Source: an uncultured Actinomycetota bacterium
Lineage (GTDB): Bacteria; Actinomycetota; Actinomycetes; JAHEKZ01
Reading direction: 5' to 3'
NCBI GenBank assembly: GCA_963718235.1
Contig: CAVQYR010000001.1
Location: forward strand, 352,001-416,000
DNA: 64,000 nt
Shown: one piece after another, positions 1 to 64,000 of the stretch
Position numbering within the stretch: position 1 is the first letter of the stretch
Layout of the letters: each line of letters opens with the position of its first letter
Translations under genes and position numbers: made by a program
The notes under the pieces: generated by a model
The model's database searches: none
Seen by the model: only the letters and a program-made list of their open reading frames with translations
Told to the model about the DNA's origin: nothing

Positions 1-82
1 AGTGTTTGTCTGTCGGGTCCGGCGGAAGTCGTCGAACTTCCGACGAAACTGCGTAAGGGCTTACGGCACGCGCGACACACCA

Positions 83-136
83 GCGCCCAGACTAAGGATC
101 AGAAGGCTGGGAGTTTGAGTCTCTCCGGGCGCGCCA
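83..136 (+). other. Degenerate 3' portion of tRNA-Arg(ACG); probable att-site remnant
   Basis: 90-136 reads GACTAAGGATCAGAAGGCTGGGAGTTTGAGTCTCTCCGGGCGCGCCA, resembling the anticodon-loop-to-CCA half of actinobacterial tRNA-Arg(ACG). T-stem GGGAG/CTCTC and CCA end present. Anticodon reads AAG, T-loop reads TTTGAGT, and there is no D-arm. Confidence 0.7.
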
Positions 137-572
137 CGTTTATGCAGGTCAAGCGCTTTCCTCGATCGTGGGGAATCGGCTCTTGGCTTCTTGGGCCTAG
201 ATGCTGCAGTGCTTGCTTCAACGTGCCAGAGTGCTGACTCACCCCGCCTCATGTTTGCCGGTGCGACCGCGTCGTGCCGGGCGGACGCTTGTTGATCCAT
301 CCAGGTGGCGGTCGTGTGTCGCTACTGGTGGATCGTCCCGGTTCGGCCGAGGCCGAGTCCCTCCACATGGTCGCGCACTAGCAGGACAGCCTCCACTTCC
401 TGCGCCTTCAGATCTCCTCCGCACGCCCGGTTGGGGTGTGAGGCAGTTCATCTACCGACAACCTGTCGGGAGTCGAGGCTGTAGCCGGATTTGCGCACAA
501 CTAACCCTCGCTTTGGCGGTACCAGCCGGTTGCCAGAGTCGAGGGGCTAGACGTAGTTCCCAGGGACGTTGG

Positions 573-1493
573 TCAGGCCGCCGCCAGGGCGGTGATGGGT
601 GCCTTGTGGCCGAGTGAGCCGTGGGGTCGCTGGTGGTGGTAGTAGTTCAGCCAGTGTGGCAGGGCTGCGCGGCGGTGGTTGCTGGTGGTGTAGGTCGCGG
701 CGTAGGCCCACTCGCGGAGCAGGGTCTGGATGAATCGTTCGGCCTTGCCGTTGGTGCGTGGCCGGTAGGGCCGGGTCCGGATGTGGACGATGCCGCGGGC
801 CTCGCAGGTCACCGCCCACAGCTTCGAGACGTAGGCGGATCCGTTGTCGGTCATGACTTCTCGCACGGTGATGCCGCGTTCGGCGAACCAGGCGATGGCT
901 CGGTGCAGGAACCCGACGGTGACCGCCGCGGTCTGGTTGGGCAGGACTTCGACATAGGCCAGGCGGGTCGCGTCGTCGACGGCGACGTGGACGGCCTCCC
1001 ACCCGGCGTTGGGGGTGTGCCGGCCCGGGCCTTGTCCCAGGACCCGCTTGCCCGGGCGGGCGAAGCGGCCGAGGGTCTTGATGTCGAGGTGGATCAGCTC
1101 ACCGGCGTGGCGTCGGCAGTACCGGTTCGCGGGCTCGGGCGGCTCGAGGTGGGACAGCCGGTTGAGCCCGACCCGGGCGAGCACTGCGCAGACCGTGGAC
1201 ACGGCCATGCCCAGCTCCGCGGCGATCATCGAACTGGTCCGGCGCAGTCGACGCAGCGCCACGATCGCCGCCTCCACCGTGGCCGAGGTCCGGGACGGAG
1301 ACGAGTGCGGCCGCGAAGACCGATCCGTCATCGGTTCGCCGCGGTCATAGCGGCCCAGCCAGATCCGGACCCGGCGCTCGCTCATGTTCGCCGCCTCGGC
1401 GGCCTCGGCGACGGTCCAGCCCTCGAGGCGGACCCGCTCACACATGAGCAGGCGCCCCAACGGGGACAGGCGGGCATTAGCGTGGACGTTCAT
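573..1493 (-). CDS. IS481-family transposase
   Basis: N-terminal MNVHANARLSPLGR is typical of IS481. DDE core motifs HLDIK, VDDATR, TDNGSAY and TNGKAERF. Confidence 0.95.
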   Translation of the reverse strand: MNVHANARLSPLGRLLMCERVRLEGWTVAEAAEAANMSERRVRIWLGRYDRGEPMTDRSSRPHSSPSRTSATVEAAIVALRRLRRTSSMIAAELGMAVSTVCAVLARVGLNRLSHLEPPEPANRYCRRHAGELIHLDIKTLGRFARPGKRVLGQGPGRHTPNAGWEAVHVAVDDATRLAYVEVLPNQTAAVTVGFLHRAIAWFAERGITVREVMTDNGSAYVSKLWAVTCEARGIVHIRTRPYRPRTNGKAERFIQTLLREWAYAATYTTSNHRRAALPHWLNYYHHQRPHGSLGHKAPITALAAA

Positions 1494-1548
1494 CGGGCTC
1501 CTTGAGGACGAGAGCGACTAAGCACCCTCAACTTCTCAAGGAGCCCGA
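1493..1548 (-). promoter_or_regulatory. 14-bp inverted repeat covering the transposase ribosome-binding site
   Basis: TCGGGCTCCTTGAG (1493-1506) pairs with CTCAAGGAGCCCGA (1535-1548). On the minus strand the stem contains the AAGGAG SD just before the ATG. Confidence 0.75.
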
Positions 1549-1607
1549 CCCGGAACAACCTGCCTGGGAACTACAGCTAGATGCCACCAGTCGCGGTGCA
1601 AGGGCGG

Positions 1608-2507
1608 TCAGCGGGTGGTGACGGTCGCGGTGTTCGAGGTCACACTTCCGGATCCATCGGTGGCGAGCAGCCGATAGGAGTACACCTTCTTGCACTTGAC
1701 GTTGGAGTCGGCGTACGCGTTAGAGGAGGGTGCGACGGTGGCGATGGGTGAGAACGAGGTGCAGTTGGTGCCGCGGCAGCGTTGCACTGTCAGGCTGCTC
1801 GTTGTGCTCGGGGGGTTTGACCAGGTGAGATCCACCCGACCTCGAGCGGGGGCGAGAGCCACCAGGTTCTGCGGAGGGACCAGTCCGAGAGTCACCGTCA
1901 CCACCGTGGAGACGGCGTCGACACTGAAGCCGGACTGCACCGTGAGGATGACCGTGTAGCTGCCGGGGGCAGCGAAGGTGTGGCTCAAGACGGGCGCGGT
2001 CGAGCTCGATCCGTCGCCGAATGACCACGTGTAGCTGTCGACCGGCCCGCCTCCGAACGCAGTGGAGCTGCGGCCATCGAAGGTTACGGTGAGGGGAGCG
2101 GAACCAGATGTTGGGGTGGCGGTGAACGAGGCGACCGGCTCCTCGGTTCCCAACAGCATGATCTCGGCTACGTTGCTGAAGGCGGATGTGCCCGAGGCGT
2201 TGATCGCCGCAACTCGGTACCGGTTAACTCCCGCGTCCGACGTCGGGTCGAGGTAGGACGTCGAGTCGGCCCCAACAGTGGCGATCTGCCGGAAGCTTGT
2301 GCAGCCGGATCCCTGGCATGACTCTACCGTGAACAGGGCTTCGTCGGTCGAGTCGTCCTGCCATGACAGGGCCACGCCCCCAGCGCCGAAGTCGGCCGTG
2401 AGGTTCGACGGGCTGGCGGGTGCGGCCACGGCGGTGACCGCGGTGGCCACGACCAATGTCGTGGAGACTGCCGCCAGCGCGAGGATCCGGGCAGTCAGGC
2501 GAATCAT
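1608..2507 (-). CDS. Secreted FN3-PKD-FN3 domain protein
   Basis: Signal peptide ending AVA-A. FN3-like segments (LSWQD...YRVAAIN; LTWSN...YSYRL) and a PKD motif (YTWSFGDGS...HTFAAPGSYTVILTV). Confidence 0.85.
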   Translation of the reverse strand: MIRLTARILALAAVSTTLVVATAVTAVAAPASPSNLTADFGAGGVALSWQDDSTDEALFTVESCQGSGCTSFRQIATVGADSTSYLDPTSDAGVNRYRVAAINASGTSAFSNVAEIMLLGTEEPVASFTATPTSGSAPLTVTFDGRSSTAFGGGPVDSYTWSFGDGSSSTAPVLSHTFAAPGSYTVILTVQSGFSVDAVSTVVTVTLGLVPPQNLVALAPARGRVDLTWSNPPSTTSSLTVQRCRGTNCTSFSPIATVAPSSNAYADSNVKCKKVYSYRLLATDGSGSVTSNTATVTTR

Positions 2508-2556
2508 GGTTGTCCTTCTCTCCTCGGAGGCGGCGTGGGCGCTGCTCCCGATTCAA

Positions 2557-3030
2557 TCACCTCGGAGCCGGTTGGGGGTCGAGCCCACAAGAACGGACGA
2601 TGAAGGAGCTGCTCCACTGGACACACGACAGGCACGAGAAACTGCTGCCGCTCGTGTTCAGGAAGCTGGCAGGTGGACCGAGTAACCCGCCGGTGTCGGC
2701 TGATGGTGCGCTGCGCCAGGCTGCGCATGACTGGGTGACCGCGTCGATCGCACCGTTCACCTCAACATGCTGATGGCCTACTTCATCGGTCATCGCCAAC
2801 TGGTCCTTCGCCCGCTCGGCAAGCAGCGGATACAGCAGCGAGTCTTCGCTCTCGTGGTGGTGGTGCAGTACGCCGATGACGAAGTCGATGTGGTTGGCCA
2901 AGAACGTCACGCGTTGCGCCGATGGCGTGGGGTCTGCAAGCACTAGTTGCGCGGACTCCTCGAAAGCCCTCCTGAACGTCTTGTGCACGATCGCCATGTC
3001 CCTGACATCGATGGGTTGAGTGGCTGACAT
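2557..3030 (-). pseudogene. Hemerythrin/HHE-domain protein, C-terminally truncated
   Basis: MSATQPIDVRDMAIVHKTFRR...HHHHESEDSLLYPLL...HQHVEV. Similarity breaks down after about ADTGG and the final H/EE helix is absent. Confidence 0.65.
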
Positions 3031-3231
3031 CTTGGAGCCTCCTTCGGGGGAGTTGGATGCTGCAGATCGCCGAGTCTGACGCCGCTTGGGTAGAGATCCT
3101 CGCCGTCGGCGAAGCCGGTGGCGTATGTCACCGCTGCCGAATACCCTCGCCGTCCTAAGGTTCACCGCTGTCGGTTGCCGGGGCCGCGACCCGTTAGCGC
3201 CACACCCGAGGTGCAGCGACTGGAGGTTCTC

Positions 3232-3855
3232 ATGACTCACCTGACCGTGGACTTGCGCCCGGTGCAGATTGAGCACCAGTTCGGCGCGCAGCTGGCCCTC
3301 GTCGGGGCGGGCTGCGGCCTAGCGTGGTCGTGTGCGCTGCGGGGGTGGATGACGGCCATCGCCGGACCGGAGTCCACCGTCACCTGGGCGGGCACGGTCG
3401 GCGGGGTTCTCGCCCCGGCGACCGTCGTCGGTGGTCTGCTGGGCTGGGCGGAAGCCCGACGCCGCGCCGGGAAGCCACCGTCGGGCTGGTTGGTGGCCAG
3501 TCCCGCGCTGTTGGGGTTGGCGCCGCTGGCGGTGCCGGGTGTGCTCACCAGCCTCGTGACCACCGGCCAGGGCTCCGGGGCGCTCGGGATGGTCTCGTTG
3601 GCGATGCTTGCCGGGTACTCGTTGTCGGGACGAGGCAGCCGTCGGCGCCGTACCGGGGCAGCCGTGCTCGGCTTCGCCGTTGTACCCGCCGTGTGGCTGG
3701 CACCGCCGATGACACCTGACCTGGACCCGACCACGCCGTACGGGGCGCTGGTCGCCATGACGTTCACGACGCTGTTCGTTGGCCTTGCAGCTGCCTGCGC
3801 CCTACCGATGCGCGACGCAACGGCAGCGGCCATCGGCGGCCGCCCGATGGACTGA
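3232..3855 (+). CDS. Integral membrane protein, unknown function
   Basis: GGAGG SD before ATG 3232; about six hydrophobic segments. Confidence 0.7.
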   Translation: MTHLTVDLRPVQIEHQFGAQLALVGAGCGLAWSCALRGWMTAIAGPESTVTWAGTVGGVLAPATVVGGLLGWAEARRRAGKPPSGWLVASPALLGLAPLAVPGVLTSLVTTGQGSGALGMVSLAMLAGYSLSGRGSRRRRTGAAVLGFAVVPAVWLAPPMTPDLDPTTPYGALVAMTFTTLFVGLAAACALPMRDATAAAIGGRPMD

Positions 3856-3909
3856 GACACAACCCGCGGCCGACCCGCATCCCCCGAGCGGTGCGGCGGC
3901 GCGGGGCGA

Positions 3910-4881
3910 CTACCGCACGGGCTCGCTGGCGAAGAGGTCCAGTCCCAGCTCCTCCGACAGGGCTCTCGCGGCCAGCCCGCCTCGGACGCTGTTGCCGTGG
4001 GCGTCCAGTCGGGGCGAGTACGTCCCCATCCCGCCCTTGCCGGGAGCCACGGTGACGATGCCCCCGCCGATACCGCTCTTGGCGGGCAGGCCCACCTCGC
4101 ACAGCCACTGACCCGATCCGGTGTACATGCCGGCGGTCGTCATCACGGCGAGTACGAAACGTGCCGTATCCGCCCCCACGACCGCCTCACCGGTGATGGG
4201 GTTCACCCCGCCATCAGCGAGAGTCGCCCCCATCACGGCCAGATCGCGCGCTGTGACGCGCAGGCACGACTGCCGGGTGTAGCGGTCGAGTGCCTCCGCC
4301 GGGTCACCGGTGATCCGTCCGCGTTCCCCCAGGGCCGCCGTGATCTCGCGGTTCCGCAGGTTCGTGGCGGACGCCGATGCGTACGTCTCCTCGTCGAGGG
4401 CGAGGGGGTGGCCGGCGAACGCGGAGAGTCCTTGGAGCAGGTGCTGCCAACGGTCCTGGGCGTCCTGGCCCCGAATCAGGGCGCTAGTGGCGATGGCTCC
4501 GGCATTGACCATCGGGTTGGTCCGACCGTCGGTGGCGTCCAGCACCGCGTCCACCGAGTCGAAAGGTCGACCGGTGGCGTCGACCCCGATGCCCGAGATG
4601 ACGGCCTCGACCCCGATCGCCTCGACCACGAGGGCGAGGGTGAACGGCTTGGCCACGCTCATCATCGCGAATGGTGCGTCGACATCCCCGGCGACGACCT
4701 CCGTGCCGCGAGCGCCGACCACACAGATGCCGAAGAGGTCCGGCGAGACCGCCTGCAGTGCCGGGTAGACGCTGCTCACCTCGCCGTCGACGACACCGAT
4801 CAGGCTGCGGTGGGTCTGCTCGACCAGTCGCTGCACCTCGTCGTCGGTGGGCAGCCGTCCGGTGCTGACATGACGGACCAT
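3910..4881 (-). CDS. glsA: Glutaminase A
   Basis: Motifs MSVAKPF (SxxK), NPMVNAGAI, Y..QS and GLPAKSGIGGGIV. Confidence 0.92.
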   Translation of the reverse strand: MVRHVSTGRLPTDDEVQRLVEQTHRSLIGVVDGEVSSVYPALQAVSPDLFGICVVGARGTEVVAGDVDAPFAMMSVAKPFTLALVVEAIGVEAVISGIGVDATGRPFDSVDAVLDATDGRTNPMVNAGAIATSALIRGQDAQDRWQHLLQGLSAFAGHPLALDEETYASASATNLRNREITAALGERGRITGDPAEALDRYTRQSCLRVTARDLAVMGATLADGGVNPITGEAVVGADTARFVLAVMTTAGMYTGSGQWLCEVGLPAKSGIGGGIVTVAPGKGGMGTYSPRLDAHGNSVRGGLAARALSEELGLDLFASEPVR

Positions 4882-4891
4882 CAGATGCCGA

Positions 4892-6550
4892 TCAGAATCC
4901 CCAGGGGATGCCCAGCAGGTACCAGGCAAGGAAGAACGCCGTCCACGCGATCGACATCAGCACGAAGTAGGGGAGCATCAGCGCGATGACGGTGCCGATC
5001 CCCGAGCGCTTGTCGTAGCGCGCAGCGAACACCACGATCAGCGGGAAGTACGCCATGATCGGGGTCACGATGTTGACCGGCGAGTCACCAACCCGGTAGG
5101 CGGCGAGCACCGCCTCCGGCTCGACCCCGAGTCGCAGGAAGAGCGGGATGAAGATCGGCGCCAGCAAGGCCCACTTCGCGATCGCCTGGGGGATCAAGAT
5201 GCCTACGACCAGCGTGATGAGGATCGCGAGGAGCAGCAGCCAGCCGGAGCCGATGTCGAGGCCTTCGATGAGGTCCCCGAGCTTGACGGCCGCCACCTGC
5301 GGCATGTTCGAGTAGTTGAAGTAGGCGATGAACTGCGCGATCAGCAGGAAGAGCAGCAGCAGGCCAGCCAGCCCTGCCCAGGACTTGGTGATGGCGTCGA
5401 TGATGTCGCCCTTGCCTCGCAGCGTCCCCGCGCCGCGCGCGAAGCCGACTCCAGCGGCGAAGAAGAGCACCGAGATCGTGACGATGAGCCCGTCCATGAA
5501 GGGCGAGGTGCCAATGATGCTGCCCGTCTCAGGGTCACGCAGTGGTGCGTTCGGAAGCACCGTGAGCAGCGTGATGCCGAGCGTGGCGGCGAGGAACCAG
5601 ATGCCGGACATCCGCAGCCCGCGACGCTCCGCCTGCTCATCGATCTCCGGCGCCTCGTCAGCGGACTGGATCTGGGGGCTGTCGGCATCGGGGGCCACCG
5701 AAGGGTCGTAGGCGCCCAGCCGGCGCTCGACGAGCCGGGAAGTCGTGATCCCGAGGAGGATGGTGAGCAGGACGGTGGAACCGATCCCGAACCAGAAGTT
5801 GGCCGTCAGGTCGATCGACTGGCTGGGGTCGACCAAGGCGATCGACTCGTTCGTGATCTCGGTCAGCACTGCGTCCGTGGGCGTGATCAGCAGGTTGACG
5901 CCGAAGCCGCCGGCGACCCCGGCGAAGGCGGCCGCCATGCCGGCGAGCGGGTGCCTGCCGACGCTCTTGAAGGCAACCGCCCCGAGTGGAATGAGTACGA
6001 GGTAACCGGCGTCCGACGCGATGCTCGAGATGATCCCCAGGAAGACGATGATGTAGGTGAGCGCTGCAGGAGAGGACGCATCCACCAGCCTCCGAATGAG
6101 GGCCGCGATGAGTCCGGACCGTTCGGCGACGCCGACCCCGATCATGACGATCAGGATGATGCCCATCGCGGTGAAACCCATGAAGTTGGGCACGAACGAG
6201 GTGAACAGGTACCGGACACCATCGGCCGTCAGCAGGCCTTCGATCTGGACGGTCTTCTCGACGACCTCGTAGTCGTTGGCGTCCGGCGGTTCGGACGGCA
6301 TGGTCTCGGCCGGGAGCGTCGAGCCCCCGACGTACTCCGCCTCGACCCCCTGAGGTGGCGGCTGGACCACCTCGTAGGTGGCGGAGACGCCAACCCAGGC
6401 CAGCACCTGCGACAGCAAGATCACGCCGATGCAGAGGGCGAGGAACATGATGGCCGGGTGCGGCACCTTGTTGCCGACCCGCTCGATCAGGTCGAGGGTG
6501 CGGGCGACGACCCCAGGCTTCTCGTCGGCAACGGCGGTCGCGGCGCTCAC
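4892..6550 (-). CDS. AbgT-family transporter
   Basis: LDLIERVGNKVPHPA, GRHPLAG and AAYRVGDSPVN...TP motifs; multi-pass membrane protein. Confidence 0.9.
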   Translation of the reverse strand: MSAATAVADEKPGVVARTLDLIERVGNKVPHPAIMFLALCIGVILLSQVLAWVGVSATYEVVQPPPQGVEAEYVGGSTLPAETMPSEPPDANDYEVVEKTVQIEGLLTADGVRYLFTSFVPNFMGFTAMGIILIVMIGVGVAERSGLIAALIRRLVDASSPAALTYIIVFLGIISSIASDAGYLVLIPLGAVAFKSVGRHPLAGMAAAFAGVAGGFGVNLLITPTDAVLTEITNESIALVDPSQSIDLTANFWFGIGSTVLLTILLGITTSRLVERRLGAYDPSVAPDADSPQIQSADEAPEIDEQAERRGLRMSGIWFLAATLGITLLTVLPNAPLRDPETGSIIGTSPFMDGLIVTISVLFFAAGVGFARGAGTLRGKGDIIDAITKSWAGLAGLLLLFLLIAQFIAYFNYSNMPQVAAVKLGDLIEGLDIGSGWLLLLAILITLVVGILIPQAIAKWALLAPIFIPLFLRLGVEPEAVLAAYRVGDSPVNIVTPIMAYFPLIVVFAARYDKRSGIGTVIALMLPYFVLMSIAWTAFFLAWYLLGIPWGF

Positions 6551-7908
6551 GAGGTCGCCCCGAGCCGGGCGAACAGATCGGCGATCGCCACGGTCGTCTT
6601 CTCGAACTCGTCCAGCAGCACTCGCTCATTGGGCCCGTGGATGTTGGCGTAGCCGTCGGTCGTCCCACCGAGCACGATCTGCGCGCCCGGCACGGCCTCG
6701 GCGAGCGAGCTGACCAGCGGGATCGACCCTCCGGCTCCAGCCATGGCAGTCTCGCCACCCCACGCCGATGCCCAGGCGGCCGACGCGGCGCCGACGGCAG
6801 CGCTGTCAGTTTGGGCGGCGAAGCCGTGGCCGGTCTCCAGCGCCTCGACCGTGAGCCGCAACCCGAAGGGCATGGCGCGGCGAAGGTGCTCGACCACGGC
6901 GGCCTGAGCCTCCTTCGGATCCTGCTCGGGGTGGACTCGGACGTTCAGCTTCGCCCGCGCGTACGGCGAGACCGCGTTGAGGGAGTTGTCGACAGAGGGA
7001 ACGTCCACGCCGATCACAGTGATCGCCGGCCCGCTCCACACGCGGGAGCCGAGCGAGCCGGTGCCCATCAGCGGCGCGCCGTCGACGACCTCTGCGAGCT
7101 CGCGGAACTCCGCCTCGTCCGGGCCGCCGCCCGTCCACTCGTTCCGCCGCAGCCCGGCGACGGCGACGTCGCCGTTGTCGTCGTGCAGTGAGGTGAGGGC
7201 ACGCATGAGGGCGAGCATCGCGTCGGGTGCGGCACCGCCGTACATTCCGCTGTGCTTGGCGGACGCCAGCGTGCGGACCTCGACGACGACGTTGGCCATG
7301 CCGCGCAGTGCCACGGTCAGAGTCGGCGACCCCGGCCTGACGTTGCCGAGGTCGGCGATCAGCATCACGTCGGAGGTGAACCGGTCGGGGTCCTGCTGGG
7401 GGTAGGTGGTGAAGGCACCGCCACCGACCTCCTCCTGGCCCTCGACGACCACCTTCACACCCACCGGGGGGCGTCCGCCCCAGGCACGCAGCGCCCCGAC
7501 GATCGCCATGATGTTCGACTTGGTGTCGGCCGCGCCGCGACCGTGGATGGCGCCGTCCCGCTCGGTCGGCTCGAACGGGGGTGTCTCCCAGAGCGACTCG
7601 TCGCCGGCGGGGACGACGTCGTAGTGGCTGTAGAGCAGCACCGTGGGGGCGTCGTCGGGGGCTGGGATCTCGCCGAAGACCACGGGGGCGGTGTCCGGCA
7701 GCTCGATTTGCTCGACCCGCTCACACCCGGCTTCAAGGAGCAGTTGGGTGACGAGTTGCTCGGCGTCGGCCAGTGCCGCGTGTGTGGATCTGGGGTACCC
7801 CGGTGACGAGACTGACGGGATCGCGATCAGCTCACACAACTGCGAGGTCAGCTGGGGCATGAGGGCGCGGACCGCGTTCGCCAGCTGCTCCGTGCTCTTC
7901 TCGGCCAT
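6547..7908 (-). CDS. M20-family peptidase/dipeptidase
   Basis: LLYSHYDVVP, GRGAADTK, EGQEEVG and HGPNE motifs; overlaps the AbgT start by 4 bp. Confidence 0.9.
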   Translation of the reverse strand: MAEKSTEQLANAVRALMPQLTSQLCELIAIPSVSSPGYPRSTHAALADAEQLVTQLLLEAGCERVEQIELPDTAPVVFGEIPAPDDAPTVLLYSHYDVVPAGDESLWETPPFEPTERDGAIHGRGAADTKSNIMAIVGALRAWGGRPPVGVKVVVEGQEEVGGGAFTTYPQQDPDRFTSDVMLIADLGNVRPGSPTLTVALRGMANVVVEVRTLASAKHSGMYGGAAPDAMLALMRALTSLHDDNGDVAVAGLRRNEWTGGGPDEAEFRELAEVVDGAPLMGTGSLGSRVWSGPAITVIGVDVPSVDNSLNAVSPYARAKLNVRVHPEQDPKEAQAAVVEHLRRAMPFGLRLTVEALETGHGFAAQTDSAAVGAASAAWASAWGGETAMAGAGGSIPLVSSLAEAVPGAQIVLGGTTDGYANIHGPNERVLLDEFEKTTVAIADLFARLGATS

Positions 7909-8020
7909 GGTGCTCCTCCGCGTGTCTGTGTGCGGCTGCTTGTTGGCTGGGTCATGCCTGGAGTCATCCTGGCGCACGGAGAAACAGCGTGCAGGCCGGA
8001 CCGCGCCCCAGCCTGGGTTG

Positions 8021-8225
8021 GTGCTGGTCGGAAGCGAGCAGGACCTTGTCCTAGGCGGCGCTCGGACGATCGTCCGCGAGACCGGGCGGGACGCCGTGTG
8101 GCGTTGCCGTGGACGGCTCGACGATCAGTGTCGTCACCATCGGTGACGTTCTGGCATTCCACGGCCGCACCGAGGTCGACGTCGCCGGTCTCGTCTTGGC
8201 ACCGGGCTTCATCGACCTCGCACGG
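8021..8225 (+). pseudogene. N-terminal remnant of an amidohydrolase (D-aminoacylase-like)
   Basis: DLVLGGARTIVRETGRDAV, then a frameshift, then VAVDGSTISVV...DVAGLVLAPGFIDL. Similarity ends where the HxH metal motif should begin. Confidence 0.6.
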
Positions 8226-8343
8226 CCGCTGTCGACGAGTCTGTGCGCGGAACGTGAAGTCGCCCTCCTGGTCGGCTCAATCACCCCGTTGCCGGTCCTG
8301 ATGCGCAAGCGCCAGCTGCGGCGGTCATGCCGAGACCATTCCC

Positions 8344-8643
8344 TCACCAGAGGTCGAACGCGGTCCGGATGGCCTCGCTGAGCGCGGGTTCCTGGTCGGT
8401 GAGGAGGAACCCGAGCTGGCGTCCGAGCGCATCGGCGGGCACGGTGACAACGTTGTCGCAGCTGACCACGCTGTCGTGGTCGAGTCCGTTGGCCGGTCCC
8501 ACTGGCACCTCCGTGGACAGGCCGCGCACGATGGTGGTGATCGGCGCCACGGTGACCCGGCTCAAGTGCGGGCGGACGATGTCTCGGGTGAGGACCAGGA
8601 CCGGGCGCGCCTTGTCCAGGTGCGCGACATGGATGGGTCGCAT
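8344..8643 (-). CDS. mazF: PemK/MazF-family endoribonuclease toxin
   Basis: MRPIHVAHLDKARPVLVLTR...VAPITT...VVSCDN closely resembles mycobacterial MazF3-type toxins. Confidence 0.92.
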   Translation of the reverse strand: MRPIHVAHLDKARPVLVLTRDIVRPHLSRVTVAPITTIVRGLSTEVPVGPANGLDHDSVVSCDNVVTVPADALGRQLGFLLTDQEPALSEAIRTAFDLW

Positions 8644-8879
8644 CAGTCGAGGTCGGGCATCGCAGTTTTCGCCGCATGGTGGGCCAGACCGTCCAGGTCA
8701 GCGTCGCGGCCCGCCTGGGCGAGGATCGCAGCGTCGCGCTCGGCGATCTGGCGGCGGCGCTCGCGTTCGAGGGCGCGCGCGACGGCGGCAGCTCGGCTGG
8801 CGGCATGGCCGCTGCGGACGAGCCCGTCGATGAAGGCGACCAGGTCGTCGGGGAGGCGGACAGCGATCTGCGTGGTCAT
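8643..8879 (-). CDS. mazE: Ribbon-helix-helix antitoxin (MazE-like)
   Basis: TTQIAVRLPDDLVAFIDGLV RHH motif; overlaps the toxin start by 1 bp. Confidence 0.85.
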   Translation of the reverse strand: MTTQIAVRLPDDLVAFIDGLVRSGHAASRAAAVARALERERRRQIAERDAAILAQAGRDADLDGLAHHAAKTAMPDLD

Positions 8880-9072
8880 ACCTGAACGGTACTATGATGG
8901 GATTCGTATCGGGATGTGAACTGATGCCGGCCGCGAGCTGGGGGTCTCTCAACACCGCGAGAGGACTGGACGATGCGGCCTTCCCCGTACTTGCGCGGCG
9001 GACCTTGTCCACCGACCGATCCCCTGTGTATCGGGCGTCACAGACACCCGTGGCCGACAACGAAGTAGACGG

Positions 9073-9783
9073 TCAGTGCGAGGCGGCGACCAACAGCTCC
9101 GCGAGACGCACGGGTTGCTCGCGGAAGATCCCGTGGTCCGTGTCGATCTCGACAACATCAGCGCCCACCGACGCCGCCATCACCCGTTGAGCCTCCGGCG
9201 GCACCAGCGTATCGACGGTCGTCAGGACGTAGGTGCGGCGGCGAGAAGCCGGCAGATCGCCGCGCCACTTCTCGCGCAACACGGCGATCCCCTGAGGACG
9301 CTGCGTCCGCTCCAGGTAGGTCCGCACCGAGTCCCGCTCGGTCGGGTCAGCCGCGGCGAGGTAGAGGTCGATGTTCAGGGCGCACAGCCCAGGGCCGGCA
9401 CTGAGGATCAGGCCGTCGAAGGCGGCAAGTCCGGCTTCCTCGCCGCCCTCGAACGGATCGCCACCGGCGAAGAGGTCGAGCACCGAGGAACCATCCCGCG
9501 GGATCCAAGCCGCGACGTAGACCACCGGCACGTCGGGGTGCTCCACGGCGATCCTCGAGGCGGTGAAGCCTCCGAACGAGTAGCCGACCAGCACGACGTC
9601 GGCCAGGTCATCGGGCAGGATGGCGCGCACGACGTCCGCGTAGTCCTCCAGAGTCGCGTCGGCACTGTCGCACGGCAGATCAACGACGATCACCTCATGG
9701 CCTGCCGATTCCAACGGTTCGATCACCGGCTCCACCGTCGCGGGTGTATCCCAGGCCCCCGGCACGATGACGAAGGTAGACAT
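9073..9783 (-). CDS. Alpha/beta hydrolase
   Basis: VIVPGAW, GYSFGG nucleophile elbow and a C-terminal DTDH. Confidence 0.85.
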   Translation of the reverse strand: MSTFVIVPGAWDTPATVEPVIEPLESAGHEVIVVDLPCDSADATLEDYADVVRAILPDDLADVVLVGYSFGGFTASRIAVEHPDVPVVYVAAWIPRDGSSVLDLFAGGDPFEGGEEAGLAAFDGLILSAGPGLCALNIDLYLAAADPTERDSVRTYLERTQRPQGIAVLREKWRGDLPASRRRTYVLTTVDTLVPPEAQRVMAASVGADVVEIDTDHGIFREQPVRLAELLVAASH

Positions 9784-9864
9784 GAGTAGATCCTCCTCGT
9801 CCGGGGACTGGGCGAGTCAACACCGCGGGGTGATCGGGGCAAGTGTGGGATGGGAGGTGAAACG

Positions 9865-10695
9865 CTAGTCCCTGATCGGCTCCGCAACGTCGTACTCAAT
9901 CGAAGACAGGGTGAACTCCCCGTAGGTGAATCGGCCTTCCGGGCGTAGGTACGCGGCTGAGCCGCTGTGCAGCAGGTGCCGGCCATCGACGTCGCGGTAC
10001 TCGGTGACGGGAGTGGACCAGCGCATCGGGACGAAGGTCCCCGAGCTGCTGTCGGGGCGGTCGTCGGACCAGAAGTCGACGAGTTCGTCGTCGTCGTTGA
10101 AGACCAAGGTGGCGCTCACTGTGTGCGGGCCGTTCGTGAAGGTGATGCCCACCGTCCGATCGTCGACCGGGCTCCACGCCAGGCGCGGGTCCACCAACGC
10201 GCCGGGTGCCATGAGGCACAGGTCGTTGAGGACGGTCACTGTCTCGGCTGCGCTGATCTCAGGACCGCGCTGGTCGACCATGTTCAGGGTCGATGCGACC
10301 CGTACGGTGAACGTGGCCTCCTCCTGGCGGTAGACGTGCAGCGCGCGAACAGGCAAGCCGAACATCCGGGCTTCCATCAAGAACAGACGGGTGGGTCGGC
10401 CGAAGAAGCTGTACTGCACGGACCGCGCCCGCATGGGTGTCTGACCGGGCCTGCGGTACATGTTGGCGGCCATGACCACGCGCATGTTCTGCGGTCGCGG
10501 TCGACCCACTGCTCCTGAGCGCTCGATGTACCGCCGGACGTGACCCGGCAGGGCGGCAAGGTCGCTGGCTACGAGCGGAGCACCGCCGGGGCTCAGAGGT
10601 TGGGCGGTGAACTCCGACGCGACAACGCGGTCGAACCGGGAACGTAGCGAACGACCAGCGCCGCCCGGGCGACCCGTGTCAATCGGTGCGGTCAC
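9865..10695 (-). CDS. Conserved hypothetical protein (DUF6544-like)
   Basis: DLAALPGHVRRY, ETVTVLNDLCLMAPGAL, FWSDDR and WSTP patterns. Confidence 0.7.
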   Translation of the reverse strand: MTAPIDTGRPGGAGRSLRSRFDRVVASEFTAQPLSPGGAPLVASDLAALPGHVRRYIERSGAVGRPRPQNMRVVMAANMYRRPGQTPMRARSVQYSFFGRPTRLFLMEARMFGLPVRALHVYRQEEATFTVRVASTLNMVDQRGPEISAAETVTVLNDLCLMAPGALVDPRLAWSPVDDRTVGITFTNGPHTVSATLVFNDDDELVDFWSDDRPDSSSGTFVPMRWSTPVTEYRDVDGRHLLHSGSAAYLRPEGRFTYGEFTLSSIEYDVAEPIRD

Positions 10696-10960
10696 GACAG
10701 CACCTCCGTCACGCGCAGGTTGAGGCGCACGGCCGAAGTCGCGTGCCCTACGAAGGACTCTACCCGGGCAGTCGGATCACGGTCCTTCTGACAGCGGTCG
10801 GCACACCGCACTCGGATCCAGGGTTCGCTGAACGGATCGGCCAACGTCGTGACTCGACCCCTCGGGCGCGTGGTGCTCAACTGCCTCAACGCCTGCGCAG
10901 CTTCTGTGAGACGGTTGGGCTGACGACGCTGCAGGCGTGCGGACGAAGGGAGTCAGCCGG

Positions 10961-12037
10961 ATGAGGATCGCAGTGCTGGGGGCCGGCGGGGGTGGCCTGG
11001 CGGTCGCCTACGAGTGGGCCAGTCAGGGGCATGAGGTCGCGCTGTACGCACAACATGCCCACGAGCACCATCTGCTGCCGGTCCGCGAGCGCGGCGGGAT
11101 CCAAGCCGAGGGAATGCTTGAGGGGTTCGTCTCCCTGGAGACGGTCACCACTGACATTGCCGAGGCGCTCGACGGCGTGGAGGTGGTCTTCGTCGTCGGC
11201 CCTGCCTATGCCACGGAGCCGTTCGGCCGGGACACTCGCGGTCACCTGCGCCCCGGGATGACCGTCGTGGTCTGCCCCAGTTCGTGCGTCGGAAGCCTGG
11301 CCTTCAAGCACGCCGCGGGGTTGGACCTCCATGACGAGAGCGTCGTCGTGGGCGAGACCAGCACGCTTCCGTACGCCGCACGCGCATCGATGCATGCGAG
11401 TGTGCGGATTTTCCACAGGTTCGACACCGGCTTCTCGGCCGCCGCTGCCCCGCGGAGCAACACCCCCCGCATGCTCGAGGTCCTGCGGCAGGTCTACCCC
11501 AACACCCAGGAGGCTGCGGGGATCTTCCAGACCACGCTGCAGAACGGCAACCCGGTCATCCACCCGGCCGTCACGTTGCTCAACGCCGCCCTCATCGAAC
11601 GCACGGGTGGTGACTTCATGTTCTATGAGGAGGGGGTCACCGAGGCGGTCGGTCGCCTCATGGAGGCAGTCGACGGCGAGCGAATCTCCGTCGCCCGTTC
11701 CTTGGGCGTGGAGATCCTCTCCGAACCGGATCTTGGGGTGCGGCAGGGCTACATGAGCGAGTCCAACTACTCCACCGGCTACTCCACCGCACCAGGATTT
11801 CGTGGCATCAAGGCGCAGGACGAGCTTCATCACCGCTACCTGACCGAGGATGTCGGCTACTCCATGGTGTTCCTCACTGACCTGGCTCGGCATCTTTCGG
11901 TGCCGACCCCCACCATGGATGCCGTCATCCGGATCGCCTCGATCGTCGCGGGCGAGGACTTCTCCGCCGAGCGCGCCCGCACGATGGACAAGATGGGCCT
12001 GTCCGGCCTGACGCGAGACCAGCTCGCGGTGTACTGA
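10961..12037 (+). CDS. NAD/NADP octopine/nopaline (opine) dehydrogenase family protein
   Basis: GAGGGG Rossmann motif, ETSTLPYAAR, LQNGNPVIHP, FYEEG and HRYLTEDV. Confidence 0.88.
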   Translation: MRIAVLGAGGGGLAVAYEWASQGHEVALYAQHAHEHHLLPVRERGGIQAEGMLEGFVSLETVTTDIAEALDGVEVVFVVGPAYATEPFGRDTRGHLRPGMTVVVCPSSCVGSLAFKHAAGLDLHDESVVVGETSTLPYAARASMHASVRIFHRFDTGFSAAAAPRSNTPRMLEVLRQVYPNTQEAAGIFQTTLQNGNPVIHPAVTLLNAALIERTGGDFMFYEEGVTEAVGRLMEAVDGERISVARSLGVEILSEPDLGVRQGYMSESNYSTGYSTAPGFRGIKAQDELHHRYLTEDVGYSMVFLTDLARHLSVPTPTMDAVIRIASIVAGEDFSAERARTMDKMGLSGLTRDQLAVY

Positions 12038-12140
12038 CTGGGAGTCAGGTCCGCCTGGATGTCGAAGCGCGACCGGTGCTGTCCATCGGCGGGGCGGCAA
12101 CGACTTCTACCTCCGCAGGGCCTATGGGGCTCGGTGCCAG

Positions 12141-12398
12141 CTACGCGTAGTGGTAGCGGGCTTGAAGGACCACCAGATCGTCGCCATCAACGAGGTAGAC
12201 CAGGCGATGTTCCTCGCTGATCCGGCGCGACCAGGCGCCTGCCAGCAAGTGCCGTAGCGGTTCGGGTTTGCCGATGCCGGAGGTGGGATCATGGGGGGCG
12301 TCGTCGATGAGCCGGTTGATCCGCTTGAGGGTGGCTCGATCCGCGGCGAGCCAGTAGGTGTCGTCCTGTTAGCCGTGCGCGGTGAAGACAAGCCTCAC
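12141..12398 (-). pseudogene. yoeB: Txe/YoeB toxin with a premature stop codon
   Basis: Manual translation VRLVFTAHG*QDDTYWLAADRATLKRINRLIDD...GIGKPEPLRHLLAGAWSRRISEEHRLVY...QARYHYA. In-frame TAA at codon 10 (12369-12371). Confidence 0.88.
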
Positions 12399-12625
12399 GA
12401 CGTCAGGTCATGCGTCTCACGCTGGCCGGACAGTGCCTGCTGCAAGCTCTCGATCAGCCGTTGGGCGTTCGCGGGTGCCCGCAGCAGGTGTGCCGTCTCC
12501 TCCAACGCGTCGTAGTCCGCGCGCCACATCAGGACGGCATCCTCGCGTCGGGAGGTGATCTCGACGGGGGTGCGGTCGACGTTGAGCTGTTCCATCAGGG
12601 GGAAAGGGCCTTGGCGCGACCAACC
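12395..12625 (-). pseudogene. yefM: Phd/YefM antitoxin, N-terminally eroded
   Basis: DRTPVEITSRREDAVLM..DYDALEETAHLLRAPANAQRLIESL. The upstream RAKALSPL remnant lacks the normal start. Confidence 0.75.
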
Positions 12626-12651
12626 CTGACCGTCGGTGGATCGGGGCTAAG

Positions 12652-12858
12652 TCAAGCGCGCGGAGACTGCGACCTGTGGTCCAGTGCGGGTACCACCGCG
12701 ATGAACCAGCCCGTGCCAACGGTCAGTATCGGGATCATGTCGGCGAAGCCACCGCTGCCCTTCAGTACGACCGCGGTCCCGATCCAGATCGCCGCCCAGA
12801 CGAGCGCCGCGCTCCACAAGTAGCGGGCCTGCGCACGAGACGGCTTCATCTCTGTCAT
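12652..12858 (-). CDS. Small two-TM membrane protein
   Basis: GGAGG SD upstream; two hydrophobic helices. Confidence 0.6.
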   Translation of the reverse strand: MTEMKPSRAQARYLWSAALVWAAIWIGTAVVLKGSGGFADMIPILTVGTGWFIAVVPALDHRSQSPRA

Positions 12859-13420
12859 GTCGCCACCTCCTCTGCGGCATTGCCTCGCTACCAGACTCCG
12901 AGGCGGCCAGGCGATCCGTCAGAGGCCAAGGTCACCCTGGCGGCGGACTCAGACCGGGGACCCACGGGTCGACGTCTCGGTCGGGCCGCTTGTGCCTCGG
13001 CGCCGGCGAGAGGCCTGCAACGGGCCCCGCACGGCCACGGTCCTCAGCGCTGTCGTGGAAAGTGGGAGTCGCGAGCGCGGTCAGCGGCACCAGTCGCGCT
13101 TGCCCCGAGCAGCGAGGGTCTCGGGACTGGGCCGCTCGCTCTGCAGGCGGCTGACCGCCGCGACGAGCACGGGAAGCGGGGACGTGGCGCGCGATGCCAT
13201 GACATCGACCGTATGTCCCAGCCGGTCGCGATCTCCAGCAGGGAGGTGTGAGGTACTGGCGTCGGTCATGGCTAGGACGTTGAGGATGCTCTTGCAGCCG
13301 GCGATGCGGCCGCTGGGTTGGGTCGGTTGGTTTCGCGATCGATTCCTCCACGAGTTCAGGGTCTTGGCCCTCGAACTGGGTCACGGACTCCTTCTGCGGA
13401 TCCGTCGGCGGGGAGCAGGA

Positions 13421-13621
13421 GTGGCGTTCCTATGGGCACGTCGCGATGCGGGTGTCGTCATGTCCCTTCTTCTGCTGCCGCTGGGAATGATCTTCTGGCT
13501 CGGGTTCGCACTACTCTTCGGACCGGTGTTGGGCGTCGCAGCGACCGTCTTGGCGTTGGTAGCTCGACGAGCCCGGCGTAGGGTCGATTCGGTGCGTGCG
13601 GTACGCCTGTCGACCTCTTGA
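13421..13621 (+). CDS. Small membrane protein
   Basis: Hydrophobic stretch followed by an Arg-rich tail; start uncertain. Confidence 0.4.
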   Translation: MAFLWARRDAGVVMSLLLLPLGMIFWLGFALLFGPVLGVAATVLALVARRARRRVDSVRAVRLSTS

Positions 13622-13831
13622 GTCGGCGACGACGTCGGTGGCCTCGTCGACGGAGAGCCGGCCTGCCGCGGTGTAGTGAACCGTCACCTGGGCCGCCGCC
13701 TGGCCGCTGGAGCTCCCGGTGCAGAACTGCCGGTAACCCACCCCCCGGCGCTCGAAGAACCCGAGGCGCGTGACCTCTGCCCCTGTGCGGGCCCGCGCTG
13801 TACCAGTAGGACTTGGGAATGGAGGTGCGAC

Positions 13832-14653
13832 ATGTCCGCACGAGGGTCCGTGGGTTTTCTCCACGACGACATCCCCTACCTGAAGATTGGACAGGGCCCG
13901 CCGCTTGTGATGGTGCAGGGCCTTTCGCCCGAGCACGACGTCCCGAAGGGTTGGGAGCGCCGGATGGCGCTCGCCTCAGCGGTACAGCTCGCGCGCCACT
14001 TCACTGTGTACACCGTCAACCGCAAGCGCGGGCTGAAGCCCGGGGAGTCGATGTCGGACATCGCCGGCCACCTGGCCAACGCGATCGAGAACGACGTGGG
14101 TCGGCCGGTGTTCCTACAGGGCACCAGCACCGGCGGATCCGTCGTCCTGCAGTTCGCTGTCGATCGACCGGATCTCGTCCGGCGTCTCGTCGTCGTCGCC
14201 TCGGCATACAAGCTGGGCCCACGTGGACGTGAGCTGCAGGCCGAGATGGCTCGTCTGACCCGAGCCGGCAACACCACGGAGGCGATATCGCGGTTGATGA
14301 CCGCGATGATGCCCGCACCTCTCCGAGGTCCGATGCGGCCCCTGTCGGGGCTTGCAGCTCGCTCGATGGCCACTGACGAGCCGTCCGACCTGTTGGTCAC
14401 CCTCGACGCAGAGGACGCCTTCGACCTCGCGGCCGACCTGCACCGGATCACCGCGCCCACCCTCGTCATCGGCGGGGGCAAGGACGCCTTCTACACCCGT
14501 GAGCTGTTCGAGGGCACCGCCGCGGGCGTCCAAGACGGGCGGGTGCACATCTTCGAGGGCTGGGGCCACCTGCGGACGGCGGGCTCCGGCGCGACGACGA
14601 ACCTGGCCCTCGGTTTCTTGCTGGCCGGAACGCGCATCCATGTCGGGGACTGA
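13832..14653 (+). CDS. Alpha/beta hydrolase
   Basis: GGAGG SD; GTSTGG elbow; PTLVIGGGKD; GWGH. Confidence 0.85.
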   Translation: MSARGSVGFLHDDIPYLKIGQGPPLVMVQGLSPEHDVPKGWERRMALASAVQLARHFTVYTVNRKRGLKPGESMSDIAGHLANAIENDVGRPVFLQGTSTGGSVVLQFAVDRPDLVRRLVVVASAYKLGPRGRELQAEMARLTRAGNTTEAISRLMTAMMPAPLRGPMRPLSGLAARSMATDEPSDLLVTLDAEDAFDLAADLHRITAPTLVIGGGKDAFYTRELFEGTAAGVQDGRVHIFEGWGHLRTAGSGATTNLALGFLLAGTRIHVGD

Positions 14654-14748
14654 ACTGCGCCGACGCGCCCTAAACGCACCGGCGAATCAAGGGGTGCGGT
14701 GGTTCAGGCTGCGAGGACCGGTCCGAGTTGAGTTCGCCGTCCGACCTC

Positions 14749-15162
14749 TCACGGGTACTGGACGAGCTGGATCTGGTTGCCGTCGGGATCTTCTAGCGTG
14801 GCCAGCGTGCCGCCCCATGGTTGGTGCTCGGGTGGTCCGGCGACGCTCACCCCCTGAGCGATGAGCATCTCGACGGTCGCTGCGATGTCGGTGGCGGCGA
14901 ACGAGAGGCCGGAAAGGCGGCCGATCAGCTCACTAGCCGGGATCTCGGAGTCCGATTCGACCGTCTCGAGCACGAGGTCAGCGCCGATGTCGAACACGAC
15001 GTAGCCAGCTCGTGGTGATCCAGCTGTTGGGGCAGTGCCGATGACGGCCTCGTACCACCAAGCACTTCGGACGAGGTCGGTGACGAAGACACGAGCAGCG
15101 GCGAGGTGCACCTGGGCAGGGTATCCGACACGGCCTAGATGCCTAGCCGCATCTTCGTGCAT
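14749..15162 (-). CDS. VOC/glyoxalase-family protein
   Basis: VFVTDLVRSAWWY and PWGGTLATLEDPDGNQIQLVQ; start uncertain. Confidence 0.8.
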   Translation of the reverse strand: MHEDAARHLGRVGYPAQVHLAAARVFVTDLVRSAWWYEAVIGTAPTAGSPRAGYVVFDIGADLVLETVESDSEIPASELIGRLSGLSFAATDIAATVEMLIAQGVSVAGPPEHQPWGGTLATLEDPDGNQIQLVQYP

Positions 15163-15274
15163 GGGCAATGGTTCTCCGTTCGTCTGGCGATCTCGGCAAA
15201 GAGATGCCGTCAGTCGGCAGCGTGCCATGACCGTGGCCGCGTAGGGTCGGACTCGCTTCCCCGAGGAGGTATGC

Positions 15275-16288
15275 GTGCGCGCCATCGTTCAGCGGGAGTA
15301 CGGACCGCATTCTGAGGTTCTGCGAGTCCGGGAGATCTCCCCGCCGGTCGCTGGTGTCGGACAGGTGCTCGTCGGTGTCCGAGCCACCTCCGTGCACGCC
15401 GACGTGTGGCACGCCGTCAACGGGATCCCGTACGTCCTGCGCCTCATGGGATCCGGCGTCACATCCCCGAAGCGCCCGATCCCCGGCACCGACCTCGCTG
15501 GAGAAGTGGTGGCGGTCGGTCCCGCGGCAGGCGGGTTCCGCCCCGGCGACCGCGTGTTCGGCGAGGTGACCCCCAGTAGCCAGTGGAGCAACGCCGGCAC
15601 GTTCGCCGAGTTCGCTGCCGTGGATGAGTCCTTGCTGACCCGGATCCCCGATCACCTGTCGTTCGAGGAGGCGGCTGCGGTACCCACGGCCGCCCTCATC
15701 GCTCTGACGAACCTGCGCGACGAGGGCCGAGTGCGGGCTGGTCAGCGCGTACTTGTCAACGGGGCCGGTGGCGCGGTCGGTGTGTGGGCCGTGCAGTTGG
15801 CCAAGGTGATTGGGGCGGAGGTAACGGCGGTGGACGGCCCAGCCAAGCTCGACCTGCTGCGCGGCCTCGGAGCTGATCACGTCATCGACTACACGCAGCA
15901 CGACTTCACCGCCATGGGCGACCGCTTCGACGTCGTGTTCGACATCGTGTCGCAGGCGCCGTTCCGTCAGGTTCGGCGTGCTCTGGAGCCGGACGGCACC
16001 TTCGTTCTGGTCGGTCATGACCAGTACGGCCGATCCGGGCACCGGTGGCTCGGCAGTCTCGGCCGGATGCTGCCGCTGCTTGCGATCTCTCCCTTCGTCC
16101 AGCAGATCCCACCCATCCGGTCGGGACTCTCGCGTCAGGAGAACATGGCGGCGATCGCGCAGCTCCTCGGGGAGCACCGGATCCGTCCGGTCGTCGACGA
16201 GCGGACCTTTCCGCTGGAGCTGGCGGCCGAGGCGATCGACTACCTGACCTCGGGCGTCGCCATGGGCCGCGTGGTCCTCACCGTGTGA
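15275..16288 (+). CDS. NAD(P)-dependent MDR-family oxidoreductase (quinone reductase-like)
   Basis: PGTDLAGEV, VLVNGAGGAVG and LGADHVIDY motifs. Confidence 0.9.
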   Translation: MRAIVQREYGPHSEVLRVREISPPVAGVGQVLVGVRATSVHADVWHAVNGIPYVLRLMGSGVTSPKRPIPGTDLAGEVVAVGPAAGGFRPGDRVFGEVTPSSQWSNAGTFAEFAAVDESLLTRIPDHLSFEEAAAVPTAALIALTNLRDEGRVRAGQRVLVNGAGGAVGVWAVQLAKVIGAEVTAVDGPAKLDLLRGLGADHVIDYTQHDFTAMGDRFDVVFDIVSQAPFRQVRRALEPDGTFVLVGHDQYGRSGHRWLGSLGRMLPLLAISPFVQQIPPIRSGLSRQENMAAIAQLLGEHRIRPVVDERTFPLELAAEAIDYLTSGVAMGRVVLTV

Positions 16289-16635
16289 CCCCTCCCGGTT
16301 ACCTCCGACCCTTGGGTCGGGCATCCGCGAGCGATAGACGGAAGGTGACGCCAGACAGGGTCCGCTTCGCTGGGGGTGGACTCGGGGTTCATGACGCATG
16401 TGCGTCCCCGACCGGCGAGGAAGCAGCGCCGACGTCGGTCCCTGGCGGCAGGCCGAGCGCTGTCAGCGACACCCGGGCGACCAGCTCGACGGCGAAGCGC
16501 ACGGCGAGCAGGCGACGACGAGTGGGCAGGACCGATCGCGCCCTCATGGGCGCCTCTGAGTCCGACTCGCACAGCATGCTTGACCGGGGAGCCTGACGGC
16601 TCCAGGCTCGAACCTCCAACAGCGAGGGAGCAACC

Positions 16636-17031
16636 ATGTCACGAGTCGTGCACTTCGAGATCCAGGCCGACGATGTTGAACGCGCCAAGGCCTTCTACTC
16701 CGCCACCTTCGGCTGGACCTACGAGGACTACGGCCAGTTCGTGGGCGGGACCTACTGGGGGATCACCACGGGTCCCGACGACGCGCCCGGCATCAATGGG
16801 GGACTGCTCCCGCGACCGGCGCCCACAGGGGGGCCGGGGCAGGGGACCAACGCGTTCGTGTGCACGATGGGAGTCGAGGACTACGACACGACCGAGGCCA
16901 AGATTCTCGCCGCCGGTGGTTCGGTCGCCCTGCCGAAGATGGCCCTCACGGGGATGGCGTGGCAGGGCTACTACATCGACACCGAAGGCAACACGTTCGG
17001 AATCCACCAGCCAGATCCCGACGCCGCCTGA
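16636..17031 (+). CDS. VOC-family protein
   Basis: MSRVVHFEIQADDVERAKAFY...GINGG...DTEGNTFG. Confidence 0.9.
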   Translation: MSRVVHFEIQADDVERAKAFYSATFGWTYEDYGQFVGGTYWGITTGPDDAPGINGGLLPRPAPTGGPGQGTNAFVCTMGVEDYDTTEAKILAAGGSVALPKMALTGMAWQGYYIDTEGNTFGIHQPDPDAA

Positions 17032-17185
17032 GCCGCGACGACGGCACCCGCGGTTGACCTCCGGCGACTTCGAGGGTGTTCACCCGGACAAGGGTGTGAC
17101 GAGGGACCGGATCGGGCACCGCCTGGCCGCACCGACAACGAGCCGTGGACGGCTCCGGTACTCTTTCGGGCCGCTCCGGCGCGCC

Positions 17186-18175
17186 CTACAACGGTGGGTA
17201 CTGTCTGCCAGTCGGCTCGTCGCGCTCGTAGACCTGCGAGGGCGGGCCCACGATGAGCGGGTCGGGGGTGCTGACGATGTCGAAGTCCTTGTCGCGGTAG
17301 TCGAACAAGGACAGCACCCACCGCATCGCCTCGAGCCGTCCCCGCTTCTTGTCATTGCTGCGAACGACGGTCCAAGGCGCCCAGTCGGTGTTCGTGTAGT
17401 AGAACATCGCCTCCTTGGCGTCGGAGTAGGCGTCCCACTTGTCAAGGGAGGCGAGGTCTGTGGGGCTGAGCTTCCACTGCCGCACCGGATCTATTCGTCG
17501 GATCGTGAACCGAGTGATCTGCTCCTTGCGGCTGACCGAGAACCAGAGCTTCACGATGGTCGTCCCCGAGCGGACGAGCATGCGTTCGAACTCAGGGACC
17601 TGGCGCAGGAATTCCCAGTACTCCTCGTCTGAGCAGAATCCCATCACTCGCTCGACGACGGCGCGGTTGTACCACGACCGGTCGAACAGCACCATCTCTC
17701 CAGCGGCCGGCAAGTGTTGGACGTAGCGCTGGAAGTACCACTGAGCCCGCTCGCGCTCGGTCGGCTTCAACAGCGCGACCACGTTGGCGCCGCGGGGGTT
17801 GAGGTGTTCCATGAATCGCTTGATGGTTCCGCCCTTGCCGGCCGCATCGCGCCCCTCGAAGAGGATCAGCACCCGCTGACCGGTCTTCCTCACCCAGGTC
17901 TGAAGCTTGAGCAGCTCGATCTGCAACAACCGCTTGTCGACCTCGTACTGCCAACGACGCATCCGGACGTCGTAGGGGTATCCCTCGCGCCACGTGTCCA
18001 CTGGCGTTCCGCCCGGCCCGAGCAGCACTGGGTCGTCGATCTCGTCCCAGGTTCCTTCGACGGCAAGTCCACGGTCCTGCAGCTCCTCGTCGGACAGCTC
18101 CTTAAGCGACGTGATGATGTCGGCCAGATCGACGACGGCTTCGATGTCGACCTCGTGTATGCGCGCGTCTGACAT
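17186..18175 (-). CDS. ppk2: Polyphosphate kinase 2
   Basis: FEGRDAAGKGG Walker A, FDRSWYNR and WKLSPTD. Confidence 0.95.
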   Translation of the reverse strand: MSDARIHEVDIEAVVDLADIITSLKELSDEELQDRGLAVEGTWDEIDDPVLLGPGGTPVDTWREGYPYDVRMRRWQYEVDKRLLQIELLKLQTWVRKTGQRVLILFEGRDAAGKGGTIKRFMEHLNPRGANVVALLKPTERERAQWYFQRYVQHLPAAGEMVLFDRSWYNRAVVERVMGFCSDEEYWEFLRQVPEFERMLVRSGTTIVKLWFSVSRKEQITRFTIRRIDPVRQWKLSPTDLASLDKWDAYSDAKEAMFYYTNTDWAPWTVVRSNDKKRGRLEAMRWVLSLFDYRDKDFDIVSTPDPLIVGPPSQVYERDEPTGRQYPPL

Positions 18176-18382
18176 GTCGCCTCCTGGCAACAAGCATGCA
18201 CCTCGACGGCTGGGCCGATCCGGACGAGCCCAAAGCGTCGCTGTCCGTTCACTCTCGTCCCTGGACGATGACTCCGTCGCATCAGAAGGAGCCCGTCGTG
18301 GTGCAGGCACGGCGGCGGTCCCCCGGGGTGCGGAGGTGACGGCACTCGGGCGAACGGTGTCGACCATCCCAGCTCAGGTCCC

Positions 18383-18398
18383 TGTGAGTGTCATGACA
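18383..18398 (+). promoter_or_regulatory. CRP-family binding box TGTGA-N6-TGACA
   Basis: 9/10 match to TGTGA-N6-TCACA; centre is 30.5 bp upstream of a weak -10-like TACGGC (18421). Confidence 0.6.
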
Positions 18399-18473
18399 GG
18401 CCTTGCCAAGCAGGGTCGGCTACGGCCAGAGTGGCCCAAGCAACAGGGTGCCTGTCCGAGCGAGGAGGCCACC

Positions 18474-19058
18474 GTGCCTGATCCCTACGAAGGCGCACAT
18501 GGGTTCGTCTTCCTGCACGACGACGACATGAGGGCACCAGCAGAGGTGATCGGCGAGCTGCGCCAGAACCTCAGAACTCCGGACGACCCCGACCGGCCAG
18601 TATTCTTTGCCGCGACCTTCCAAGGTGACTTCGCGGGGTTTGCTCACTTCGCTGCCGACGACCTCGAAGGTCTGGCGGACCTCACCGGATCGCTCCTGTT
18701 CGACGCGGGTATCCACTCGGACTACGCGGTGGAGGGTGTGTACTACAAGAACGCACGGTCGGTACCCATGGCCCCGAAGCGCAAGAGCCCTCGCTTCTGC
18801 GCGATCTGCCGAGTTCGCACGAGCGAGACACCCGCGGTCGTCCTCGACGCGATCGCCCGGGAGTTCGATGAGAGTGAGCCGTTCGTCGGAGGGTCACGGG
18901 TGATCGGGACCTTCCAGCTGCTCATCGAGCTGGGCAGTGACGACGAACCGAGTCTCGAGGTTGCGATCGAACGGCTGCTCGGTGTCTCGGGGGTGACCAC
19001 CGCCCAGGTCGGAACGACCGACACCGGACGCAGAGAAGACGAAGGGCGCAGTGCCTGA
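18474..19058 (+). CDS. Hypothetical protein with two Lrp/AsnC ligand-binding-like domains
   Basis: GAGGAGG SD before GTG. Two similar units (FAATFQGDFAGFAHFAADDLEGL and GSRVIGTFQLLIELGSDDEPSL..LLGVSGV). No HTH. Overlaps the cyclase start. Confidence 0.6.
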   Translation: MPDPYEGAHGFVFLHDDDMRAPAEVIGELRQNLRTPDDPDRPVFFAATFQGDFAGFAHFAADDLEGLADLTGSLLFDAGIHSDYAVEGVYYKNARSVPMAPKRKSPRFCAICRVRTSETPAVVLDAIAREFDESEPFVGGSRVIGTFQLLIELGSDDEPSLEVAIERLLGVSGVTTAQVGTTDTGRREDEGRSA

Positions 19059-22000
19059 GACACAGGCGGAACGAAAGCTCGCCACCGTCCTGTTCGTCGA
19101 CCTGACCGGCTTCACGGCCCTGGCGGCGTCGTTGGATCCCGAGGACGTCTTCTCCCTCATCAGACCGACCATGCTGGACCTCAAGCAGATCGCCGAGGCG
19201 CACGGGGCAACCGTCCCCGAGATCCAGGGTGACGGCTTTATGGCCCTGTTCGGTGTGCCCACCACCCACGAGGACGACGCGGAGCGGGCAGTGCGCGCGG
19301 CGCTGGCCTGCCGCGACCGCATCCGGGTGTTGAACGAGGGCCGCTCCGGGCTCACGATCCCCGAGACGCACTCGGGCGTGAACTCAGGTGAGGTGATGGT
19401 TGGCTCGTCCACGACGGACTTCGGCCTGACCGTGATCGGCGACGTGGTCAACACCGCATCGCGGCTGGCCGATCTCGCGCCCGCGGGAACAGTGATCGTC
19501 GAGGAGGGGACCTGGCAGCGGACCAAGCACGCCATCGGGTACGGGCCACGGCGTACCTTCCGGGCCAAGGGCAAGGCAGAGCCGGTGGCCGCGTTCGAGG
19601 CGCGGGCTCCGCGGACGGCGATGCCGGTCGGTCGGCGGACGCACCCAGGATCGGACTTCGTGGACCGGGTGGCCGAGCGCGAGGAGCTGGCGCAGGAGCT
19701 TCGCACGGTGAGCCGCGAGGGACGGCCGCGGGTCGTCATCGTGGCCGCCGAGCCCGGGGCGGGGAAGACGAGACTCGCCTCGGAGTTCACCCGCCGAAAC
19801 CCCGACCTTCTCGTTCTGGCCGGTCGAGCCACCGCCTACGGGCAGAGCACGCCCGTCTCGCCGCTCGGCGCCGCGGTGGCGGAGATCGTCGGGGTCCCGC
19901 CCGGAACGTCGGCGAAGGCAGGGCTGCGCCGCATCCGTGCCCTCGCCGACCGGATCGCGAGCGGCGGCGAGCGTCGTTCCCTGGTCCGAGGCATGTCCCT
20001 GCTGCTGGGGATCGGGATCGGGGACGAGGACGCAGCCCGCTCGCGGGGCACCGAGGAGGCCATCGCGGCCGCCCGAACCGTGCTCGAGGCGCTCGCCCGC
20101 GAGCGACCGATCGTCGTCCTGCTCGACGACCTGCAGTGGGCCGACCCGGCCGTGGTGGAGGCACTCCGCAGTGTCGGGGACCAGCCGTGGGTCGGTCCGA
20201 TCCTGTTCCTGGGCCTCACCCGTCCGGAATCGCTCCCCAGCCTGACGAACGTTCGAAGGATCGAGCTCGGGGCCATCCCCGGCCCGTTCATGGACGAGCT
20301 CGCCTCCCTCACCCTCGGCCAGGGGTCGGTCACTCCGGAGCTCACCGCCGTCATCTCTCGTGCGGGCGGCAACCCGCTGTTCCTCGAGGAGAGCATCAGC
20401 ATGCTGATGGAGTCGGGCGCGCTGGCCCTGACCGGCTCGGAGTGGGTCGTCGTCGATCCGGTTCAGCTGAGCCGGGTTCCGACGACTGTTCGTGCCGTCG
20501 CCGCCGCTCGACTGGACGGGTTGCCTGCCGACGAGAAGCGGTTGCTCCAGTGCGCTGCGGTCTCAGGCGAGATCACCTGGGACAGACTCCTCGACCGGCT
20601 GGCGCCGGAGATCGACGTGGGCGCGGCTCTGCGACGCCTCGTCGACCGAGACCTGCTGCGTCGACGCCGCGGTTCGCACGTGAGGGGGGCGACCGAGCTC
20701 GTCTTCAAGCATGCGCTGATTCGCGATGTCTCCTACAGCTCGCTGCCCCGTGAGGAACGCGTTCACCTGCACCTGGACGTCGCCGAATGGCTCGTCCAGG
20801 GCGCCCGGCCGTCGCGGGAGCCGGTCGACCAGCTTGCCCAGCACTACTGGCAGGCCTGGAGCCTGGCGACGGCGTCGACGGTCTCTGTTGCACCTGCTGG
20901 CCTGGCTCGGTCGGCGTCGCTGTTCGTCGGGCGCTGGGCCGACGAGACGATGCGCTACCAAGCCCTGGCGGCCGAGTCGCTGTACTCCCGCGCGATCGCC
21001 GTGGATCGGGCCGGCGGGGACGAAGTCGAGCCGGAGCTGTGCACCCGGCATGCGATCGGGCACGCCGAGTGTCTGATCGAGCTGGGCCGCCACGCGGAGG
21101 CCAAGGTCGCCGCCGTCCGGGCGCTCGAGCTCGCCGGAACGCTGGGCGACGAGCGTCTGGAGGCCCGAGCCCTCGTCGCCCTGGGCCGGGTGGAGTCCGA
21201 CGTGGGCGACGATGCCGAAGCTCGCGTGCTGCTCGAGCGGGCACTGGTCGCCTTCCAGACGGTCGGCGACGTGTCCGGGGTGGCGTGGGCCACCCACAGG
21301 CTGTCAGAGCTGTCCGCCCGGACTGACTACGCCGAGAGTCTGGAGTACCTGCGGGTGGCTCACCGGCTGTTCGTCGAGTCCGGCGACCACTGGGGGCGGG
21401 TGATCTCAGCCCAGGACCTGGCCTACATGTTGAGCATGGTGGGAGGCGCGGAGTTCCGCCGCTGGTACCGCGAGTGTGAGCGGCTGGCTGAGGGTGAAGG
21501 CGACCTGCGGTCGCGGGCTGCGTTGCTGCGGACGCTCGGTTACCACCAGTACTACTGCGGAGAGCACGAGGCGGCCATCGCGACCATGCACGAGGCCGGA
21601 CCGGTCGCCCGAGCCGCCGGCGACCGCTATGCGCTGGCGGATGCCTTGCTGATCGAGGCCCTGGCTGCGGCGGCCGTGAGTCCGCCCAAGGAAGCATGGG
21701 TCGCTGCGGAGGCGGTCGTGACGTTCGGAGGTGACATCCAGTCGGACCGGTTGAAGGGCCTCGGACTGGCTGCTGAGGGCCGGGCGGCCTTGCGCGGTGG
21801 TGACCCGCGCCGCGCGACCCGCTGCCTCACTGCCTGCCGACGCACTCTCGGTCGGCTGGGCGCCCGCGCTGAGCTGGCCGAGGCGGACCTGATCACAGCC
21901 GAGGTGATGCTCGACCGAGGGGCGTGGGGGAGGGTCCGCGAGCCCGCGATGAACGGCGCCCGAGAAGCCGTGGCGAACTCGATGACCCTCGTCGAGCCCA

Positions 22001-22485
22001 TCGGGCCGCTCCTGGTCGGCCGGGCGGCGCTCGGCGCCGGTGACCTCGCGCAGGCGAGCACGGTGCTGACCCAGGCAGTCGCGCTGGCCCGCGGCTCCGG
22101 GGCGAGTGGAACCCTCGCCGTGGCGCGTGCCGCGCGAGACCAGGCACTGCTCCTGTCGGCCCGAAAACCTCGTCCCCGTCGACTTCGAGGGCCAGGAGTC
22201 GTGGCCCAGGCGATAGAGGAGGAGAACCACGGTCTGGTGTGCCTGTGGGAGCAGCGGTACGAGGACGCTGCCGTGTCGTTGCAGCGCGCCGTTGACCACT
22301 GGGGGCTCCTCGGCTCGACGGTGTGGCTGGCCCGCGCCCTGGTGATGCTCGGCGACGCGCGTCGACGGGCAGGCGATCGATCGGGGTCGGCGTCCGCGCG
22401 ATCACGCGCCCGACGGGTGCTCGCGCGGCTGGACACACCCGATGCCGAGCGTCAGGACGTGATGGATGTCCTGAGCCGTTGGTGA
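19051..22485 (+). CDS. Class III nucleotide cyclase fused to a STAND/AAA ATPase and TPR-like repeats
   Basis: Cyclase motifs FVDLTGFT, EIQGDG and VIGDVVNTASRL. Walker A AEPGAGKT, Walker B LLDDLQWAD, GGNPLFLEE. Long helical repeat C-terminus. Confidence 0.93.
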   Translation: MPETQAERKLATVLFVDLTGFTALAASLDPEDVFSLIRPTMLDLKQIAEAHGATVPEIQGDGFMALFGVPTTHEDDAERAVRAALACRDRIRVLNEGRSGLTIPETHSGVNSGEVMVGSSTTDFGLTVIGDVVNTASRLADLAPAGTVIVEEGTWQRTKHAIGYGPRRTFRAKGKAEPVAAFEARAPRTAMPVGRRTHPGSDFVDRVAEREELAQELRTVSREGRPRVVIVAAEPGAGKTRLASEFTRRNPDLLVLAGRATAYGQSTPVSPLGAAVAEIVGVPPGTSAKAGLRRIRALADRIASGGERRSLVRGMSLLLGIGIGDEDAARSRGTEEAIAAARTVLEALARERPIVVLLDDLQWADPAVVEALRSVGDQPWVGPILFLGLTRPESLPSLTNVRRIELGAIPGPFMDELASLTLGQGSVTPELTAVISRAGGNPLFLEESISMLMESGALALTGSEWVVVDPVQLSRVPTTVRAVAAARLDGLPADEKRLLQCAAVSGEITWDRLLDRLAPEIDVGAALRRLVDRDLLRRRRGSHVRGATELVFKHALIRDVSYSSLPREERVHLHLDVAEWLVQGARPSREPVDQLAQHYWQAWSLATASTVSVAPAGLARSASLFVGRWADETMRYQALAAESLYSRAIAVDRAGGDEVEPELCTRHAIGHAECLIELGRHAEAKVAAVRALELAGTLGDERLEARALVALGRVESDVGDDAEARVLLERALVAFQTVGDVSGVAWATHRLSELSARTDYAESLEYLRVAHRLFVESGDHWGRVISAQDLAYMLSMVGGAEFRRWYRECERLAEGEGDLRSRAALLRTLGYHQYYCGEHEAAIATMHEAGPVARAAGDRYALADALLIEALAAAAVSPPKEAWVAAEAVVTFGGDIQSDRLKGLGLAAEGRAALRGGDPRRATRCLTACRRTLGRLGARAELAEADLITAEVMLDRGAWGRVREPAMNGAREAVANSMTLVEPIGPLLVGRAALGAGDLAQASTVLTQAVALARGSGASGTLAVARAARDQALLLSARKPRPRRLRGPGVVAQAIEEENHGLVCLWEQRYEDAAVSLQRAVDHWGLLGSTVWLARALVMLGDARRRAGDRSGSASARSRARRVLARLDTPDAERQDVMDVLSRW

Positions 22486-22544
22486 CACCGACTGGGTGAG
22501 CGCGCAGACCTCGCTGCGGTCGCGGTCCCTCGGTGAAGCAACGG

Positions 22545-22700
22545 GATCGGCCCGGGCGACCCGGACGGCGAAACACCCAGGACGGGCGTTGTGCATGTGC
22601 ACGAAGTCGACCCGCGTGTCCAAGAACAGCCGGTCGAGCTCTGCTTCGAGCTTCGTGCCCTCGACGACCTCGGCGTCGGCCATCATGGCCGCGGCGTCTG
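22545..22700 (-). pseudogene. C-terminal remnant of a DUF1203-like protein
   Basis: MMADAEVVEG..LFLDTRVDFVHMHNARPGCFAVRVAR; N-terminal half missing. Confidence 0.6.
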
Positions 22701-22829
22701 GGCGTCAATGCCACTCTCGCGGATCGCAGGCCGCGAGACCGGCGAGTTTCGGACCGGGCATGGGCGTGCCGACCGCTGGGGACGCAGCGCGGCGGGTGAG
22801 GTCAGGGCGGTCGGACTCCCAGCGGCACG

Positions 22830-22896
22830 TGTCGCACAGCTGACAGCCCCCCTGTCGCCCAGACGACAGACAGACCCTGGACAGGCGGTGCACACT
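22830..22896 (+). promoter_or_regulatory. Tandem CRP-like boxes and a -10-like element upstream of the peptide gene
   Basis: TGTCG-N6-TGACA (22830-22845) and the perfect palindrome TGTCG-N6-CGACA (22853-22868). CACACT at 22891-22896 is 30.5 bp from the centre of the second box. Confidence 0.65.
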
Positions 22897-22951
22897 GAGT
22901 ACGTCAGAACGGCCCGGTCCCCCCGGGACCACTCCAACGGAGGAGCGCACC

Positions 22952-23104
22952 ATGTCAGACACCACCCAGCCCGACGCCACCCAGCCCACACCCGAAGACG
23001 ACACCGAAGGCTCGATCCTGCGGCACCCGAAGGCACAGGTCGAGGACGAGACGGCCGTCGAGGACGACACCCAAGGTCACATCGCGAGGGGCCACGGCAA
23101 GTAG
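22952..23104 (+). CDS. 50-aa acidic repeat peptide (putative precursor peptide); not in the ORF track
   Basis: GGAGGA SD at 22939-22944. Translation MSDTTQPDATQPTPEDDTEGSILRHPKAQVEDETAVEDDTQGHIARGHGK*, with GC-rich third positions and a strong hairpin downstream. Confidence 0.8.
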   Translation: MSDTTQPDATQPTPEDDTEGSILRHPKAQVEDETAVEDDTQGHIARGHGK

Positions 23105-23191
23105 ATCGTCGAGGACACCGACGCGAAGGCGTCCACGTACTCAGACCTGCGGGGACTGCTGCCGGGTTCGGAAATCCGGCGACGAGTGATC

Positions 23192-23239
23192 AACACCGAG
23201 CCTGGCCCGGATCACACGATCCGGGCCAGGCTCGGTGTT
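23192..23239 (+). terminator. Perfect 22-bp stem-loop (terminator or transcript stabiliser)
   Basis: AACACCGAGCCTGGCCCGGATC-ACAC-GATCCGGGCCAGGCTCGGTGTT. Confidence 0.8.
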
Positions 23240-23384
23240 CGCATGACGTCGACGGCCATGAGTGGGCGCCCGGGAGGTACGGGTGGAGCAGTGCACGGCG
23301 CACCCATCGACCCCTGGCCCACCCTTGACCCGACGCGGGGCCCGCACCCATGATCCGCTGCAGGTTCCGACGAGGGAGCGAGCG

Positions 23385-25058
23385 GTGAGCGATCGATCGT
23401 CCGGAGGGTTTCGCTCAGCCCTGGCCCGGGCGGACTTCCGCAACCTGCTGTCCGGACTCGTCGTCTCGGGCACCGGCGACTGGATGTACAACGTCGCCCT
23501 GTTCGTGTACGTGCTGGACCGGACCGGTTCGCCGGGCTGGGTGGCCGCTGTCAGTGCGGTCAAGCTGCTGCCGGTCCTCCTCTTCAGCAGCGTCGGCGGT
23601 GTGGTCGCCGATCGGTACGACCGCCGGCGAGTGATGCTGGTCTCCGACCTGATCCGGGCGTTCCTCATGGTGGCGCTTGCGCTGATGGTCGGCGTCGACG
23701 GACCCCTCGCGTTCCTGCTGTTGATCGTGGCGGGGAGCTCGCTGGTCGGTACTCCCTACTACCCCGCAGTTGGTGCGCTGACCCCGAGCATGGTCGACGA
23801 GGACGACCTCGCAGCCGCAAACGCACTCAACGGCGCCGTGGACAACATCACGATCACGCTCGGGCCGGCTCTGGGCTCGGTCCTGCTCCTGCTTGGCTCA
23901 CCCTCCACGGCGATCGCCCTGAACGCAGTCACGTTTCTGGTGTCGGCGGCGTTCGTCTGGCGCATCCGGGGTCCGGCTCCCGGCGATCCGGACGCGAGCT
24001 CGCAGACGCTTCGGAGCCGCCTGGCGGCCGGGCTTGGAGCGATGACGCGTTCGCCGGACATCATGCTGCTGGTGCTCGTCTCGCTGGGGTTCACGCTGAC
24101 CTTCGGTATGGAGATCGTGCTGTTCCCGCTCATTGCCGATGAGCTGCTCGGAACCGGTGCGCAAGGCCTGGGGTGGCTGCTCGGGGCGTCCGGGCTGGGT
24201 GGGGTGCTCGGTACCTACGTTGCTGGGCGTCTGGCCGGCCGGCCACGGACCGCGATCATCCTGGTCGGGTCGGCGCTCCTGACGGCGTTGCCCCTGCTGG
24301 CGCTCACCGTGATCAGCCAGCCCGTGGTCGCGTACGCGGTGCTCCTGGCCGAGGGAGTGGGGTTCGTCGTCGGCGACGTCATCGCTGTGACGACGATCCA
24401 GCGGGTTGCTCCCGGCGAGGTGGTGGGTCGCGTGCTCGGCCTGCTCGGCACCGTGTTCGTCGGGGGGATCCTCGTCGGCAACCTGGTCGCGGGTGTGGCC
24501 GTCGACGCGGTCGGACTGGAAGGGGCCATGGTCCTCGGCTCGGCGTGCCTGATCGTGAGCGGACTGGCCGCGCTGCCTCGCGCCCGTCGGCTGGACCGTC
24601 AGTCGGCCGAGAGCGCGGCTGCGGTCGCGGACCGCGTCGCGTTGCTCCGACGACTGCGCATCTTCGACGGAGCCTCCCAGGCGACTCTGGAGTCGGTAGC
24701 CGCCGCTGCGACGGACCTTCACGTCACGCCCGGCACCGTGGTTGTCCGCGAGGGCGACACCGGGGACGCCTTCTACGTGGTGAGGACCGGCAGCTTCATG
24801 GTCAGTCCGGTCGGCCGGACGCTCGGAGCGGACGACTACTTCGGTGAGATCGGAATCCTCGAACGGGTGCCCCGCACCGCCACCGTCACCTCCACGACCG
24901 ACGCCGACCTGTACCGGATCGAGGCCGATGCGTTCGTCGCGGCGATCAACGAGGCCCCGGCCGGCATGCTTCGCCTGGCGGACACCCTGGCCGGGCGACT
25001 GGCCCGCACCCACCCGTCCCGCCGCGCCACGTTCAGCGGGCGTGAGCCCAGCGAGTAG
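23385..25058 (+). CDS. MFS transporter with a C-terminal cyclic-nucleotide-binding domain
   Basis: MFS motif GGVVADRYDRRRV and about 12 TM segments. C-terminal VVREGDTGDAFYVV...FGEIGILERVPRTATV. Confidence 0.9.
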   Translation: MSDRSSGGFRSALARADFRNLLSGLVVSGTGDWMYNVALFVYVLDRTGSPGWVAAVSAVKLLPVLLFSSVGGVVADRYDRRRVMLVSDLIRAFLMVALALMVGVDGPLAFLLLIVAGSSLVGTPYYPAVGALTPSMVDEDDLAAANALNGAVDNITITLGPALGSVLLLLGSPSTAIALNAVTFLVSAAFVWRIRGPAPGDPDASSQTLRSRLAAGLGAMTRSPDIMLLVLVSLGFTLTFGMEIVLFPLIADELLGTGAQGLGWLLGASGLGGVLGTYVAGRLAGRPRTAIILVGSALLTALPLLALTVISQPVVAYAVLLAEGVGFVVGDVIAVTTIQRVAPGEVVGRVLGLLGTVFVGGILVGNLVAGVAVDAVGLEGAMVLGSACLIVSGLAALPRARRLDRQSAESAAAVADRVALLRRLRIFDGASQATLESVAAAATDLHVTPGTVVVREGDTGDAFYVVRTGSFMVSPVGRTLGADDYFGEIGILERVPRTATVTSTTDADLYRIEADAFVAAINEAPAGMLRLADTLAGRLARTHPSRRATFSGREPSE

Positions 25059-25132
25059 CGCGAGACGGGTTCCCGACGGCGACCCGGCCGGATCCCATGC
25101 GTCCGGCCCCCGCCACCGCTAGCATCCGATCA

Positions 25133-25870
25133 ATGGACAGCAACGAGCTCGTCGCGCGGCTCGCGGACCTTGCCGGCGAGCTCGGGCCGGGGCTGGAACC
25201 CCCTGGGGCAACCGACCAGCTGCAGGACATCGTCGAGACCGTTCGGGACCTTCTGGGCTCTGCGGCGTGCTCGGTCGCCGCAGTCGACCGTGACGAGGGA
25301 ACCCTTGTGTTCGTTGCCGCCACCGGGGAGGGCGCGGACCGCGTGGTCGGCGCCCAGATGCCGCTGTCGAAGGGGATCGCGGGCTGGGTCGTCGCCTCGG
25401 GGCAGTCGCTCACTGTCTCGGACACGGCACAGGACTCCCGCTTCGCCGCCGACGTCGCCACCTCGACGGGGTACGTACCCACCTCGTTGCTGGCTGTGCC
25501 ACTCCACAGCGACGACGACGTGCTCGGCATTCTGGAGGTCCTCGACGCCACAGTCGAGCCGGACGCCGGCACCTCACGGCTGCTGGAGCTGTTGGCCCAG
25601 CAGGCCACGCTGACCCTGCAGACCCGCCGAGTCTTCGCCGACCTGGGCTTCGTCCTGCTGCAGGCCCTGAAGGGTGCGGATCAAGGTGGCGACCTGAGTG
25701 ATGCTCTCGACGCGGTGGTGACCGGCAGCAGTGGGTCGGTCAGGGAGCTGGCGAGGCTTGCCACGCTGTTCCAGTCCCTGGGTCGACTCGGCCCTGACGA
25801 ACGGTCTGCGGCGACGCGCATGCTGACGACGTTCGTCTCGTACGCGCAACAGGCGGCACCACAGCCGTGA
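25133..25870 (+). CDS. Stand-alone GAF-domain protein
   Basis: GIAGWVVASGQSL..D...DSRF and SLLAVPL...LGILEVLD. TAGCAT lies 7 nt before the ATG (leaderless-type start). Confidence 0.88.
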   Translation: MDSNELVARLADLAGELGPGLEPPGATDQLQDIVETVRDLLGSAACSVAAVDRDEGTLVFVAATGEGADRVVGAQMPLSKGIAGWVVASGQSLTVSDTAQDSRFAADVATSTGYVPTSLLAVPLHSDDDVLGILEVLDATVEPDAGTSRLLELLAQQATLTLQTRRVFADLGFVLLQALKGADQGGDLSDALDAVVTGSSGSVRELARLATLFQSLGRLGPDERSAATRMLTTFVSYAQQAAPQP

Positions 25871-26685
25871 AGCCCGCGTACACCTGGCAGTTCGACCCCC
25901 GCCACCTCGAGTCGGTGCCCGTCGACCTCCCGGTCGCGATCACCCCCGAGTGGGCGTGGGAGGGCAGCACTGGGGCCGGGGTCAAGGTCGCCATCGTCGA
26001 CAGCGGCGTCGACCCTGGGCACCGATGGGTCGGCTCGGTCGCCGGCGGAGTGGCCGTGGAGTACGACCCCGAGCTGGTTGCGCGGGTCCGGTTCGACGAG
26101 GGGCCCCACGAGGACCTGTTCGGGCACGGCACAGCATGCGCCGCGATCGTGCGCAAGACCGCTCCTGATGCGGAGATGTACAGCATCCGTGTGCTCGGCT
26201 CACGTCTGAGCGGCAAGGGCTTCGTCTTTGCGGCCGGTCTTCAGTGGGCCATCGAGCACGGTATGCAGGTCGTCAACCTGAGCCTGTCGACGCCGAGCCG
26301 GGCTCACTTCGCCGCGTTCCACCGTCTCGTCGACGAGGCGGCCCGTCGGCGGATCATGGTGGTGTCCGCCATGAACAACTGGCCCGGTCGCTCATACCCG
26401 TCGGAGTTCTCCGGGGTGTTCAGCGTCGCTGCCCACGAGGGCACCGACCCATACGCGTTCGACGTCAATCCGCGCCCTCCGGCCGAGTGGGGGGCTCCAG
26501 GGATCGACCTCGAGGTCGCGAGCCTGGGCGGGTCGACGATTCGGGCCACCGGCAACAGCTTCGCATCTCCGCACATGGCGGGACTGATCGCGAAGATCCT
26601 GGGCAAGCACCCCGACCTCACGGTCTTCCAGATGAAGGCGATCCTGCAGTCCCTGGCCCGTAACGCAGTCTCGGCGTCTGCCTAG
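25867..26685 (+). CDS. Minimal S8 (subtilisin-like) serine peptidase
   Basis: Catalytic triad motifs IVDSG, GHGTACA and GNSFASPH. No signal peptide or long propeptide. GTGA overlap with the GAF gene. Confidence 0.92.
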   Translation: MKPAYTWQFDPRHLESVPVDLPVAITPEWAWEGSTGAGVKVAIVDSGVDPGHRWVGSVAGGVAVEYDPELVARVRFDEGPHEDLFGHGTACAAIVRKTAPDAEMYSIRVLGSRLSGKGFVFAAGLQWAIEHGMQVVNLSLSTPSRAHFAAFHRLVDEAARRRIMVVSAMNNWPGRSYPSEFSGVFSVAAHEGTDPYAFDVNPRPPAEWGAPGIDLEVASLGGSTIRATGNSFASPHMAGLIAKILGKHPDLTVFQMKAILQSLARNAVSASA

Positions 26686-27371
26686 CCCCCAGCTCGGCGC
26701 TCCAACTGCGCGAAGTTCGTCACGGTCACATGTCGACCGTCGATGGTGATCCAGCCGCGCTCGGCAAAGCGGTGCAGCGCCTGGTTCAGGCTCTGCCGCG
26801 ACACCCCCACCATCTCGGCGAGCTCAGTCTGCGACAGAGGCAGGTCGACGGCGACGGGAGCTCCCTGGCCAGCGACCCGCTCTCGATCAGCCAGGCCGAC
26901 CAGCAGCTTCGCGACTCGTGCCTGCACGTCGAGGAACACCAGATCGCCGGTCTGCTCGGTGAGCCGACGGACCAGCGTGCCCAGAGACCGCAGCAGTCCA
27001 TCGACCAGTGCCGGCTCGTTGTGAAGTGCGTCGAGCAGGTCCTGGCGCCGGAGGGTGAACACGGTGGTGGGCTCCACCGCGACGGCCGACGTCGAGCGAG
27101 ACCCGCCGTCGACCAGGGACAGCTCGCCGAACGTCTCAGTCGGGCCGACCGTGGCCAACAGCATCTCGCGTCCGTCCGGTGACGCGATGGTGATCTTGAC
27201 CAGCCCCGAGACGACCAGGTACAGCGTGTCGCCCGGGTCCCCCTCGTGGAACAGGGTGTGACCGGCGGCGAACGACCGGCGAACGGCGCCGTCGTTGAGC
27301 CGCCGCAGGAACTTGGTGTCCAGACCGGCGAACAGCTCGGTCCCCGACAGTGGGACTTCGTTGGGTTCCAT
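26682..27371 (-). CDS. Crp/Fnr-family transcriptional regulator
   Basis: FHEGDPGD, FGELSLVDGGSRS and HTH LSQTELAEMVGVSRQSLNQAL. Confidence 0.93.
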   Translation of the reverse strand: MEPNEVPLSGTELFAGLDTKFLRRLNDGAVRRSFAAGHTLFHEGDPGDTLYLVVSGLVKITIASPDGREMLLATVGPTETFGELSLVDGGSRSTSAVAVEPTTVFTLRRQDLLDALHNEPALVDGLLRSLGTLVRRLTEQTGDLVFLDVQARVAKLLVGLADRERVAGQGAPVAVDLPLSQTELAEMVGVSRQSLNQALHRFAERGWITIDGRHVTVTNFAQLERRAGG

Positions 27372-27402
27372 GCGGCGAAAGGTGGCAGCCTCGCTGCCCG
27401 CG

Positions 27403-27825
27403 CTAGCCGAGCTTCGCTTCAGAGGCGCGGATTGTCTCGCAGAGTCCGACCAGGATCTTGCGCGTCAGAGCCGGGTTGTCGTCGAGCAACGGCTGGAACT
27501 TCCAGGCGGGAAGGGACAGCGTGCGCATGGCTGACTCGGTCTTCACGGTCGCGCTTCGTGGTTTGCCGTCGATGACCGAGATCTCCCCGAAGTAGTCACC
27601 GGGCGCGAGAGTCCGGATCGTGCGAGCGCCTTGGCTGACTGTCGCCGTTCCGTCGAGGATCAGGTGGAAACCGACCGAACCCCCGCCCTCCTCGACGACC
27701 TCGTGGCCGGCTTGGTGCTCGACGGTGCGGGAGGCGCTCACGACCGCATTGAGCTCCTTGTCCGAGAGCCCTTCGAACAACGGCACCGACTTCAGCCGCT
27801 GGAGCAGGTCCTTGTCCGCCGCCAT
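27403..27825 (-). CDS. Stand-alone cyclic-nucleotide-binding protein
   Basis: LKSVPLFEGLS...GDYFGEISVIDGKPRSATV; GGAGG SD before the ATG. Confidence 0.9.
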   Translation of the reverse strand: MAADKDLLQRLKSVPLFEGLSDKELNAVVSASRTVEHQAGHEVVEEGGGSVGFHLILDGTATVSQGARTIRTLAPGDYFGEISVIDGKPRSATVKTESAMRTLSLPAWKFQPLLDDNPALTRKILVGLCETIRASEAKLG

Positions 27826-28018
27826 GCCACGCCTCCGAGTCTGAGTGTGCCGAGGTAGGCACCTGAATCGAACAGTGCCACTCGCGGCAGTTCCCTGCAA
27901 GCGAATCGGGTCATGAAGAGCACCTGACCTTGGCTGCGCGAGCTCGTCGTGTCGACCACTCGCCCCAGGGGTGGGAATGGTCCACGAAGAACAGCTGAAA
28001 GCGCCTACTGTCTGCTCT

Positions 28019-28837
28019 GTGCTGCTGACCATGCTCGGCGTCCGAGGTTCGACTCCCGCGCCGGGGCCGGAGTTCGTCCGGTACGGCGGACACACCTCGT
28101 GCATCGCCCTGACCGCCAGCGGCCACGATCGTCCAACCCTCGTGCTGGACGCCGGTACCGGCCTGCGTGCCCTGACCTCCCTTCTGGACGGTCGGCCGTA
28201 TCGAGGGTCGATCTTGCTGAGCCACCTCCACTGGGACCACACCCAGGGTCTGCCGTTCTTCGTCGCAGGGGACCGTGACGACGCGGCAGTCGATGTCTAC
28301 CTACCCGCGCAGGAGGGACTGAGCGGGTTCGACCTGTTGGCGCAGTCCATGTCGCCGCCGACCTTCCCGATCACGCCTGCTGGTCTGCAGGGGAAGTGGT
28401 CCTTCAACGCACTCGAACCTGGCGAGTGCCGGGTCGAGGGGTTCACGGTTACTGCAGCAGACGTGCGCCACAAGGGCGGGCGAACGTTCGGGTACCGCAT
28501 CTCCGACGGGACCCGGGCGGTTGCCTTCCTGCCCGACCACGTGGCCAGGGGGGAGGTGACCGAGGAGCTGCAGCGGATCGGTGGTGGCGTGGACCTGCTC
28601 GTCCACGACGCCCAGTTCGTGGAGTCTGAGCGAGAACTCGCTGACGCCTACGGTCACTCGACCGTTGACGACGCTGTCGAGCTCGCGGTGTCCCTCGGGG
28701 CCCGCCGACTCGTCCTGTTCCATCATTCGCCGGCGCGAACCGACGACCAGCTGGACGCGATCCTGCGCCAGCTGAGCTGCCCGATCCCCGTCTCCCTGGC
28801 CCGCGAGGGCCAGGTGCTGGAGGTTGCCTCCGACTGA
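28019..28837 (+). CDS. MBL-fold metallohydrolase (RNase Z / cNMP-phosphodiesterase-like)
   Basis: GVRGSTP, YGGHTSC, LDAGTG, SHLHWDHTQG, HDAQF, GHST and FHHSP motifs. Confidence 0.88.
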   Translation: MLLTMLGVRGSTPAPGPEFVRYGGHTSCIALTASGHDRPTLVLDAGTGLRALTSLLDGRPYRGSILLSHLHWDHTQGLPFFVAGDRDDAAVDVYLPAQEGLSGFDLLAQSMSPPTFPITPAGLQGKWSFNALEPGECRVEGFTVTAADVRHKGGRTFGYRISDGTRAVAFLPDHVARGEVTEELQRIGGGVDLLVHDAQFVESERELADAYGHSTVDDAVELAVSLGARRLVLFHHSPARTDDQLDAILRQLSCPIPVSLAREGQVLEVASD

Positions 28838-28930
28838 CGGGCTCGAGGTCCGTGCGCCGGCGTCGGCTGCGTGGGCGACGCGCATGGCATCGGTGTCCGG
28901 CATCTGTTGCGCGAGTGGCAGGGTGTTGTC

Positions 28931-30757
28931 GTGAGCTTTGGCACCGGAGGCACTGCCCCTCCCCGGCAGCGGAGGGGCTGGTCAGGTCGTGGCCTGGCCG
29001 TTCTCGCCCTGGCCGGGCTCTCCTGGGTGGCGGCCCCACCGGTCTCCCAGGCGGCCGGCCAGGATCCGGTCGTCGTGACCGCCTCCGGCTCGGTGCGCGG
29101 AGTGGCAGAGTCCGGGCTCGACGTCTTCCGAGGGATCCCGTACGCCGCCCCGCCGGTCGACGAGCGACGCTTCCGACCACCTGCTCCCGTGGCGCCCTGG
29201 ACCGACGTCCGCGACGCCACGGCGTTCGGCCCGGCCTGCCCGCAGGACCCCGACGAGCACGAGATGGCCGAAGGCACTCCGACGTCCGAGGACTGCCTCA
29301 CCCTCAACGTGTGGTCCCGGTCAGACGGTGCGCAAGCCCCCGTCGTGGTCTTCATCCATGGCGGTGGGTTCACCGCTGGCTCCACGCTGGATCCCTGGTA
29401 CGACGGAGCCGCCTTCGCCCAGCGCGGGATCGTGTTCGTGAGCCTTCAGTACCGCGTTGGCCCGCTCGGCTGGCTCGACCTCAGCAAGCTCGGGCCGCAG
29501 TACGCGACCAGCGGCAACGATGGTCTGCAGGACCAGATGGCAGCGCTGCGCTGGGTGCGTACCAACGCCGCGGCGTTCGGGGGTGACCCGAAGAACGTGA
29601 CCATCGTCGGCGAGTCCGCGGGCGCGATCAGTATCTCCGCGCTGCTGGGGTCACCTGCCGCCGACGGTCTGTACGACCGAGCGATTCTCGAGAGCGGCAC
29701 GCCGGGAACCGTCGCCACGCGCGACTGGTCCCAGCGCGTCTTCGAGCGGTTCGTCGAGTTCTCCGGCGTCTCCGAGCCTGAGGACATCCTGAGCCTGCCG
29801 ACGGACCGGGTGCTCGACGCAGCTCGCCAGATCTACGACACCGAGCTCTCCGACACCGCGTTCCACCCCCTTGTTGACGGCGTGATCCTGCCGCAGCTGC
29901 CGATGAGACGGATCGCCGCGGCGGACGGTCCGAAGGTGCCGGTGATCATCGGGACGAACCTCGACGAGGCTCGGTACTGGCTGTACTACATCCCTGAGCT
30001 CGACCGCCTGCCGTTGCGCTACTACCGACCGTGGCTTGAGTCCCTCGTCGGTGAGCGTGCCGACGACGTCATCGCGGCCTACCGGGCCGAGCGACCCGAG
30101 CTCGACGAGGCCCAGACCGGACTCGCGCTGTCCGGTGACGTCGGCTTCCGGATGCCCGCGATCCGCATGGCCGAGGCACTGTCGGCCCGTGGCGTCCCGG
30201 TGTGGATGTACTTGGCCACCATCGACTCGCCGGACCTCGACGGCCGCATGGGGTCCGCACACGCGATCGAGCTGCCGTTCGTGTTCGACAACCTCACCGC
30301 CGACCGTGCCCCCGAGCTCGTCGGGACGGACCCGGCGAACGAGGCGCTCGCCGACACGACACAACGGCTGTGGGTGTCGTTCGCCACCGACGGGGTCCCG
30401 TCGGCGTCTGGGGCCCCGAAGTGGCCGACCTACGACGCTGCCGATCGCACGACGCTCCTGCTCGACCGGACGCTTGCGATCGAGGACGACCCCTACCCGG
30501 CGAGCCGCAATGCCTGGGGGCCGATGCGGTTCGACGGCTCGGATCCTGGCCTGAACCGCCTGACGGCGCTGCAGTACGAGGGCACGAACCCCAACGACCC
30601 ACTCGTGATCGCTGCCGTCATCGGCTGGCAGTGGGTGATCCTCGGTGGAGCCGTCCTGATCGGCATCGTGGTCGCGTTGGCGCTCCTGCTGCGTTGGGTC
30701 CTCCGGCGGCTCCGGCTCGGTTCCGAACGGCGTGAGTCGACACCCATGCCCCGATAG
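28931..30757 (+). CDS. Type-B carboxylesterase with signal peptide and C-terminal TM anchor
   Basis: FRGIPYA, SEDCLTLNVW, HGGGF, GESAG and AHAIELPFVF. Confidence 0.9.
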   Translation: MSFGTGGTAPPRQRRGWSGRGLAVLALAGLSWVAAPPVSQAAGQDPVVVTASGSVRGVAESGLDVFRGIPYAAPPVDERRFRPPAPVAPWTDVRDATAFGPACPQDPDEHEMAEGTPTSEDCLTLNVWSRSDGAQAPVVVFIHGGGFTAGSTLDPWYDGAAFAQRGIVFVSLQYRVGPLGWLDLSKLGPQYATSGNDGLQDQMAALRWVRTNAAAFGGDPKNVTIVGESAGAISISALLGSPAADGLYDRAILESGTPGTVATRDWSQRVFERFVEFSGVSEPEDILSLPTDRVLDAARQIYDTELSDTAFHPLVDGVILPQLPMRRIAAADGPKVPVIIGTNLDEARYWLYYIPELDRLPLRYYRPWLESLVGERADDVIAAYRAERPELDEAQTGLALSGDVGFRMPAIRMAEALSARGVPVWMYLATIDSPDLDGRMGSAHAIELPFVFDNLTADRAPELVGTDPANEALADTTQRLWVSFATDGVPSASGAPKWPTYDAADRTTLLLDRTLAIEDDPYPASRNAWGPMRFDGSDPGLNRLTALQYEGTNPNDPLVIAAVIGWQWVILGGAVLIGIVVALALLLRWVLRRLRLGSERRESTPMPR

Positions 30758-30988
30758 CTGGGCGCCGGTGGACCCTCGAGCCAACCCGGTGACATGGACC
30801 CGCTCCGGCTTGATTGGCTCGGTGGGCTGAGTCTCTCCCGCGCTCCCGTGTGAGTGGCGGCAGCGCAGGTCACCGTGCGTGCGACTTGGTGGTCCCGTCG
30901 CTATCATTCGAGCGATGTCCTGCCTCGACTCGTCGCGGTCGACCGCCTTGCTCCGGCTGGGTAACCCGGCCAACAAGCAGAGCCGTCG

Positions 30989-32182
30989 ATGATCGACGTC
31001 TACCTGCACATCGGTGCTCCCAAGACGGGAACGACCTCGATCCAGCGCTCACTCGAGAACGCCGCTGAACCTCTTCTCGAGGAGGGCATCCTGTTTGCCG
31101 GCGGGACTCGGGCGGTCCAGAGACGTGCGGTCTTCGACGTTGTCGGCCGGAGGATTCCAGGGGCAGACACCACCAAGCTCGTCGGTTCCTGGCGTCGCCT
31201 GGTCGAGGAGATTCATGCGTGGTCGGGACAGTCAGCGGTGGTCTCCGACGAGCTTCTCGTGCTTTGCCGTCCCAAACAGATAGCCCGAATCGTGCGGGAT
31301 CTGGCAGGGCAGCGAGTCCACGTGGTCCTGGGGCTGCGTGACATCGGCAGCCTCGTTCCATCGACCTGGCAGCAGGAGGTTCGCAAGGGACGGGCGTTCA
31401 CGTGGGACGAGTACATCTCGGCGGTTCGCGACCCAGCGACCGGACCCGCCACTGCCGGGGTGCCGTTCTGGCTGAGGCAGGACCCGCTGCGGATCCTTGA
31501 CGCATGGGAGAGGCATGTGTCGCGCGACGAGATTCGGTTGGTGACGTTGCCGAGGAAGGGAAGCCCGCCCACGGTACTGCTGGGGCGGTTCGCCGACGCG
31601 GTAGGTATCACGGCAGGTGTTCTGGAGCCGGTCAAGAGCTCCAACCCGTCGTTGGGCAGCGTTGAGACCGAGGTCATCCGCCGGTTGAACCAGGGCTTGG
31701 GGGCGAAGGCGAGCACTCGTGGCCATCTCGATCTGGTGCGCGCGATCATCCCCGGGCTCACGGCGCATCCGGGGCGTCCACTGCGGCTTCCACAGGATGA
31801 CCTGCCTTGGGCTGTCGCCTACACGGATGCGCTTTCCAGCGAACTGAGGAGTCGTGGCTACGCCGTCTTCGGCACACTCGACGACCTAGCGCCGACGGCT
31901 GCTGCCTCGGGCGAGCGACGCATCGACGACGTAACCGACGTCGAACTGCTGGATGCGACGGAAGTCGCTCTACTGGGGCTGTCGCGAAGGTACACCCGAG
32001 TGCGGCGCGCCGGGTTCGCTGAGGCCGACGAGATGTCAGATGTAGGTGTCCGTGAGCGAGTTGCGAGCTCAACCCGCGCCGGAGGGTTCAAGCTGCGGCT
32101 GGCAGCACTCGAACACGCCAACGACAACCGATTGCTTCGATGGCTGGCACAGCGGAAGGTCGGCAAGCACGACTCCCGCTAG
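30989..32182 (+). CDS. Sulfotransferase-like P-loop protein
   Basis: N-terminal YLHIGAPKTGTTSIQ and VVSDE motifs. Confidence 0.7.
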   Translation: MIDVYLHIGAPKTGTTSIQRSLENAAEPLLEEGILFAGGTRAVQRRAVFDVVGRRIPGADTTKLVGSWRRLVEEIHAWSGQSAVVSDELLVLCRPKQIARIVRDLAGQRVHVVLGLRDIGSLVPSTWQQEVRKGRAFTWDEYISAVRDPATGPATAGVPFWLRQDPLRILDAWERHVSRDEIRLVTLPRKGSPPTVLLGRFADAVGITAGVLEPVKSSNPSLGSVETEVIRRLNQGLGAKASTRGHLDLVRAIIPGLTAHPGRPLRLPQDDLPWAVAYTDALSSELRSRGYAVFGTLDDLAPTAAASGERRIDDVTDVELLDATEVALLGLSRRYTRVRRAGFAEADEMSDVGVRERVASSTRAGGFKLRLAALEHANDNRLLRWLAQRKVGKHDSR

Positions 32183-32383
32183 CTCACGTGGTGCGAGCAC
32201 GGAGCCAGTGACGACGCCGGCAGGCGACCTCCGAGGTAGAAGGGCCCTGACGAGGGTGCTGGCAATGGCCTGAAGTCTCATGCGCCGTCCCGCTGGGCGA
32301 GGCGTCGCCCTTCCAGCCGCCTCGTCGCCGACGGCGCACGTGCAAGAGGACCCTGCGGATCAATCCCATAGGCTTGGCTGGTC

Positions 32384-33274
32384 ATGGATACGACGAGGCC
32401 TCCCGACCGTTCCGGCGCGCTCGCGCGACTGGTCGACGGCCCGCGGTTCAACGGTGCGATCGCCGCAGTCATCGTCGTCAATGCCATCATCCTGGGTCTC
32501 GAGACGTATCCCGGAGTGGTCGCTGAGCACGGGGCTGCCCTGCTGCGCCTCAACGAGATCTTCTACGCCGTGTTCCTCGGTGAGCTGGTGCTGCGCTTCG
32601 CTTCGTACCACCGCCGACCGTCGGACTTCTTCCGCAGCGGATGGAACGTGTTCGACCTCGTCGTCATCGGCGCCGTGCTCATCCCCGGGGTGCGCGAGCA
32701 GGCACAGCTGCTTCGCATCCTGCGCCTGGCCCGAATCGTCCGGCTGGTCCGATTCCTTCCTGATGCCCGCGTGCTCGTCCTCACTGTCATCAAGTCGATT
32801 CCCTCGTTGTTCAGCATGGTCGTGCTCGTCGTCCTGCTGATGTTCATCTACGGAATGGTGGGGTGGGCGGCCTTCGGGGAAGCGCTGCCTGAGACCTGGG
32901 GAACGATCGGTCGGTCGATGCTGACTCTGTTCGTACTGCTCACGTTGGAGAACTTCCCGACGTACCTCGCCGAGGCTGAGGGTGTCAGCGCATTCGCGAT
33001 CCCGTACTTCCTCTCCTACCTTCTCCTTGCCGCGTTCCTCGTGTTCAACCTGTTGATCGGGATCGTGATCAGCTCGATGGAGAAGGCCCGAACGCACTAC
33101 GCGAACGAGAGCGCCGACGCGGATCGCCCCTCGGGGTCCGAGCCGCTCGCATTGGCGACCGGCGACGGACTGCAAGGGAAGATCCAAGAGGTCCGTGCGG
33201 CACTCGATGCGCTGGAGGGCGAGCTGCAGAGTCGAGGCCCGGTCTCCGACTCGGCGAACGGCAGGAGGGAGTAG
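32384..33274 (+). CDS. Bacterial voltage-gated Na+/Ca2+ channel (BacNav-like ion transporter)
   Basis: GWNVFD; S4 segment LRILRLARIVRLVR; pore LTLENFP; FNLLIGIVI; coiled-coil tail. Confidence 0.9.
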   Translation: MDTTRPPDRSGALARLVDGPRFNGAIAAVIVVNAIILGLETYPGVVAEHGAALLRLNEIFYAVFLGELVLRFASYHRRPSDFFRSGWNVFDLVVIGAVLIPGVREQAQLLRILRLARIVRLVRFLPDARVLVLTVIKSIPSLFSMVVLVVLLMFIYGMVGWAAFGEALPETWGTIGRSMLTLFVLLTLENFPTYLAEAEGVSAFAIPYFLSYLLLAAFLVFNLLIGIVISSMEKARTHYANESADADRPSGSEPLALATGDGLQGKIQEVRAALDALEGELQSRGPVSDSANGRRE

Positions 33275-33307
33275 CCGACCACCGAGGGTGACAGCCTCGG
33301 CGGTCGG

Positions 33308-34660
33308 TCACCTGGCCTTTCCCTGGTCTTGCGACGGACGCTCGAACAGGCGACTGACGGTGGCCCAGGTGCGACCGGAGCGCGCCCGCTCCGGAGCGGC
33401 CCAGTCCGCGCAGGCGACCCCGGTGTCCGGGCTGGTGCGGTGCTCGCTGAGCATCTCGGCCCACAAGGGCTCGATCAGCTGATAGGTGACGAGCCGCTCG
33501 AGGTCGTGGTAGACGCCGTACCCACGCGCTGTCAGGTGGTAGCCATCAGGCGCGCACCGCAGCAGGCCGGCGAGCGCGAGCGAAGCGAGACCGGCCCTGG
33601 CACAGCCCGCAACGGTGCTGCCAAAGGAGTGATCGAGGCCTCCAGGGTCGATCCGGCCGGAGTAGGCCTGCCAGAAGGCGTCGTACGCCGCGCCGGCCCA
33701 AGGACCGAGATGCAGCCACCGGGCCACGGGGAGCCGACCAGCCTCGACGGCGTCGGCGTAGGCGGTGACCCCGAAGTGGTTGACGTAGAAGTCCCTCCCG
33801 GCGAACGAGGAGCTACCGGCCCCCATTCCAAGGAACCGACGCCGGGTGATCGAGGTGTACGCCGGTGCCCCACGACGGTTGAACGTCCAGACCGAACGTC
33901 GTTCGTAACCCATTCGCCGGGCCAGAGCTGACACCTGGGCCAGCACGGCATGCTCCTTGCGCCGGTCATGGCTGGCGGTCCCGAAGGGCGTGTAGCCGAA
34001 GCGCATCAGCGGGTACGTCGACACCTGGTCGACCCCCAGGTCGAAGCAGGTTCGGGCGTCGGCGATGAAGGCACCGGGGAAGGCCCCTTGCTCCTCCCAG
34101 GCCACGTCGACGATGAGATCGACGTCGACGCAGTCGAACTGCCCCAACGAGGCCTCGACGGCGGCGAGGCTGGTGGCGGCGTCGTGCGGGCGGTGCAGTC
34201 GCTCCAGCACACCGTCGTGGAAGGACTGCGCTCCGATGCTCACTGCCGTGAACCCCATCTCGGCGAGCCGGCTCAACCTGGCTGGAGTGCCATGGGTGGG
34301 GAGCACCTCGATCGCTCGCTCGCCGGAGACCGGGATTCTCCGGACGAGGTCGGCCAGGTCGTCTGGGTACAGGGTGGGCGTGCCTCCACCGACGTACAGC
34401 GACGTGAAAGGCCGGCCTCGAGCCGCCTCGTACTCAGTGACGTACCAGTCGATCTCGCGCTGCAGTGCGGCGAAGTACCGACGAGCCAGCGCGTCGACCG
34501 CCTTCACCTTGTTGTAGGGGCAGAAGGGGCAGATCCACTCGCAGAAGGGCACGTGGACGTAGGCACCGATCGGGCCATCGAACGAAGCCATGATGTCTAC
34601 CGGGCGCAGATCCTGGGCGTGACCGACGCCCGGGGTCACCCCTTCGTGGACCAGGGACAC
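33308..34660 (-). CDS. HemN-like radical SAM protein
   Basis: YVHVPFCEWICPFCPY, YVGGGTPT and SIGAQSF. Confidence 0.85.
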   Translation of the reverse strand: MSLVHEGVTPGVGHAQDLRPVDIMASFDGPIGAYVHVPFCEWICPFCPYNKVKAVDALARRYFAALQREIDWYVTEYEAARGRPFTSLYVGGGTPTLYPDDLADLVRRIPVSGERAIEVLPTHGTPARLSRLAEMGFTAVSIGAQSFHDGVLERLHRPHDAATSLAAVEASLGQFDCVDVDLIVDVAWEEQGAFPGAFIADARTCFDLGVDQVSTYPLMRFGYTPFGTASHDRRKEHAVLAQVSALARRMGYERRSVWTFNRRGAPAYTSITRRRFLGMGAGSSSFAGRDFYVNHFGVTAYADAVEAGRLPVARWLHLGPWAGAAYDAFWQAYSGRIDPGGLDHSFGSTVAGCARAGLASLALAGLLRCAPDGYHLTARGYGVYHDLERLVTYQLIEPLWAEMLSEHRTSPDTGVACADWAAPERARSGRTWATVSRLFERPSQDQGKAR

Positions 34661-34842
34661 GGGATCCTCCTCAGCCGCTCACCTCACTGTCCGGCGCGGC
34701 CGACCGCGACCGCCAGGGGCGTTTGGCCCCGCCCGATGCTGAAGAAGCGCCCGCGACCGGCGGATGTCCTTGGGTGCGTGGTCTGAGCCTCAGGCGGCGT
34801 TAGGGCCGGACACGTCGGGCGGGCCCGGGGTCCTCGGCTCGG

Positions 34843-37611
34843 TCAGGGGCGAACGACGACGGTCCAGGTGATCGCCGTACCTGCCGCGGAGTTGGCGTTG
34901 GCGACCAGGCCGCCGCACGGTCCGACGGGCTGGTCGCCTCCGCTGTCGGCCGACAAGGTAGAAAGTGCCCCACCGGCACTGCCGAACGTCGTGCCCCGTA
35001 CCGACACCCCAGCAGGTGGGGTCCACGACGTAGTCGTGCCCGAGGACTTGTCAACCCAGTACGAGACGACCCAGGACCCTTCGGCGATGACCTCGCCCGC
35101 CGGCGTGGTGTGGGTGCCGGTGGCGAGCTGTCCGGCGGAGGTCGCCGTTGCGAAGCCAGCACCGGTGACTCCCCGGTAGGCCAGGACCTCCAGGGCCACC
35201 TTCGCCGCGCCGCCACTGATGGGAACCTGGATCGTCGCGCCCGCGTCACCGTCGGCCGCCACGCGGCTCAGGACCCGGGTGACCTGGCTCCCGGTGACCT
35301 GTTGCCCGACAACGGACCAGCCGGGCGGATCCGTGGCTGGTCGGCTCGTGGAGTTGACGCTGAGGAACAGGAGAAGTCCGTCACCGCCCTGCACGTCGGA
35401 CGGGACGGTGACCTTGGCCAGCTTGGTGCTGGCGTTGGTCCGCGTGCCGCCGACGAAGTTCAACGTCGGAGGCGGCGGAGGGGTGGCCGAGACCGTGACG
35501 TCGCGCGTGATGACGTCAGTCAGCGAGGCCTCGTCGGTGACGGTGAGGACCACGGCGTAGACCCCGTCGTCGGCATAGGTGTGCGAGACGAACGGACCAC
35601 TGGACGTCGTCCCGTCGCCGAAGTCCCAGGCGTAGGTGGCGAGCGGGCTGTCCCCCTGGGTCGAAACGGACCCGTCGAAGGACACGGCGACGCCATCGGC
35701 GACCCATGAGAACGCCGCCGTGGGTCCAGGACCGCTCTGGCTGCCCACCCGCCGGGCCGGCGGGATCCCCGAGACTGGCTCGTCCCGGAGCAACCAGACC
35801 GGGTTCGAGCCCGCGACGATCGTGCCTGAGCCGTTACGGACGACGGCCCGGACGAAACAGCTCGACCGGGTGTCCACATCCACGTCGACGAAGCCGGCTG
35901 CGAACGAGCCGGCCGGGAACGTCGTCGCTGTGGTGACCGGGTCCGGGACGGACGCACCGGCGTAGTCGACGACGCCGCGGACCACCTGGACCGAGCCACC
36001 CGACGGCAGTCCAGCGGCGACCACCCGCACCGTCCGCGAGGCGACCGGCTCGACACTGACCGACCCCATGGGGATGGTTCCGTCGACGAGGAGGTCGAGC
36101 TGACCCCTGAAGCCGTTTGGATCTCCAAAGTAGACCCGACCCGAGGCCAGCGAGTGCGTGAGCGCCGGAAGCTCGGTGGTGTCCGCCCACGCCCAGGTGA
36201 AGAAGTTCGTGACCTGGGTCAGCCAGCTCTTGCCACTGTGGTCATCGCTGACTCCCGTTCCGGTGAGGAACACCGCATTGCGGGACAGGGCGTCCCACAG
36301 CGAGAGGTATCCCTCGATCGCCACTCCACCCTTCGTGGGGAGCCCGACCTCGAGGATGTCGCAGCCGTACGCCCGGTTGGTGATCAGGTCGGTCGCGGTG
36401 CTGCGACGCAGCGCGTCCTGCGCGGACTGGCTCGAAAGACTGCCCACGCCGTTGCCGAACGGGTGGTTGTAGCTCGCCACCCCGCCGGCCTGGTGGACCT
36501 GAGCGGCCGCAGCGATCATCGCACCGACACTGGCGTCGGCCTTCCACGGCGGCGAGGTCGGGGCCGGCAGCGTGAGCGTGCCACCGAACCAGTTCATGTG
36601 CTCGCGCAGCATCGACCACTCGAGTGCGACATGCTGGGTCACCGTGGGGAACCGCGTTGCGTACGACGCGGCAAGGTCTTTCTGCAGAGCCAGGACCTCT
36701 TGCGGCGACTTGCGGACTCGGTTGAACCGCAGATGGTCGACGACGACGTCGGTGCGGGTGCCGAGCCGGGAGCCGACGCCGATCCCGATCCCGTAGAGGG
36801 AGGAGTCACGACCGTCGAACCAGGGCCACAACGCGGCCATGTCCTGCACGGGGTCGATGGTCAGCGTCGTCCAGGATCCGGACGAGGCGGGGATCGTGAC
36901 GATGCCGTTGCGCCCCTGGGCCACTCGACTCCCGGCGCTCCGGTCGCCACCGACGCGGTACTCCAGCGTGTACGTACCGGCGGCTTGCCCCCCGCCCGCC
37001 GGGCGCTGGGAGGTCGTGATGAACACGCCGAGGTATCCGTCGGCCCCGACCGTGACCGGCAGCACGTCGAGCTCGAGGGTGGTTCCGTCCAGCGACGTCC
37101 GGAACAGGCTGTTGTACTGCGCGCCGTTCAGCCGGTAGGTGGCGTAGGAGCTGGCCGTGCTGCGTCCGACCAGGCGAAGCGCGGAGGAGCCACTCGGATC
37201 GGTGGGCGAGATCGGGCTTCCGACGAAGGTGGCCGACTTCTCGGAGAACGTTCCCGCCGTGGCGGCCGTCCAGGTCCAGCTCAGCCCGTTCTCGGCCTCG
37301 GAGAGCCCGTTGAAGTGGATGACCTGGCGGGCTCCGGACGCCGTCATCCGGAACTCGTGCTCGGTCCACCAGACCACGTCGACGGCGTTGCGCGCCGCTT
37401 GGTCGAGCTGTGCCTCCATGCTCGCCGTACCCTCGCTGAAGCACGCATGGATGTGCATCGCCATCGACCAGGGGCGCAGGACGGAGGCGTCGCCGAGCAA
37501 GGCAGGCGACAGCGCCGTCGGTGTGCGAAGCAGGTGACCCAGCGGTCCGACGGCCCCCATGGCCAGGGTCCCTCGGAGGAACGATCGACGACTGATGGTC
37601 GGCAGCTGCAC
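34843..37611 (-). CDS. Tat-exported PHP-type metallohydrolase with a PKD domain
   Basis: SRRSFL Tat motif; HIHACFSEG, TEH, NHPF and GVSDDH; PKD motif YAWDFGDG. Confidence 0.8.
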   Translation of the reverse strand: MQLPTISRRSFLRGTLAMGAVGPLGHLLRTPTALSPALLGDASVLRPWSMAMHIHACFSEGTASMEAQLDQAARNAVDVVWWTEHEFRMTASGARQVIHFNGLSEAENGLSWTWTAATAGTFSEKSATFVGSPISPTDPSGSSALRLVGRSTASSYATYRLNGAQYNSLFRTSLDGTTLELDVLPVTVGADGYLGVFITTSQRPAGGGQAAGTYTLEYRVGGDRSAGSRVAQGRNGIVTIPASSGSWTTLTIDPVQDMAALWPWFDGRDSSLYGIGIGVGSRLGTRTDVVVDHLRFNRVRKSPQEVLALQKDLAASYATRFPTVTQHVALEWSMLREHMNWFGGTLTLPAPTSPPWKADASVGAMIAAAAQVHQAGGVASYNHPFGNGVGSLSSQSAQDALRRSTATDLITNRAYGCDILEVGLPTKGGVAIEGYLSLWDALSRNAVFLTGTGVSDDHSGKSWLTQVTNFFTWAWADTTELPALTHSLASGRVYFGDPNGFRGQLDLLVDGTIPMGSVSVEPVASRTVRVVAAGLPSGGSVQVVRGVVDYAGASVPDPVTTATTFPAGSFAAGFVDVDVDTRSSCFVRAVVRNGSGTIVAGSNPVWLLRDEPVSGIPPARRVGSQSGPGPTAAFSWVADGVAVSFDGSVSTQGDSPLATYAWDFGDGTTSSGPFVSHTYADDGVYAVVLTVTDEASLTDVITRDVTVSATPPPPPTLNFVGGTRTNASTKLAKVTVPSDVQGGDGLLLFLSVNSTSRPATDPPGWSVVGQQVTGSQVTRVLSRVAADGDAGATIQVPISGGAAKVALEVLAYRGVTGAGFATATSAGQLATGTHTTPAGEVIAEGSWVVSYWVDKSSGTTTSWTPPAGVSVRGTTFGSAGGALSTLSADSGGDQPVGPCGGLVANANSAAGTAITWTVVVRP

Positions 37612-37818
37612 GATGCCCTCCCGTTCGACGCGGCCCCCAGGTCACGTCGAACCTGTCGGACCCGGCCGGTCGTGAGTGCATCGTCCACCGATCAGGCGTC
37701 GCACCAAGGGAGGCGCGCCGAGCCCTCTGGCTGGAGCCAGCAACCACCTCTCGCCGGATGCACCGAAGGGCCCAGCAGACGACCGCCAGGCCCTTCGGTG
37801 ATGCCGGTTCGACCCGGG

Positions 37819-39741
37819 TCAGGGGCGCGCTCCTGCGGTGCACGGGCACCCGGCGTGCCGGCCCACCTTCAGGTCGCCATGGTTCAGCCGTCCTCGTCCC
37901 GTGACCTTGGCGGCAGCGGCAGTGAGCGCAGCGGATCGCACGACCGCCTTACCGGAGCTGGTGCCGATGTCGAACGTGCGCTTGCCCGCGAGCATGGTGA
38001 GCTGTGGCGTTGCCTCGTTGATCTGCGACACGGGTCCACGGGTGATGTCCCGGTCGAGCAGAACCAGGTCGGCCTGCTTGCCCACCTCGAGGGTGCCGGT
38101 GGTTCGGTCCTGGTGGAGCTGGTAGGCCGTACCTGCGGTGTGCATGCGCAGCGACTGGCGACGGCTGATCCCCTGGTCGGGGTTCAGCGGCTCGTCCTCG
38201 CCGTAGATGCCGAACCGGTCGATGGCTGTCTGCACCTGGTTCCAGGGGTAGAGCGGGTCGACCGGCCAGTCCGAACCGCCGGCGAGGCGTGCCCCGGCAT
38301 TCAGCATGCTCTTGGCGGGGTACATCCGAGCGTGCCGCTCTGCGCCGATGAACGGTAGGAGCGCCTCCATCGTCCAGACGTTGCGTGTCGCCCACTGCAG
38401 CTGCATGTCCGGGACGACGTCGAGCTGCTTGAAGCGCCCGTAGTCGTCGGGATGGACCAGCTGCAGGTGCGCGATGGTGTGGCGGTTGCCCCGCGGGCCG
38501 TTGGTGCGTCGGGCGATCTGGAATCCGTCGAGCGCCGCACGCACGGCTCCGTCACCAATGGCATGTGTGTGGACCTGCCAACCCGCCTTGTCGAAAACCG
38601 TGGCGAATCGGCCCAGGGTCTCGCCGTCGACGTACAGCGACCCGTAGTTGTCGGTGGGAACACCGTCGGCGTCCAGGTAGGGATCAACGAGGGCCGCTGT
38701 TTGTGCCGGGTACTCGATGACGCCATCCATGAACACCTTGACCGTCCCGAAGGACATGTTCGGGGTGGAGCCGTACGAGGTCGCGAGGTCGCGCGCCCAC
38801 TCCAGGACCGACGTCGGGTCGGAGACCGCCTCTGTGGGGATCATGAGCGCGGGTACGACCCGCTGGAGGAGGTCTCCGTTCGAGGCCAGCGCAGCGTAGA
38901 AGTCCAGCTGCCAGTCGTCGACCCATGCGTCGAGGATCGACGTGATCCCTCCTGCTGCCATCTGCGCGTAGGCCCACTGGAACGCCGTGTACATCTGCTC
39001 GGGAGTCGCCTCGGGGATGTACTGCCGGACCAGGCCCTGGGCCTCGTCCTTGAGGACACCGGTGGGCTCGCCGGACTTGTCGCGGACGATCTCGCCTCCG
39101 GTCGGGTCCGGTGTGTTGGCATCGATGCCGGCGATGCTCAGCGCGCGGCTGTTCACCCAGAGGTTGTGCCCGTCCGAGCCGTTGAGGGCCACTGGTCGAG
39201 CGGTGGGCAGCGAGTCGAGGATGCTCTTGTTCGGCAGGGTGTCCGCTGGCGTGCCTGCGGGGTTCCATCCCTCGACGACGAGCCAGCTGTCCGGCTCGGC
39301 GCCGTACATCGGGTCCTGCAGGAAGGTGCTGACGAGCCCCTGCACCTCGGCCCCGGTGAGCTCGGCGTCCTCGAGCGAGGGGTTCATCGCGCGCAGGCCC
39401 GCGTACATCGGGTGGGCATGGCCGTCCTGGACTCCCGAGAGGACCGTCCCCCCGTTGCCGTCGACGATCTCGGTCGTCGACGTCCGGAACCGCTTGAGGC
39501 TCTGGTAGCCACCTACGCCGAGGACTCGGCCGTTGGCCCCCACGGCAATGGCCTCGGCCACGGTGCCGCGCGAGTCGCCGACGAAGACCCGCGCGTTGCG
39601 GATGATCGTCGCTGCCCGGTTGCAGCCTCCGCGGCGGGGTGCGGCAGCTCCGGCCGCGGCGGGCGACAGTCCTACGGCCGCGCCCGCACCGGCGGCGCCG
39701 AGGCCACCGAGGAAGAGGCGTCGGCTGATGTCTTGGCTCAT
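37819..39741 (-). CDS. Tat-exported amidohydrolase (YtcJ-like, family 3)
   Basis: SRRLFL; DGHAHP, KVFMDG, HAIGD, GSDWP and GTLEVGKQAD. Confidence 0.9.
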   Translation of the reverse strand: MSQDISRRLFLGGLGAAGAGAAVGLSPAAAGAAAPRRGGCNRAATIIRNARVFVGDSRGTVAEAIAVGANGRVLGVGGYQSLKRFRTSTTEIVDGNGGTVLSGVQDGHAHPMYAGLRAMNPSLEDAELTGAEVQGLVSTFLQDPMYGAEPDSWLVVEGWNPAGTPADTLPNKSILDSLPTARPVALNGSDGHNLWVNSRALSIAGIDANTPDPTGGEIVRDKSGEPTGVLKDEAQGLVRQYIPEATPEQMYTAFQWAYAQMAAGGITSILDAWVDDWQLDFYAALASNGDLLQRVVPALMIPTEAVSDPTSVLEWARDLATSYGSTPNMSFGTVKVFMDGVIEYPAQTAALVDPYLDADGVPTDNYGSLYVDGETLGRFATVFDKAGWQVHTHAIGDGAVRAALDGFQIARRTNGPRGNRHTIAHLQLVHPDDYGRFKQLDVVPDMQLQWATRNVWTMEALLPFIGAERHARMYPAKSMLNAGARLAGGSDWPVDPLYPWNQVQTAIDRFGIYGEDEPLNPDQGISRRQSLRMHTAGTAYQLHQDRTTGTLEVGKQADLVLLDRDITRGPVSQINEATPQLTMLAGKRTFDIGTSSGKAVVRSAALTAAAAKVTGRGRLNHGDLKVGRHAGCPCTAGARP

Positions 39742-40472
39742 GTTCGGCTCCTGCTGGATGGGATGGATACGGGATCACTGACGGTGGGACTGCGAGGGTG
39801 GCGGGAGGTGTCGCTGGGGTGAGGCGTCCGTGAGGCGACGCCGTCGAGGAGGAGCTCGAGGGCGTCGCTGAACGGGTCACTCTGTGGGGTGAGGTAGGGC
39901 CGCGCGGCAGCGATGTGGGGATAGCGGTCGGCCGGCAGATGACGGTAGGTGGTGGTCCATGCCCGGTCGTCGTGGTCCTGGGTGTCCGGGGGCAGGGACA
40001 AGTAGGCCGCGCTCAGCCCGGCCCAGGCCAGCGTCGTGTCGCCGAGCGCCCGCCAGACCACCACTGCCTCCTCACCGGAGAGGCCCGCATCGGAGAGCGT
40101 GGCCAGCACCCGTTCGATTCCCCGGGCCTCGTCGAGGCCCTGGGTGGTGCGAGCCGAGACCAGGACCGCCAGGCGCGGGTGTCGCAGCAACCCGCGGTAG
40201 AGCTCTTGACCGAGCGAGCGCAGCGTCGCGCGCCAGTCCAGCTCGTCCGGCACGGCGTCGAGAGCCTCACCGATCAGGTGGTCGGCGAGAGAGAGCAGCA
40301 GGTCGTCCTTGCTGCGGAAGTGGCGGTACACCGCCGTGGGGTCGGCGCCGAGCTCGGCACCGAGTGCCCGGAAGGTGAGCCCGGTCTCGCCCTCCCGGTC
40401 GATCAGGGCCAGGGCCGCCCTCCTGATCAGCTCAGGCGACAGCTGCGGGCGGCTGCGGGTCGTCGGGGGCAC
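39738..40472 (-). CDS. TetR-family regulator
   Basis: HTH LTFRALGAELGADPTAVYRHFRSKDDL; overlaps the amidohydrolase start. Confidence 0.92.
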   Translation of the reverse strand: MPPTTRSRPQLSPELIRRAALALIDREGETGLTFRALGAELGADPTAVYRHFRSKDDLLLSLADHLIGEALDAVPDELDWRATLRSLGQELYRGLLRHPRLAVLVSARTTQGLDEARGIERVLATLSDAGLSGEEAVVVWRALGDTTLAWAGLSAAYLSLPPDTQDHDDRAWTTTYRHLPADRYPHIAAARPYLTPQSDPFSDALELLLDGVASRTPHPSDTSRHPRSPTVSDPVSIPSSRSRT

Positions 40473-40502
40473 CGGGCGACTGTGGCCGACGTCCAGGTCG
40501 TT

Positions 40503-40517
40503 GTCAACACCGTTGAC
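40503..40517. promoter_or_regulatory. Palindromic operator GTCAAC-N3-GTTGAC, likely a TetR site
   Basis: Perfect palindrome 30 bp upstream of the tetR start. Confidence 0.6.
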
Positions 40518-40586
40518 TCTGAGTCGTTCCAGCCGTACCGTGGGTCACGGTCAGGACGACCGTCAGCAGACTTCCGAGGAGATGAC

Positions 40587-40988
40587 ATGTCGGTTCACAA
40601 GGACGCGAGCATGGCCGCCGTGGGTTGGACCGTCTTCGCGGCGACCATGATGCTCATCATCGGGTCCTTCTGGATCATCGCCGGGCTGGCAGGAGTCATC
40701 GGCGACAACACGGTGGTGGTCACCCAGGACTACGTCTTCGCCTTCGACACCACCACCTGGGGCTGGATCCACCTGCTGGTCGGCCTGCTCGTCCTGCTGG
40801 CGGGCTTCGGTTTGTTCAGTGGGGCAGTCTGGGCTCGTACGGTCGGCGTGGTCATCGCGGTGGTCAACGCGATCGTGGCCTTCGCGTGGCTTCCGCACTA
40901 CCCGTTCTGGGCGATCACGATCATCGCCATCGACATCGCCGTGATCTGGTCGCTGACCTCACACGGTCGAGACATCACCCGAGCCTGA
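40587..40988 (+). CDS. Four-TM actinobacterial membrane protein (DUF7144-like)
   Basis: GWTVFAA, WGWIHLLVG, WARTVGV and PHYPFW motifs. Confidence 0.8.
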   Translation: MSVHKDASMAAVGWTVFAATMMLIIGSFWIIAGLAGVIGDNTVVVTQDYVFAFDTTTWGWIHLLVGLLVLLAGFGLFSGAVWARTVGVVIAVVNAIVAFAWLPHYPFWAITIIAIDIAVIWSLTSHGRDITRA

Positions 40989-41029
40989 GTCACCACGGAG
41001 CTGTCGTCGGTGGTCGTTAGCATCGTGGG

Positions 41030-41854
41030 GTGAGTCGCCCCGACGTCGCTCCGGCCCTGGTCCGGGAGTTCGCGTCCACCGGTGTCGTGTGCGTGCGGGG
41101 AGTCCTCGACCCAGCGGAGGTGTCGGCGGCTGCACAGGCGATCGAGCAGGTGCTCGGATCACCCGGTCCGCTGGCGCAGGTCGCGAGTGGAGCGGACGAC
41201 CCCGGCTCGTTCTTCGAGGACTTCTGCCGCTGGTCGACGATCCCGGCGATCGAACGGCTCGCGCGGGAGTCTGCGGTCCCCGCCATCGCTGGACGGCTCA
41301 TGGACACGCCCACGGTGCGGCTCTACCACGACCACGTGCTGGTGAAGGAGGGCCGGACACGCCAACCGACGCCGTGGCACCAGGACCAGCCCTACTACAA
41401 CGTCGACGGTCGCGGCGTCAGCGCCTGGATCCCGGTCGACCCGGTGCCCGCGGCCGGTTGCCTGGAGGTCGTCGCCGGCACCCAGGAAGGTCCGTGGCTG
41501 ATGCCACGGACCTTCCTGACCGGCGACGCCAAGTGGTTCCCGGAGGGCTCGCTGCAGGAGCTGCCGGACATCGACGCCGACCGCGCGGCCTTCGACGTCC
41601 GGGTGTTCGACCTGCAGCCGGGGGACGCGATCTTCTTCGACTTCCTGTCCGTGCACGGTGCTCCCGGGTTCCCTTTCGACGGACGACGCCGGGTGCTGTC
41701 GCTTCGGTACCTGTCCGAGGCGGCCCGGCACGCACCCCGACCGTGGCGGACGTCGCCGCCCTTCGAGGGCCTCGACGCCGAGCTGCCCGAGGGCGCGCCC
41801 ATGGACCATCCGCTGTTCCCGGTGGTGTGGACGAGCCCGGGCGCCCGACCCTGA
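41030..41854 (+). CDS. Phytanoyl-CoA dioxygenase-family Fe/2OG enzyme
   Basis: TPWHQDQPY (HxD), GCLEVV, VHGAPG and RR.LSLRY. Confidence 0.88.
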   Translation: MSRPDVAPALVREFASTGVVCVRGVLDPAEVSAAAQAIEQVLGSPGPLAQVASGADDPGSFFEDFCRWSTIPAIERLARESAVPAIAGRLMDTPTVRLYHDHVLVKEGRTRQPTPWHQDQPYYNVDGRGVSAWIPVDPVPAAGCLEVVAGTQEGPWLMPRTFLTGDAKWFPEGSLQELPDIDADRAAFDVRVFDLQPGDAIFFDFLSVHGAPGFPFDGRRRVLSLRYLSEAARHAPRPWRTSPPFEGLDAELPEGAPMDHPLFPVVWTSPGARP

Positions 41855-41897
41855 CGCAGGGCGAGGTCGTGGTCCTGCGGTCGTAGGCTGGTCCGCC

Positions 41898-43049
41898 GTG
41901 AGTGCTCGAGACCCTGATGCCCCAGGCTCGGCGGAGCGGCGGCATCTGACACCCCCGCAGTCGTGGTTGGAGCTGTTCTACGACCTCGCATTCGTCGCGG
42001 CGATCGTCGTGGTGTCGACTGCGTACTCCAAGGATTACTCACTGCGCCAGTCCGCGTGGTTGCTCGTCGTCTTCTCGTTGATCTGGACCACGTGGCTGAT
42101 GAGTGCCCTCCTCATGGAGCGGGTCCGGATCGCCGGGACCTACCAGCGGGGACTCCTCGTCGGGCAGATGGCCATGGTGCTGCTGATGGCCGTGACGTCG
42201 GACGACTTCGTCCAGGACAGCACCGGTGCGGTGGCCCCGCTCTTCGCCGGCATCCTGGTCACGTTCCTGCTCCTCTACCGGGCGACCGCCCGGACGCCGG
42301 CCCAGGCGGGTGATGCCCCGGTCGGCCGGACGGCACGGCTCGTCGTCGCGATCGGGCTGTTCGTGGGAACGGTGTGGGCCGGGGGCTACGTCTACGTGCT
42401 GATGTGGTTCGCGGGGCTGGTGATCGTGCTCACGACCATCCGCTCGCAGTACCCCGACGACGACCGGCGGGGCCGCCATCTGGCTGACCGGTTCGGCGAG
42501 TTCACCATCATCATGTTGGGTGAGAGCTTCGTGAAGATCGGGCTGGTCGCCTCCGACGAGCCGCTCGACCGGATCGACCTCTTCGGGCTGCCGCTGACGT
42601 TCGTGCTGATGGCCGCTGTGTGGTGGATGTACTTCGCCCAGGTGGCCCCCGTGGGACTGCCCGGCCAACCCGTGCGACGGAACCTGTGGATCCTCGGCCA
42701 CTTCCCGCTGCACCTGGGGATCGCGGCGCTCGCCGTGGGTCTGGCCAAGCTCCTGTTGCCCATCGAGGGTGGCTACGCGGAGGAAGACCTCGGACTGATC
42801 ACGGTGCCACTCGTGCTCGTGGTGGTCTCGGTCGCGTTCCTCGACTGGCTGGGTGGTACCCGCGAGGGCCGCCTGCGTGCGCTGGTTCTGCTGTCCGGTG
42901 CTGTGGCTGTGGTGCTGGTGGCGGCAGTCAACCTGATCGGTGAGGACTTCGAGTTCGACCTGGGGGGCGCGGTGGCGCTCCTCACTGTGGTCATGTTCGT
43001 GACCATCCGGATGGCTCGCCGTCTTCCCGACGCAGCGGAGTCGTCGTAA
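41898..43049 (+). CDS. Low temperature requirement protein A (LtrA) family membrane protein
   Basis: SWLELFYDLAFV, DRFGEFTIIMLGE and WWMYF motifs. Confidence 0.88.
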   Translation: MSARDPDAPGSAERRHLTPPQSWLELFYDLAFVAAIVVVSTAYSKDYSLRQSAWLLVVFSLIWTTWLMSALLMERVRIAGTYQRGLLVGQMAMVLLMAVTSDDFVQDSTGAVAPLFAGILVTFLLLYRATARTPAQAGDAPVGRTARLVVAIGLFVGTVWAGGYVYVLMWFAGLVIVLTTIRSQYPDDDRRGRHLADRFGEFTIIMLGESFVKIGLVASDEPLDRIDLFGLPLTFVLMAAVWWMYFAQVAPVGLPGQPVRRNLWILGHFPLHLGIAALAVGLAKLLLPIEGGYAEEDLGLITVPLVLVVVSVAFLDWLGGTREGRLRALVLLSGAVAVVLVAAVNLIGEDFEFDLGGAVALLTVVMFVTIRMARRLPDAAESS

Positions 43050-43056
43050 CGGCGGG

Positions 43057-44163
43057 TCAGTGGCCGAGTATGGGTTCCTGCTGGGTGATGCAGTGGATGC
43101 CGCCGCCCCCTTCGTGGAGGCGGTCGACGTCGAGCTGCTCGACGACCCGCCCCGGGAACGCATGGCGCAAGGTCCTGCGGCAGGCGCGGTCGGTGTCCCG
43201 GTCGCCGAACTGCGCCGTGATGACCGCCCCCCGGGCGAGCGCGAAGTTGACGTAGGAGTCCAGGAACCCGCGGAAGTCCGAGCGCACCGACTCCGGTCCC
43301 TGCAACGGCACGACCGTCAGGCGGCGTCCCCGTGCATCGCGAGAACGGGACAGGATGTCGTACTGCTCGCGTGCGTCGTCGGCCCAGACGTCCTTGCGCC
43401 ACTTGGGCGGGACCTGCACGATCACGACGCCGGGCGCGACGAATCGGCTCGTCGCATCGATGTGGTCATCGGTGATGTCGCGGCCCCGGACCCCGGGCAC
43501 CCAGATCATCTTCCTTGCCCCGTAGGCAGCGAGCACAGCCCGCTCGACGTCGTCCTTGGTCATGCCAGGGTTGCGGTTGGCGTTGAGCAGACTGCTCCTG
43601 GTTGCGATCAAGGTGCCGTCACCGTCCGCCTCGACGGCACCACCCTCTCCGACGAACTGCGCCCGGTTGAAGGGGGCTCCTACTCGACGTGCGACGCGTC
43701 GCGCCACATGAGCGTCGCGAGCGACGGTCTGCTTGCCGCCCCAGCCGTTGAAGTTCAGCCCGATCGCCCCGACGGCTCCTCTGCCGTTCGTTCGGAAGAC
43801 CGGACCGCTGTCACGCATCCAGCAGTCGTCGACCGGAATCGACGTGATGACCCGAACGGTCGGCCCGCACAGGCGTCGGGCTCGCTGGGCAGCGTCGGGG
43901 TTCGCGCACAGGACCACCGGCTCGTACTTGGCGATCGTCCGGGCAACGCGTGCCACGTCGCGCTGCACGCCCTGCAGGAACCGGCCCCAGATGACCTCGC
44001 TGGAGGGCCAGGCCATCCAGGTACGACGGTGCTGCACCGACTCCGCAGGGACCATCCACGCTTTGCCGGTCCCTTGACCGCCGAGCGCGGGAGCGACGGT
44101 GTCGGCTGCAAGCCCGAGGCAGGTCGCGCCCAAGAGGGTGCGGCGGGTCAGGTCAGCGCTCAT
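43057..44163 (-). CDS. Agmatine/peptidylarginine deiminase with a Tat-like signal
   Basis: TRRTLLG; WMRDSGP, EGG, TDDHID and GGGIHCITQQ. Confidence 0.9.
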   Translation of the reverse strand: MSADLTRRTLLGATCLGLAADTVAPALGGQGTGKAWMVPAESVQHRRTWMAWPSSEVIWGRFLQGVQRDVARVARTIAKYEPVVLCANPDAAQRARRLCGPTVRVITSIPVDDCWMRDSGPVFRTNGRGAVGAIGLNFNGWGGKQTVARDAHVARRVARRVGAPFNRAQFVGEGGAVEADGDGTLIATRSSLLNANRNPGMTKDDVERAVLAAYGARKMIWVPGVRGRDITDDHIDATSRFVAPGVVIVQVPPKWRKDVWADDAREQYDILSRSRDARGRRLTVVPLQGPESVRSDFRGFLDSYVNFALARGAVITAQFGDRDTDRACRRTLRHAFPGRVVEQLDVDRLHEGGGGIHCITQQEPILGH

Positions 44164-44785
44164 CGGTGAGATCCCCTGGCGCGAGGTGTGACTGCGCCGC
44201 GCGCACGTACAGGTCGCGCACGGTCGCCGGGTCGAGGTCCTGGTCGGCCAGAGTCAGGTGGACCGAGAGCCCGTCGACCAGGCAGGACAGGAGCGTGGAC
44301 ACGGCCACCGGGTCGTCGGTGACGAAGGCTCCCTGCTCGCAGCCGTAGCGGATGACCTCGGCCAGTGTGTGGCGCCAGCGGGAGTCGAGCTGCGCCTGGA
44401 CGCGGGCGAGGTCGTCGTCGACGCCGGCGTTGGCCCACACCTCGAACCACAGCACCCAGCCCTGGTCGGCTCGCCCGGTCGACACCGACAGCTCGAGCAG
44501 CCGGTACAGCCGCAGCCAGGGTTCGGCGATCCGGAGGACCTCGTCGACAACCTCGCGGTGGAGGCTCTCCTCGCTGTGCTGGATGGCGAGCATCAGCAGT
44601 GCGGTCTTGCTCGGGAAGTAGTAGGTGACATGGCCGGTGCTCATGCCGGCCCGCTCTGCGATGTCGCTCATCCGGACGTCGGCGAGTCCGCGCTCACCGA
44701 TCACCGCGATGGCTGCGTCGACCACGGCCTGCTGCTTGGCCTGGCCCTTGGCCCGTCGTGTGGGGGCGGCTCGCTGGACGGTCAT
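44153..44785 (-). CDS. TetR-family (BetI-like) regulator
   Basis: HTH VRMSDIAERAGMSTGHVTYYFPSK. Confidence 0.9.
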   Translation of the reverse strand: MTVQRAAPTRRAKGQAKQQAVVDAAIAVIGERGLADVRMSDIAERAGMSTGHVTYYFPSKTALLMLAIQHSEESLHREVVDEVLRIAEPWLRLYRLLELSVSTGRADQGWVLWFEVWANAGVDDDLARVQAQLDSRWRHTLAEVIRYGCEQGAFVTDDPVAVSTLLSCLVDGLSVHLTLADQDLDPATVRDLYVRAAQSHLAPGDLTDER

Positions 44786-45813
44786 GCCGGCGCAGCCGGT
44801 CCGGCCGGGATCTGTTGGGTGATGCAGTGGGGCCCGCCGCCCCCGTACGCGAGGGTCGCACCAGGGACAGGGACGACCTTGCGCCCGGGCAGCAGCCGGC
44901 CCAAGGCATCGAGCACGACGTCGTCCTGCTGGGTCCCGGCGACGGGAACGACGACGCCACCGTTGGCCAGGTAGAAGTTGGAGTAGGACAGATCGCTACT
45001 GGGGCCGGGGTCGACCAGGCTGATCTCGAACGACCGACCCACGGCGTCGGTGGAGGCTCGGAGCGCGGTGAGGTTCGCCTCGCAGCGGTCGTGCTCGGCG
45101 TCGGAAGGGTCCGTCGGGGCCTCGACGAGCACGTGGCCGGGCGCGAGGTACTGCAGCACGCCGTCGACGTGCCCGTCGGTCCCGGCCGGGCCGACGTCGA
45201 GGCTGTGGCCGTACGGCAACCACACGATCGTGGTCACCCCCAGGTAGTCGCGCAGAGCCTGCTCGATCTCCGCCCGACCCAGGGTCGGGTTGCGGTTGGG
45301 GTCCAGCAGACACTGCTCGGTGGTGATCAGGGTGCCCTCCCCGTCGACGAAGAAGGCACCGCCCTCCATGACCAGGGGTGCGTCGAACCGGCGCATGCCG
45401 AAGTGCGCTGCAAGCAGCCGCGGAACCTCGTTGTCGCTGTCGTAGGGGTGCCAGCGCTCACCCCAGGCGTTGAACGAGAAGTTGACGACGGCAACCTCAC
45501 CCGCGGAGTTGCGGACGAAGGTGGGCCCGTTGTCGCGCATCCACGAGTCGTCGATCCGTCCAGGCAGCGCCTGGACGCCGCTGCCGCACCGACGCTTCAC
45601 CTCGGCGGTGTCGTCGGGGTTGCACAGCATCGTCACCGGCTCGAAAGCGGCGATCGCCGAGGCGACGGTGGCGTAGTCGCTCTTCGCGTCGTCGATTCGG
45701 TCGGTCCACAGCTCCCGGCGAGTGGGCCATGCCATGAGGCAGCCGGCGTGGGGCTCCCACTCCGCCGGCATGGCGAACCCTTCGCCGGCGGGAGTCTCTT
45801 CGACGTCGGTCAC
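44782..45813 (-). CDS. aguA: Agmatine deiminase
   Basis: MPAEWEPH, WMRDNGP, MEGG, TDGHVD, SYSNFY and GGGPHCITQQ. Confidence 0.9.
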   Translation of the reverse strand: MTDVEETPAGEGFAMPAEWEPHAGCLMAWPTRRELWTDRIDDAKSDYATVASAIAAFEPVTMLCNPDDTAEVKRRCGSGVQALPGRIDDSWMRDNGPTFVRNSAGEVAVVNFSFNAWGERWHPYDSDNEVPRLLAAHFGMRRFDAPLVMEGGAFFVDGEGTLITTEQCLLDPNRNPTLGRAEIEQALRDYLGVTTIVWLPYGHSLDVGPAGTDGHVDGVLQYLAPGHVLVEAPTDPSDAEHDRCEANLTALRASTDAVGRSFEISLVDPGPSSDLSYSNFYLANGGVVVPVAGTQQDDVVLDALGRLLPGRKVVPVPGATLAYGGGGPHCITQQIPAGPAAPA

Positions 45814-45850
45814 GTCTCCTCCAACCCGCCCTCTTCGGGCGGGGATGAGT

Positions 45851-45880
45851 CTAGGACAAGATCCTAGGATCGTATCCTAG
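45851..45880. promoter_or_regulatory. Two overlapping palindromes CTAGGA-N5-TCCTAG (probable operator)
   Basis: At 45851-45867 and 45864-45880, upstream of the aguA-tetR-deiminase operon. Confidence 0.65.
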
Positions 45881-48299
45881 AAGAAGTCTGGCCAGCCAGT
45901 GGTTCCTCCGTGGGGGCCGGGCGCCAGCGGGCCGTGGCCCGGCTCACGAGCCACAGCAGGGCTGCTCCCACCAGGCCCAGGCCCACGCTGGCGGCGCCGT
46001 CGAGGTCGGCTCCGACGGGCAGGGCGAAGAACGTCGACAGCCACGGGGTGAACAGCACGATCAGGAACCCGGCACCCATGCTGCCGACGATCAGCCAGCG
46101 CACGAGGTCCATCGGGCGCGCCACGAGGTACAGGACGAACAGCGCCACGACGGCGAGGGTGATCGTGGCCGACACCCGGGCCTGACCGACGTCGGATCCA
46201 GTGGCGGCCAGGGTCACGTAGTAGGAGGTGAATGCCATGGCGGCACAGATGACCCCCGCGGGAACCGTGAACCACAGCACCCGCTGGAAGAACCCCGGAC
46301 GGAACCGGGCCGTGTTGGGCATGAGCGCCATGAAGAAGGCGGGCGTCCCGATGGTCAGGAAGGTGATCACGGTCAGGTGCCGGGGCAGGAACGGGAAGGG
46401 CAGCGTCAGGACGCCGGTGAGCAGCGCGAGCACCAGCGCATAGAAGGACTTGGTCAAGAAGAGGTCGCTGACCCGCTCGATGTTCCCCAGCACCCTGCGA
46501 CCCTCGGCGACAACTGAAGGCATCACTGAGAACTCGTTGTCCAGGAGCACGATCTGGGCGACCGCTCGGGTCGCCGCAGCCCCCGACCCCATGGCGATGC
46601 CGAGGTCGGCGTCCTTGAGAGCCAACACGTCGTTGACGCCGTCACCTGTCATGGCGACCGTGTGTCCTCGGCTCTGCAGGGCGGCGACCATGGCTCGTTT
46701 CTGCCGCGGTGTGACCCGGCCGAACACCGAGTGGGTCTCGAGGACCTCGGCCATCGCGCCGATGTCGTCGGGGAGCTCGCGTGCGTCGAACGGTCGGTCT
46801 GCGTCGGGAATCCCCGCGTGCACGGCGATCGCACCGACGGTCACCGGGTTGTCCCCGGAGATCACCTTGAGCGCGACGCCCTGGTCCAGGAAGTAGCGGA
46901 CCGTGGACGTGACGTCGACCCGCAGGCGCTGGTCGATCACGACGAACGCAACGGCGAGCACCGGCCCCGCCCCCGCGTCGACGTCGGGAGAGCTGTCGCC
47001 CACGGGGCGGGCAAGCAGCAGCACCCGCGCCCCCTGCGCGGCGAGCTGTTCGGCCTGTGGCCGGTGCGGGTCAGCGGGGTCGAGCAGGACCTCCGGCGCG
47101 CCGAGCACCCACCATCCGTGCGCCTCGAAGCACGCAGCGGACCACTTGCGAGCGCTGGAGAACGGGACGACGTCAGCGGCCGTCCAGACGACGTCGGTCG
47201 GTGGGTACGCGGCGGCGATTGCCGCCTGCGTCGGGTTCGGGCTGTCGTCGGCGGCGCCCAGGCCGGCCAGAGCTGCGTCGACGCGGGCGGCTGGATCCAG
47301 CACGACGACGTCACAGACCTGCATGCCGGGCTCGGTCAACGTGCCGGTCTTGTCGACGCACACGACGTCGACCCGGGCCAGCACCTCCACGGCCGGCATC
47401 TCCTGTACCAGGGCGCGCTTGCGCCCCAGACGTACGACGGCGACGGCCATCGCGACGCTGGTCAGCAGCACGAGGCCCTCGGGGATCATCGTGACCACGC
47501 CGGCCACCGTTCCCGTCAGCGCCTCCTGCCAGCTCGGGTTGGACTGCAGCTGGGACCAGAAGAGCAACGCCCCGACAGGGATGAGGATGTAGGACATCAC
47601 CCGCACGAACCGCATGATCGAGCTCATGAGCTCGGAGCGAGTCGTGGTGAACACCCGAGCCTCGACCGTGAGCCGCGTGGCGTAGGCGTCCAGACCCACC
47701 TTCGTCGCCTGCATCAGGCCACTCCCAGCGACCACGAAGGAGCCGGACATCACCTGGTCGCCCACGCCCTTCTCGACCGGGTCTGCCTCGCCGGTCAGCA
47801 GGGACTCGTCCACCTCCAACCCCTCTCGGTCGACGACGACACCATCGACCACGATCCGGTCACCGGGTCGCAGGACCACGACATCGTCCTGGACGAGCGC
47901 TGACGGGCGCACCTCGGCGTCGACCCCCTCCCGGCGCACCACCGGCTTGGCCTCACCCACCACGGACAACCGCTCGAGGGTTCGCTTGGCCCGGTACTCC
48001 TGGATGATCCCGATCGCGGAGTTGATCACGATGATGAAGCCGAACAGAGAGTCCTGCAGGGCGGCGCCGGCGATGATCATCAAGGCCCACAGGACCCCGA
48101 TCACGATGTTGAAGCTCGTGACGATGTTGGCGCGGGCGATGTCGCTTAGGCTCCTGCTTCGTGGGTCCGGGGCGTCGTTGCTGCGCCCGGAGGCCAGACG
48201 CTCGGCGACGGCGGCCTCCGAGAGACCAAGGGAAGGGTCGACGGCCGCGGGGGGGACGTGCGCCCCTGGTTCGGGCTGGACGAACCTGCGGAGGACCAT
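45864..48299 (-). CDS. P-type ATPase (CtpE-like cation transporter)
   Basis: DESLLTGEA, IPEGL, DKTGTLT and TGDGVND. Confidence 0.93.
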   Translation of the reverse strand: MVLRRFVQPEPGAHVPPAAVDPSLGLSEAAVAERLASGRSNDAPDPRSRSLSDIARANIVTSFNIVIGVLWALMIIAGAALQDSLFGFIIVINSAIGIIQEYRAKRTLERLSVVGEAKPVVRREGVDAEVRPSALVQDDVVVLRPGDRIVVDGVVVDREGLEVDESLLTGEADPVEKGVGDQVMSGSFVVAGSGLMQATKVGLDAYATRLTVEARVFTTTRSELMSSIMRFVRVMSYILIPVGALLFWSQLQSNPSWQEALTGTVAGVVTMIPEGLVLLTSVAMAVAVVRLGRKRALVQEMPAVEVLARVDVVCVDKTGTLTEPGMQVCDVVVLDPAARVDAALAGLGAADDSPNPTQAAIAAAYPPTDVVWTAADVVPFSSARKWSAACFEAHGWWVLGAPEVLLDPADPHRPQAEQLAAQGARVLLLARPVGDSSPDVDAGAGPVLAVAFVVIDQRLRVDVTSTVRYFLDQGVALKVISGDNPVTVGAIAVHAGIPDADRPFDARELPDDIGAMAEVLETHSVFGRVTPRQKRAMVAALQSRGHTVAMTGDGVNDVLALKDADLGIAMGSGAAATRAVAQIVLLDNEFSVMPSVVAEGRRVLGNIERVSDLFLTKSFYALVLALLTGVLTLPFPFLPRHLTVITFLTIGTPAFFMALMPNTARFRPGFFQRVLWFTVPAGVICAAMAFTSYYVTLAATGSDVGQARVSATITLAVVALFVLYLVARPMDLVRWLIVGSMGAGFLIVLFTPWLSTFFALPVGADLDGAASVGLGLVGAALLWLVSRATARWRPAPTEEPLAGQTSSRIRS

Positions 48300-48406
48300 G
48301 GCTGGCGATTGTGCCTCAGCCGGTCGGTCCCCACACCCGATCGACCACCGCCGTAGTGGGAGACTCGTCCCGAGTGGTTCCGAGCGATGCCGGCCAGGGG
48401 GTGTTC

Positions 48407-50207
48407 GTGAGAAGTGATCACCTGGCTCGCCTGATCGCCGACAATGCCGAGCGCTACCCCACCCGGCCCGCCATGCGGTCCATGCGTGGCGGGGTCTGGA
48501 GTGCGGTCTCCTACGCCGAGCTCGGACAGCAGGTCCGCGCGGTGGCGAAGTCCCTCGTCGGGGCCGGCGTCAAGGCAGGAGACCGGGTCGGGATCTTCTC
48601 GCCCAACCGTCCGGAGTGGACCGTCGCGGACTTCGCGATCCTCAGCGTGGGTGCAGTGTCCGTCCCCATCTACGCCACGAGCACGGCCAGGCAGGCCCAG
48701 CTCATCATCGATGACGCAGACGTCTCGGTGCTCTTCGTCGGCGGGCAGGAGCAGTACGACAAGGTGGTCGGCCCGGACTCGGTCACCTCCTACGTGAGGC
48801 ACGTCGTCGCGTTCGACGAGGAGACCGTGCTCACGAGTGCGCGGTCGGCGCACGCGGGGCCCTTCGTGGCTGCACGGCGCGGACGCGGCCCTCGACGGTG
48901 AGGTCGATGCGCGCCTGAGCTCAGCATCGACCGACGACGTGGCCACGCTCATCTACACCTCGGGGACGACGGGTGATCCCAAAGGTGCGGTCCTGACGCA
49001 TGCCAACTTCTTCCATCAGTTCCGTGCGCTGGACGAGAGGTTCGGCATCGGACCCGGCGACACCAGCCTGTGCTTTCTTCCACTCAGCCATGCCTACGAG
49101 CGCGCCTGGTCCTTCTACGTCCTGGCCAGCGGGGCGGAGAACTGCTACCTGGCGGATCCGAGCCGGGTGGTCGACGTGATGGCAGAGGTACGTCCCACGC
49201 TGATGGTCAGCGTCCCGCGGCTGTACGAGAAGATCCACGCGACCGTCACCGACCGGGTCGAGCGGGGGTCACGGACCAGGGCCCGGTTGTTTGGTTGGGC
49301 GTTGGGCGTAGGGAGCCGGTACCAGCACCGTCGCGCGGCCGGTCAGCCAGTCAGTGCGCTGCTGGGTTCCCAGCATGCGTTGGCGGACCAGCTCGTCCTG
49401 TCGAAGATCAGGAGCGTCGTGGGTGGCGACAAGAAGGTCCTGTCGGCGGGAGGGGCACCGTTGTCCAAGGACATCGAGGAGTTCTTCTTCGCGGCTGGAC
49501 TCTTCGTCTGTCAGGGGTACGGGCTGACCGAGACGACGGCCATGGTGACCTGCAACTACCCCGGCGAGTTCCGGTTCGGCACAGTCGGCACACCGGTGCT
49601 GGGGACCGAGGTGCGGATCGCGGACGGAGGTGAGATCCAAGTCCGCGGTGGCAGCGTGATGAAGGGGTATCACGGTCACCCCGAGGCGACCGCCGAAGCA
49701 TTCGACGACGGCTGGTTCAAGACGGGTGACGTCGGCACGATCGATGCCGCTGGGTTCGTCACCGTGACCGACCGGATCAAGGACATCATCATCACCTCGC
49801 AGGGCAAGAACGTTGCGCCGCAGCACATCGAGGGGGTGCTTGGCGGCGATCCCTACGTCGAACAGGTGGTCGTGATCGGTGACCGTCGGAGCTACCTGAG
49901 CGCCCTGATCGCCCCCGCATTCCCCGTGCTGGAGCGCTACGCCGTCGAGCACGGGCTGGGATTCTCGTCGAGGTCGGACCTGGTTGCGCTGCCGGAGGTG
50001 CGTGCGCTCTACGAACGTAGGATCGCTGAGGCGTCGACGGAGCTGGCCGGGTACGAGCAGGTGAAGCGCTTCACCCTCATGGCGAAGGAGTTCACCCAGG
50101 AGGAGGGTCAGCTGACCCCCACCCTGAAGCTGAAGCGACAGGTCGTCGAGCAGGAGTTTGCCGACGTCATCGACGCCATGTACGACGCCCCGCGGGCGCC
50201 GCGCTGA
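48407..50207 (+). pseudogene. Long-chain fatty-acid-CoA ligase with a frameshift near 48875
   Basis: N-terminal part lies in the frame of ORF 48161-48901 (VKAGDRVGIFSPNRPEW). The rest lies in the frame of ORF 48837-50207 (IYTSGTTGDPKG, GYGLTET, GWFKTGD). Confidence 0.85.
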
Positions 50208-50235
50208 CCGGTCGGGTGGGTGACCTGGGCTCAGC

Positions 50236-50757
50236 TCAGCGCGAGTCTCGCTTGGCCTGCCGTCGAGCTCCGGCGGCGAGTGTCGAGGCTTGCCGCTTCT
50301 TGCGCGCCGGTGACTGCACGGCGGCGCGGCCGTCCTTGGTGACCGAGCGCGTCGTGGCCGGCGCCGCCTTCGAGCGCTTCGTCGCCTTCTTCGTGCTCAC
50401 GGTCTCAGCCATCTGTCCCCGTGCTGTTGCGAGCCGCTCGGCGCGGATCTCGTTCGCCGACGCTCGGGCCAGCGTGGCCAGCCGACGGCTGACCCGGGCG
50501 AGCGCGTCCTCGAAGACCTCGGCCTTCTGCGCCGCCGGCCGACTCTTCTTGCTGGCCGCGTAGCGCGCGGCGTCTCTCGTCACCTGGGCGGAGGCGCGAC
50601 GTCGGTACAGCTTGGTGTACTTCGTGCGGGCCCGACGAACGCGGGTGTGCAGCTCGACGACGGCGTCCTCGTCGAGGGTCGACAGGTGAGAGGCTTCGGT
50701 CTCCCACAACAGCAGCTTCTCGCTCTCGGTCATCATCGCCAACACGGACTTGTTCAT
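50236..50757 (-). CDS. Basic actinobacterial hypothetical protein
   Basis: AAGGA SD; LDEDAVVELHTRVRRARTKY..LYRR and KAEVFEDALARVSRRL. Confidence 0.7.
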   Translation of the reverse strand: MNKSVLAMMTESEKLLLWETEASHLSTLDEDAVVELHTRVRRARTKYTKLYRRRASAQVTRDAARYAASKKSRPAAQKAEVFEDALARVSRRLATLARASANEIRAERLATARGQMAETVSTKKATKRSKAAPATTRSVTKDGRAAVQSPARKKRQASTLAAGARRQAKRDSR

Positions 50758-50769
50758 GCGCGGTCCTTC

Positions 50770-51933
50770 TCAGCCGATGCCGTCGGGAGTGACGAGGCGT
50801 GGGTGTGGGTGCTCGGGTGAACGCTGCTGGAACGAGAGGATCTTGGGGTTCTGGATCACGCCCTCGCGGATCTCGATCGCCCGCTGGATCGTCAGATCGG
50901 CATCCCATCCGTCCGGCCCGGACATGACTGGCCGAAGGTACGGGATCAGCGCCTCGCTGATCCCCCAGGTGGCCGAGTTCCACAGGTAGGAGGGGCTGTG
51001 GTCGACCCCGTAGTAGGTGACACCGTCACCTACCTCGAAGACAGGGTTGTCGAAGTGGGTCGGCCGAGCGCACTCGATGCCCATCCCCGCGTCACACGAG
51101 ACATCGACGATGAGTCGACCGGTCGGGAAGTGCTTCAGCTCCTCGTCGGACACGAACATCAAAGGCCGGTCGGTGTCCTGGAGCACGCAGTTGACGATGA
51201 TGTCGTGTGCGGCCAGGTATTCAGCGGTCGAGACCGCCCCCGAATCCGGCTGGACGATCGTCTGGCTGGGGTCGTCGTCTCGGCGGTGCATGTGCTCCAT
51301 CACCAGGCCGGCGATCGGGGAGGCGACGGCAGTGACATCGCGCATCGTCAGCACCGTGATGTCGTGGATACCCAACCCCTGCAAGGCGTTCACAGCTCCG
51401 CGCGCGGTGTTCCCGAAGCCGATGACGGCGGCGGTCAGGTGGCGACCGTAGTGTCCGGTGGTCCCCGACAGGGTCAGGGCATGGAGGACCGACGAGTAGC
51501 CGGCGAGCTCGTTGTTGAGATGGAACACATGAACGACGAACGAACCGTTCGTCGTCCAGTGGTTCATCGCCTCCCAGGCGATCAACGTCAGCCTCTTGTC
51601 GATGGCGTGCTGGGTAAGGGCCGAGTCCTGTACGCAGTGCGGCCATCCCCAGAGCACCTGCCCCTCCCGCATGTCCTCGATGTCCTCGAGCGTCGGCTTC
51701 GGCAGGAGCAGCACGTCGGCTCGTTCGATGATCTCGTCCCTGGAGCACATCGCACCGACGAGCGACTCCAGATGGGTGTCCGCGACGCCATATCGGCGCC
51801 CGTAGCCCGTCTCGAGCAGCAGGTTGGGGCGCAGGTCGTCATCGATGTGCGGGACATGGTGCGGGTGGATCGGCAGGCGGTGCTCGTTCTCCTTGTGTGA
51901 GGCGCCGAGAGCACCCACGGTCAACATCGCCAC
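50770..51933 (-). CDS. ceo: N5-(carboxyethyl)ornithine synthase
   Basis: SHKENEHRLPIHP, WGWPHCVQ, NNELAGY, IGFGNTARGA and DVSCD. Confidence 0.88.
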   Translation of the reverse strand: MAMLTVGALGASHKENEHRLPIHPHHVPHIDDDLRPNLLLETGYGRRYGVADTHLESLVGAMCSRDEIIERADVLLLPKPTLEDIEDMREGQVLWGWPHCVQDSALTQHAIDKRLTLIAWEAMNHWTTNGSFVVHVFHLNNELAGYSSVLHALTLSGTTGHYGRHLTAAVIGFGNTARGAVNALQGLGIHDITVLTMRDVTAVASPIAGLVMEHMHRRDDDPSQTIVQPDSGAVSTAEYLAAHDIIVNCVLQDTDRPLMFVSDEELKHFPTGRLIVDVSCDAGMGIECARPTHFDNPVFEVGDGVTYYGVDHSPSYLWNSATWGISEALIPYLRPVMSGPDGWDADLTIQRAIEIREGVIQNPKILSFQQRSPEHPHPRLVTPDGIG

Positions 51934-52041
51934 GACGACCTCCTCGCTTCGGTGAGCTCTACTCCCACGTCACGTCGACCCAGAACGAAGCTGTCGGGGT
52001 CTTCGGTCACACAGTAGGGGCCTTCGGCCTCTGTCGCCCGG

Positions 52042-53208
52042 CTAGGCGCGATCTGCCCGGGCGAGCACGACCACCCGCTCGGCGACCTTGCGCTTGGCCG
52101 CCACGAGGGCCGGGAGGCGGCCCTCGAAGGGTTCGCCGGGCAGCGAGCCGGCCGGTAGTGCGTCACCGAGGTCGGGTGCCACCGTCCACCCGCTGCCGAG
52201 ACGCGCCACGGCATCGTGCTTCGTGCGGTAGTAGGTGGAGGACACCGGCACGGCCAGCCCCCAGGCGCCGGCTGCCGCGGCCACCAGATGGGGGTGCATG
52301 CGGGTGGCGATCCAGCGTTGGCCGGGTCCAGCCGGGAAGCCTCCCCGCCAGAGATGGGAGAACGGCAGCAGCCTGAGGTGCGGAAGCTGCGGGCCCAGCA
52401 GGTCCAGGACGGCGGAGTCGACCGGGGGGTTGCACTCGACCAGGGTGATCGGCTCCTGGTCGACCCCCCATCCCTTCAGGGTGCGGACGACGTAGTCGGC
52501 CAACTGCTCCAGGGGAACGTCGAGCATGTCGGCCTGGAGGGACAGCATCGTGCGAACCGCCCCCTCGGAGCCGAAGATCGGGTCGCCGCCGAGCGAGAGC
52601 AACGCGTCGTCCCCGGTCATCGTCGTGCGAGCCACATCGTGGGTGAGCACCTCGTGCGTCGGTTCGTCTCGAACGTCGACGATGTCGAACTCCGCGAGGG
52701 ACGCCGCCAACGGCTCACGACTGGACTCGGCCATGGGGATGAGCCCGGCACCCGTGAGGGCCAGCCGGGTGCCGTAACGGGCCGCCATCCCCTCGGCAGC
52801 CCCGATCAGCGCCAAGTGGTGTGGCCAGTAGCTGTTGATGTAGCCGCCCCCCACGATGTGAACGAGGTCGACCCGGCCGAGGTTCTCCACCGAGGTGGCC
52901 TCCCTGGGCAGGATGCCAGGCTCGGTGACCACCTGGGCGCCGAAGCCCAGGGTGTGAGCCGGGTGGTCGGTCGGAGCGTTCCAGCAGGCGTGGAAGAGGG
53001 TGTCGACGCAGCGCAGACCCGGGTGGAGGCCGTCGAGGAGGACCGCCGCCTGTCCGGGCCGTGGGGAGTCCAGCCACACCTCGGCGTCAGGCAGGTGGCG
53101 GGCATAGTGACGCAGCCATCCAGCGGTGATCAGCTCATCGCCGTAGTTGGGGTTCCCGGCGGTACCGACCAGGTAGATGACCGGCCTCTTGTCGGCCTGA
53201 CTGGGCAT
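52042..53208 (-). CDS. Polysaccharide pyruvyl transferase-family protein
   Basis: GNPNYGDELI, GGGYIN, VRD and TRMHPHL. Confidence 0.85.
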   Translation of the reverse strand: MPSQADKRPVIYLVGTAGNPNYGDELITAGWLRHYARHLPDAEVWLDSPRPGQAAVLLDGLHPGLRCVDTLFHACWNAPTDHPAHTLGFGAQVVTEPGILPREATSVENLGRVDLVHIVGGGYINSYWPHHLALIGAAEGMAARYGTRLALTGAGLIPMAESSREPLAASLAEFDIVDVRDEPTHEVLTHDVARTTMTGDDALLSLGGDPIFGSEGAVRTMLSLQADMLDVPLEQLADYVVRTLKGWGVDQEPITLVECNPPVDSAVLDLLGPQLPHLRLLPFSHLWRGGFPAGPGQRWIATRMHPHLVAAAAGAWGLAVPVSSTYYRTKHDAVARLGSGWTVAPDLGDALPAGSLPGEPFEGRLPALVAAKRKVAERVVVLARADRA

Positions 53209-53327
53209 GCGAAGCGCTCCTCCCGGCTTGGTGTTGGAGGGTACGGGGTGGATCGGTCCGCACCGCCCGCCGGGTGCCAGCACCGTCCCCTTGATCGGTG
53301 CCGGCCCGGCAGACGAGGATGGGGCCC

Positions 53328-54563
53328 ATGCTTCGTGAGAGGGCCCGGCGCCGAGCAGGTTCAGCAGGTGCCCTTGTCGTGCTCGTGGCCGGCCTGGTCG
53401 TCGCCGCGCCTCCGGCGGTGGAGGCGGCGGGGCCGTGCTCGCTGGCGGTCAGCAAGACCCTCAAGCGCTCGGCTGACATCGCGGGAGGGGCGACGTTGAG
53501 CCGCTACGTGGCGTCGGTGGGCAGCCGGGGGACCAGCAAGTACGACCAGAGGGCGAGGGTGATCGTCACCCGGTTCCCAGACGGTGTGGTTCCGCGGCTC
53601 GTCGCTGTCAGGATCGGTGAGCAGGCAGCAACGGGAGTCACGGCCCGGGCCGTCGCGCCTCGTGCGCTGGCCGCGGTCAACGGTGACTTCTTCCCCGAGT
53701 CTCGGATTCGCGGCAAGAACGTGCGGCTGGTGCGGGGTCCGATGGTGCAGGACGGAAGGGTCGTCCGGGCAACGGTCGACCCCATGCGGGTGGTCGGGGT
53801 CACCACCAAGGGCGTCCCCTTCGGCGGTCGTCTGGGCGTCAACGGCACGGTCTCTGTGGGAACGGAACCGGCGGTTGCCGTGATGGGCCTCAACTGGCAG
53901 TCGGTCGACCCCGGTGGGGTCACGGTCTACACCTCCGACTGGACCAGGTTGTCGTCGGCACCGAGACCGGCGGGGAGGACCGAATGGGTGCTCGACGCAA
54001 CGGACACCCTGGTCAAGGTCCGGTCGGCGCGGGCCAAGCCCGAACGGCTCGGTTCACCCGTCGCCGAGGGCACGCGGGTCGTCGCCTTTGCCGCCGACCT
54101 CGCCCGCCCCGCGGCGCGGGCGACGGAGGGCGTCGTCGTGGCGGTGTCGATCCGACAGAGCACCCGCCCACGTGCCGGCGCCCGCCTGCAGACGGCCGTG
54201 GGGCGTGGGCTGACCCTCGTCCAAGACGGCGTTGCGGGTCCTCGTGACTGCGACGAGTACCTGAACGGAGCGCGCCCGCGAACCGTGGTCGGCTGGACGC
54301 GTGACGGGCTGTGGCGTGCCGTCACCGTCCCGGGCACCGAGTTCGTCGGAGACGGGCTTCGGGTCGGTGGCTTCGGTCTGGCCCAGATAGCCAACGTGGC
54401 GAGACGGATGGGGCTCGTGCACGCTTTCGAGCTGGACGGCGGAGGCTCGACGACGCTGTACACGCGAAGGGCAACCGTCTGGTCCCGTCGTGACCTGTGG
54501 GGTGTCAGGGGCGGCACGTACGAGCGGGCGGTCCCGAACGGGCTGGCCTTCGTCGCTCGGTAG
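53328..54563 (+). CDS. Secreted phosphodiester glycosidase (NAGPA-like) protein
   Basis: AVNGDFF, RPRTVVG, ELDGGGST and ERAVPNGL. Confidence 0.85.
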   Translation: MLRERARRRAGSAGALVVLVAGLVVAAPPAVEAAGPCSLAVSKTLKRSADIAGGATLSRYVASVGSRGTSKYDQRARVIVTRFPDGVVPRLVAVRIGEQAATGVTARAVAPRALAAVNGDFFPESRIRGKNVRLVRGPMVQDGRVVRATVDPMRVVGVTTKGVPFGGRLGVNGTVSVGTEPAVAVMGLNWQSVDPGGVTVYTSDWTRLSSAPRPAGRTEWVLDATDTLVKVRSARAKPERLGSPVAEGTRVVAFAADLARPAARATEGVVVAVSIRQSTRPRAGARLQTAVGRGLTLVQDGVAGPRDCDEYLNGARPRTVVGWTRDGLWRAVTVPGTEFVGDGLRVGGFGLAQIANVARRMGLVHAFELDGGGSTTLYTRRATVWSRRDLWGVRGGTYERAVPNGLAFVAR

Positions 54564-54596
54564 CGGGGGCACGGTGGGGGACCGTGCCGTGGTGGG

Positions 54597-55640
54597 TCAC
54601 CCGACGTCGTCGAAGCCGAACCGCTGGAAGTCTGCGGTGCATGGATGGCCCGGCGCCAGCCACATCACGCGGGTCTCGGACTCGCAGATCATGGCGAACA
54701 GGATGGTCGATCCTTCGTCGCCCTGTGCCGGGTCGGGGTGGACGCAGATGTCCTGCCCCTCGCCGTCGTGGTCGGCGAGCAGACCGGCGATGCCGTCGAC
54801 GGTGGCAGGGGCCGTCGACGCGAGGGTTCGGGCCCGGGTGAGCCGGGCGCGGCTCCCGTCCGACGGGTTGCAGGTCGCGGCGGCCACTCCAGGGTCGAGC
54901 GCGTGGTTGGTGTGCTCGGTGACCTCGAGCTGCGCCGCGGTGGTCGCGGTCGACTCGATCACACAGGCGTTGCCGCCGGGGAAGGCGCACAGGTAGGAGT
55001 AGCCCCCCGCTCGACCCTCGAGGCGGGCCCGGTCGAGTGCGTCGCCGCGGTCACGGGCGTCCAGAAGGCGTCGGGCCACGAGCGCACGAGGAACACCTAC
55101 TCGCTCGTCGGTCGCCGACAGGGACATCGTCCCGAAGGCGGCCCCGTACTCGTTGAGGCCGACGACGGGCAAGGTGCCGGCAACCACCGGGGCGAGCAGC
55201 GCGGGGCCGTCGTCGGGGACGTCGAGCACGAGTCCGACCGACCCCTCGTCGCCGGCGTACCACTGCTCGTTGTGTCCGAGCAGGGTGCGTCCGGGTCCTC
55301 GCAGCGCGACATCGGTGCAGCGCTCCAATGGGACGGGTGACGGCGTCCCGAGCTCGAGGATGCCGTAGACCTCCTCGAATGCGTTGGCGAAGAAGAGGTC
55401 GAGGAAGGGTTGCCCGGCCCCGTCGGCCATCCCCCGGACCTGTTCGACCAGGTGCGGCACCTCCTGGGTGGCCGCACCAACGTACGGGTCAACGAACGAC
55501 TGAAGCGTCCTCCGGTCCACCCCGTGGCCCAAGAGGTACCGCTCGTTGAACTGCACCGACCGCGCGGTCGCCGCGGCAAACGCCTCGCCGATGCCGGCGC
55601 CTCGCTCGTAGGGGGTTCCCGAGACTCGCACCCGCTTCAT
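54597..55640 (-). CDS. C45-family Ntn hydrolase/acyltransferase
   Basis: GTPYERG, nucleophile context RCTD, GHNEQW, GLNEYG and HTNH. Confidence 0.85.
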   Translation of the reverse strand: MKRVRVSGTPYERGAGIGEAFAAATARSVQFNERYLLGHGVDRRTLQSFVDPYVGAATQEVPHLVEQVRGMADGAGQPFLDLFFANAFEEVYGILELGTPSPVPLERCTDVALRGPGRTLLGHNEQWYAGDEGSVGLVLDVPDDGPALLAPVVAGTLPVVGLNEYGAAFGTMSLSATDERVGVPRALVARRLLDARDRGDALDRARLEGRAGGYSYLCAFPGGNACVIESTATTAAQLEVTEHTNHALDPGVAAATCNPSDGSRARLTRARTLASTAPATVDGIAGLLADHDGEGQDICVHPDPAQGDEGSTILFAMICESETRVMWLAPGHPCTADFQRFGFDDVG

Positions 55641-55777
55641 CCGCAAAGGCTACTCGTCGGCGGCGACGACGGTCGCCCGGTGTCGAGGGGGGTGACCGCT
55701 GTGTTGCAGCTGGGGCTCGCCAACCCTCATTGATATGAAGGGCTGACTCCGTCCCGAGCTCTCCGTACCCTCGGACG

Positions 55778-57112
55778 GTGACCACCGCCCAGCCCTACTC
55801 CCTGACCGCGTCCCCGGGTCGGCCGCTCCCGCTGGCCGTGCGGGCCGAGGGGCTGCGCATCTGGGACGCCGAAGGCAACGAGTACCTCGACGCCTGCGGC
55901 GGGGCCATGGTCACCACGCTCGGGCACCGGCACCCGCGCCTGGTCGAGGCAGCGAGGCGCCAGCTCGACCAGGTGACCTTCACGTACCGCTTCTCCTTCG
56001 GCAACGAGCCCATGGCCGAGCTGGCCGGTCTTGTGCGCGAGATCGCCCCCATGGACGACGCCTGGGCGTTCTTCAACTCGTCGGGCTCGGAGTCGATCGA
56101 GTCGGCCATCCACCTGGCCCTGTTGTACTGGCAGCACCTGGGCCGACCGGGCAAGACCGAGGTGATCGGCCGCTACCCCAGCTTCCACGGCTCGACGTTC
56201 GCTGCCCTGGGGCTGTCGGGCTCGAAGTGGCGCCAGTCCTTCGAGGAAGTGCTCGACGACAACGCAGTGGCGCAGGCTCCGTGCGCCGACATCCGCTCAG
56301 GCCGCGACGCCGCCGAGGAGCTGGCGTTCGGGCTGGCCGAGATCGAGCGAGCTGTGCTCGAGCGCGGTCCGGAGAACGTGGCCGCGGTGTTCCTGGAGCC
56401 GATCACCGGGGCCAGTGCTGCCGCCGTCGTGCCCCCCGACGGGTATCTCGCCGGGGTGCGGGAGCTGTGCGACCGACACGACGTTCTGATGATCTGCGAC
56501 GAGACGATCACCGGGTTCGGTCGCACGGGGCAGTGGTGGGGAGTGGACCACTGGGCGGTTGCGCCCGACCTGCTGACCTTCGCCAAGGGGGTCACCTCAG
56601 GCATCACTCCGTTCTCCGGGCTCGTCGTGTCGGCTGCCGTCGCTGCGGTGTTCAACGCGAGCCCGCACGGCTTTCCGTACGGGCACACCTTCTCCGGCAA
56701 CCCGCTGGGCTGTGCGGTGGCAGCAGAGTCGATCCGGGTCATCCGTGACGAAGACCTGCTGGCCCGGGCCCGCGAGAGGGGAGTGCAGCTGCGAGCGGGG
56801 CTCGATGCGCTGGCCGCATCGTCTCCGCTCGTCGGCCAGGTCCGTGGCCGAGGGCTCCTGCTAGGCGTCGAGCTGGTCGCAGACGACACTCTCGTACCCC
56901 TGCCCGGGGCCGCGTCACGGCTGACCGAGCTCGCCCGCGAGCGGTTCCTGATGGTCTACGGCTGTCCGACACCGTTGAACGACCAGGTGATCGAGGCGGT
57001 CATGCTCGCCCCGCCGCTCGTGGTGACCAGCGAGGACATCGACCTGATCCTCGACAGGTTCGCCTCGGCCTTGGCGGCTCTGGAGGTCAGCAGCCCAGAC
57101 AGTCTGCGGTGA
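55778..57112 (+). CDS. Class III PLP-dependent aminotransferase
   Basis: YLDACGG, SGSESIE, DETITGFGRTG, FAKG and GHTFSGNP. Confidence 0.92.
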   Translation: MTTAQPYSLTASPGRPLPLAVRAEGLRIWDAEGNEYLDACGGAMVTTLGHRHPRLVEAARRQLDQVTFTYRFSFGNEPMAELAGLVREIAPMDDAWAFFNSSGSESIESAIHLALLYWQHLGRPGKTEVIGRYPSFHGSTFAALGLSGSKWRQSFEEVLDDNAVAQAPCADIRSGRDAAEELAFGLAEIERAVLERGPENVAAVFLEPITGASAAAVVPPDGYLAGVRELCDRHDVLMICDETITGFGRTGQWWGVDHWAVAPDLLTFAKGVTSGITPFSGLVVSAAVAAVFNASPHGFPYGHTFSGNPLGCAVAAESIRVIRDEDLLARARERGVQLRAGLDALAASSPLVGQVRGRGLLLGVELVADDTLVPLPGAASRLTELARERFLMVYGCPTPLNDQVIEAVMLAPPLVVTSEDIDLILDRFASALAALEVSSPDSLR

Positions 57113-57470
57113 GCACCTGCTGACCGTTCGCCGTCGCGGTGAACGACCCCTTGACGGCGCTGCCCCCCGGCAGACTGGTGGCCGTGCCGCTCAGGGTGAC
57201 CGCCTGACCGGTCAGGGAGGTTCCCGTGCACTCGATCCCGACGCCGCCGTCGACCTGCTCACTGGTGCACGACAAGGGACCTGAGACCTCGACCCCCGCC
57301 TTGGCCAGGGCAGCCTGGCCCTGGACCGACGCTGCCGTTCGGGCCAGCACCTCGTCGACGTCAGCCACCTGTTGCTCGCCGTTGCAGCCGCTCACCAGGA
57401 CCAGGCACAGTGCGGAGACCATCACCGCGCAGGCTGTCGGCCGGAGACGTAGGGGGCGCAGCAGCTTCAT
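57087..57470 (-). CDS. Small lipoprotein
   Basis: Lipobox VSGC after a hydrophobic stretch; Cys-containing C-terminal part. Confidence 0.65.
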   Translation of the reverse strand: MKLLRPLRLRPTACAVMVSALCLVLVSGCNGEQQVADVDEVLARTAASVQGQAALAKAGVEVSGPLSCTSEQVDGGVGIECTGTSLTGQAVTLSGTATSLPGGSAVKGSFTATANGQQVLTADCLGC

Positions 57471-57570
57471 CCCTGAAGCATGAGTCGGCGGTGCGCCTCC
57501 AAGAGTCCGACACGCCGAGCGCTAGGCTGGGGCAGCCCTACCGAATCACCCACGACCTACGGAGCATCGC

Positions 57571-57957
57571 ATGAGTTTCTGGGACTTCCTCTACTACACG
57601 CTCGTCGTCTTTGCGTTCGTCGTCTTGCTGATGGTGATCTTCTCCATCATCGGTGACATCTTCCGCAACCACGAGATGAACGGCTTCGTCAAGGCGTTGT
57701 GGATCATCTTCCTGGTTCTGGCTCCGTGGCTCACGGCGCTGATCTACCTGATCGTCCACCACAAGGGCATGGCCGAGCGCTCACAGAAGGCTGCGCAGCA
57801 GCAGATGGATGCGCAGGCGGCCTACATCAAGCAGACGGCCGGTACTGGGGCCACTCCCGCCGACCAGATCGCCAGCGCCAAGAAGCTGCTCGACGAGGGT
57901 TCGATCAGCCAGGCCGAGTTCGACCAGCTCAAGGCCAAGGCTCTCGCCAGCAGCTGA
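57571..57957 (+). CDS. Membrane protein with PLDc_N and SHOCT domains
   Basis: DIFRNHEMNGFVKALW...LIYL and ADQIASAKKLLDEGSISQAEFDQLKAKAL. Confidence 0.9.
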   Translation: MSFWDFLYYTLVVFAFVVLLMVIFSIIGDIFRNHEMNGFVKALWIIFLVLAPWLTALIYLIVHHKGMAERSQKAAQQQMDAQAAYIKQTAGTGATPADQIASAKKLLDEGSISQAEFDQLKAKALASS

Positions 57958-57970
57958 ACCGGTCCCTCGC

Positions 57971-59794
57971 GTGAGCGGGGTTGTGCAAACGCCACTGTGG
58001 GTGCAGCGATTCGCTGCACCCACAGTGGCGTTCCCGCGTTGGGCCCCCCAACGGCCACAGCGGTTGTTCTTCACCTCCGACGACGGTGGGGTCATCCAGG
58101 TCTGGCTCCTCGACCAAGAGTCCGGGGTGCGTCGCCCGCTGACCGACCAGGCCGTCGGCGTCGAGGAGTTAGTCGTCCTTCCGGATGGATCCGGCGTCGT
58201 CTGGTGGCGTGACGACACCGGTGACGAGAACGGGTCGTGGGTCGTCACCGACGTCGACAGTGGTGATGTCCGGCCGTTGATGGCCACCGTTCCCGACGGG
58301 TGGAGCCAAGGGCTTGCCGTCACCGAGGCCACGGTCGCCCTTGCCCTGGCCGACGACTCGGGCTACCGGGCTTACGTCGCCGATCGCAGCGGCAGCGACC
58401 CACGACTTCTGGTGGAGAGCCCGTCGCCGCTCGGTCTGGGCCGGGAGTGGGAGACCACACCTGGCGGTTTGTCCGCCGACGGCTCCCTGGTGTGTCTGCG
58501 GCACAGCGAGGGCGGCGACATCCTGCACTTCGGCCTGCGGGTCCTGGAAGCGGGAACGGGCGTGCTCGTCGACGAGCTGATGGACACCGGGCTCACGCTG
58601 AAGGTGGCCGAGTGGTCGCCAGTTCCTGGCGACCAGCGGGTCGCCATCGTCCACGAGCGGGAGGGCATCGAGCGGCCTGCAGTGTGGAGCCCCCGCGACC
58701 GAGTCCTACGTGACTACCCGCTGGAGCTGCCCGGTCCGGTCGACGTCCTCGGCTGGTGGCCCGATGCGTCTGCCCTCCTGCTGGTCCACCAGCACGGGGC
58801 GAAGCACACCCTGCATCGGCTGGAGCTCGACTCCGGAGAGCTGACCTGGCGGCTCGACCCGGACGGCGCCGTCTCCGGTGCCGCTGTCCGGCCCGACGGC
58901 GAGGTGTGGCTGCGGGAGGAGTCGGCCACGCGCCCTCCTCGCATTCGATCGGAGAACGGCGACGTGGTGCTCGCTGCACTCGGTCGGAGTGCTCCGCCGG
59001 GGCGTCCCCACATCTCGTTGACGGTCACCACTCCCGGCGGTGACGCCCAGGTGCTGCTGTCCACACCGTCGGGCAGCCCGCCATACCCGACGGTGATGGT
59101 CGTGCACGGTGGCCCCGAGTGGCACTACCCGGACGACCTCGACCCGTGGGAGCAGGCCCTGCTCGACCACGGGATGGCCGTGGCGAAGGTCAACTACCGG
59201 GGGTCGACCGGCTCGTCGGTTGCCTGGCGAACGGCCATCCACGACGGGAACATCGGTTTCCCCGAGGTCGAGGATGTCGTCGCCACGGTCGACCATCTGG
59301 TGACGACGGGGGTGACCGACCCGAGCCGGGTCGCGATCGAGGGTGCCTCGTGGGGTGGGTACGTCACGCTGCTGGCGATCGGCCTGCACCCGTCGACCTT
59401 CGCGGCCGCCGTCGGTGTCGTCCCCGTGGCCGACTCGCTGCTCACACACGAGGACTGCTCGCCGCCCCAGCAGGCGTACGACCTCGCCATCATGGGCGGC
59501 AGCCCTGCGCAGGTGCGGGAGCGGTACGTCGAGCGCTCACCCTCGACGTACGTCGACCAGGTGCGTACACCGCTGCTCATCATCGCCGGCGAGTACGACA
59601 GTGCCTGCCCGATCCGTCAGGTGCGGTCCTACGTCGACCGACTCGTCGCCCGCGGTGCCGAGGTCGAGCTCGTGGTGTACGAGGCTGGACACCACGCGAA
59701 CACCACGTCCGACCGGATCGAGCACGCTCGGCTGGCTCTGGAGTTCCTGTGCCGGCGACTGGGGCTGCCCGGACCGGATCGGGCCTCGCCCTAG
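57971..59794 (+). CDS. S9 prolyl oligopeptidase-family protein
   Basis: HGGP, NYRGSTG, GASWGG, GEYD and AGH. Confidence 0.9.
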   Translation: MSGVVQTPLWVQRFAAPTVAFPRWAPQRPQRLFFTSDDGGVIQVWLLDQESGVRRPLTDQAVGVEELVVLPDGSGVVWWRDDTGDENGSWVVTDVDSGDVRPLMATVPDGWSQGLAVTEATVALALADDSGYRAYVADRSGSDPRLLVESPSPLGLGREWETTPGGLSADGSLVCLRHSEGGDILHFGLRVLEAGTGVLVDELMDTGLTLKVAEWSPVPGDQRVAIVHEREGIERPAVWSPRDRVLRDYPLELPGPVDVLGWWPDASALLLVHQHGAKHTLHRLELDSGELTWRLDPDGAVSGAAVRPDGEVWLREESATRPPRIRSENGDVVLAALGRSAPPGRPHISLTVTTPGGDAQVLLSTPSGSPPYPTVMVVHGGPEWHYPDDLDPWEQALLDHGMAVAKVNYRGSTGSSVAWRTAIHDGNIGFPEVEDVVATVDHLVTTGVTDPSRVAIEGASWGGYVTLLAIGLHPSTFAAAVGVVPVADSLLTHEDCSPPQQAYDLAIMGGSPAQVRERYVERSPSTYVDQVRTPLLIIAGEYDSACPIRQVRSYVDRLVARGAEVELVVYEAGHHANTTSDRIEHARLALEFLCRRLGLPGPDRASP

Positions 59795-61236
59795 TGGGAG
59801 ACGTGGATCGCAGGTACGCGGTCCTTCCAGGGCCGGGCCTCCTCGAGCTGCGCCGAGAGCCGCAGCAGGAGTGACTCGGCACCGAAGGCACCGACCAGCT
59901 GCATGCCGATCGGGAGGCCCTCGGAGCTCATCTGCAGTGGCAGGGTGATCGCGGGCTGGCCGGTGGCGTTGAACACCGGGAGGAAGGACTCCATGGCCGA
60001 CCAGCCGGAGAACATGTCACGCAGCTCGACCCTGGCCGTGGGGTCGTACCCACCGAGGCGGGGCGGCAGCGTGCCGAGGGTGGGTGTGAGCAGGACGTCG
60101 TAGTTGCTGAAGAACCAGCCCATTGCGCGGGCGATGTAGTTGGCGGTGTCGCTGGCGTCGAGCAGCTGGGATGCCTTCACGGTACGTCCGTACTCGAGCG
60201 CGGCGAAGGTGCTGCCCTCGAGGTTCTCCGAGTCGGGCTCCCGGCCGACCGCGCGGGCGAACCAGTCGATGGTGTGGGCGTTGTCGGCGGCCCAGACGTC
60301 GGTCATGGCGCGCAGGAAGGAGTCCCAGTCGAGCGGCGGGCGCGCCTCCTCGACCACGTGTCCGAGCTCGTCGAGGAGCTCGACCGTCCGCTCGGTGGCG
60401 GTGACGACCTCCGGGTCCGCTGATGCGCCGGAGAGCGGTGACGTCCAGTAGGCGACCCGCAGCCGCTCGACCGGTGCGCCGACCTCGTCGCGAAAGGCGC
60501 GTCGTGGCGGGGCGATCACGAACGGGTCTCCAGCCAGGGGCCCACCCAGGTGATCCAGCAGGGCAGCGGTGTCACGGACGCTGCGGCTCACCATGAAGTG
60601 AACCGCCCACCCGGTCAGTGCCTCGGCGATGTGGGGTCCCCAGGGGACCCGGCCCCGGCTGGTCTTCAGGCCGACGACACCACAGCAGGCCGCGGGGATG
60701 CGGATCGACCCACCACCGTCGGAGGCTGACGCGACCGGGACGATCCCGGCTCCGACCACGGACGCGGCGCCTCCGCTGGACCCGCCGGCGATGTGGTCGG
60801 CGCTCCAGGGCGACGCCGTCCGACCGGCGGCCAGGGTCTCGGTGGTTCCCATGATCCCGAACTCCGACGTGGTGGTGCGGCCGAGGTTGACGAGTCCGGC
60901 GCGACGGATCCGGCGGGGAAGCTCGGACTCCACGGGGGCGATCCACCCCTTGCCCAGCCGGCTGCCGTTCTCGCAGACCACACCCGCCTCACCGTGGAAG
61001 AGGTCCTTGAGCATGGTCGGCACCCCGCCGAACGGTCCGGTGGGCGCGTACTCGAAGCGCAGCGAGTCGGCCCGGTCGTCGAACGCCTCGACCACCGCGT
61101 TGAGGGTGCCGTCGACCTTGCGCACCCCATCGATCACACAACGGGCCAGCTCGGCGGGAGTTACTTCACCCTTTCGGACTAGCTCGGCTAGTCCGGTGGC
61201 GTCATAGGTCGCGTACTCGTCGAGCTCCATGGGCAT
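59791..61236 (-). CDS. Amidase (AS family)
   Basis: LKDL, GGSSGG and SDGGGSIRIPA. Confidence 0.92.
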   Translation of the reverse strand: MPMELDEYATYDATGLAELVRKGEVTPAELARCVIDGVRKVDGTLNAVVEAFDDRADSLRFEYAPTGPFGGVPTMLKDLFHGEAGVVCENGSRLGKGWIAPVESELPRRIRRAGLVNLGRTTTSEFGIMGTTETLAAGRTASPWSADHIAGGSSGGAASVVGAGIVPVASASDGGGSIRIPAACCGVVGLKTSRGRVPWGPHIAEALTGWAVHFMVSRSVRDTAALLDHLGGPLAGDPFVIAPPRRAFRDEVGAPVERLRVAYWTSPLSGASADPEVVTATERTVELLDELGHVVEEARPPLDWDSFLRAMTDVWAADNAHTIDWFARAVGREPDSENLEGSTFAALEYGRTVKASQLLDASDTANYIARAMGWFFSNYDVLLTPTLGTLPPRLGGYDPTARVELRDMFSGWSAMESFLPVFNATGQPAITLPLQMSSEGLPIGMQLVGAFGAESLLLRLSAQLEEARPWKDRVPAIHVSH

Positions 61237-61464
61237 CGACTGTAGCCGCGGCGGTCTGCCTTTCCTGATCCAGGTCCCTCCATCGCGCCCTCCATCGGAG
61301 TGACCCGAACGAGTGCTCCGGTGGCGCGTTGTTGCTGCCGAAACACCGGTCAGGGCGCATACTGCTGCGGCGACGTCTCCCACGGACGCCGGTCTCGGCG
61401 AGCCCGCGGACCGGCAGTGACACGGTGACATCGGTGACCCAGTGACATCGGAAAGGCAGGGCTG

Positions 61465-62541
61465 ATGACGATCCCGTCGTTGCAGCCTGACTCCGTGGAG
61501 ATGGACGTCGTCTTCCATGCCGTCGACGGCGGGTCGGACATCGCCGAGCGGATCCCGTCCGCCTTCGGCTACGCGTGGCCCGCCTACCGCTCGTGGTTCC
61601 TGCGCGACGGGGAGTCGGCTCGGGCGTCGTACGCCGAGAGCGTGCGGCAGCTGCGCCGTCACATGCCCGAGCTGATGCCCACCTACGACCGCCTGGTCGA
61701 CGCGGTAGGGGGCGGAGACCTGGAGGCGAGGTTCCTGTCGCACTGGTCGCCGCCGCCGCTGTTCGCCGCCTGCTCCATGGCGGCCTGGACCCGTGACGCC
61801 AACCTGCTGGTCCGCAACTACGACTTCCCTCCCGCCCTGTGCGACACCACCGTCCTGCGGTCGGCCTGGAACGGCACCGGTGTCCTTGCCATGAGCGACT
61901 GCGTGTGGGGAGCCCTGGACGGCATCAACGGGTTCGGGCTGGCCGTGGCCATCTCCTTCGGCGGGCGCAAGGTGGTCGGTCCCGGGTTCGGCATCGGGCT
62001 GGTCGTCCGCTACCTCCTGGAGTTCGCCCGCGACGTTCCCGAGGCCCTCGAGGTGTTGGACCGGCTACCACTGGCGATGGCCTACAACGTGGCCCTCGTC
62101 GACGCTTCCGGTGGCGCGGCGGTCGCCTACGTCGCGCCGGACCGCCCGATGGCCGTCGGTCCGTGGACCACCGCGGCCAACCGCCAGGGTGCGACCGAGT
62201 GGCCCGAGCATGCGGAGTTCTGCAGCACCGTTGAACGAGAGCTCACCCTGTCCGAGGTGGTGGCCGACCCGGCCATGACGTCGGCCGGCCTGGTGCAGGC
62301 CTTCCTCCGGCGCCCGCTGTACCGGCCCACCGCGGAGAGCACCTGGGGCACCGTGTACACCTCCGTGTACGACTCCGACCAGCGCACCATGACCCTCGCG
62401 TGGCCCGACTCCCGATGGACGCTGTCGATGGACTCTTTCGTCGAGGACTCCGTCGCCAGGCGGACCCTCGTCGCGCTCCCGCCCCGCGACCATGCGCCCA
62501 TGCCTCCGGCCGCCCAGGAACGGCCCCTCCTGATCGCCTGA
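61465..62541 (+). CDS. C45-family peptidase
   Basis: ACS nucleophile context, LVRNYD, GALDGIN and WGTVYT. Confidence 0.85.
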   Translation: MTIPSLQPDSVEMDVVFHAVDGGSDIAERIPSAFGYAWPAYRSWFLRDGESARASYAESVRQLRRHMPELMPTYDRLVDAVGGGDLEARFLSHWSPPPLFAACSMAAWTRDANLLVRNYDFPPALCDTTVLRSAWNGTGVLAMSDCVWGALDGINGFGLAVAISFGGRKVVGPGFGIGLVVRYLLEFARDVPEALEVLDRLPLAMAYNVALVDASGGAAVAYVAPDRPMAVGPWTTAANRQGATEWPEHAEFCSTVERELTLSEVVADPAMTSAGLVQAFLRRPLYRPTAESTWGTVYTSVYDSDQRTMTLAWPDSRWTLSMDSFVEDSVARRTLVALPPRDHAPMPPAAQERPLLIA

Positions 62542-62627
62542 CCCACCGAGTGGCGCTGGCCCAGGAGCGGTGACTGTCGTCGAAGCAGTTGCAGTGGGAT
62601 CGCCGCGTGCCTAGAGTCGCGGCCACC

Positions 62628-64000
62628 ATGGCAAAGGGCACCAAGAAGCAGAAGCGCAAGAAGGCCAAGTCGTCCCCGCCGCCGTCCGCGGCGTCAGTCG
62701 ATCGGCCGATGCTCCGCGACCTGTCGCAGGTGTACCGCTACTTCCGGTCCTCGACCAAGCCGATCTACTTCGTCTCCCCCACGCCGTACAACGTGCTCGG
62801 GATCGACCAGTGGGTCAGTGGCTTCCGCTACATCAGCTACTTCGACAGCTTCGACGGAGCTCACCCGCACCTCTTCTCGCCGACCCATTCAGGCGCGCGC
62901 GACTTCGAGACCTTCGAGTCGGTCAACACCTACCTCCTCAGCAACAAGGAGGTGATCGACTACGTCCACCGCACCGGGATCGGGCAGGTCCTCTTCGTCA
63001 TGTTCGACGAGGAGACCGAGGCGCTGGCCGAGGAGCTCGGCCTCGAGATCGCCCTGCCGCCGCACGAGCTGCGCAAGCAGATCGACTCCAAGGTGGTCAC
63101 GACCCGCCTGGGCAACGAGGCCGGCGTCCCCAGCGTCCCCAACGCGCTCGGGCGGGTGTCGAGCTACAAGGAGCTGCAGAAGCTGGCCAAGAAGAACCAC
63201 CTGGGACCTCGGCTCGTCGTGCAGACCCCCTATGGCGACTCGGGACGCACCACCTTCTTCATCGACTCCTCCGACGACTTCGACCAGCACAAGGAGGTCC
63301 TCGTCGACGAGGACCTCAAGGTGATGAAGCACATCAACCACCTGCCGGGAACCGTCGAGGCGGTGGCCACCCGGCATGGAACGATCGTCGGCCCGATCCA
63401 GACCGACCTCACCGGGTTCGTCGAGCTCACCCCGTACCAGGGCGGCTGGTGCGGGAACGACATCTTCCCGTCGGTGTACGACGACAAGGTCCGCAAGAAG
63501 ATCAAGCGGATGGCCCGGCGCCTGGGCCGGCGGCTGTACCAAGAGGGGTACAAGGGCGCCTTCTGCATGGACTTCCTGATCGACACCGACACCAACGACG
63601 TCTATCTCGGAGAGATCAACCCGCGTATCTCCGGGGCGTCGCCGCTGACCCAGCTCATCACCGCCACCTACGGGGGCGTCCCACTGTTCCTGTTCCACCT
63701 GCTGGAGTTCTCCGACGTCGACTGGGAGCTCGACCTTCGGGCGATCGAGTCGAGGTGGGACCACTTCGACCGATGGAGCCAGCTGGTCCTCAAGCAGGTC
63801 TCCGACGACATCGAGATGATCACCGACGCTCCTCAGTCGGGGCTGTGGCGGATGGCTGACGACGGCTCGATCAGCTTCCTTCGGTCGGAGACCGACTGGC
63901 ACGCGGTGAGCAGCTACGACGAGGCGTTCTACCTAAGGGTCTACGGAGCCGGGGAGTACCGCTACCCCGGGGCCGACATCGGCGTCGTGGTGGCCAGGGG
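62628..64000 (+). CDS. Biotin-carboxylase-like ATP-grasp protein (runs off the window end)
   Basis: Manual translation MAKGTKKQ...PIYFVSPTPYNVLG...DSKVVTTRLG..AGVPSVP...QTPYGDSGRTTFF...GWCGND...YLGEINPRISG. No stop before 64000. Confidence 0.8.
   Translation, partial: MAKGTKKQKRKKAKSSPPPSAASVDRPMLRDLSQVYRYFRSSTKPIYFVSPTPYNVLGIDQWVSGFRYISYFDSFDGAHPHLFSPTHSGARDFETFESVNTYLLSNKEVIDYVHRTGIGQVLFVMFDEETEALAEELGLEIALPPHELRKQIDSKVVTTRLGNEAGVPSVPNALGRVSSYKELQKLAKKNHLGPRLVVQTPYGDSGRTTFFIDSSDDFDQHKEVLVDEDLKVMKHINHLPGTVEAVATRHGTIVGPIQTDLTGFVELTPYQGGWCGNDIFPSVYDDKVRKKIKRMARRLGRRLYQEGYKGAFCMDFLIDTDTNDVYLGEINPRISGASPLTQLITATYGGVPLFLFHLLEFSDVDWELDLRAIESRWDHFDRWSQLVLKQVSDDIEMITDAPQSGLWRMADDGSISFLRSETDWHAVSSYDEAFYLRVYGAGEYRYPGADIGVVVAR

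Follow-up and report, generated by a model that had tools for sequence, protein, structure and literature searches.

The window, a 64,000-nucleotide stretch of DNA from an uncultured Actinomycetota bacterium, contains a gene cluster that recurs in many related loci. Its core consists of a small gene for a peptide with tandem acidic repeats, a GAF protein translationally coupled to a minimal subtilisin-like (S8) protease, a Crp paralogue and an MFS transporter fused to a cyclic nucleotide (cNMP)-binding domain. We found no description of a system of this type in the literature or in family libraries. The cluster appears to be an undescribed route to short peptides, made and released under second-messenger control. 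The model we prefer, to which we give about an even chance, is that the Crp paralogue drives expression of a repeat precursor, the GAF-S8 pair cuts it in the cytoplasm and a cNMP-gated transporter releases the products, with a separable cNMP sub-module alongside. A first-pass annotation of the window had noted a cluster of cNMP-signalling and peptide genes and interpreted it as a peptide/cyclic-nucleotide system; the observation is confirmed in part, and the interpretation finds partial support.

Conservation of the gene cluster

Pfam upheld the domain labels given in the first-pass annotation (cyclase-STAND-TPR, MFS-cNMP, GAF, minimal S8, Crp, cNMP-only and MBL), and all domain calls at the locus exceed the curated cut-offs. 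The 3.17-Mb genome holds 13 cNMP_binding and 12 cyclase-domain matches. Three and one of these, respectively, lie within 10 kb here, which is more clustering than expected by chance.

How often do these genes travel together? Through homologues of the S8 protease (54-77% identity) we assembled 80 loci with Actinomycetota, Dormibacterota and Chloroflexota labels; they score highest against a single query and are phylogenetically related to one another, so that counts overstate their independence. The GAF gene adjoins the S8 gene in 80 of 80 loci and a Crp gene is present in 67. An MFS gene is found in 57, and in 51 of them the cNMP domain is fused, with a single HSP that covers the membrane part and extends into the cNMP domain. 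For the peptide, GAF-S8, Crp and MFS-cNMP, the 80 loci thus bear out the expected co-occurrence, including that with short ORFs of the DDTEGH/DVEGH type. The stand-alone cNMP-binding protein (33/80) and the STAND cyclase (28/80) accompany them less often, though still well above expectation, and the MBL-fold hydrolase does so rarely (3/80). De novo clustering of all ORFs uncovered no further widely shared family in these loci. An orphan ORF next to the cyclase gene and PPK2 occur in none of the 80 and fall outside the conserved set.

The distribution of the module is patchy: its S8 was not found in a genome of the same genus (G001). The closest relatives (L001, L006 and L008-L010) carry the peptide module without MFS, cyclase or MBL genes in the DNA examined. 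The carriers include many soil and freshwater bacteria; a cultured one is Geodermatophilus amargosae CPCC 205244 (locus L070).

A family of tandem-repeat peptides

The peptide gene (22952-23104, plus strand) encodes 50 amino acids. That a repeat-containing ORF exists here, as first noted, is supported by a GGAGGAG Shine-Dalgarno sequence, a coding-like GC3 of 0.86 and two copies of an EDDT[EQ]G unit, EDDTEGSILRHP and EDDTQGHIARGHGK. Both copies are degenerate, and a motif scan finds the strict motif once; the window thus carries a degenerate two-unit version of a larger family. A short ORF with 2-10 tandem DD[VT]EG[HQ] repeats and a basic tail is present in 55 of the 80 loci, and the same repeat-motif scan over the 3.17-Mb genome gave no matches. 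Among the 25 loci without a peptide by motif scan, a few show variant motifs by eye and several are short contigs. Homologues also occur in L001, L002, L003, L005 and L006, of which L002, L003 and L005 are more distant relatives.

The peptide gene is found in 28 different local arrangements in 50 loci, nearly always flanked by genes of the system. The invariant Gly of the repeat motif is encoded by all four Gly codons, which indicates that selection acts on the protein. Most of the peptide ORFs (34/51) stop 3-7 residues past the last motif. Asp, Glu and His abound in the units, and the motif His is replaced by Gln at 22% of positions (weighted). The 50-amino-acid peptide has no hydrophobic N-terminus and no signal sequence; neither it nor two repeat peptides from other loci match an NCBIfam model. 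In one metatranscriptome, short contigs that may reflect DNA carry-over cover 22760-22945 and 23726-24035, and none covers the peptide ORF.

A proposed operator before the peptide gene

Upstream of the peptide gene lie two exact TGTC-N8-GACA palindromes (22830-22845 and 22853-22868), 124 and 101 nt before the ATG and 23 bp apart from centre to centre. Of 51 peptide genes, 38, the window's among them, are preceded by such a box at a distance of about 90-125 nt, and it is often doubled with the same 23-bp spacing. The 1.11 Mb of sequence in the loci contains 104 such boxes; 65 of them precede a peptide ORF by no more than 400 nt, and 11 lie upstream of cNMP-only genes. Genome-wide there are only 18. 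From its position and recurrence, the box appears to be a conserved operator before the peptide gene across loci.

A related site, TGTGAGTGTCATGACA (18383-18398), differs from the pattern by one mismatch and lies 91 nt before the likely GTG start, at 18474, of the ORF preceding the cyclase gene. It is one of five sites with at most one mismatch in 15000-33000 and may be a chance match. The first-pass annotation had placed CRP-like boxes before two units and had Crp-cNMP inducing both the peptide and the cyclase genes. The part concerning the peptide gene is supported by its two exact palindromes and a conserved box. The part concerning the cyclase is not supported: of the 104 boxes, a single one has only a cyclase gene downstream of it.

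The Crp paralogue (26682-27371, minus strand) belongs to the CRP/FNR family, its cNMP_binding and HTH_Crp_2 domains scoring 91.3 and 67.5 bits, both above the Pfam cut-offs. It aligns over its full length with the structures of GlxR and Mycobacterium tuberculosis CRP (E 1e-46) and retains the phosphate-binding cassette (FGELS...SRSTSAV). Its recognition helix reads SRQSLNQAL, and an (S/T)RQ(S/T) helix is conserved in its orthologues. In loci with an RQS/RQT-type Crp, the exact box is found at 28 of 35 peptide genes, and 5 of the remaining 7 carry two one-mismatch boxes with the same spacing. We propose that the palindromes at 22830-22868 form the operator of the local Crp paralogue. We rejected the possibility that this protein is the orthologue of the global regulator CRP/GlxR, whose regulon consensus is TGTGA-N6-TCACA: the box here is TGTC-N8-GACA, and the canonical helix, SRETVNKAL, belongs to a separate GlxR/CRP-type paralogue elsewhere in the genome.

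A minimal subtilisin and its GAF partner

The S8 protease (25867-26685, plus strand, 272 amino acids) scores 86.1 bits against a cut-off of 21.8 for Peptidase_S8 (PF00082). An alignment of 31 sequences shows no variation at the catalytic triad and oxyanion Asn (D45, H87, S231 and N171). The protein consists of the catalytic domain only, aligning to residues 2-253 of mature subtilisin BPN', and has neither a signal peptide nor an I9 prodomain. Judged by these features, it is a minimal cytoplasmic subtilisin.

Could the protease belong to a known peptide-maturation family? The nearest NCBIfam model is QhpE (NF049966), but the score of 111.8 bits is below the cut-off of 165, and neither the window nor the conserved neighbourhood contains radical-SAM or dehydrogenase genes. 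Assignment to the cyanobactin PatA/PatG proteases (TIGR03895) was likewise rejected, with 31.7 bits against 421 and no such neighbours.

The start of the S8 gene overlaps the stop of the GAF gene (25097-25870, plus strand; Pfam GAF). The GAF protein has a helical C-terminal extension of about 80 residues. NKFDE is the motif that was looked for as a cNMP-binding signature of GAF domains; reading the sequence and alignment by eye, we recognised no such signature. Among 59 longer S8 homologues, 15 contain GAF and S8 in one polypeptide, one joins Crp to S8 and two join MFS_3 to S8; some of these predicted fusions may be artefacts of gene calling or long-read frameshifts, and most are single-member clusters. 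The GAF protein is, on this evidence, a putative obligate partner of the protease.

The transporter and an intergenic hairpin

The MFS gene (23262-25058, plus strand; Pfam MFS_3/MFS_1 and cNMP_binding) encodes a full 12-helix transporter of the EntS/MFS_3 type, according to Pfam and NCBIfam, with a C-terminal cNMP-binding domain in which the FGE...RTA phosphate-binding cassette is present. The start may instead be an in-frame GTG at 23385. Because the closest relatives have the module without an MFS gene in the DNA examined, export by this MFS is not obligatory.

Between the peptide and MFS genes lies a hairpin with a perfect 22-bp stem (23192-23239, plus strand). The segment 23100-23265 folds with a minimum free energy of -89.6 kcal/mol (z -5.75), and the sequences downstream of 50 peptide genes form more stable folds than controls do. 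The hairpin has no U-tract and a pattern scan detected no canonical terminator; terminator, attenuator and stabiliser are candidate roles.

Second-messenger genes

The cyclase-STAND-TPR gene (19051-22485, plus strand) encodes 1144 amino acids with Pfam Guanylate_cyc, AAA_16 and TPR_12 domains. Its cyclase domain scores 56.9 bits against a cut-off of 21.9 (PF00211), which places it in class III, and comparison with Cya2 (2w01) and CyaB (3r5g) shows that FVDLTGFT, GDG and NTASR are retained, with the two metal-binding Asp and the transition-state Asn/Arg in place. The purine-specifying Lys is replaced by Glu, so the product could be either cAMP or cGMP. A match to the TOMM kinase/cyclase fusion (TIGR03903) was rejected: it scores 187.3 bits against 705.75 and covers only the cyclase-STAND part (profile 313-1040), not the N-terminal kinase.

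The orphan ORF preceding the cyclase (18474-19058, plus strand, 194 amino acids from GTG 18474) has a GAGGAGG Shine-Dalgarno sequence and a GC3 of 0.76, and its stop overlaps the cyclase start. It had been labelled tandem AsnC-like, a label we could not sustain: searches of Pfam and NCBIfam gave no match at E up to 0.01, and none of 40 related genomes contains a homologue. It is probably a local accessory outside the conserved system.

On the minus strand is the stand-alone cNMP-binding protein (27403-27822, 139 amino acids; Pfam cNMP_binding only), followed on the plus strand by the MBL-fold hydrolase (27971 or 28031 to 28837). The hydrolase matches Lactamase_B_2 (PF12706) at 83.7 bits, above the cut-off, with an intact HLHWDH motif of the HxHxDH type; its nearest models are RNase Z and a cyclic-nucleotide-degrading phosphodiesterase. 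Mycobacterial Rv1339, an atypical class-II phosphodiesterase, has been placed in PF12706 close to RNase Z (PMC9293780). The window's hydrolase shares the family and the motif type with Rv1339 but scores only 46.9 bits against the 400-bit cut-off of NF041851. It is 44% identical to the MBL protein of an S8-GAF-MBL-MFS cluster in Miltoncostaea. In relatives the hydrolase sits beside cNMP genes in 5 of 5 loci and is also present without the S8 module; there the stand-alone cNMP protein adjoins it, and homologues of MFS-cNMP also adjoin it without any S8 module. The earlier suggestion that it degrades cNMP is plausible in view of its family and neighbours, and we regard it as a probable cyclic-nucleotide phosphodiesterase of the second-messenger sub-module. 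The suggested tie to the S8 module, present in only 3 of 80 loci, is not supported.

Is the second messenger in turn controlled by the peptide? In a closed, quorum-sensing-like loop, the peptide, exported or intracellular, would be sensed by the TPR/STAND part of the cyclase, the cNMP produced would act through Crp to induce the peptide and cyclase genes, and the MBL enzyme would reset the signal. The TPR repeats of the window's cyclase are consistent with such a loop, as is the related box at 18383 upstream of the ORF-cyclase operon. A Crp box before the peptide gene would yield positive feedback, and a STAND cyclase homologue within 8 kb of S8, the measure used for the count of 28 loci, is far more frequent than the density of such genes in this genome (about 1 per 600 kb) would give. 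Against this, 52 of the 80 loci have no cyclase in reach. Cluster-linked cyclases elsewhere have the canonical Lys (EKFIGDA) where the window has Glu and are 27-46% identical to the window's over the cyclase domain, so they do not represent one orthologous receptor. Boxes upstream of a cyclase alone are nearly absent. Moreover, the cyclase resides in the cytoplasm, and no peptide importer of the Opp kind emerged as conserved from de novo clustering. We consider the closed loop unlikely. The sensing step had also been part of the first-pass annotation, and it fares poorly: a cyclase is near the module in a minority of loci, and orthology of these enzymes with the window's cyclase is not clear.

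Proposed mechanism and alternatives

Our preferred model divides the region into two sub-modules, one for peptide production, which is the conserved core, and one for the second messenger. The Crp paralogue, with cyclic nucleotide bound, would bind the tandem TGTC-N8-GACA operators, which are centred some 40 and 65 bp ahead of the point where transcription probably starts. The small gene would then yield a precursor of tandem acidic DD[VT]EG[HQ] repeats, each followed by 4-8 mostly basic residues. This signal-less precursor would be cut in the cytoplasm by the prodomain-less subtilisin, acting in complex with its GAF partner, into units of about 12-17 residues, with the DD[VT]EG[HQ] motif as the putative recognition element. 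The EntS-like MFS would export the products, gated by its C-terminal cNMP-binding domain. The STAND-TPR cyclase, the cNMP-only protein and the PF12706 hydrolase, as a phosphodiesterase, would respectively make, read and remove the second messenger.

What might the released peptides do? Our preferred guess is that they serve as an intercellular signal. A bolder version would wire second messenger and peptide pheromone together: a precursor diced by GAF-S8, release gated by cNMP, auto-induction through Crp and, where it is present, sensing by the TPR-STAND cyclase. We hold this version to be rather doubtful. If it were true, it would define a new class of bacterial cell-cell signalling, widespread in soil and freshwater Actinomycetota, Dormibacterota and Chloroflexota. 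It would have a poly-pheromone precursor of tandem DD[VT]EG[HQ]-basic units, a transporter that opens only with cNMP bound and a STAND cyclase whose product may be cGMP and not cAMP.

The peptide might instead never leave the cell. It could be a disordered acidic, His-rich regulator or buffer, binding metal or protein for example, that is destroyed on signal by the GAF-gated protease, while the MFS moves cyclic nucleotide or another small molecule. Neither peptide nor protease has a signal sequence, and the Asp/Glu/His-rich units would suit such a role. GAF domains are ligand sensors, and here GAF is always paired with S8; the module of the closest relatives has no adjacent MFS, and MFS-cNMP homologues occur beside MBL genes without it. 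Nevertheless, an MFS gene accompanies GAF-S8 in 57 of the 80 loci and two MFS_3+S8 fusions are predicted. Substitution of Gln for His at more than a fifth of the motif positions argues against a strict metal site. A conserved motif in multiple copies, each with a variable tail, in a protein that ends just past the last unit is typical of a multi-product precursor, and distant S8-GAF pairs are found in bona fide RiPP clusters with exporters. We therefore judge this proteolytic switch improbable, to the same degree as the closed loop.

An anti-phage island of the Pycsar/STAND type, in which the cyclase senses infection and cNMP-binding effectors (membrane protein and protease) abort it, is very unlikely. 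PADLOC matches the cyclase to PycC (best 43.4 bits) and the three cNMP-binding domains to Pycsar effector models, but at the domain level, where they extend no further than the generic folds of cyclases and cNMP-binding proteins. In favour of this reading, the module has a patchy distribution, its S8 not being found in the same-genus genome searched, and the base-specifying Glu of the cyclase is non-canonical, which is compatible with more than one product. The conserved core, however, of peptide, GAF-S8 and Crp with its operator is not known from any described Pycsar system, and the architecture differs from the compact operon of PycC and an adjacent cNMP-binding effector. The cyclase is missing from most loci, the membrane partner is a full EntS-type transporter rather than a short pore-forming effector, and the conserved neighbourhood showed no phage or mobile-element genes on de novo clustering.

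Finally, although the genome is well stocked with cyclase and cNMP-binding domains and high-GC DNA yields many spurious ORFs, a chance neighbourhood of common signalling genes around a spurious small ORF is hardly credible, being contradicted by the conservation of neighbourhood, peptide, operator, fusions and codons.

Relation to known systems

How does the precursor-processing model compare with systems already described? RRNPP systems (Rap-Phr, PlcR-PapR) use short linear peptides, subtilisin-family processing of Phr and TPR-type receptors. The TPR domain of the window's cyclase recalls these receptors, but it is part of a cyclase-STAND fusion with no HTH or phosphatase output, and the regulator linked to the operator is the Crp paralogue. 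We rejected an RRNPP assignment because the precursor has no Sec signal, no Opp permease is conserved, the TPR protein is without HTH and the cyclase is confined to 28 of 80 loci.

In yeast, alpha-factor is made as tandem pheromone copies with basic and acidic spacers and is released by the S8 kexin Kex2. The analogy is functional: Kex2 works in the eukaryotic secretory pathway whereas the cleavage proposed here is cytoplasmic, and sequence kinship is limited to the S8 fold. Cyanobactin PatE precursors are built of multiple cassettes that pair a conserved recognition motif with an adjacent variable segment and are excised by the S8-family PatA/PatG. A multi-cassette precursor with an S8 protease would work analogously, but tailoring enzymes, heterocyclase and macrocyclase domain included, are not among the conserved genes here, the phyla differ, and the cNMP parts have no cyanobactin counterpart.

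Another parallel is QhpE, from the maturation of quinohemoprotein amine dehydrogenase, a cytoplasmic subtilisin-like protease that removes a leader peptide before export (PMC7876137). Like the protease here, it is a small, prodomain-less cytoplasmic S8 enzyme; it is encoded beside its peptide substrate, QhpC, which it cuts before export by a dedicated transporter (PMC7876137), much as is proposed here. The cluster differs in having no radical-SAM QhpD, flavoprotein QhpG or dehydrogenase subunit; it has a tandem-repeat peptide instead of a cross-linked enzyme subunit, an MFS instead of an ABC exporter, and a GAF partner.

The peptide was also considered as a sactipeptide precursor related to 'aroma-sacti' or StsA (NF045560, NF045559) and rejected, since it matches no NCBIfam model and radical-SAM genes are absent from both the window and the conserved neighbourhood. 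We found no mention of 'aroma-sacti' in the literature searched. A cyclase-S8-GAF trio does occur inside a radical-SAM RiPP cluster of this type (NF045560) on plasmid NZ_CP108138 of Streptomyces sp. NBC_00184. Unlike the window, this RiPP cluster encodes two radical-SAM enzymes along with a glycosyltransferase and a prolyl oligopeptidase, has Cys in its cores and places S8 before GAF; the 14.8-kb stretch covered has no annotated Crp, though PLSDB gene tables are incomplete. Its S8 is nevertheless 42% identical to the window's, the GAF protein is homologous, the two genes are translationally coupled, and a 1052-amino-acid cyclase-domain protein precedes them, with an MFS and a 3-repeat peptide nearby. 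Both this peptide and the 'aroma-sacti' precursor carry an acidic PEV.AH motif reminiscent of DVEGH.

Genes of the module

The genes were assigned from an ORF listing and from scans with Pfam and NCBIfam models. A class III cyclase of 1144 aa (19051-22485, + strand), which also carries AAA_16 (STAND) and TPR regions, lies upstream of the repeat-peptide ORF (50 aa; 22952-23104, +), known from the ORF listing. It is followed by an EntS/MFS_3-type transporter with a C-terminal cNMP-binding domain (23262-25058, +; start possibly GTG 23385) and a GAF protein (25097-25870, +) whose stop overlaps the start of a 272-aa S8 protease (25867-26685, +). The remaining genes encode a Crp-family regulator (26682-27371, -), a cNMP-binding protein of 139 aa, here called the cNMP-only protein (27403-27822, -), and a PF12706 MBL hydrolase (28031-28837, +). 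The FGE...R[ST] phosphate-binding cassette is intact in each of the three cNMP-binding domains. The whole 3.17 Mb genome yields 13 cNMP-binding and 12 cyclase-domain matches; three of the former and one of the latter inside 10 kb is far from random. A tblastn search with the window's GAF and S8 proteins found the module nowhere else in this genome. Two more MFS-cNMP fusion paralogues occur in this genome (C1:1411788-1413308 and C2:271883-273424), neither adjoining a GAF-S8 pair.

The ORF preceding the cyclase most likely spans 18474-19058 (+), with the ribosome-binding site GAGGAGG. It had been labeled 'AsnC-like' in the first-pass annotation; that label is unsupported, because the ORF matches no Pfam or NCBIfam family and has no homologue among 40 related genomes. 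Three flanking genes do not co-occur with the module in other loci: a PPK2 polyphosphate kinase (17186-18367, -), a carboxylesterase with a hydrophobic C-terminal tail (28871-30757, +) and a voltage-gated-type ion transport protein (Ion_trans; 32384-33274, +).

Around the peptide gene (22496-23328), no antisense or overlapping ORF matches a Pfam family. In the 466-nt spacer between cyclase and peptide genes, a 94-aa ORF (22402-22686, -) matches the C-terminal end of DUF1203 only (its first 45 residues, positions 72-116 of 116) and then extends into the cyclase gene at its 3' end. This ORF resembles a gene remnant, a hint that the junction was once rearranged or received an insertion.

A conserved core with accessory parts

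Clear orthologues of the S8 protease (45-77% identity, near full length) are present in seven of 40 relatives' genomes. None was found in a same-genus genome that is 99% complete (G001), and a further relative (G025) gave weak matches only. Orthologues in seven of 40 genomes, with none found in G001, mark the module as accessory. In the seven relatives' loci the GAF gene always adjoins S8 and the Crp gene is adjacent in six.

We then scanned one genome per prokaryotic species (the GTDB species set) with an alignment of six S8 orthologues. The scan gave 598 pattern matches, 575 of them encoding a relative, and the best 80 of these 575 loci (54-77% identity) form our survey set. They are labeled Actinomycetota, Dormibacterota, Chloroflexota and a few others. 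Searching them by tblastn with the window's proteins, we found GAF in 80 of 80 loci, Crp in 67 and the MFS transporter in 57, with a single HSP spanning both the membrane part and the cNMP domain in 51. The cNMP-only protein (33/80) and the STAND cyclase (28/80) are less frequent; MBL occurs in three loci, and the 18474-19058 ORF and PPK2 in none of the 80. Kinship among the 80 loci means that the counts are not independent, although gene order is heavily shuffled. De novo clustering of all ORFs in the 80 loci turned up no other family common to many of them, and specifically none encoding a tailoring enzyme.

With the repeat peptide recognized in 55 of the 80 loci, co-occurrence, a check set beforehand, bears out the first-pass grouping for the core of GAF-S8, Crp, MFS and peptide. 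The original observation stands, and the genes form a conserved system with the cyclase and MBL as accessory, not core, parts.

A family of repeat peptides

The repeat peptides are short ORFs of tandem DD[VT]EG[HQ] units with basic tails. A protein search with the window's peptide returned itself and one 46-aa protein, 82% identical. The family is too divergent for a single-sequence search, and we therefore used motif scans. Tandem-repeat ORFs were detected in 49 of the 80 loci with a strict motif and in 55 with a slightly relaxed pattern. Variants such as DDAEGQ, AEVEGH and PDVAGH can be seen by eye in a few further loci; about 21 of the 80 have no repeat peptide by scan or eye, several of these being short contigs. 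Repeats also occur in three more distant relatives (L002, L003 and L005). The relaxed scan of the whole 3.17 Mb genome returned nothing; the window's own peptide has only one strict motif.

Unit statistics were drawn from 51 peptides and 208 units, each peptide weighted equally. The consensus is D (0.78), D (0.97), V or T (0.59 and 0.37), E (0.82), G (1.00), H or Q (0.74 and 0.22), followed by about four R/K-rich positions, often with a Pro. The repeat period is mostly 12-17 residues, with 2-10 copies, and 34 of the 51 ORFs stop 3-7 residues past the last motif. The invariant Gly is encoded by four codons (GGC 66, GGT 52, GGG 15, GGA 4), and Val and Glu likewise by several, which places selection at the protein level. 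GC3 in the window's peptide ORF is 0.86. Among 50 loci the peptide gene sits in 28 different local arrangements, nearly always flanked by genes of the system.

Six loci from long-read MAGs (L012, L014, L046, L061, L064 and L069) have repeat arrays readable in two frames, with the shift inside the repeats; the cause could be homopolymer errors in sequencing or real instability of the repeats. In one metatranscriptome (X9, share 0.13), a 189-nt contig covers 22760-22945 and a 313-nt contig covers 23726-24035. No X9 contig covers the peptide ORF; with nothing but contigs, and possible carry-over of DNA, these data neither establish expression nor speak against it. Data sets with contigs of this region bear the habitat labels freshwater and sediment, noted as labels only.

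The repeat peptides match no Pfam family above cut-off and no NCBIfam model, and the 52 database relatives of one of them are called 'hypothetical protein' or bear no meaningful name. The main texts searched contained nothing relevant on DVEGH/DTEGH-type motifs; on GAF, subtilisin, Crp or cNMP-binding proteins in combination with precursor peptides they offered general RiPP reviews and one irrelevant paper. We found no description of the peptide family or the gene set in these family libraries and this literature. The result is a large unannotated peptide family, now defined, that has no Pfam or NCBIfam model.

A proposed operator for the Crp paralogue

What controls the peptide gene? When palindromes were counted without bias in the 220 nt preceding each of 51 peptide genes, TGTC-N8-GACA stood out, occurring in 38 of the 51 regions. 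Most of the 50 sites in these regions are 86-136 nt ahead of the ATG (full range -64 to -186), and the sites are often paired 23 bp apart, as at 22830 and 22853 in the window. Across the 80 loci (1.11 Mb) there are 104 exact boxes: 65 within 400 nt upstream of a repeat-peptide ORF, nine upstream of the cNMP-only gene alone and two more shared between that gene and a peptide ORF, seven upstream of GAF alone, one upstream of the cyclase alone and 18 elsewhere. The whole genome holds 18 boxes, about what we estimate from base composition; two of them are the pair before the peptide gene.

The local Crp, a paralogue of GlxR and mycobacterial CRP (E 1e-46), carries SRQSLNQAL as its recognition helix, where those two regulators have SRETVNKAL. 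A second Crp with the canonical helix is encoded elsewhere in the genome. The (S/T)RQ(S/T) helix is conserved in orthologues of the local Crp. Where a locus has such a Crp, an exact box precedes 28 of 35 peptide genes; of the remaining seven, five are preceded by two boxes with one mismatch each and identical spacing. In E. coli CAP it is the Glu of the RE pair that recognizes base pair four of TGTGA, which would be exactly where the box differs (TGTC). In the window, a plausible -10 element, CACACT, lies at 22891-22896; it would put the proximal box near -42, the position of a class II activator. The proposed operator and regulator (TGTC-N8-GACA with an RQS-helix Crp) form a ready pair that would illustrate how insulation of a Crp paralogue from the global CRP regulon can arise.

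A distant class of Crp has (S/T)RPT(V/A)N or SRVRVN helices, not RQS (L039, L045, L049, L052, L063, L065, L072-L075, L078, L083; L058, L071, L076, L084). In its loci the exact box is less regular (6 of the 11 having a peptide), which suggests diverged operator specificities.

Downstream of the window's peptide gene is a perfect 22-bp hairpin (23192-23239) with no U-tract; a scan around the gene found no canonical terminator. The 110 nt after 50 peptide genes fold more stably than control stretches, with -54.2 kcal/mol versus -45.5 in same-loci controls (Mann-Whitney p = 3e-9, with the loci non-independent).

The GAF-S8 pair

In alignment with subtilisin BPN', the S8 protein covers only the mature domain: it lacks both signal peptide and prodomain. 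All 31 sequences compared share the catalytic triad and the oxyanion Asn. Of 59 longer homologues, 15 have GAF and S8 joined as a single polypeptide; other fusions among the 59 are to a Crp-type module (a single case), MFS_3 (two) and protein kinase (three), and some of the predicted fusions may be gene-calling artefacts. Among proteins P0030-P0066, a separate S8 subfamily with 35-39% identity to the window's protease carries a fused DUF1611 (PF07755, often with PF17396). The best curated model for the window's S8, below cut-off, is QhpE, a cytoplasmic subtilisin-like enzyme that cuts the leader peptide off QhpC before export (PMC7876137).

Second-messenger genes

The window's cyclase keeps the metal-binding and transition-state residues. 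In its cyclase domain (19051-19650), Glu (PEIQGDG) replaces the Lys that specifies adenine in adenylate cyclases. The domain aligns best to the Cya2 chain 2w01, which likewise has Glu (DEFMGDG); Cya2 is a guanylate cyclase. Lys occupies the base-specifying spot in the related chimera 6fht and CyaB and in four STAND cyclase paralogues of the same genome (EKF in three, QKF in one); cluster-linked cyclases in other loci read EKFIGDA. To judge from these residues, the window's cyclase could make cGMP (or another product).

The first-pass annotation proposed MBL as the enzyme that resets the signal. As a core member it is rejected: it occurs in three of the 80 S8 loci, and its orthologues, found in 16 of 40 relatives, include genomes without the S8 module and, where a relative has both, lie on different contigs from it. 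In all five relatives' MBL loci examined, the neighbors are homologues of the cNMP-only protein, the MFS-cNMP fusion or the STAND cyclase. The window's MBL belongs to PF12706, as does Rv1339, a mycobacterial atypical class-II phosphodiesterase (PMC9293780). These neighbors and this membership support a putative phosphodiesterase role. The cNMP-gene neighbors also lead to a modular picture of two sub-modules, separable and frequently merged. The data support one made of cyclase, MBL, cNMP-only protein and often MFS-cNMP, and another made of peptide, GAF-S8 and Crp, merged in the window.

A link from the cyclase to TOMM-type peptide systems stems solely from the name of an NCBIfam model; Haft 2010 (PMC2887384), examined for cyclases, cyclic nucleotides and kinases, mentions only a Ser/Thr kinase adjoining NHLP precursors and offers no cyclase precedent.

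A model for the module

The mechanism best supported by these comparisons has three steps. The Crp paralogue would drive the multi-copy precursor gene; the minimal subtilisin, partnered by GAF, would process the precursor in the cytoplasm; and the cNMP-gated MFS would release the products. The closed loop first proposed, with the TPR cyclase as receptor for the peptide, has found no support so far. A role in anti-phage defense, toward which PADLOC matches might point, has low probability, as those matches are at domain level only. In logic the module comes closest to cyanobactins and yeast alpha-factor, whose multi-cassette precursors are cleaved by S8 proteases, and to QhpE; it does not qualify as a member of any of these.

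The Crp, GAF-S8 and MFS mechanism would give concrete roles to common, unexplained Actinomycetota proteins: MFS-cNMP fusions, STAND-TPR cyclases and GAF-S8 pairs. It concerns a conserved seven-part gene set in phyla whose peptide signaling, orphan cyclases and cNMP-binding proteins are poorly understood. Geodermatophilus amargosae CPCC 205244 (locus L070) is a cultured carrier, making the model testable at the bench.

Distant relatives in RiPP clusters

Distant relatives of the S8-GAF pair point to peptide maturation. Miltoncostaea oceani has the order S8, GAF, small protein, MBL and MFS, its MBL being 44% identical to the window's. On the linear plasmid NZ_CP108138 of Streptomyces sp. NBC_00184 (L088), a cyclase-domain protein, S8 and GAF are translationally coupled within a cluster that also encodes two radical-SAM enzymes, a glycosyltransferase, a prolyl oligopeptidase and an MFS transporter. 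The trio's presence in a radical-SAM RiPP cluster suggests a general, overlooked link between cyclic-nucleotide signaling and ribosomal peptide maturation. The cluster's 'aroma-sacti' domain precursor (NF045560; the term is not mentioned in the literature searched) has a PEVQAH-type motif before a short C-terminal stretch. An 87-aa peptide in the same cluster has three repeats, each a PEV[VI]AH motif with a W-C-G-[IV]-H-Q core. This peptide, of unannotated function, adjoins a radical-SAM/SPASM enzyme and looks like an uncharacterized multi-core RiPP; the observation covers 14478-14741 (-) and 3610-3819 (+) of the locus.

Follow-up and report, generated by a model that had tools for sequence, protein, structure and literature searches.

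A 50-residue open reading frame in the window, the 64,000-nucleotide stretch of an uncultured actinobacterial genome analysed here, belongs to a conserved family of small repeat proteins that is unnamed, undescribed and without a match in Pfam or NCBIfam. The peptide gene is obligately linked to genes for a GAF protein, an S8 protease and a Crp-family regulator, and it lies downstream of a conserved operator pair. From sequence and gene context we infer, with a probability of about 0.5, that its product would be expressed as a multi-unit precursor, induced through a cyclic nucleotide (cNMP) and Crp, cut by the S8 protease at each DD[VT]EGH and exported.

The repeat-peptide gene and its family

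The gene and its immediate surroundings comprise the following features:

22939-22944, + strand: Shine-Dalgarno sequence GGAGGA, 7 nt upstream of the ATG
22952-23104, + strand: repeat-peptide gene, 50 aa with two DDT[EQ]G[SH] units, stop codon included
23105-23131, + strand: candidate degenerate further unit (IVEDTDAKA), in frame past the TAG, weak in the window
23192-23239, + strand: perfect 22-bp hairpin in the peptide-transporter intergenic gap, without a T-tract

The frame runs from ATG to TAG and translates as MSDTTQPDATQPTPEDDTEGSILRHPKAQVEDETAVEDDTQGHIARGHGK. The two units that a first-pass annotation of this DNA had described, EDDTEG-SILRHPK and EDDTQG-HIARGHGK, occur exactly so in the translation, together with the TQP duplication, and the strong Shine-Dalgarno sequence it reported is in place. 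Written as DDTEGS...R and DDTQGH..R, the units lie 22 residues apart. GC content by codon position is of coding type (0.69/0.45/0.84), and this signal is confined to about 22940-23120, which favours the 50-aa frame over overlapping ORFs of 245 aa on the + strand and of 117 and 121 aa on the − strand. The repeat peptide is present in a single copy in its own genome, and searches of the peptide against Pfam and NCBIfam gave no match.

A decayed third unit had also been proposed downstream of the stop codon. Its remnant, VEDTDAKA, has GTCGAGGAC in common with the second unit, but it is only partly convincing in the window. One relative, G007, carries a full extra unit in frame beyond its TAG, and there the profile match runs through a TAG; by analogy, positions 23105-23131 might be a degenerate further unit. 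The downstream hairpin is better defined: its perfect stem has a folding energy of −55.7 kcal/mol (z = −11.5), equalled by none of 200 shuffles. A consensus terminator scan found no terminator, and the hairpin is absent from it because of the missing T-tract; it is likely a terminator or attenuator of a kind that does without one.

Among 20 sequencing runs there was one RNA library, which shares 0.09 of the sampled words. Its single contig at the locus (189 nt, depth 4.5) covers 22760-22945, spanning the proposed operator and ending before the ATG. This contig could stem from DNA carry-over or from a related strain.

A search with the window peptide alone returned relatives at 1e-5 and 2.9e-5. 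The profile built from it and four relatives retrieves 215 small proteins at E ≤ 0.01 and 225 cluster representatives at E ≤ 1e-3, with the same repeat and always in the same gene neighbourhood, so that the motif first noticed in one peptide is more than chance. Family members are small unannotated proteins with 2-11 units of [DE]-D-D-[VT]-E-G-H-x-x-[RK], in arrays that expand in tandem. We define the family by at least two [DE]-D-D-[VT]-[EQ]-G-[H] units with Arg or Lys three residues past the His, units 15-25 residues apart and a protein length below about 250 aa. The window peptide falls within this definition, though its first unit carries Ser in place of the family His, as does that of the relative P0002 (82%).

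The DD[VT]EGH core is invariant in the family, while the residues past GH vary. Across 632 units from 208 proteins, Asp occupies position −2 in 601 and position −3 in 475, and Arg or Lys occupies position +5 in 403; none of these was imposed by the regular expression that picked the units. Unit spacing is mostly 15-21, and in 130 of 200 proteins the last GH lies at most 8 residues from the C-terminal end. Identity of the post-GH tails is 0.28 within a protein versus 0.14 between proteins: tails of one protein are only modestly more alike, less so than identical repeated cores would lead one to expect. The family is predicted to be disordered (Atlas pLDDT 0.48), and a Pfam search of 10 longer members gave nothing below E 0.04. 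Leader-cargo variants, in which a single N-terminal DDVEAH is followed by a long protein, occur downstream of the same operator.

The family occurs in Actinomycetota, Chloroflexota and Dormibacterota, where conservation is seen in the protein despite divergence of the DNA; a comparison of G007 with G013 gives 5/2/9 differences at the three codon positions. A Shine-Dalgarno-like word stands at −18 to −4 of 31 out of 36 family start sites; a control window at −200 has one in 11 of 36 cases. The peptide gene is therefore real as a member of a conserved family.

The GAF-S8-Crp cassette and its operator pair

Within a class sample of 401 genomes, 17 have a true family member (one further match, in G131 at E 8.5e-4, showed no motif on inspection and was dropped), and in all 17 the peptide ORF lies at most 3 kb from a gene of one S8 subfamily, in at least five different gene orders. 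That subfamily is found in 49 of the 401 genomes, all 17 peptide-bearing ones among them. After inspection of the other 32, a motif ORF stands beside the S8 gene in 27 of the 49, and in the remaining 22 there is none within about 6 kb. Starting from the protease instead, an ORF with at least two units is present at 21 of 38 subfamily loci versus 0 of 42 other S8 loci; 11 of the 38 are without any unit and 6 more have only one. Single-unit HMM matches, which occur alike in 6 of the 38 loci and 6 of the 42 controls, were not counted. Divergent repeat ORFs were sought in the peptide-less cassettes, and nothing consistent appeared. The S8 protease therefore has other substrates, or its peptides can sit elsewhere. 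The cassette is patchy, and a genome of the same genus has neither the S8 subfamily nor the peptide. The search that the first-pass annotation had recommended, for motif-bearing small ORFs near S8, GAF and cyclase genes at homologous loci, is clearly positive.

The cassette genes of the window are:

19051-22485, + strand: class III nucleotide cyclase with AAA_16 STAND ATPase and TPR repeats (Pfam)
23385-25058, + strand: MFS_3 (EntS-like) transporter with C-terminal cNMP-binding domain (Pfam; start uncertain)
25097-25870, + strand: GAF protein, GAF domain plus C-terminal helical region (Pfam); its stop overlaps the S8 start (GTGA)
25867-26685, + strand: S8 subtilase of 272 aa (Pfam Peptidase_S8, 3.4e-24), without signal peptide or pro-domain
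26682-27371, − strand: Crp/FNR-family regulator, cNMP-binding domain plus HTH (Pfam)
27403-27822, − strand: small stand-alone cNMP-binding protein (Pfam cNMP_binding, 5.2e-13; start uncertain)

At the core of the cassette stand a leaderless S8 protease, the GAF protein of cAMP type that is translationally coupled to it, and the Crp-family regulator; the window peptide is encoded within a few kb of all three. Frequent extras are the MFS exporter fused to a cNMP-binding domain, the small cNMP-binding protein and the cyclase-STAND protein.

The GAF protein matches GAF_2 (4.6e-16), and the best PDB matches of its profile are cAMP- or cGMP-binding GAF domains (1ykd, 5.3e-30; 5w10, 1.3e-26). Its structural model (pLDDT 75) has 1ykd and 5w10, a cAMP complex, as top Foldseek matches. 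It adjoins the S8 gene at 34 of 38 subfamily loci and at 1 of 42 controls. The protease retains the catalytic Asp, His and Ser (D45, H87 and S231, invariant in 13 homologues) and is predicted to be cytoplasmic. Its nearest NCBIfam model is QhpE (111.8 bits, 2.9e-32; cut-off 165), and PADLOC offers only a generic 'subtilase' model. No S8 alignment column separates the five loci with GQ motifs from the 34 with GH: the differences between them are lineage-specific only, and an independent Chloroflexia case is without them. Complex prediction for the peptide (5-row alignment) with S8 (13 rows) or GAF (11 rows), run with no controls, scored 0.01 and 0.00, values that do not bear on binding either way.

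The Crp regulator (cNMP_binding, 4e-26; HTH_Crp_2, 1e-18) has homologues at 26 of 38 subfamily loci and 1 of 42 controls. Homologues of the small cNMP-binding protein, whose frame extends to 28242 in the ORF list, occur in several cassettes at 43-60% identity. For the transporter (MFS_3, 2.3e-45; cNMP_binding, 1.5e-15) we used the GTG at 23385, the ORF list having 23262; its NCBIfam matches, 2A0121 and EntS, both fall below cut-off. An MFS body is found at 21 of 38 subfamily loci and 0 of 42 controls, hence export is not obligatory. The transporter was rejected as a locus anchor: MFS-cNMP homologues in the relatives are 27-35% identical and lie on other contigs.

The cyclase-STAND protein (Guanylate_cyc, 2.6e-15; AAA_16, 3.3e-17; TPR_12, 6.8e-12) is the likely origin of the cNMP signal. 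Its homologues, counted from 300 aa upwards, occur at none of 42 control loci and at 9 of 38 subfamily loci; the TPR region that had been put forward as a partner for structure prediction does exist, but it belongs to this protein, which just those nine loci have. ORF clustering over 54 cassettes found no conserved gene beyond S8, GAF, cNMP-domain proteins, cyclase-STAND and peptides. The cassette thus has no conserved modifying enzyme, and the system would be 'RiPP-like' only in the loose sense of a ribosomal, proteolytically processed peptide. A modifying enzyme may be encoded outside the cassette.

Upstream of the peptide gene lie two operator boxes:

22830-22845, no strand: operator box 1, TGTCGCACAGCTGACA, one mismatch to TGTCG-N6-CGACA
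22853-22868, no strand: operator box 2, TGTCGCCCAGACGACA, a perfect palindrome; left edge 99 nt ahead of the ATG

They are the sole matches with at most one mismatch in the 64-kb window and are spaced 23 bp apart. The pair is conserved: with the same spacing it precedes 16 of 39 peptide genes (the window and 15 other loci) versus 0 of 42 control loci. Perfect sites in 34 related loci (463,922 bp) lie at most 300 nt upstream of a peptide ORF in 12 of 13 cases, and the control loci (530,789 bp) have none. The CRP core is TGTGA-N6-TCACA, with the half-site as given in an excerpt of PMC1635313. The boxes share its geometry, a 16-bp inverted repeat whose 5-bp half-sites flank a spacer of 6 bp, with TGTCG as a variant half-site. 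Their placement is also of CRP type, upstream of the peptide gene with a Crp-family gene in the same cassette. The cassette Crp is presumably the reader of the two boxes, and the gene's own promoter region, claimed earlier, is backed by this conserved palindrome pair.

A proposed precursor pathway and its alternatives

These observations suggest that small repeat proteins are cut into short peptides upon a second-messenger signal. The ORF product would be a propeptide of several units, disordered and from a family not described before; a unit consists of an acidic spacer, the word D-D-[V/T]-E-G-H and a short basic or His-containing tail. A cyclic nucleotide, for example from the neighbouring cyclase-STAND protein, would activate the cassette Crp paralogue, which would bind both TGTCG-N6-CGACA boxes and so induce the peptide gene, a monocistronic unit. 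Each DD[VT]EGH would then be recognized and cut in the cytoplasm by the leaderless S8 protease, in concert with the GAF protein of cAMP type that is translationally coupled to it and probably gates it. In the most likely cut register, Val or Thr would sit at P4 and His at P1. Finally, the short peptides would leave via the MFS exporter, itself gated by cNMP, and act extracellularly; our preferred guess for them is a lineage-specific signal. A multi-core precursor with repeated recognition sites had already been suggested by the first-pass annotation. The family architecture fits this idea; the cleavage, the cut position, the mature product and its export are what we infer beyond it.

The repeat protein could instead act on the GAF-S8 pair as its regulatory subunit, as a pseudo-substrate or as an inhibitor. 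In such a case, which we consider unlikely, the disordered multi-headed peptide would block either the protease or the GAF domain until cNMP set it free, and S8 would target other proteins. The strict linkage is indeed to GAF-S8 and not to the exporter (MFS at 21 of 38 loci), and the 22 of 49 S8-subfamily genomes with no nearby peptide suggest other work for the protease. GAF domains can hold small disordered inhibitory subunits, and the proteins that the GAF model matches in fold include, as read from entry titles, PDE6 GAF structures with P-gamma. However, tandem expansion to between 2 and 11 units is a usual mark of product dosage and would be odd in a regulator that acts stoichiometrically, and the leader-cargo variants resemble cleavage substrates. 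Moreover, the peptide gene appears as the Crp-controlled output, whereas one would sooner expect an inhibitor to be expressed together with its enzyme.

A role of the product inside the cell, as an acidic, His-rich protein for metal binding or stress that is merely co-regulated by cNMP and Crp and turned over by S8, is improbable. Each unit does offer Asp/Glu clusters and a His, many tails have a second His, most commonly 4 residues past GH (36 of 634 units), and the predicted disorder of the family would suit such a protein. Yet the second His is found in a minority of units only, the invariant six-residue word, with its Gly and its beta-branched residue, looks more like a recognition site than a chelating patch, and the conserved genes of the cassette include neither metal transporters nor metalloregulators.

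A conflict or defence module that works through cyclic nucleotides in a Pycsar-like way, in which infection or stress makes the cyclase fire and the protease frees cationic peptides or activates a membrane effector, is more doubtful still. The cyclase domain gives a weak PADLOC match of PycC type (5.6e-12, 43 bits), the cNMP domain of the transporter matches Pycsar effector models (2e-10, 38 bits), the cyclase is fused to a STAND ATPase, and the cassette is patchy, as the same-genus genome without S8 subfamily and peptide shows. These PADLOC matches are, however, generic domain similarities, with no model matching the GAF protein or the peptide. A dedicated Crp with operators on a structural peptide gene is, to our knowledge, not a Pycsar feature, and phage or mobile-element genes were not seen in tblastn and ORF-clustering surveys aimed at other targets.

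That the frame is a chance, untranslated opening in GC-rich intergenic DNA is barely credible: it has just 50 codons and the RNA contig of the locus ends before its ATG, but its codon-position GC is of coding type, Shine-Dalgarno-like words precede 31 of 36 family starts, the protein is conserved across three phyla despite diverged DNA, and the G007-G013 differences fall by codon position as 5/2/9.

Relation to known systems and significance

The cyanobactin precursor PatE, according to an excerpt of PMC4663559, carries several cores with short conserved recognition flanks and is cut by the adjacent S8 proteases PatA and PatG. As far as that excerpt describes them, cyanobactins share with the proposed system a multi-unit ribosomal precursor, conserved recognition words with variable sequence between them and an S8 gene alongside. 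The window S8 is nonetheless no PatA/PatG: it matches their model TIGR03895 weakly and partially (6.9e-8, 31.7 bits against a cut-off of 421), and ORF clustering over the 54 cassettes showed no additional conserved gene family. A heterocyclase, macrocyclase insert, prenyltransferase, PatA/PatG DUF domain or other conserved enzyme is missing from the cassette, as is a long leader bearing an RSI-type element. Here a minimal 272-aa S8 has a GAF protein as its partner, cNMP sensors (Crp, GAF and cNMP-MFS) are tied into the entire cassette, and the hosts are Actinomycetota, Chloroflexota and Dormibacterota instead of cyanobacteria.

QhpE, QhpC and QhpF serve the maturation of the gamma subunit of quinohemoprotein amine dehydrogenase. 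According to an excerpt of PMC7876137, QhpE is a subtilisin of the cytoplasm and strips a leader peptide off prior to export. The window protease resembles it, within what the excerpt covers, as a small cytoplasmic subtilisin without a pro-domain, encoded with its putative substrate; QhpE clips ahead of export by a dedicated transporter. The QhpE model (NF049966) nevertheless scores below its cut-off, so the window S8 is not a QhpE, and its neighbours are GAF, Crp and MFS genes, not a qhp operon with QhpC, QhpD and QhpG. Radical-SAM QhpD, QhpG and dehydrogenase subunits are missing here, the proposed substrate is a repeat peptide and not a cross-linked enzyme subunit, and the exporter is of MFS type where Qhp has an ABC transporter.

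Pycsar systems likewise combine a class III cyclase with cNMP-binding-domain proteins, one of them a membrane protein, a likeness of domain-level matches only. The cassette adds a Crp with operators, the GAF-S8 pair and the repeat peptide, all absent from Pycsar as modelled by PADLOC. A Pycsar system has a PycC cyclase next to one effector, PycTM or PycTIR, that bears the cNMP-binding domain. Given the weak domain matches, an 'effector' that is an EntS-like MFS protein and six other components, we do not assign the cassette to Pycsar.

Multi-copy propeptides cut by S8 convertases are familiar from eukaryotes: yeast alpha-factor with Kex2, fungal dikaritins and epichloecyclins with KexB, and animal prohormones. 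They consist of tandem short peptides with conserved spacers, their copy number varies between species, and the convertases act in the secretory pathway at dibasic sites. The window family shares the tandem short units and conserved spacers, and release by a subtilisin-family protease is proposed for it as well. In contrast, the enzyme is here predicted to be cytoplasmic, the conserved site is acidic-Gly-His, and the known homology is limited to the S8 fold. We tentatively entertain, as a possibility still short of even odds, a cytoplasmic pathway of prohormone-convertase type in Actinomycetota, Chloroflexota and Dormibacterota, with a cyclic nucleotide in control of each step: transcription by way of a dedicated Crp and its TGTCG-N6-CGACA operator, processing by a minimal, GAF-gated subtilisin that reads the six-residue tag DD[VT]EGH, and export by a cNMP-gated MFS pump. 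From one small gene, such a pathway would yield many copies of short, lineage-specific peptides as signals between cells.

Searches of openly accessible articles returned no paper about bacteria for the motif strings, no match for the combination of GAF, S8 or subtilisin, cNMP-Crp and repeat or precursor peptide, only reviews of known classes for multicore peptides and RiPPs, and nothing for an operator with the half-site TGTCG. The precursor reading is directly testable, since cultured carriers of the cassette exist (Geodermatophilus sp. CPCC 205761 and Phycicoccus flavus CMS6Z-2).

Gene callers systematically miss or leave unnamed this family of more than 200 sequence clusters. If the precursor reading is true, an unannotated and unnamed ribosomal peptide system would extend across several soil and freshwater phyla, and in it cAMP or cGMP signalling would be linked directly to how peptides are made, diced and released. 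A Crp paralogue would have a new operator specificity, and a compact protease with its six-residue recognition tag would form a pair of potential use as a tool. Altogether, it would add a peptide-signal route in bacteria best known for small-molecule signals.

The peptide gene and its neighbours

The 50-codon ORF at 22952-23104 (+) runs from ATG to TAG and encodes MSDTTQPDATQPTPEDDTEGSILRHPKAQVEDETAVEDDTQGHIARGHGK. GGAGGA occupies 22939-22944, with the ATG 7 nt further on. GC content at codon positions 1, 2 and 3 is 0.69, 0.45 and 0.84, and in a sliding window this coding-frame signal is limited to about 22940-23120, which favours the 50-codon frame over the ORFs that overlap it, a 245-aa ORF (+) and 117/121-aa ORFs (-). 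Downstream, a perfect 22-bp hairpin (23192-23239; -55.7 kcal/mol, z -11.5) was equalled in 0 of 200 shuffles; it was not reported by a consensus terminator scan because it has no T-tract. The ORF, ribosome-binding site and hairpin proposed in the first-pass annotation are thereby confirmed. The decayed third unit that it placed after the TAG fares less well: 23105-23131 has GTCGAGGAC in common with unit 2, and is otherwise only faintly a unit. The window's own genome holds a single copy of the peptide.

Two TGTCG-N6-CGACA palindromes precede the ORF, TGTCGCACAGCTGACA at 22830 and TGTCGCCCAGACGACA at 22853. They are spanned by a 189-nt contig from a sediment metatranscriptome library, which matches 22760-22945 with 3 differences and stops 7 nt short of the ATG. 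It is the sole RNA-library contig here, and its source may be RNA, DNA carry-over or a related strain.

Genes around the peptide ORF (window coordinates, strand, product)
19051-22485, +, cyclase-AAA_16-TPR protein
23385-25058, +, MFS_3 transporter with C-terminal cNMP-binding domain
25097-25870, +, GAF protein
25867-26685, +, S8 peptidase, 272 aa
26682-27371, -, Crp-family regulator
27403-27822, -, small cNMP-binding protein

The GAF and S8 genes overlap, the stop codon of the first with the start of the second. The S8 enzyme keeps its catalytic Asp, His and Ser, has neither signal peptide nor pro-domain, and finds its best named family in QhpE, at 111.8 bits under a cut-off of 165. The best solved relatives of the GAF profile are cyclic-nucleotide-binding GAFs, CyaB2 (1ykd, 5.3e-30) and 5w10 (1.3e-26; entry title ‘Lcd1 GAF domain in complex with cAMP ligand’), and both are again the top fold matches of its AlphaFold model (pLDDT 75).

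The only sigma-70-like hexamer pair in 22480-23420, TTGACC-18 nt-CATGAT at 23325-23354, lies between the hairpin and the transporter gene; the transporter, GAF and S8 genes may therefore have a promoter of their own. Upstream of the cyclase gene is an ordinary PPK2 polyphosphate kinase gene (17186-18367, -; Pfam 8e-100), for which no link to the cassette was seen.

A family of DD[VT]EGH-repeat peptides

The window peptide belongs to a large, unnamed family. A single-sequence search gave one close relative only (P0002, 46 aa, 82% identity), and a search of 41 related genomes with the window peptide gave small ORFs with three units in G007, G013 and G002, for example EDDT[EQ]GHVRRPL or DDDVEGHRLRHGG. 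A profile built from these five sequences matched 215 proteins of 25-116 aa at E<=0.01 (2577 candidates); with full HMMER on 1.84 billion representatives it matched 225 at E<=1e-3 and 14 at E<=1e-10. The matches are called ‘hypothetical protein’ wherever the source gives any name, and none carries a precomputed Pfam domain. The window peptide matched nothing in Pfam or NCBIfam, and ten longer members gave nothing better than E 0.04 against Pfam. In a protein atlas, one member falls among unnamed clusters of 427, 100 and 167 members (Actinomycetota, Chloroflexota), and its model is disordered.

By pattern, 632 units were extracted from 208 proteins. Aspartate occupies -2 in 601 units and -3 in 475, and R or K stands 3 residues past the His in 403, all three positions having been left free in the pattern. 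A protein typically holds 3-4 units, with extremes of 2 and 11, at intervals of 15-21 residues; the C-terminus lies at most 8 residues past the last Gly-His in 130/200, and 62/208 start with MTE. SD-like words precede 31/36 family start codons, against 11/36 in a control window. Between the G007 and G013 ORFs 16 positions differ (5/2/9 by codon position), in 7 synonymous and 7 non-synonymous codons.

In G007 (L004:1675-1727) a complete extra unit, APDVEDATEGHAARTF, continues in frame past the TAG and is followed by a stop; at the same place in G013 (L005), and at 23102-23131 of the window, the extra in-frame unit is degenerate. Either a recent nonsense mutation shortened the array or the stop is sometimes read through. 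In five loci from long-read MAGs (L062, L070, L072, L097, L162) the array runs on in a second reading frame, which may reflect tandem-repeat assembly errors or genuine slippage; the number of units counted there is not to be relied on.

Linkage of the peptide to the S8 protease and the operator

Peptide and S8 cassette are linked, from whichever side the search starts. The peptide profile matched 18 of 401 genomes sampled evenly across the class; the match in G131 was dropped, as the motif was absent on inspection. In each of the 17 genomes left, no more than 3 kb separates a peptide ORF from an S8 gene whose product is 47-78% identical to that of the window; beside this S8 gene stands a GAF homologue, in most cases along with one of Crp. 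The search for motif ORFs near S8/GAF genes suggested in the first-pass annotation is thus positive. These cassettes show at least five gene orders or orientations, and two genomes hold a second peptide copy (G241, one either side of the cassette; G135, about 13 kb off).

From the S8 side, the search began with 13 aligned S8 sequences and yielded 80 loci in GTDB species genomes. We compared 38 subfamily loci (S8 at least 39% identical to the window S8; going by record title, Actinomycetota, Chloroflexia, Limnocylindrales, Dormibacterota and Acidobacteriota) with 42 control loci of ordinary S8 enzymes (26-34%; Bacillus, Streptomyces, Bradyrhizobium and others), scoring them with a 19-residue unit HMM in six frames and tblastn with the window proteins. 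Frames with at least two units were confined to the subfamily; single-unit frames were not counted, being equally common in both sets.

Features of S8 loci (subfamily; controls)
Open frame with at least two units: 21/38; 0/42
Open frame with one unit only: 6/38; 6/42
GAF adjoining S8: 34/38; 1/42
Crp-like gene: 26/38; 1/42
MFS body: 21/38; 0/42
Cyclase-STAND of at least 300 aa: 9/38; 0/42

The S8 subfamily is carried by 49/401 class genomes, all 17 peptide genomes among them. Inspection of the other 32 loci revealed 10 more with motif ORFs overlooked by the first profile search, bringing the count to 27/49. No motif ORF was found nearby in the other 22, a point against the processing proposed below. 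Twelve of these are large genomes (7-10.7 Mb) with a more distant S8 branch of 43-47% identity (L151, L156, L159, L161, L165, L168, L169, L170, L172, L175, L177, L179); there GAF adjoins S8, a cyclase-STAND gene is found at a distance of about 2.2-3.1 kb, in L169 of about 6 kb, and Crp gene, operator and motif peptide are all absent. In G014, also motif-less, an operator pair sits right at the contig edge. L153 (about 5270-5640, +) and L178 (about 7461-7830, -) have no repeat peptide and encode another product downstream of the same operator, a single N-terminal DDVEAHGL ahead of a long hydrophobic protein rich in Ala and Gly; such a leader-plus-cargo form points to the motif being a cleavage tag. 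ORF clustering of 54 cassettes revealed no further conserved family.

G001, a genome of the same genus and 99% complete, lacks S8 subfamily and peptide alike; the S8 is present in 5/19 same-family genomes, and 13 besides G001 are without it. Being patchy within genus and family, the cassette is accessory, and it is found in other phyla too.

The two boxes are the only matches with at most one mismatch in the 64 kb. Their raw number is not beyond chance, so the case for an operator is made by site placement and conservation. A pair spaced exactly 23 bp occurs in 16/39 non-redundant regions upstream of peptide genes; of 13 perfect sites in 34 loci (463,922 bp), 12 stand upstream of a peptide ORF at a distance of 300 nt or less. 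Neither a perfect site nor a pair turned up in the 42 control loci (530,789 bp). At the sequence level, the operator is conserved. Its geometry is that of CRP sites; the half-site differs from the CRP core, given as TGTGA in PMC1635313. In L171 a perfect TGTCGCCCAGCCGACA box (4715-4730) stands upstream of a second S8 gene, with signal peptide, and no repeat peptide was detected in the cassette; the Crp paralogue may have further targets.

Proposed processing and known systems

We put the probability that the peptide is a precursor processed by the S8 enzyme at about 0.5. A cyclic nucleotide would activate the cassette's own Crp paralogue, the obvious candidate for binding the boxes, and so switch on the peptide gene. 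The cytoplasmic S8, presumably gated by its GAF partner, would cut the disordered product at every DD[VT]EGH; a subtilisin cleft might accommodate a beta-branched residue at P4 with His at P1. Fragments would leave through the cNMP-gated MFS pump where it exists, and might then act outside the cell. The precursor role proposed at first pass thus stands as to linkage, and stays conjectural as to processing. Against it we count that S8 alignment columns do not co-vary with GH/GQ motif variants, that tails after Gly-His resemble each other only a little more inside one protein (0.28 identity) than across proteins (0.14), that Ser replaces the family His in unit 1 of the window peptide, and that the exporter is facultative (21/38 subfamily loci).

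The peptide could instead be a regulatory or pseudo-substrate subunit of GAF-S8, for which P-gamma on the GAF domains of PDE6 offers an analogue, going by structure-entry titles; we consider this distinctly less probable. A metal-binding or stress protein is unlikely, and a Pycsar-like conflict module, for which the matches are generic domain ones, slightly more so. A chance ORF is scarcely credible.

Among bacteria, the nearest analogue is the cyanobactin system: as described in PMC4663559, its precursors carry 1-4 variable cores with short recognition sequences on either side of each, and subtilisin-like PatA and PatG do the cutting. Membership fails, since the window S8 scores 31.7 on the PatA model (cut-off 421) and the cassette has no tailoring enzymes. 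Nearest in enzyme type and compartment is QhpE/QhpC/QhpF, although the score is under the cut-off and the gene context differs; PMC7876137 describes QhpE as a subtilisin of the cytoplasm, which takes off a leader peptide ahead of export.

With eukaryotic Kex2 and convertase systems the likeness is one of logic only. In the literature searched (open-access journals, main texts), we found no description of the motif, cassette or operator. On the processing reading, the window would carry a ribosomal precursor of several units together with an S8 protease, a type already known; it is set apart here by a cytoplasmic S8, the absence of modification enzymes and the wiring to cyclic-nucleotide sensors.
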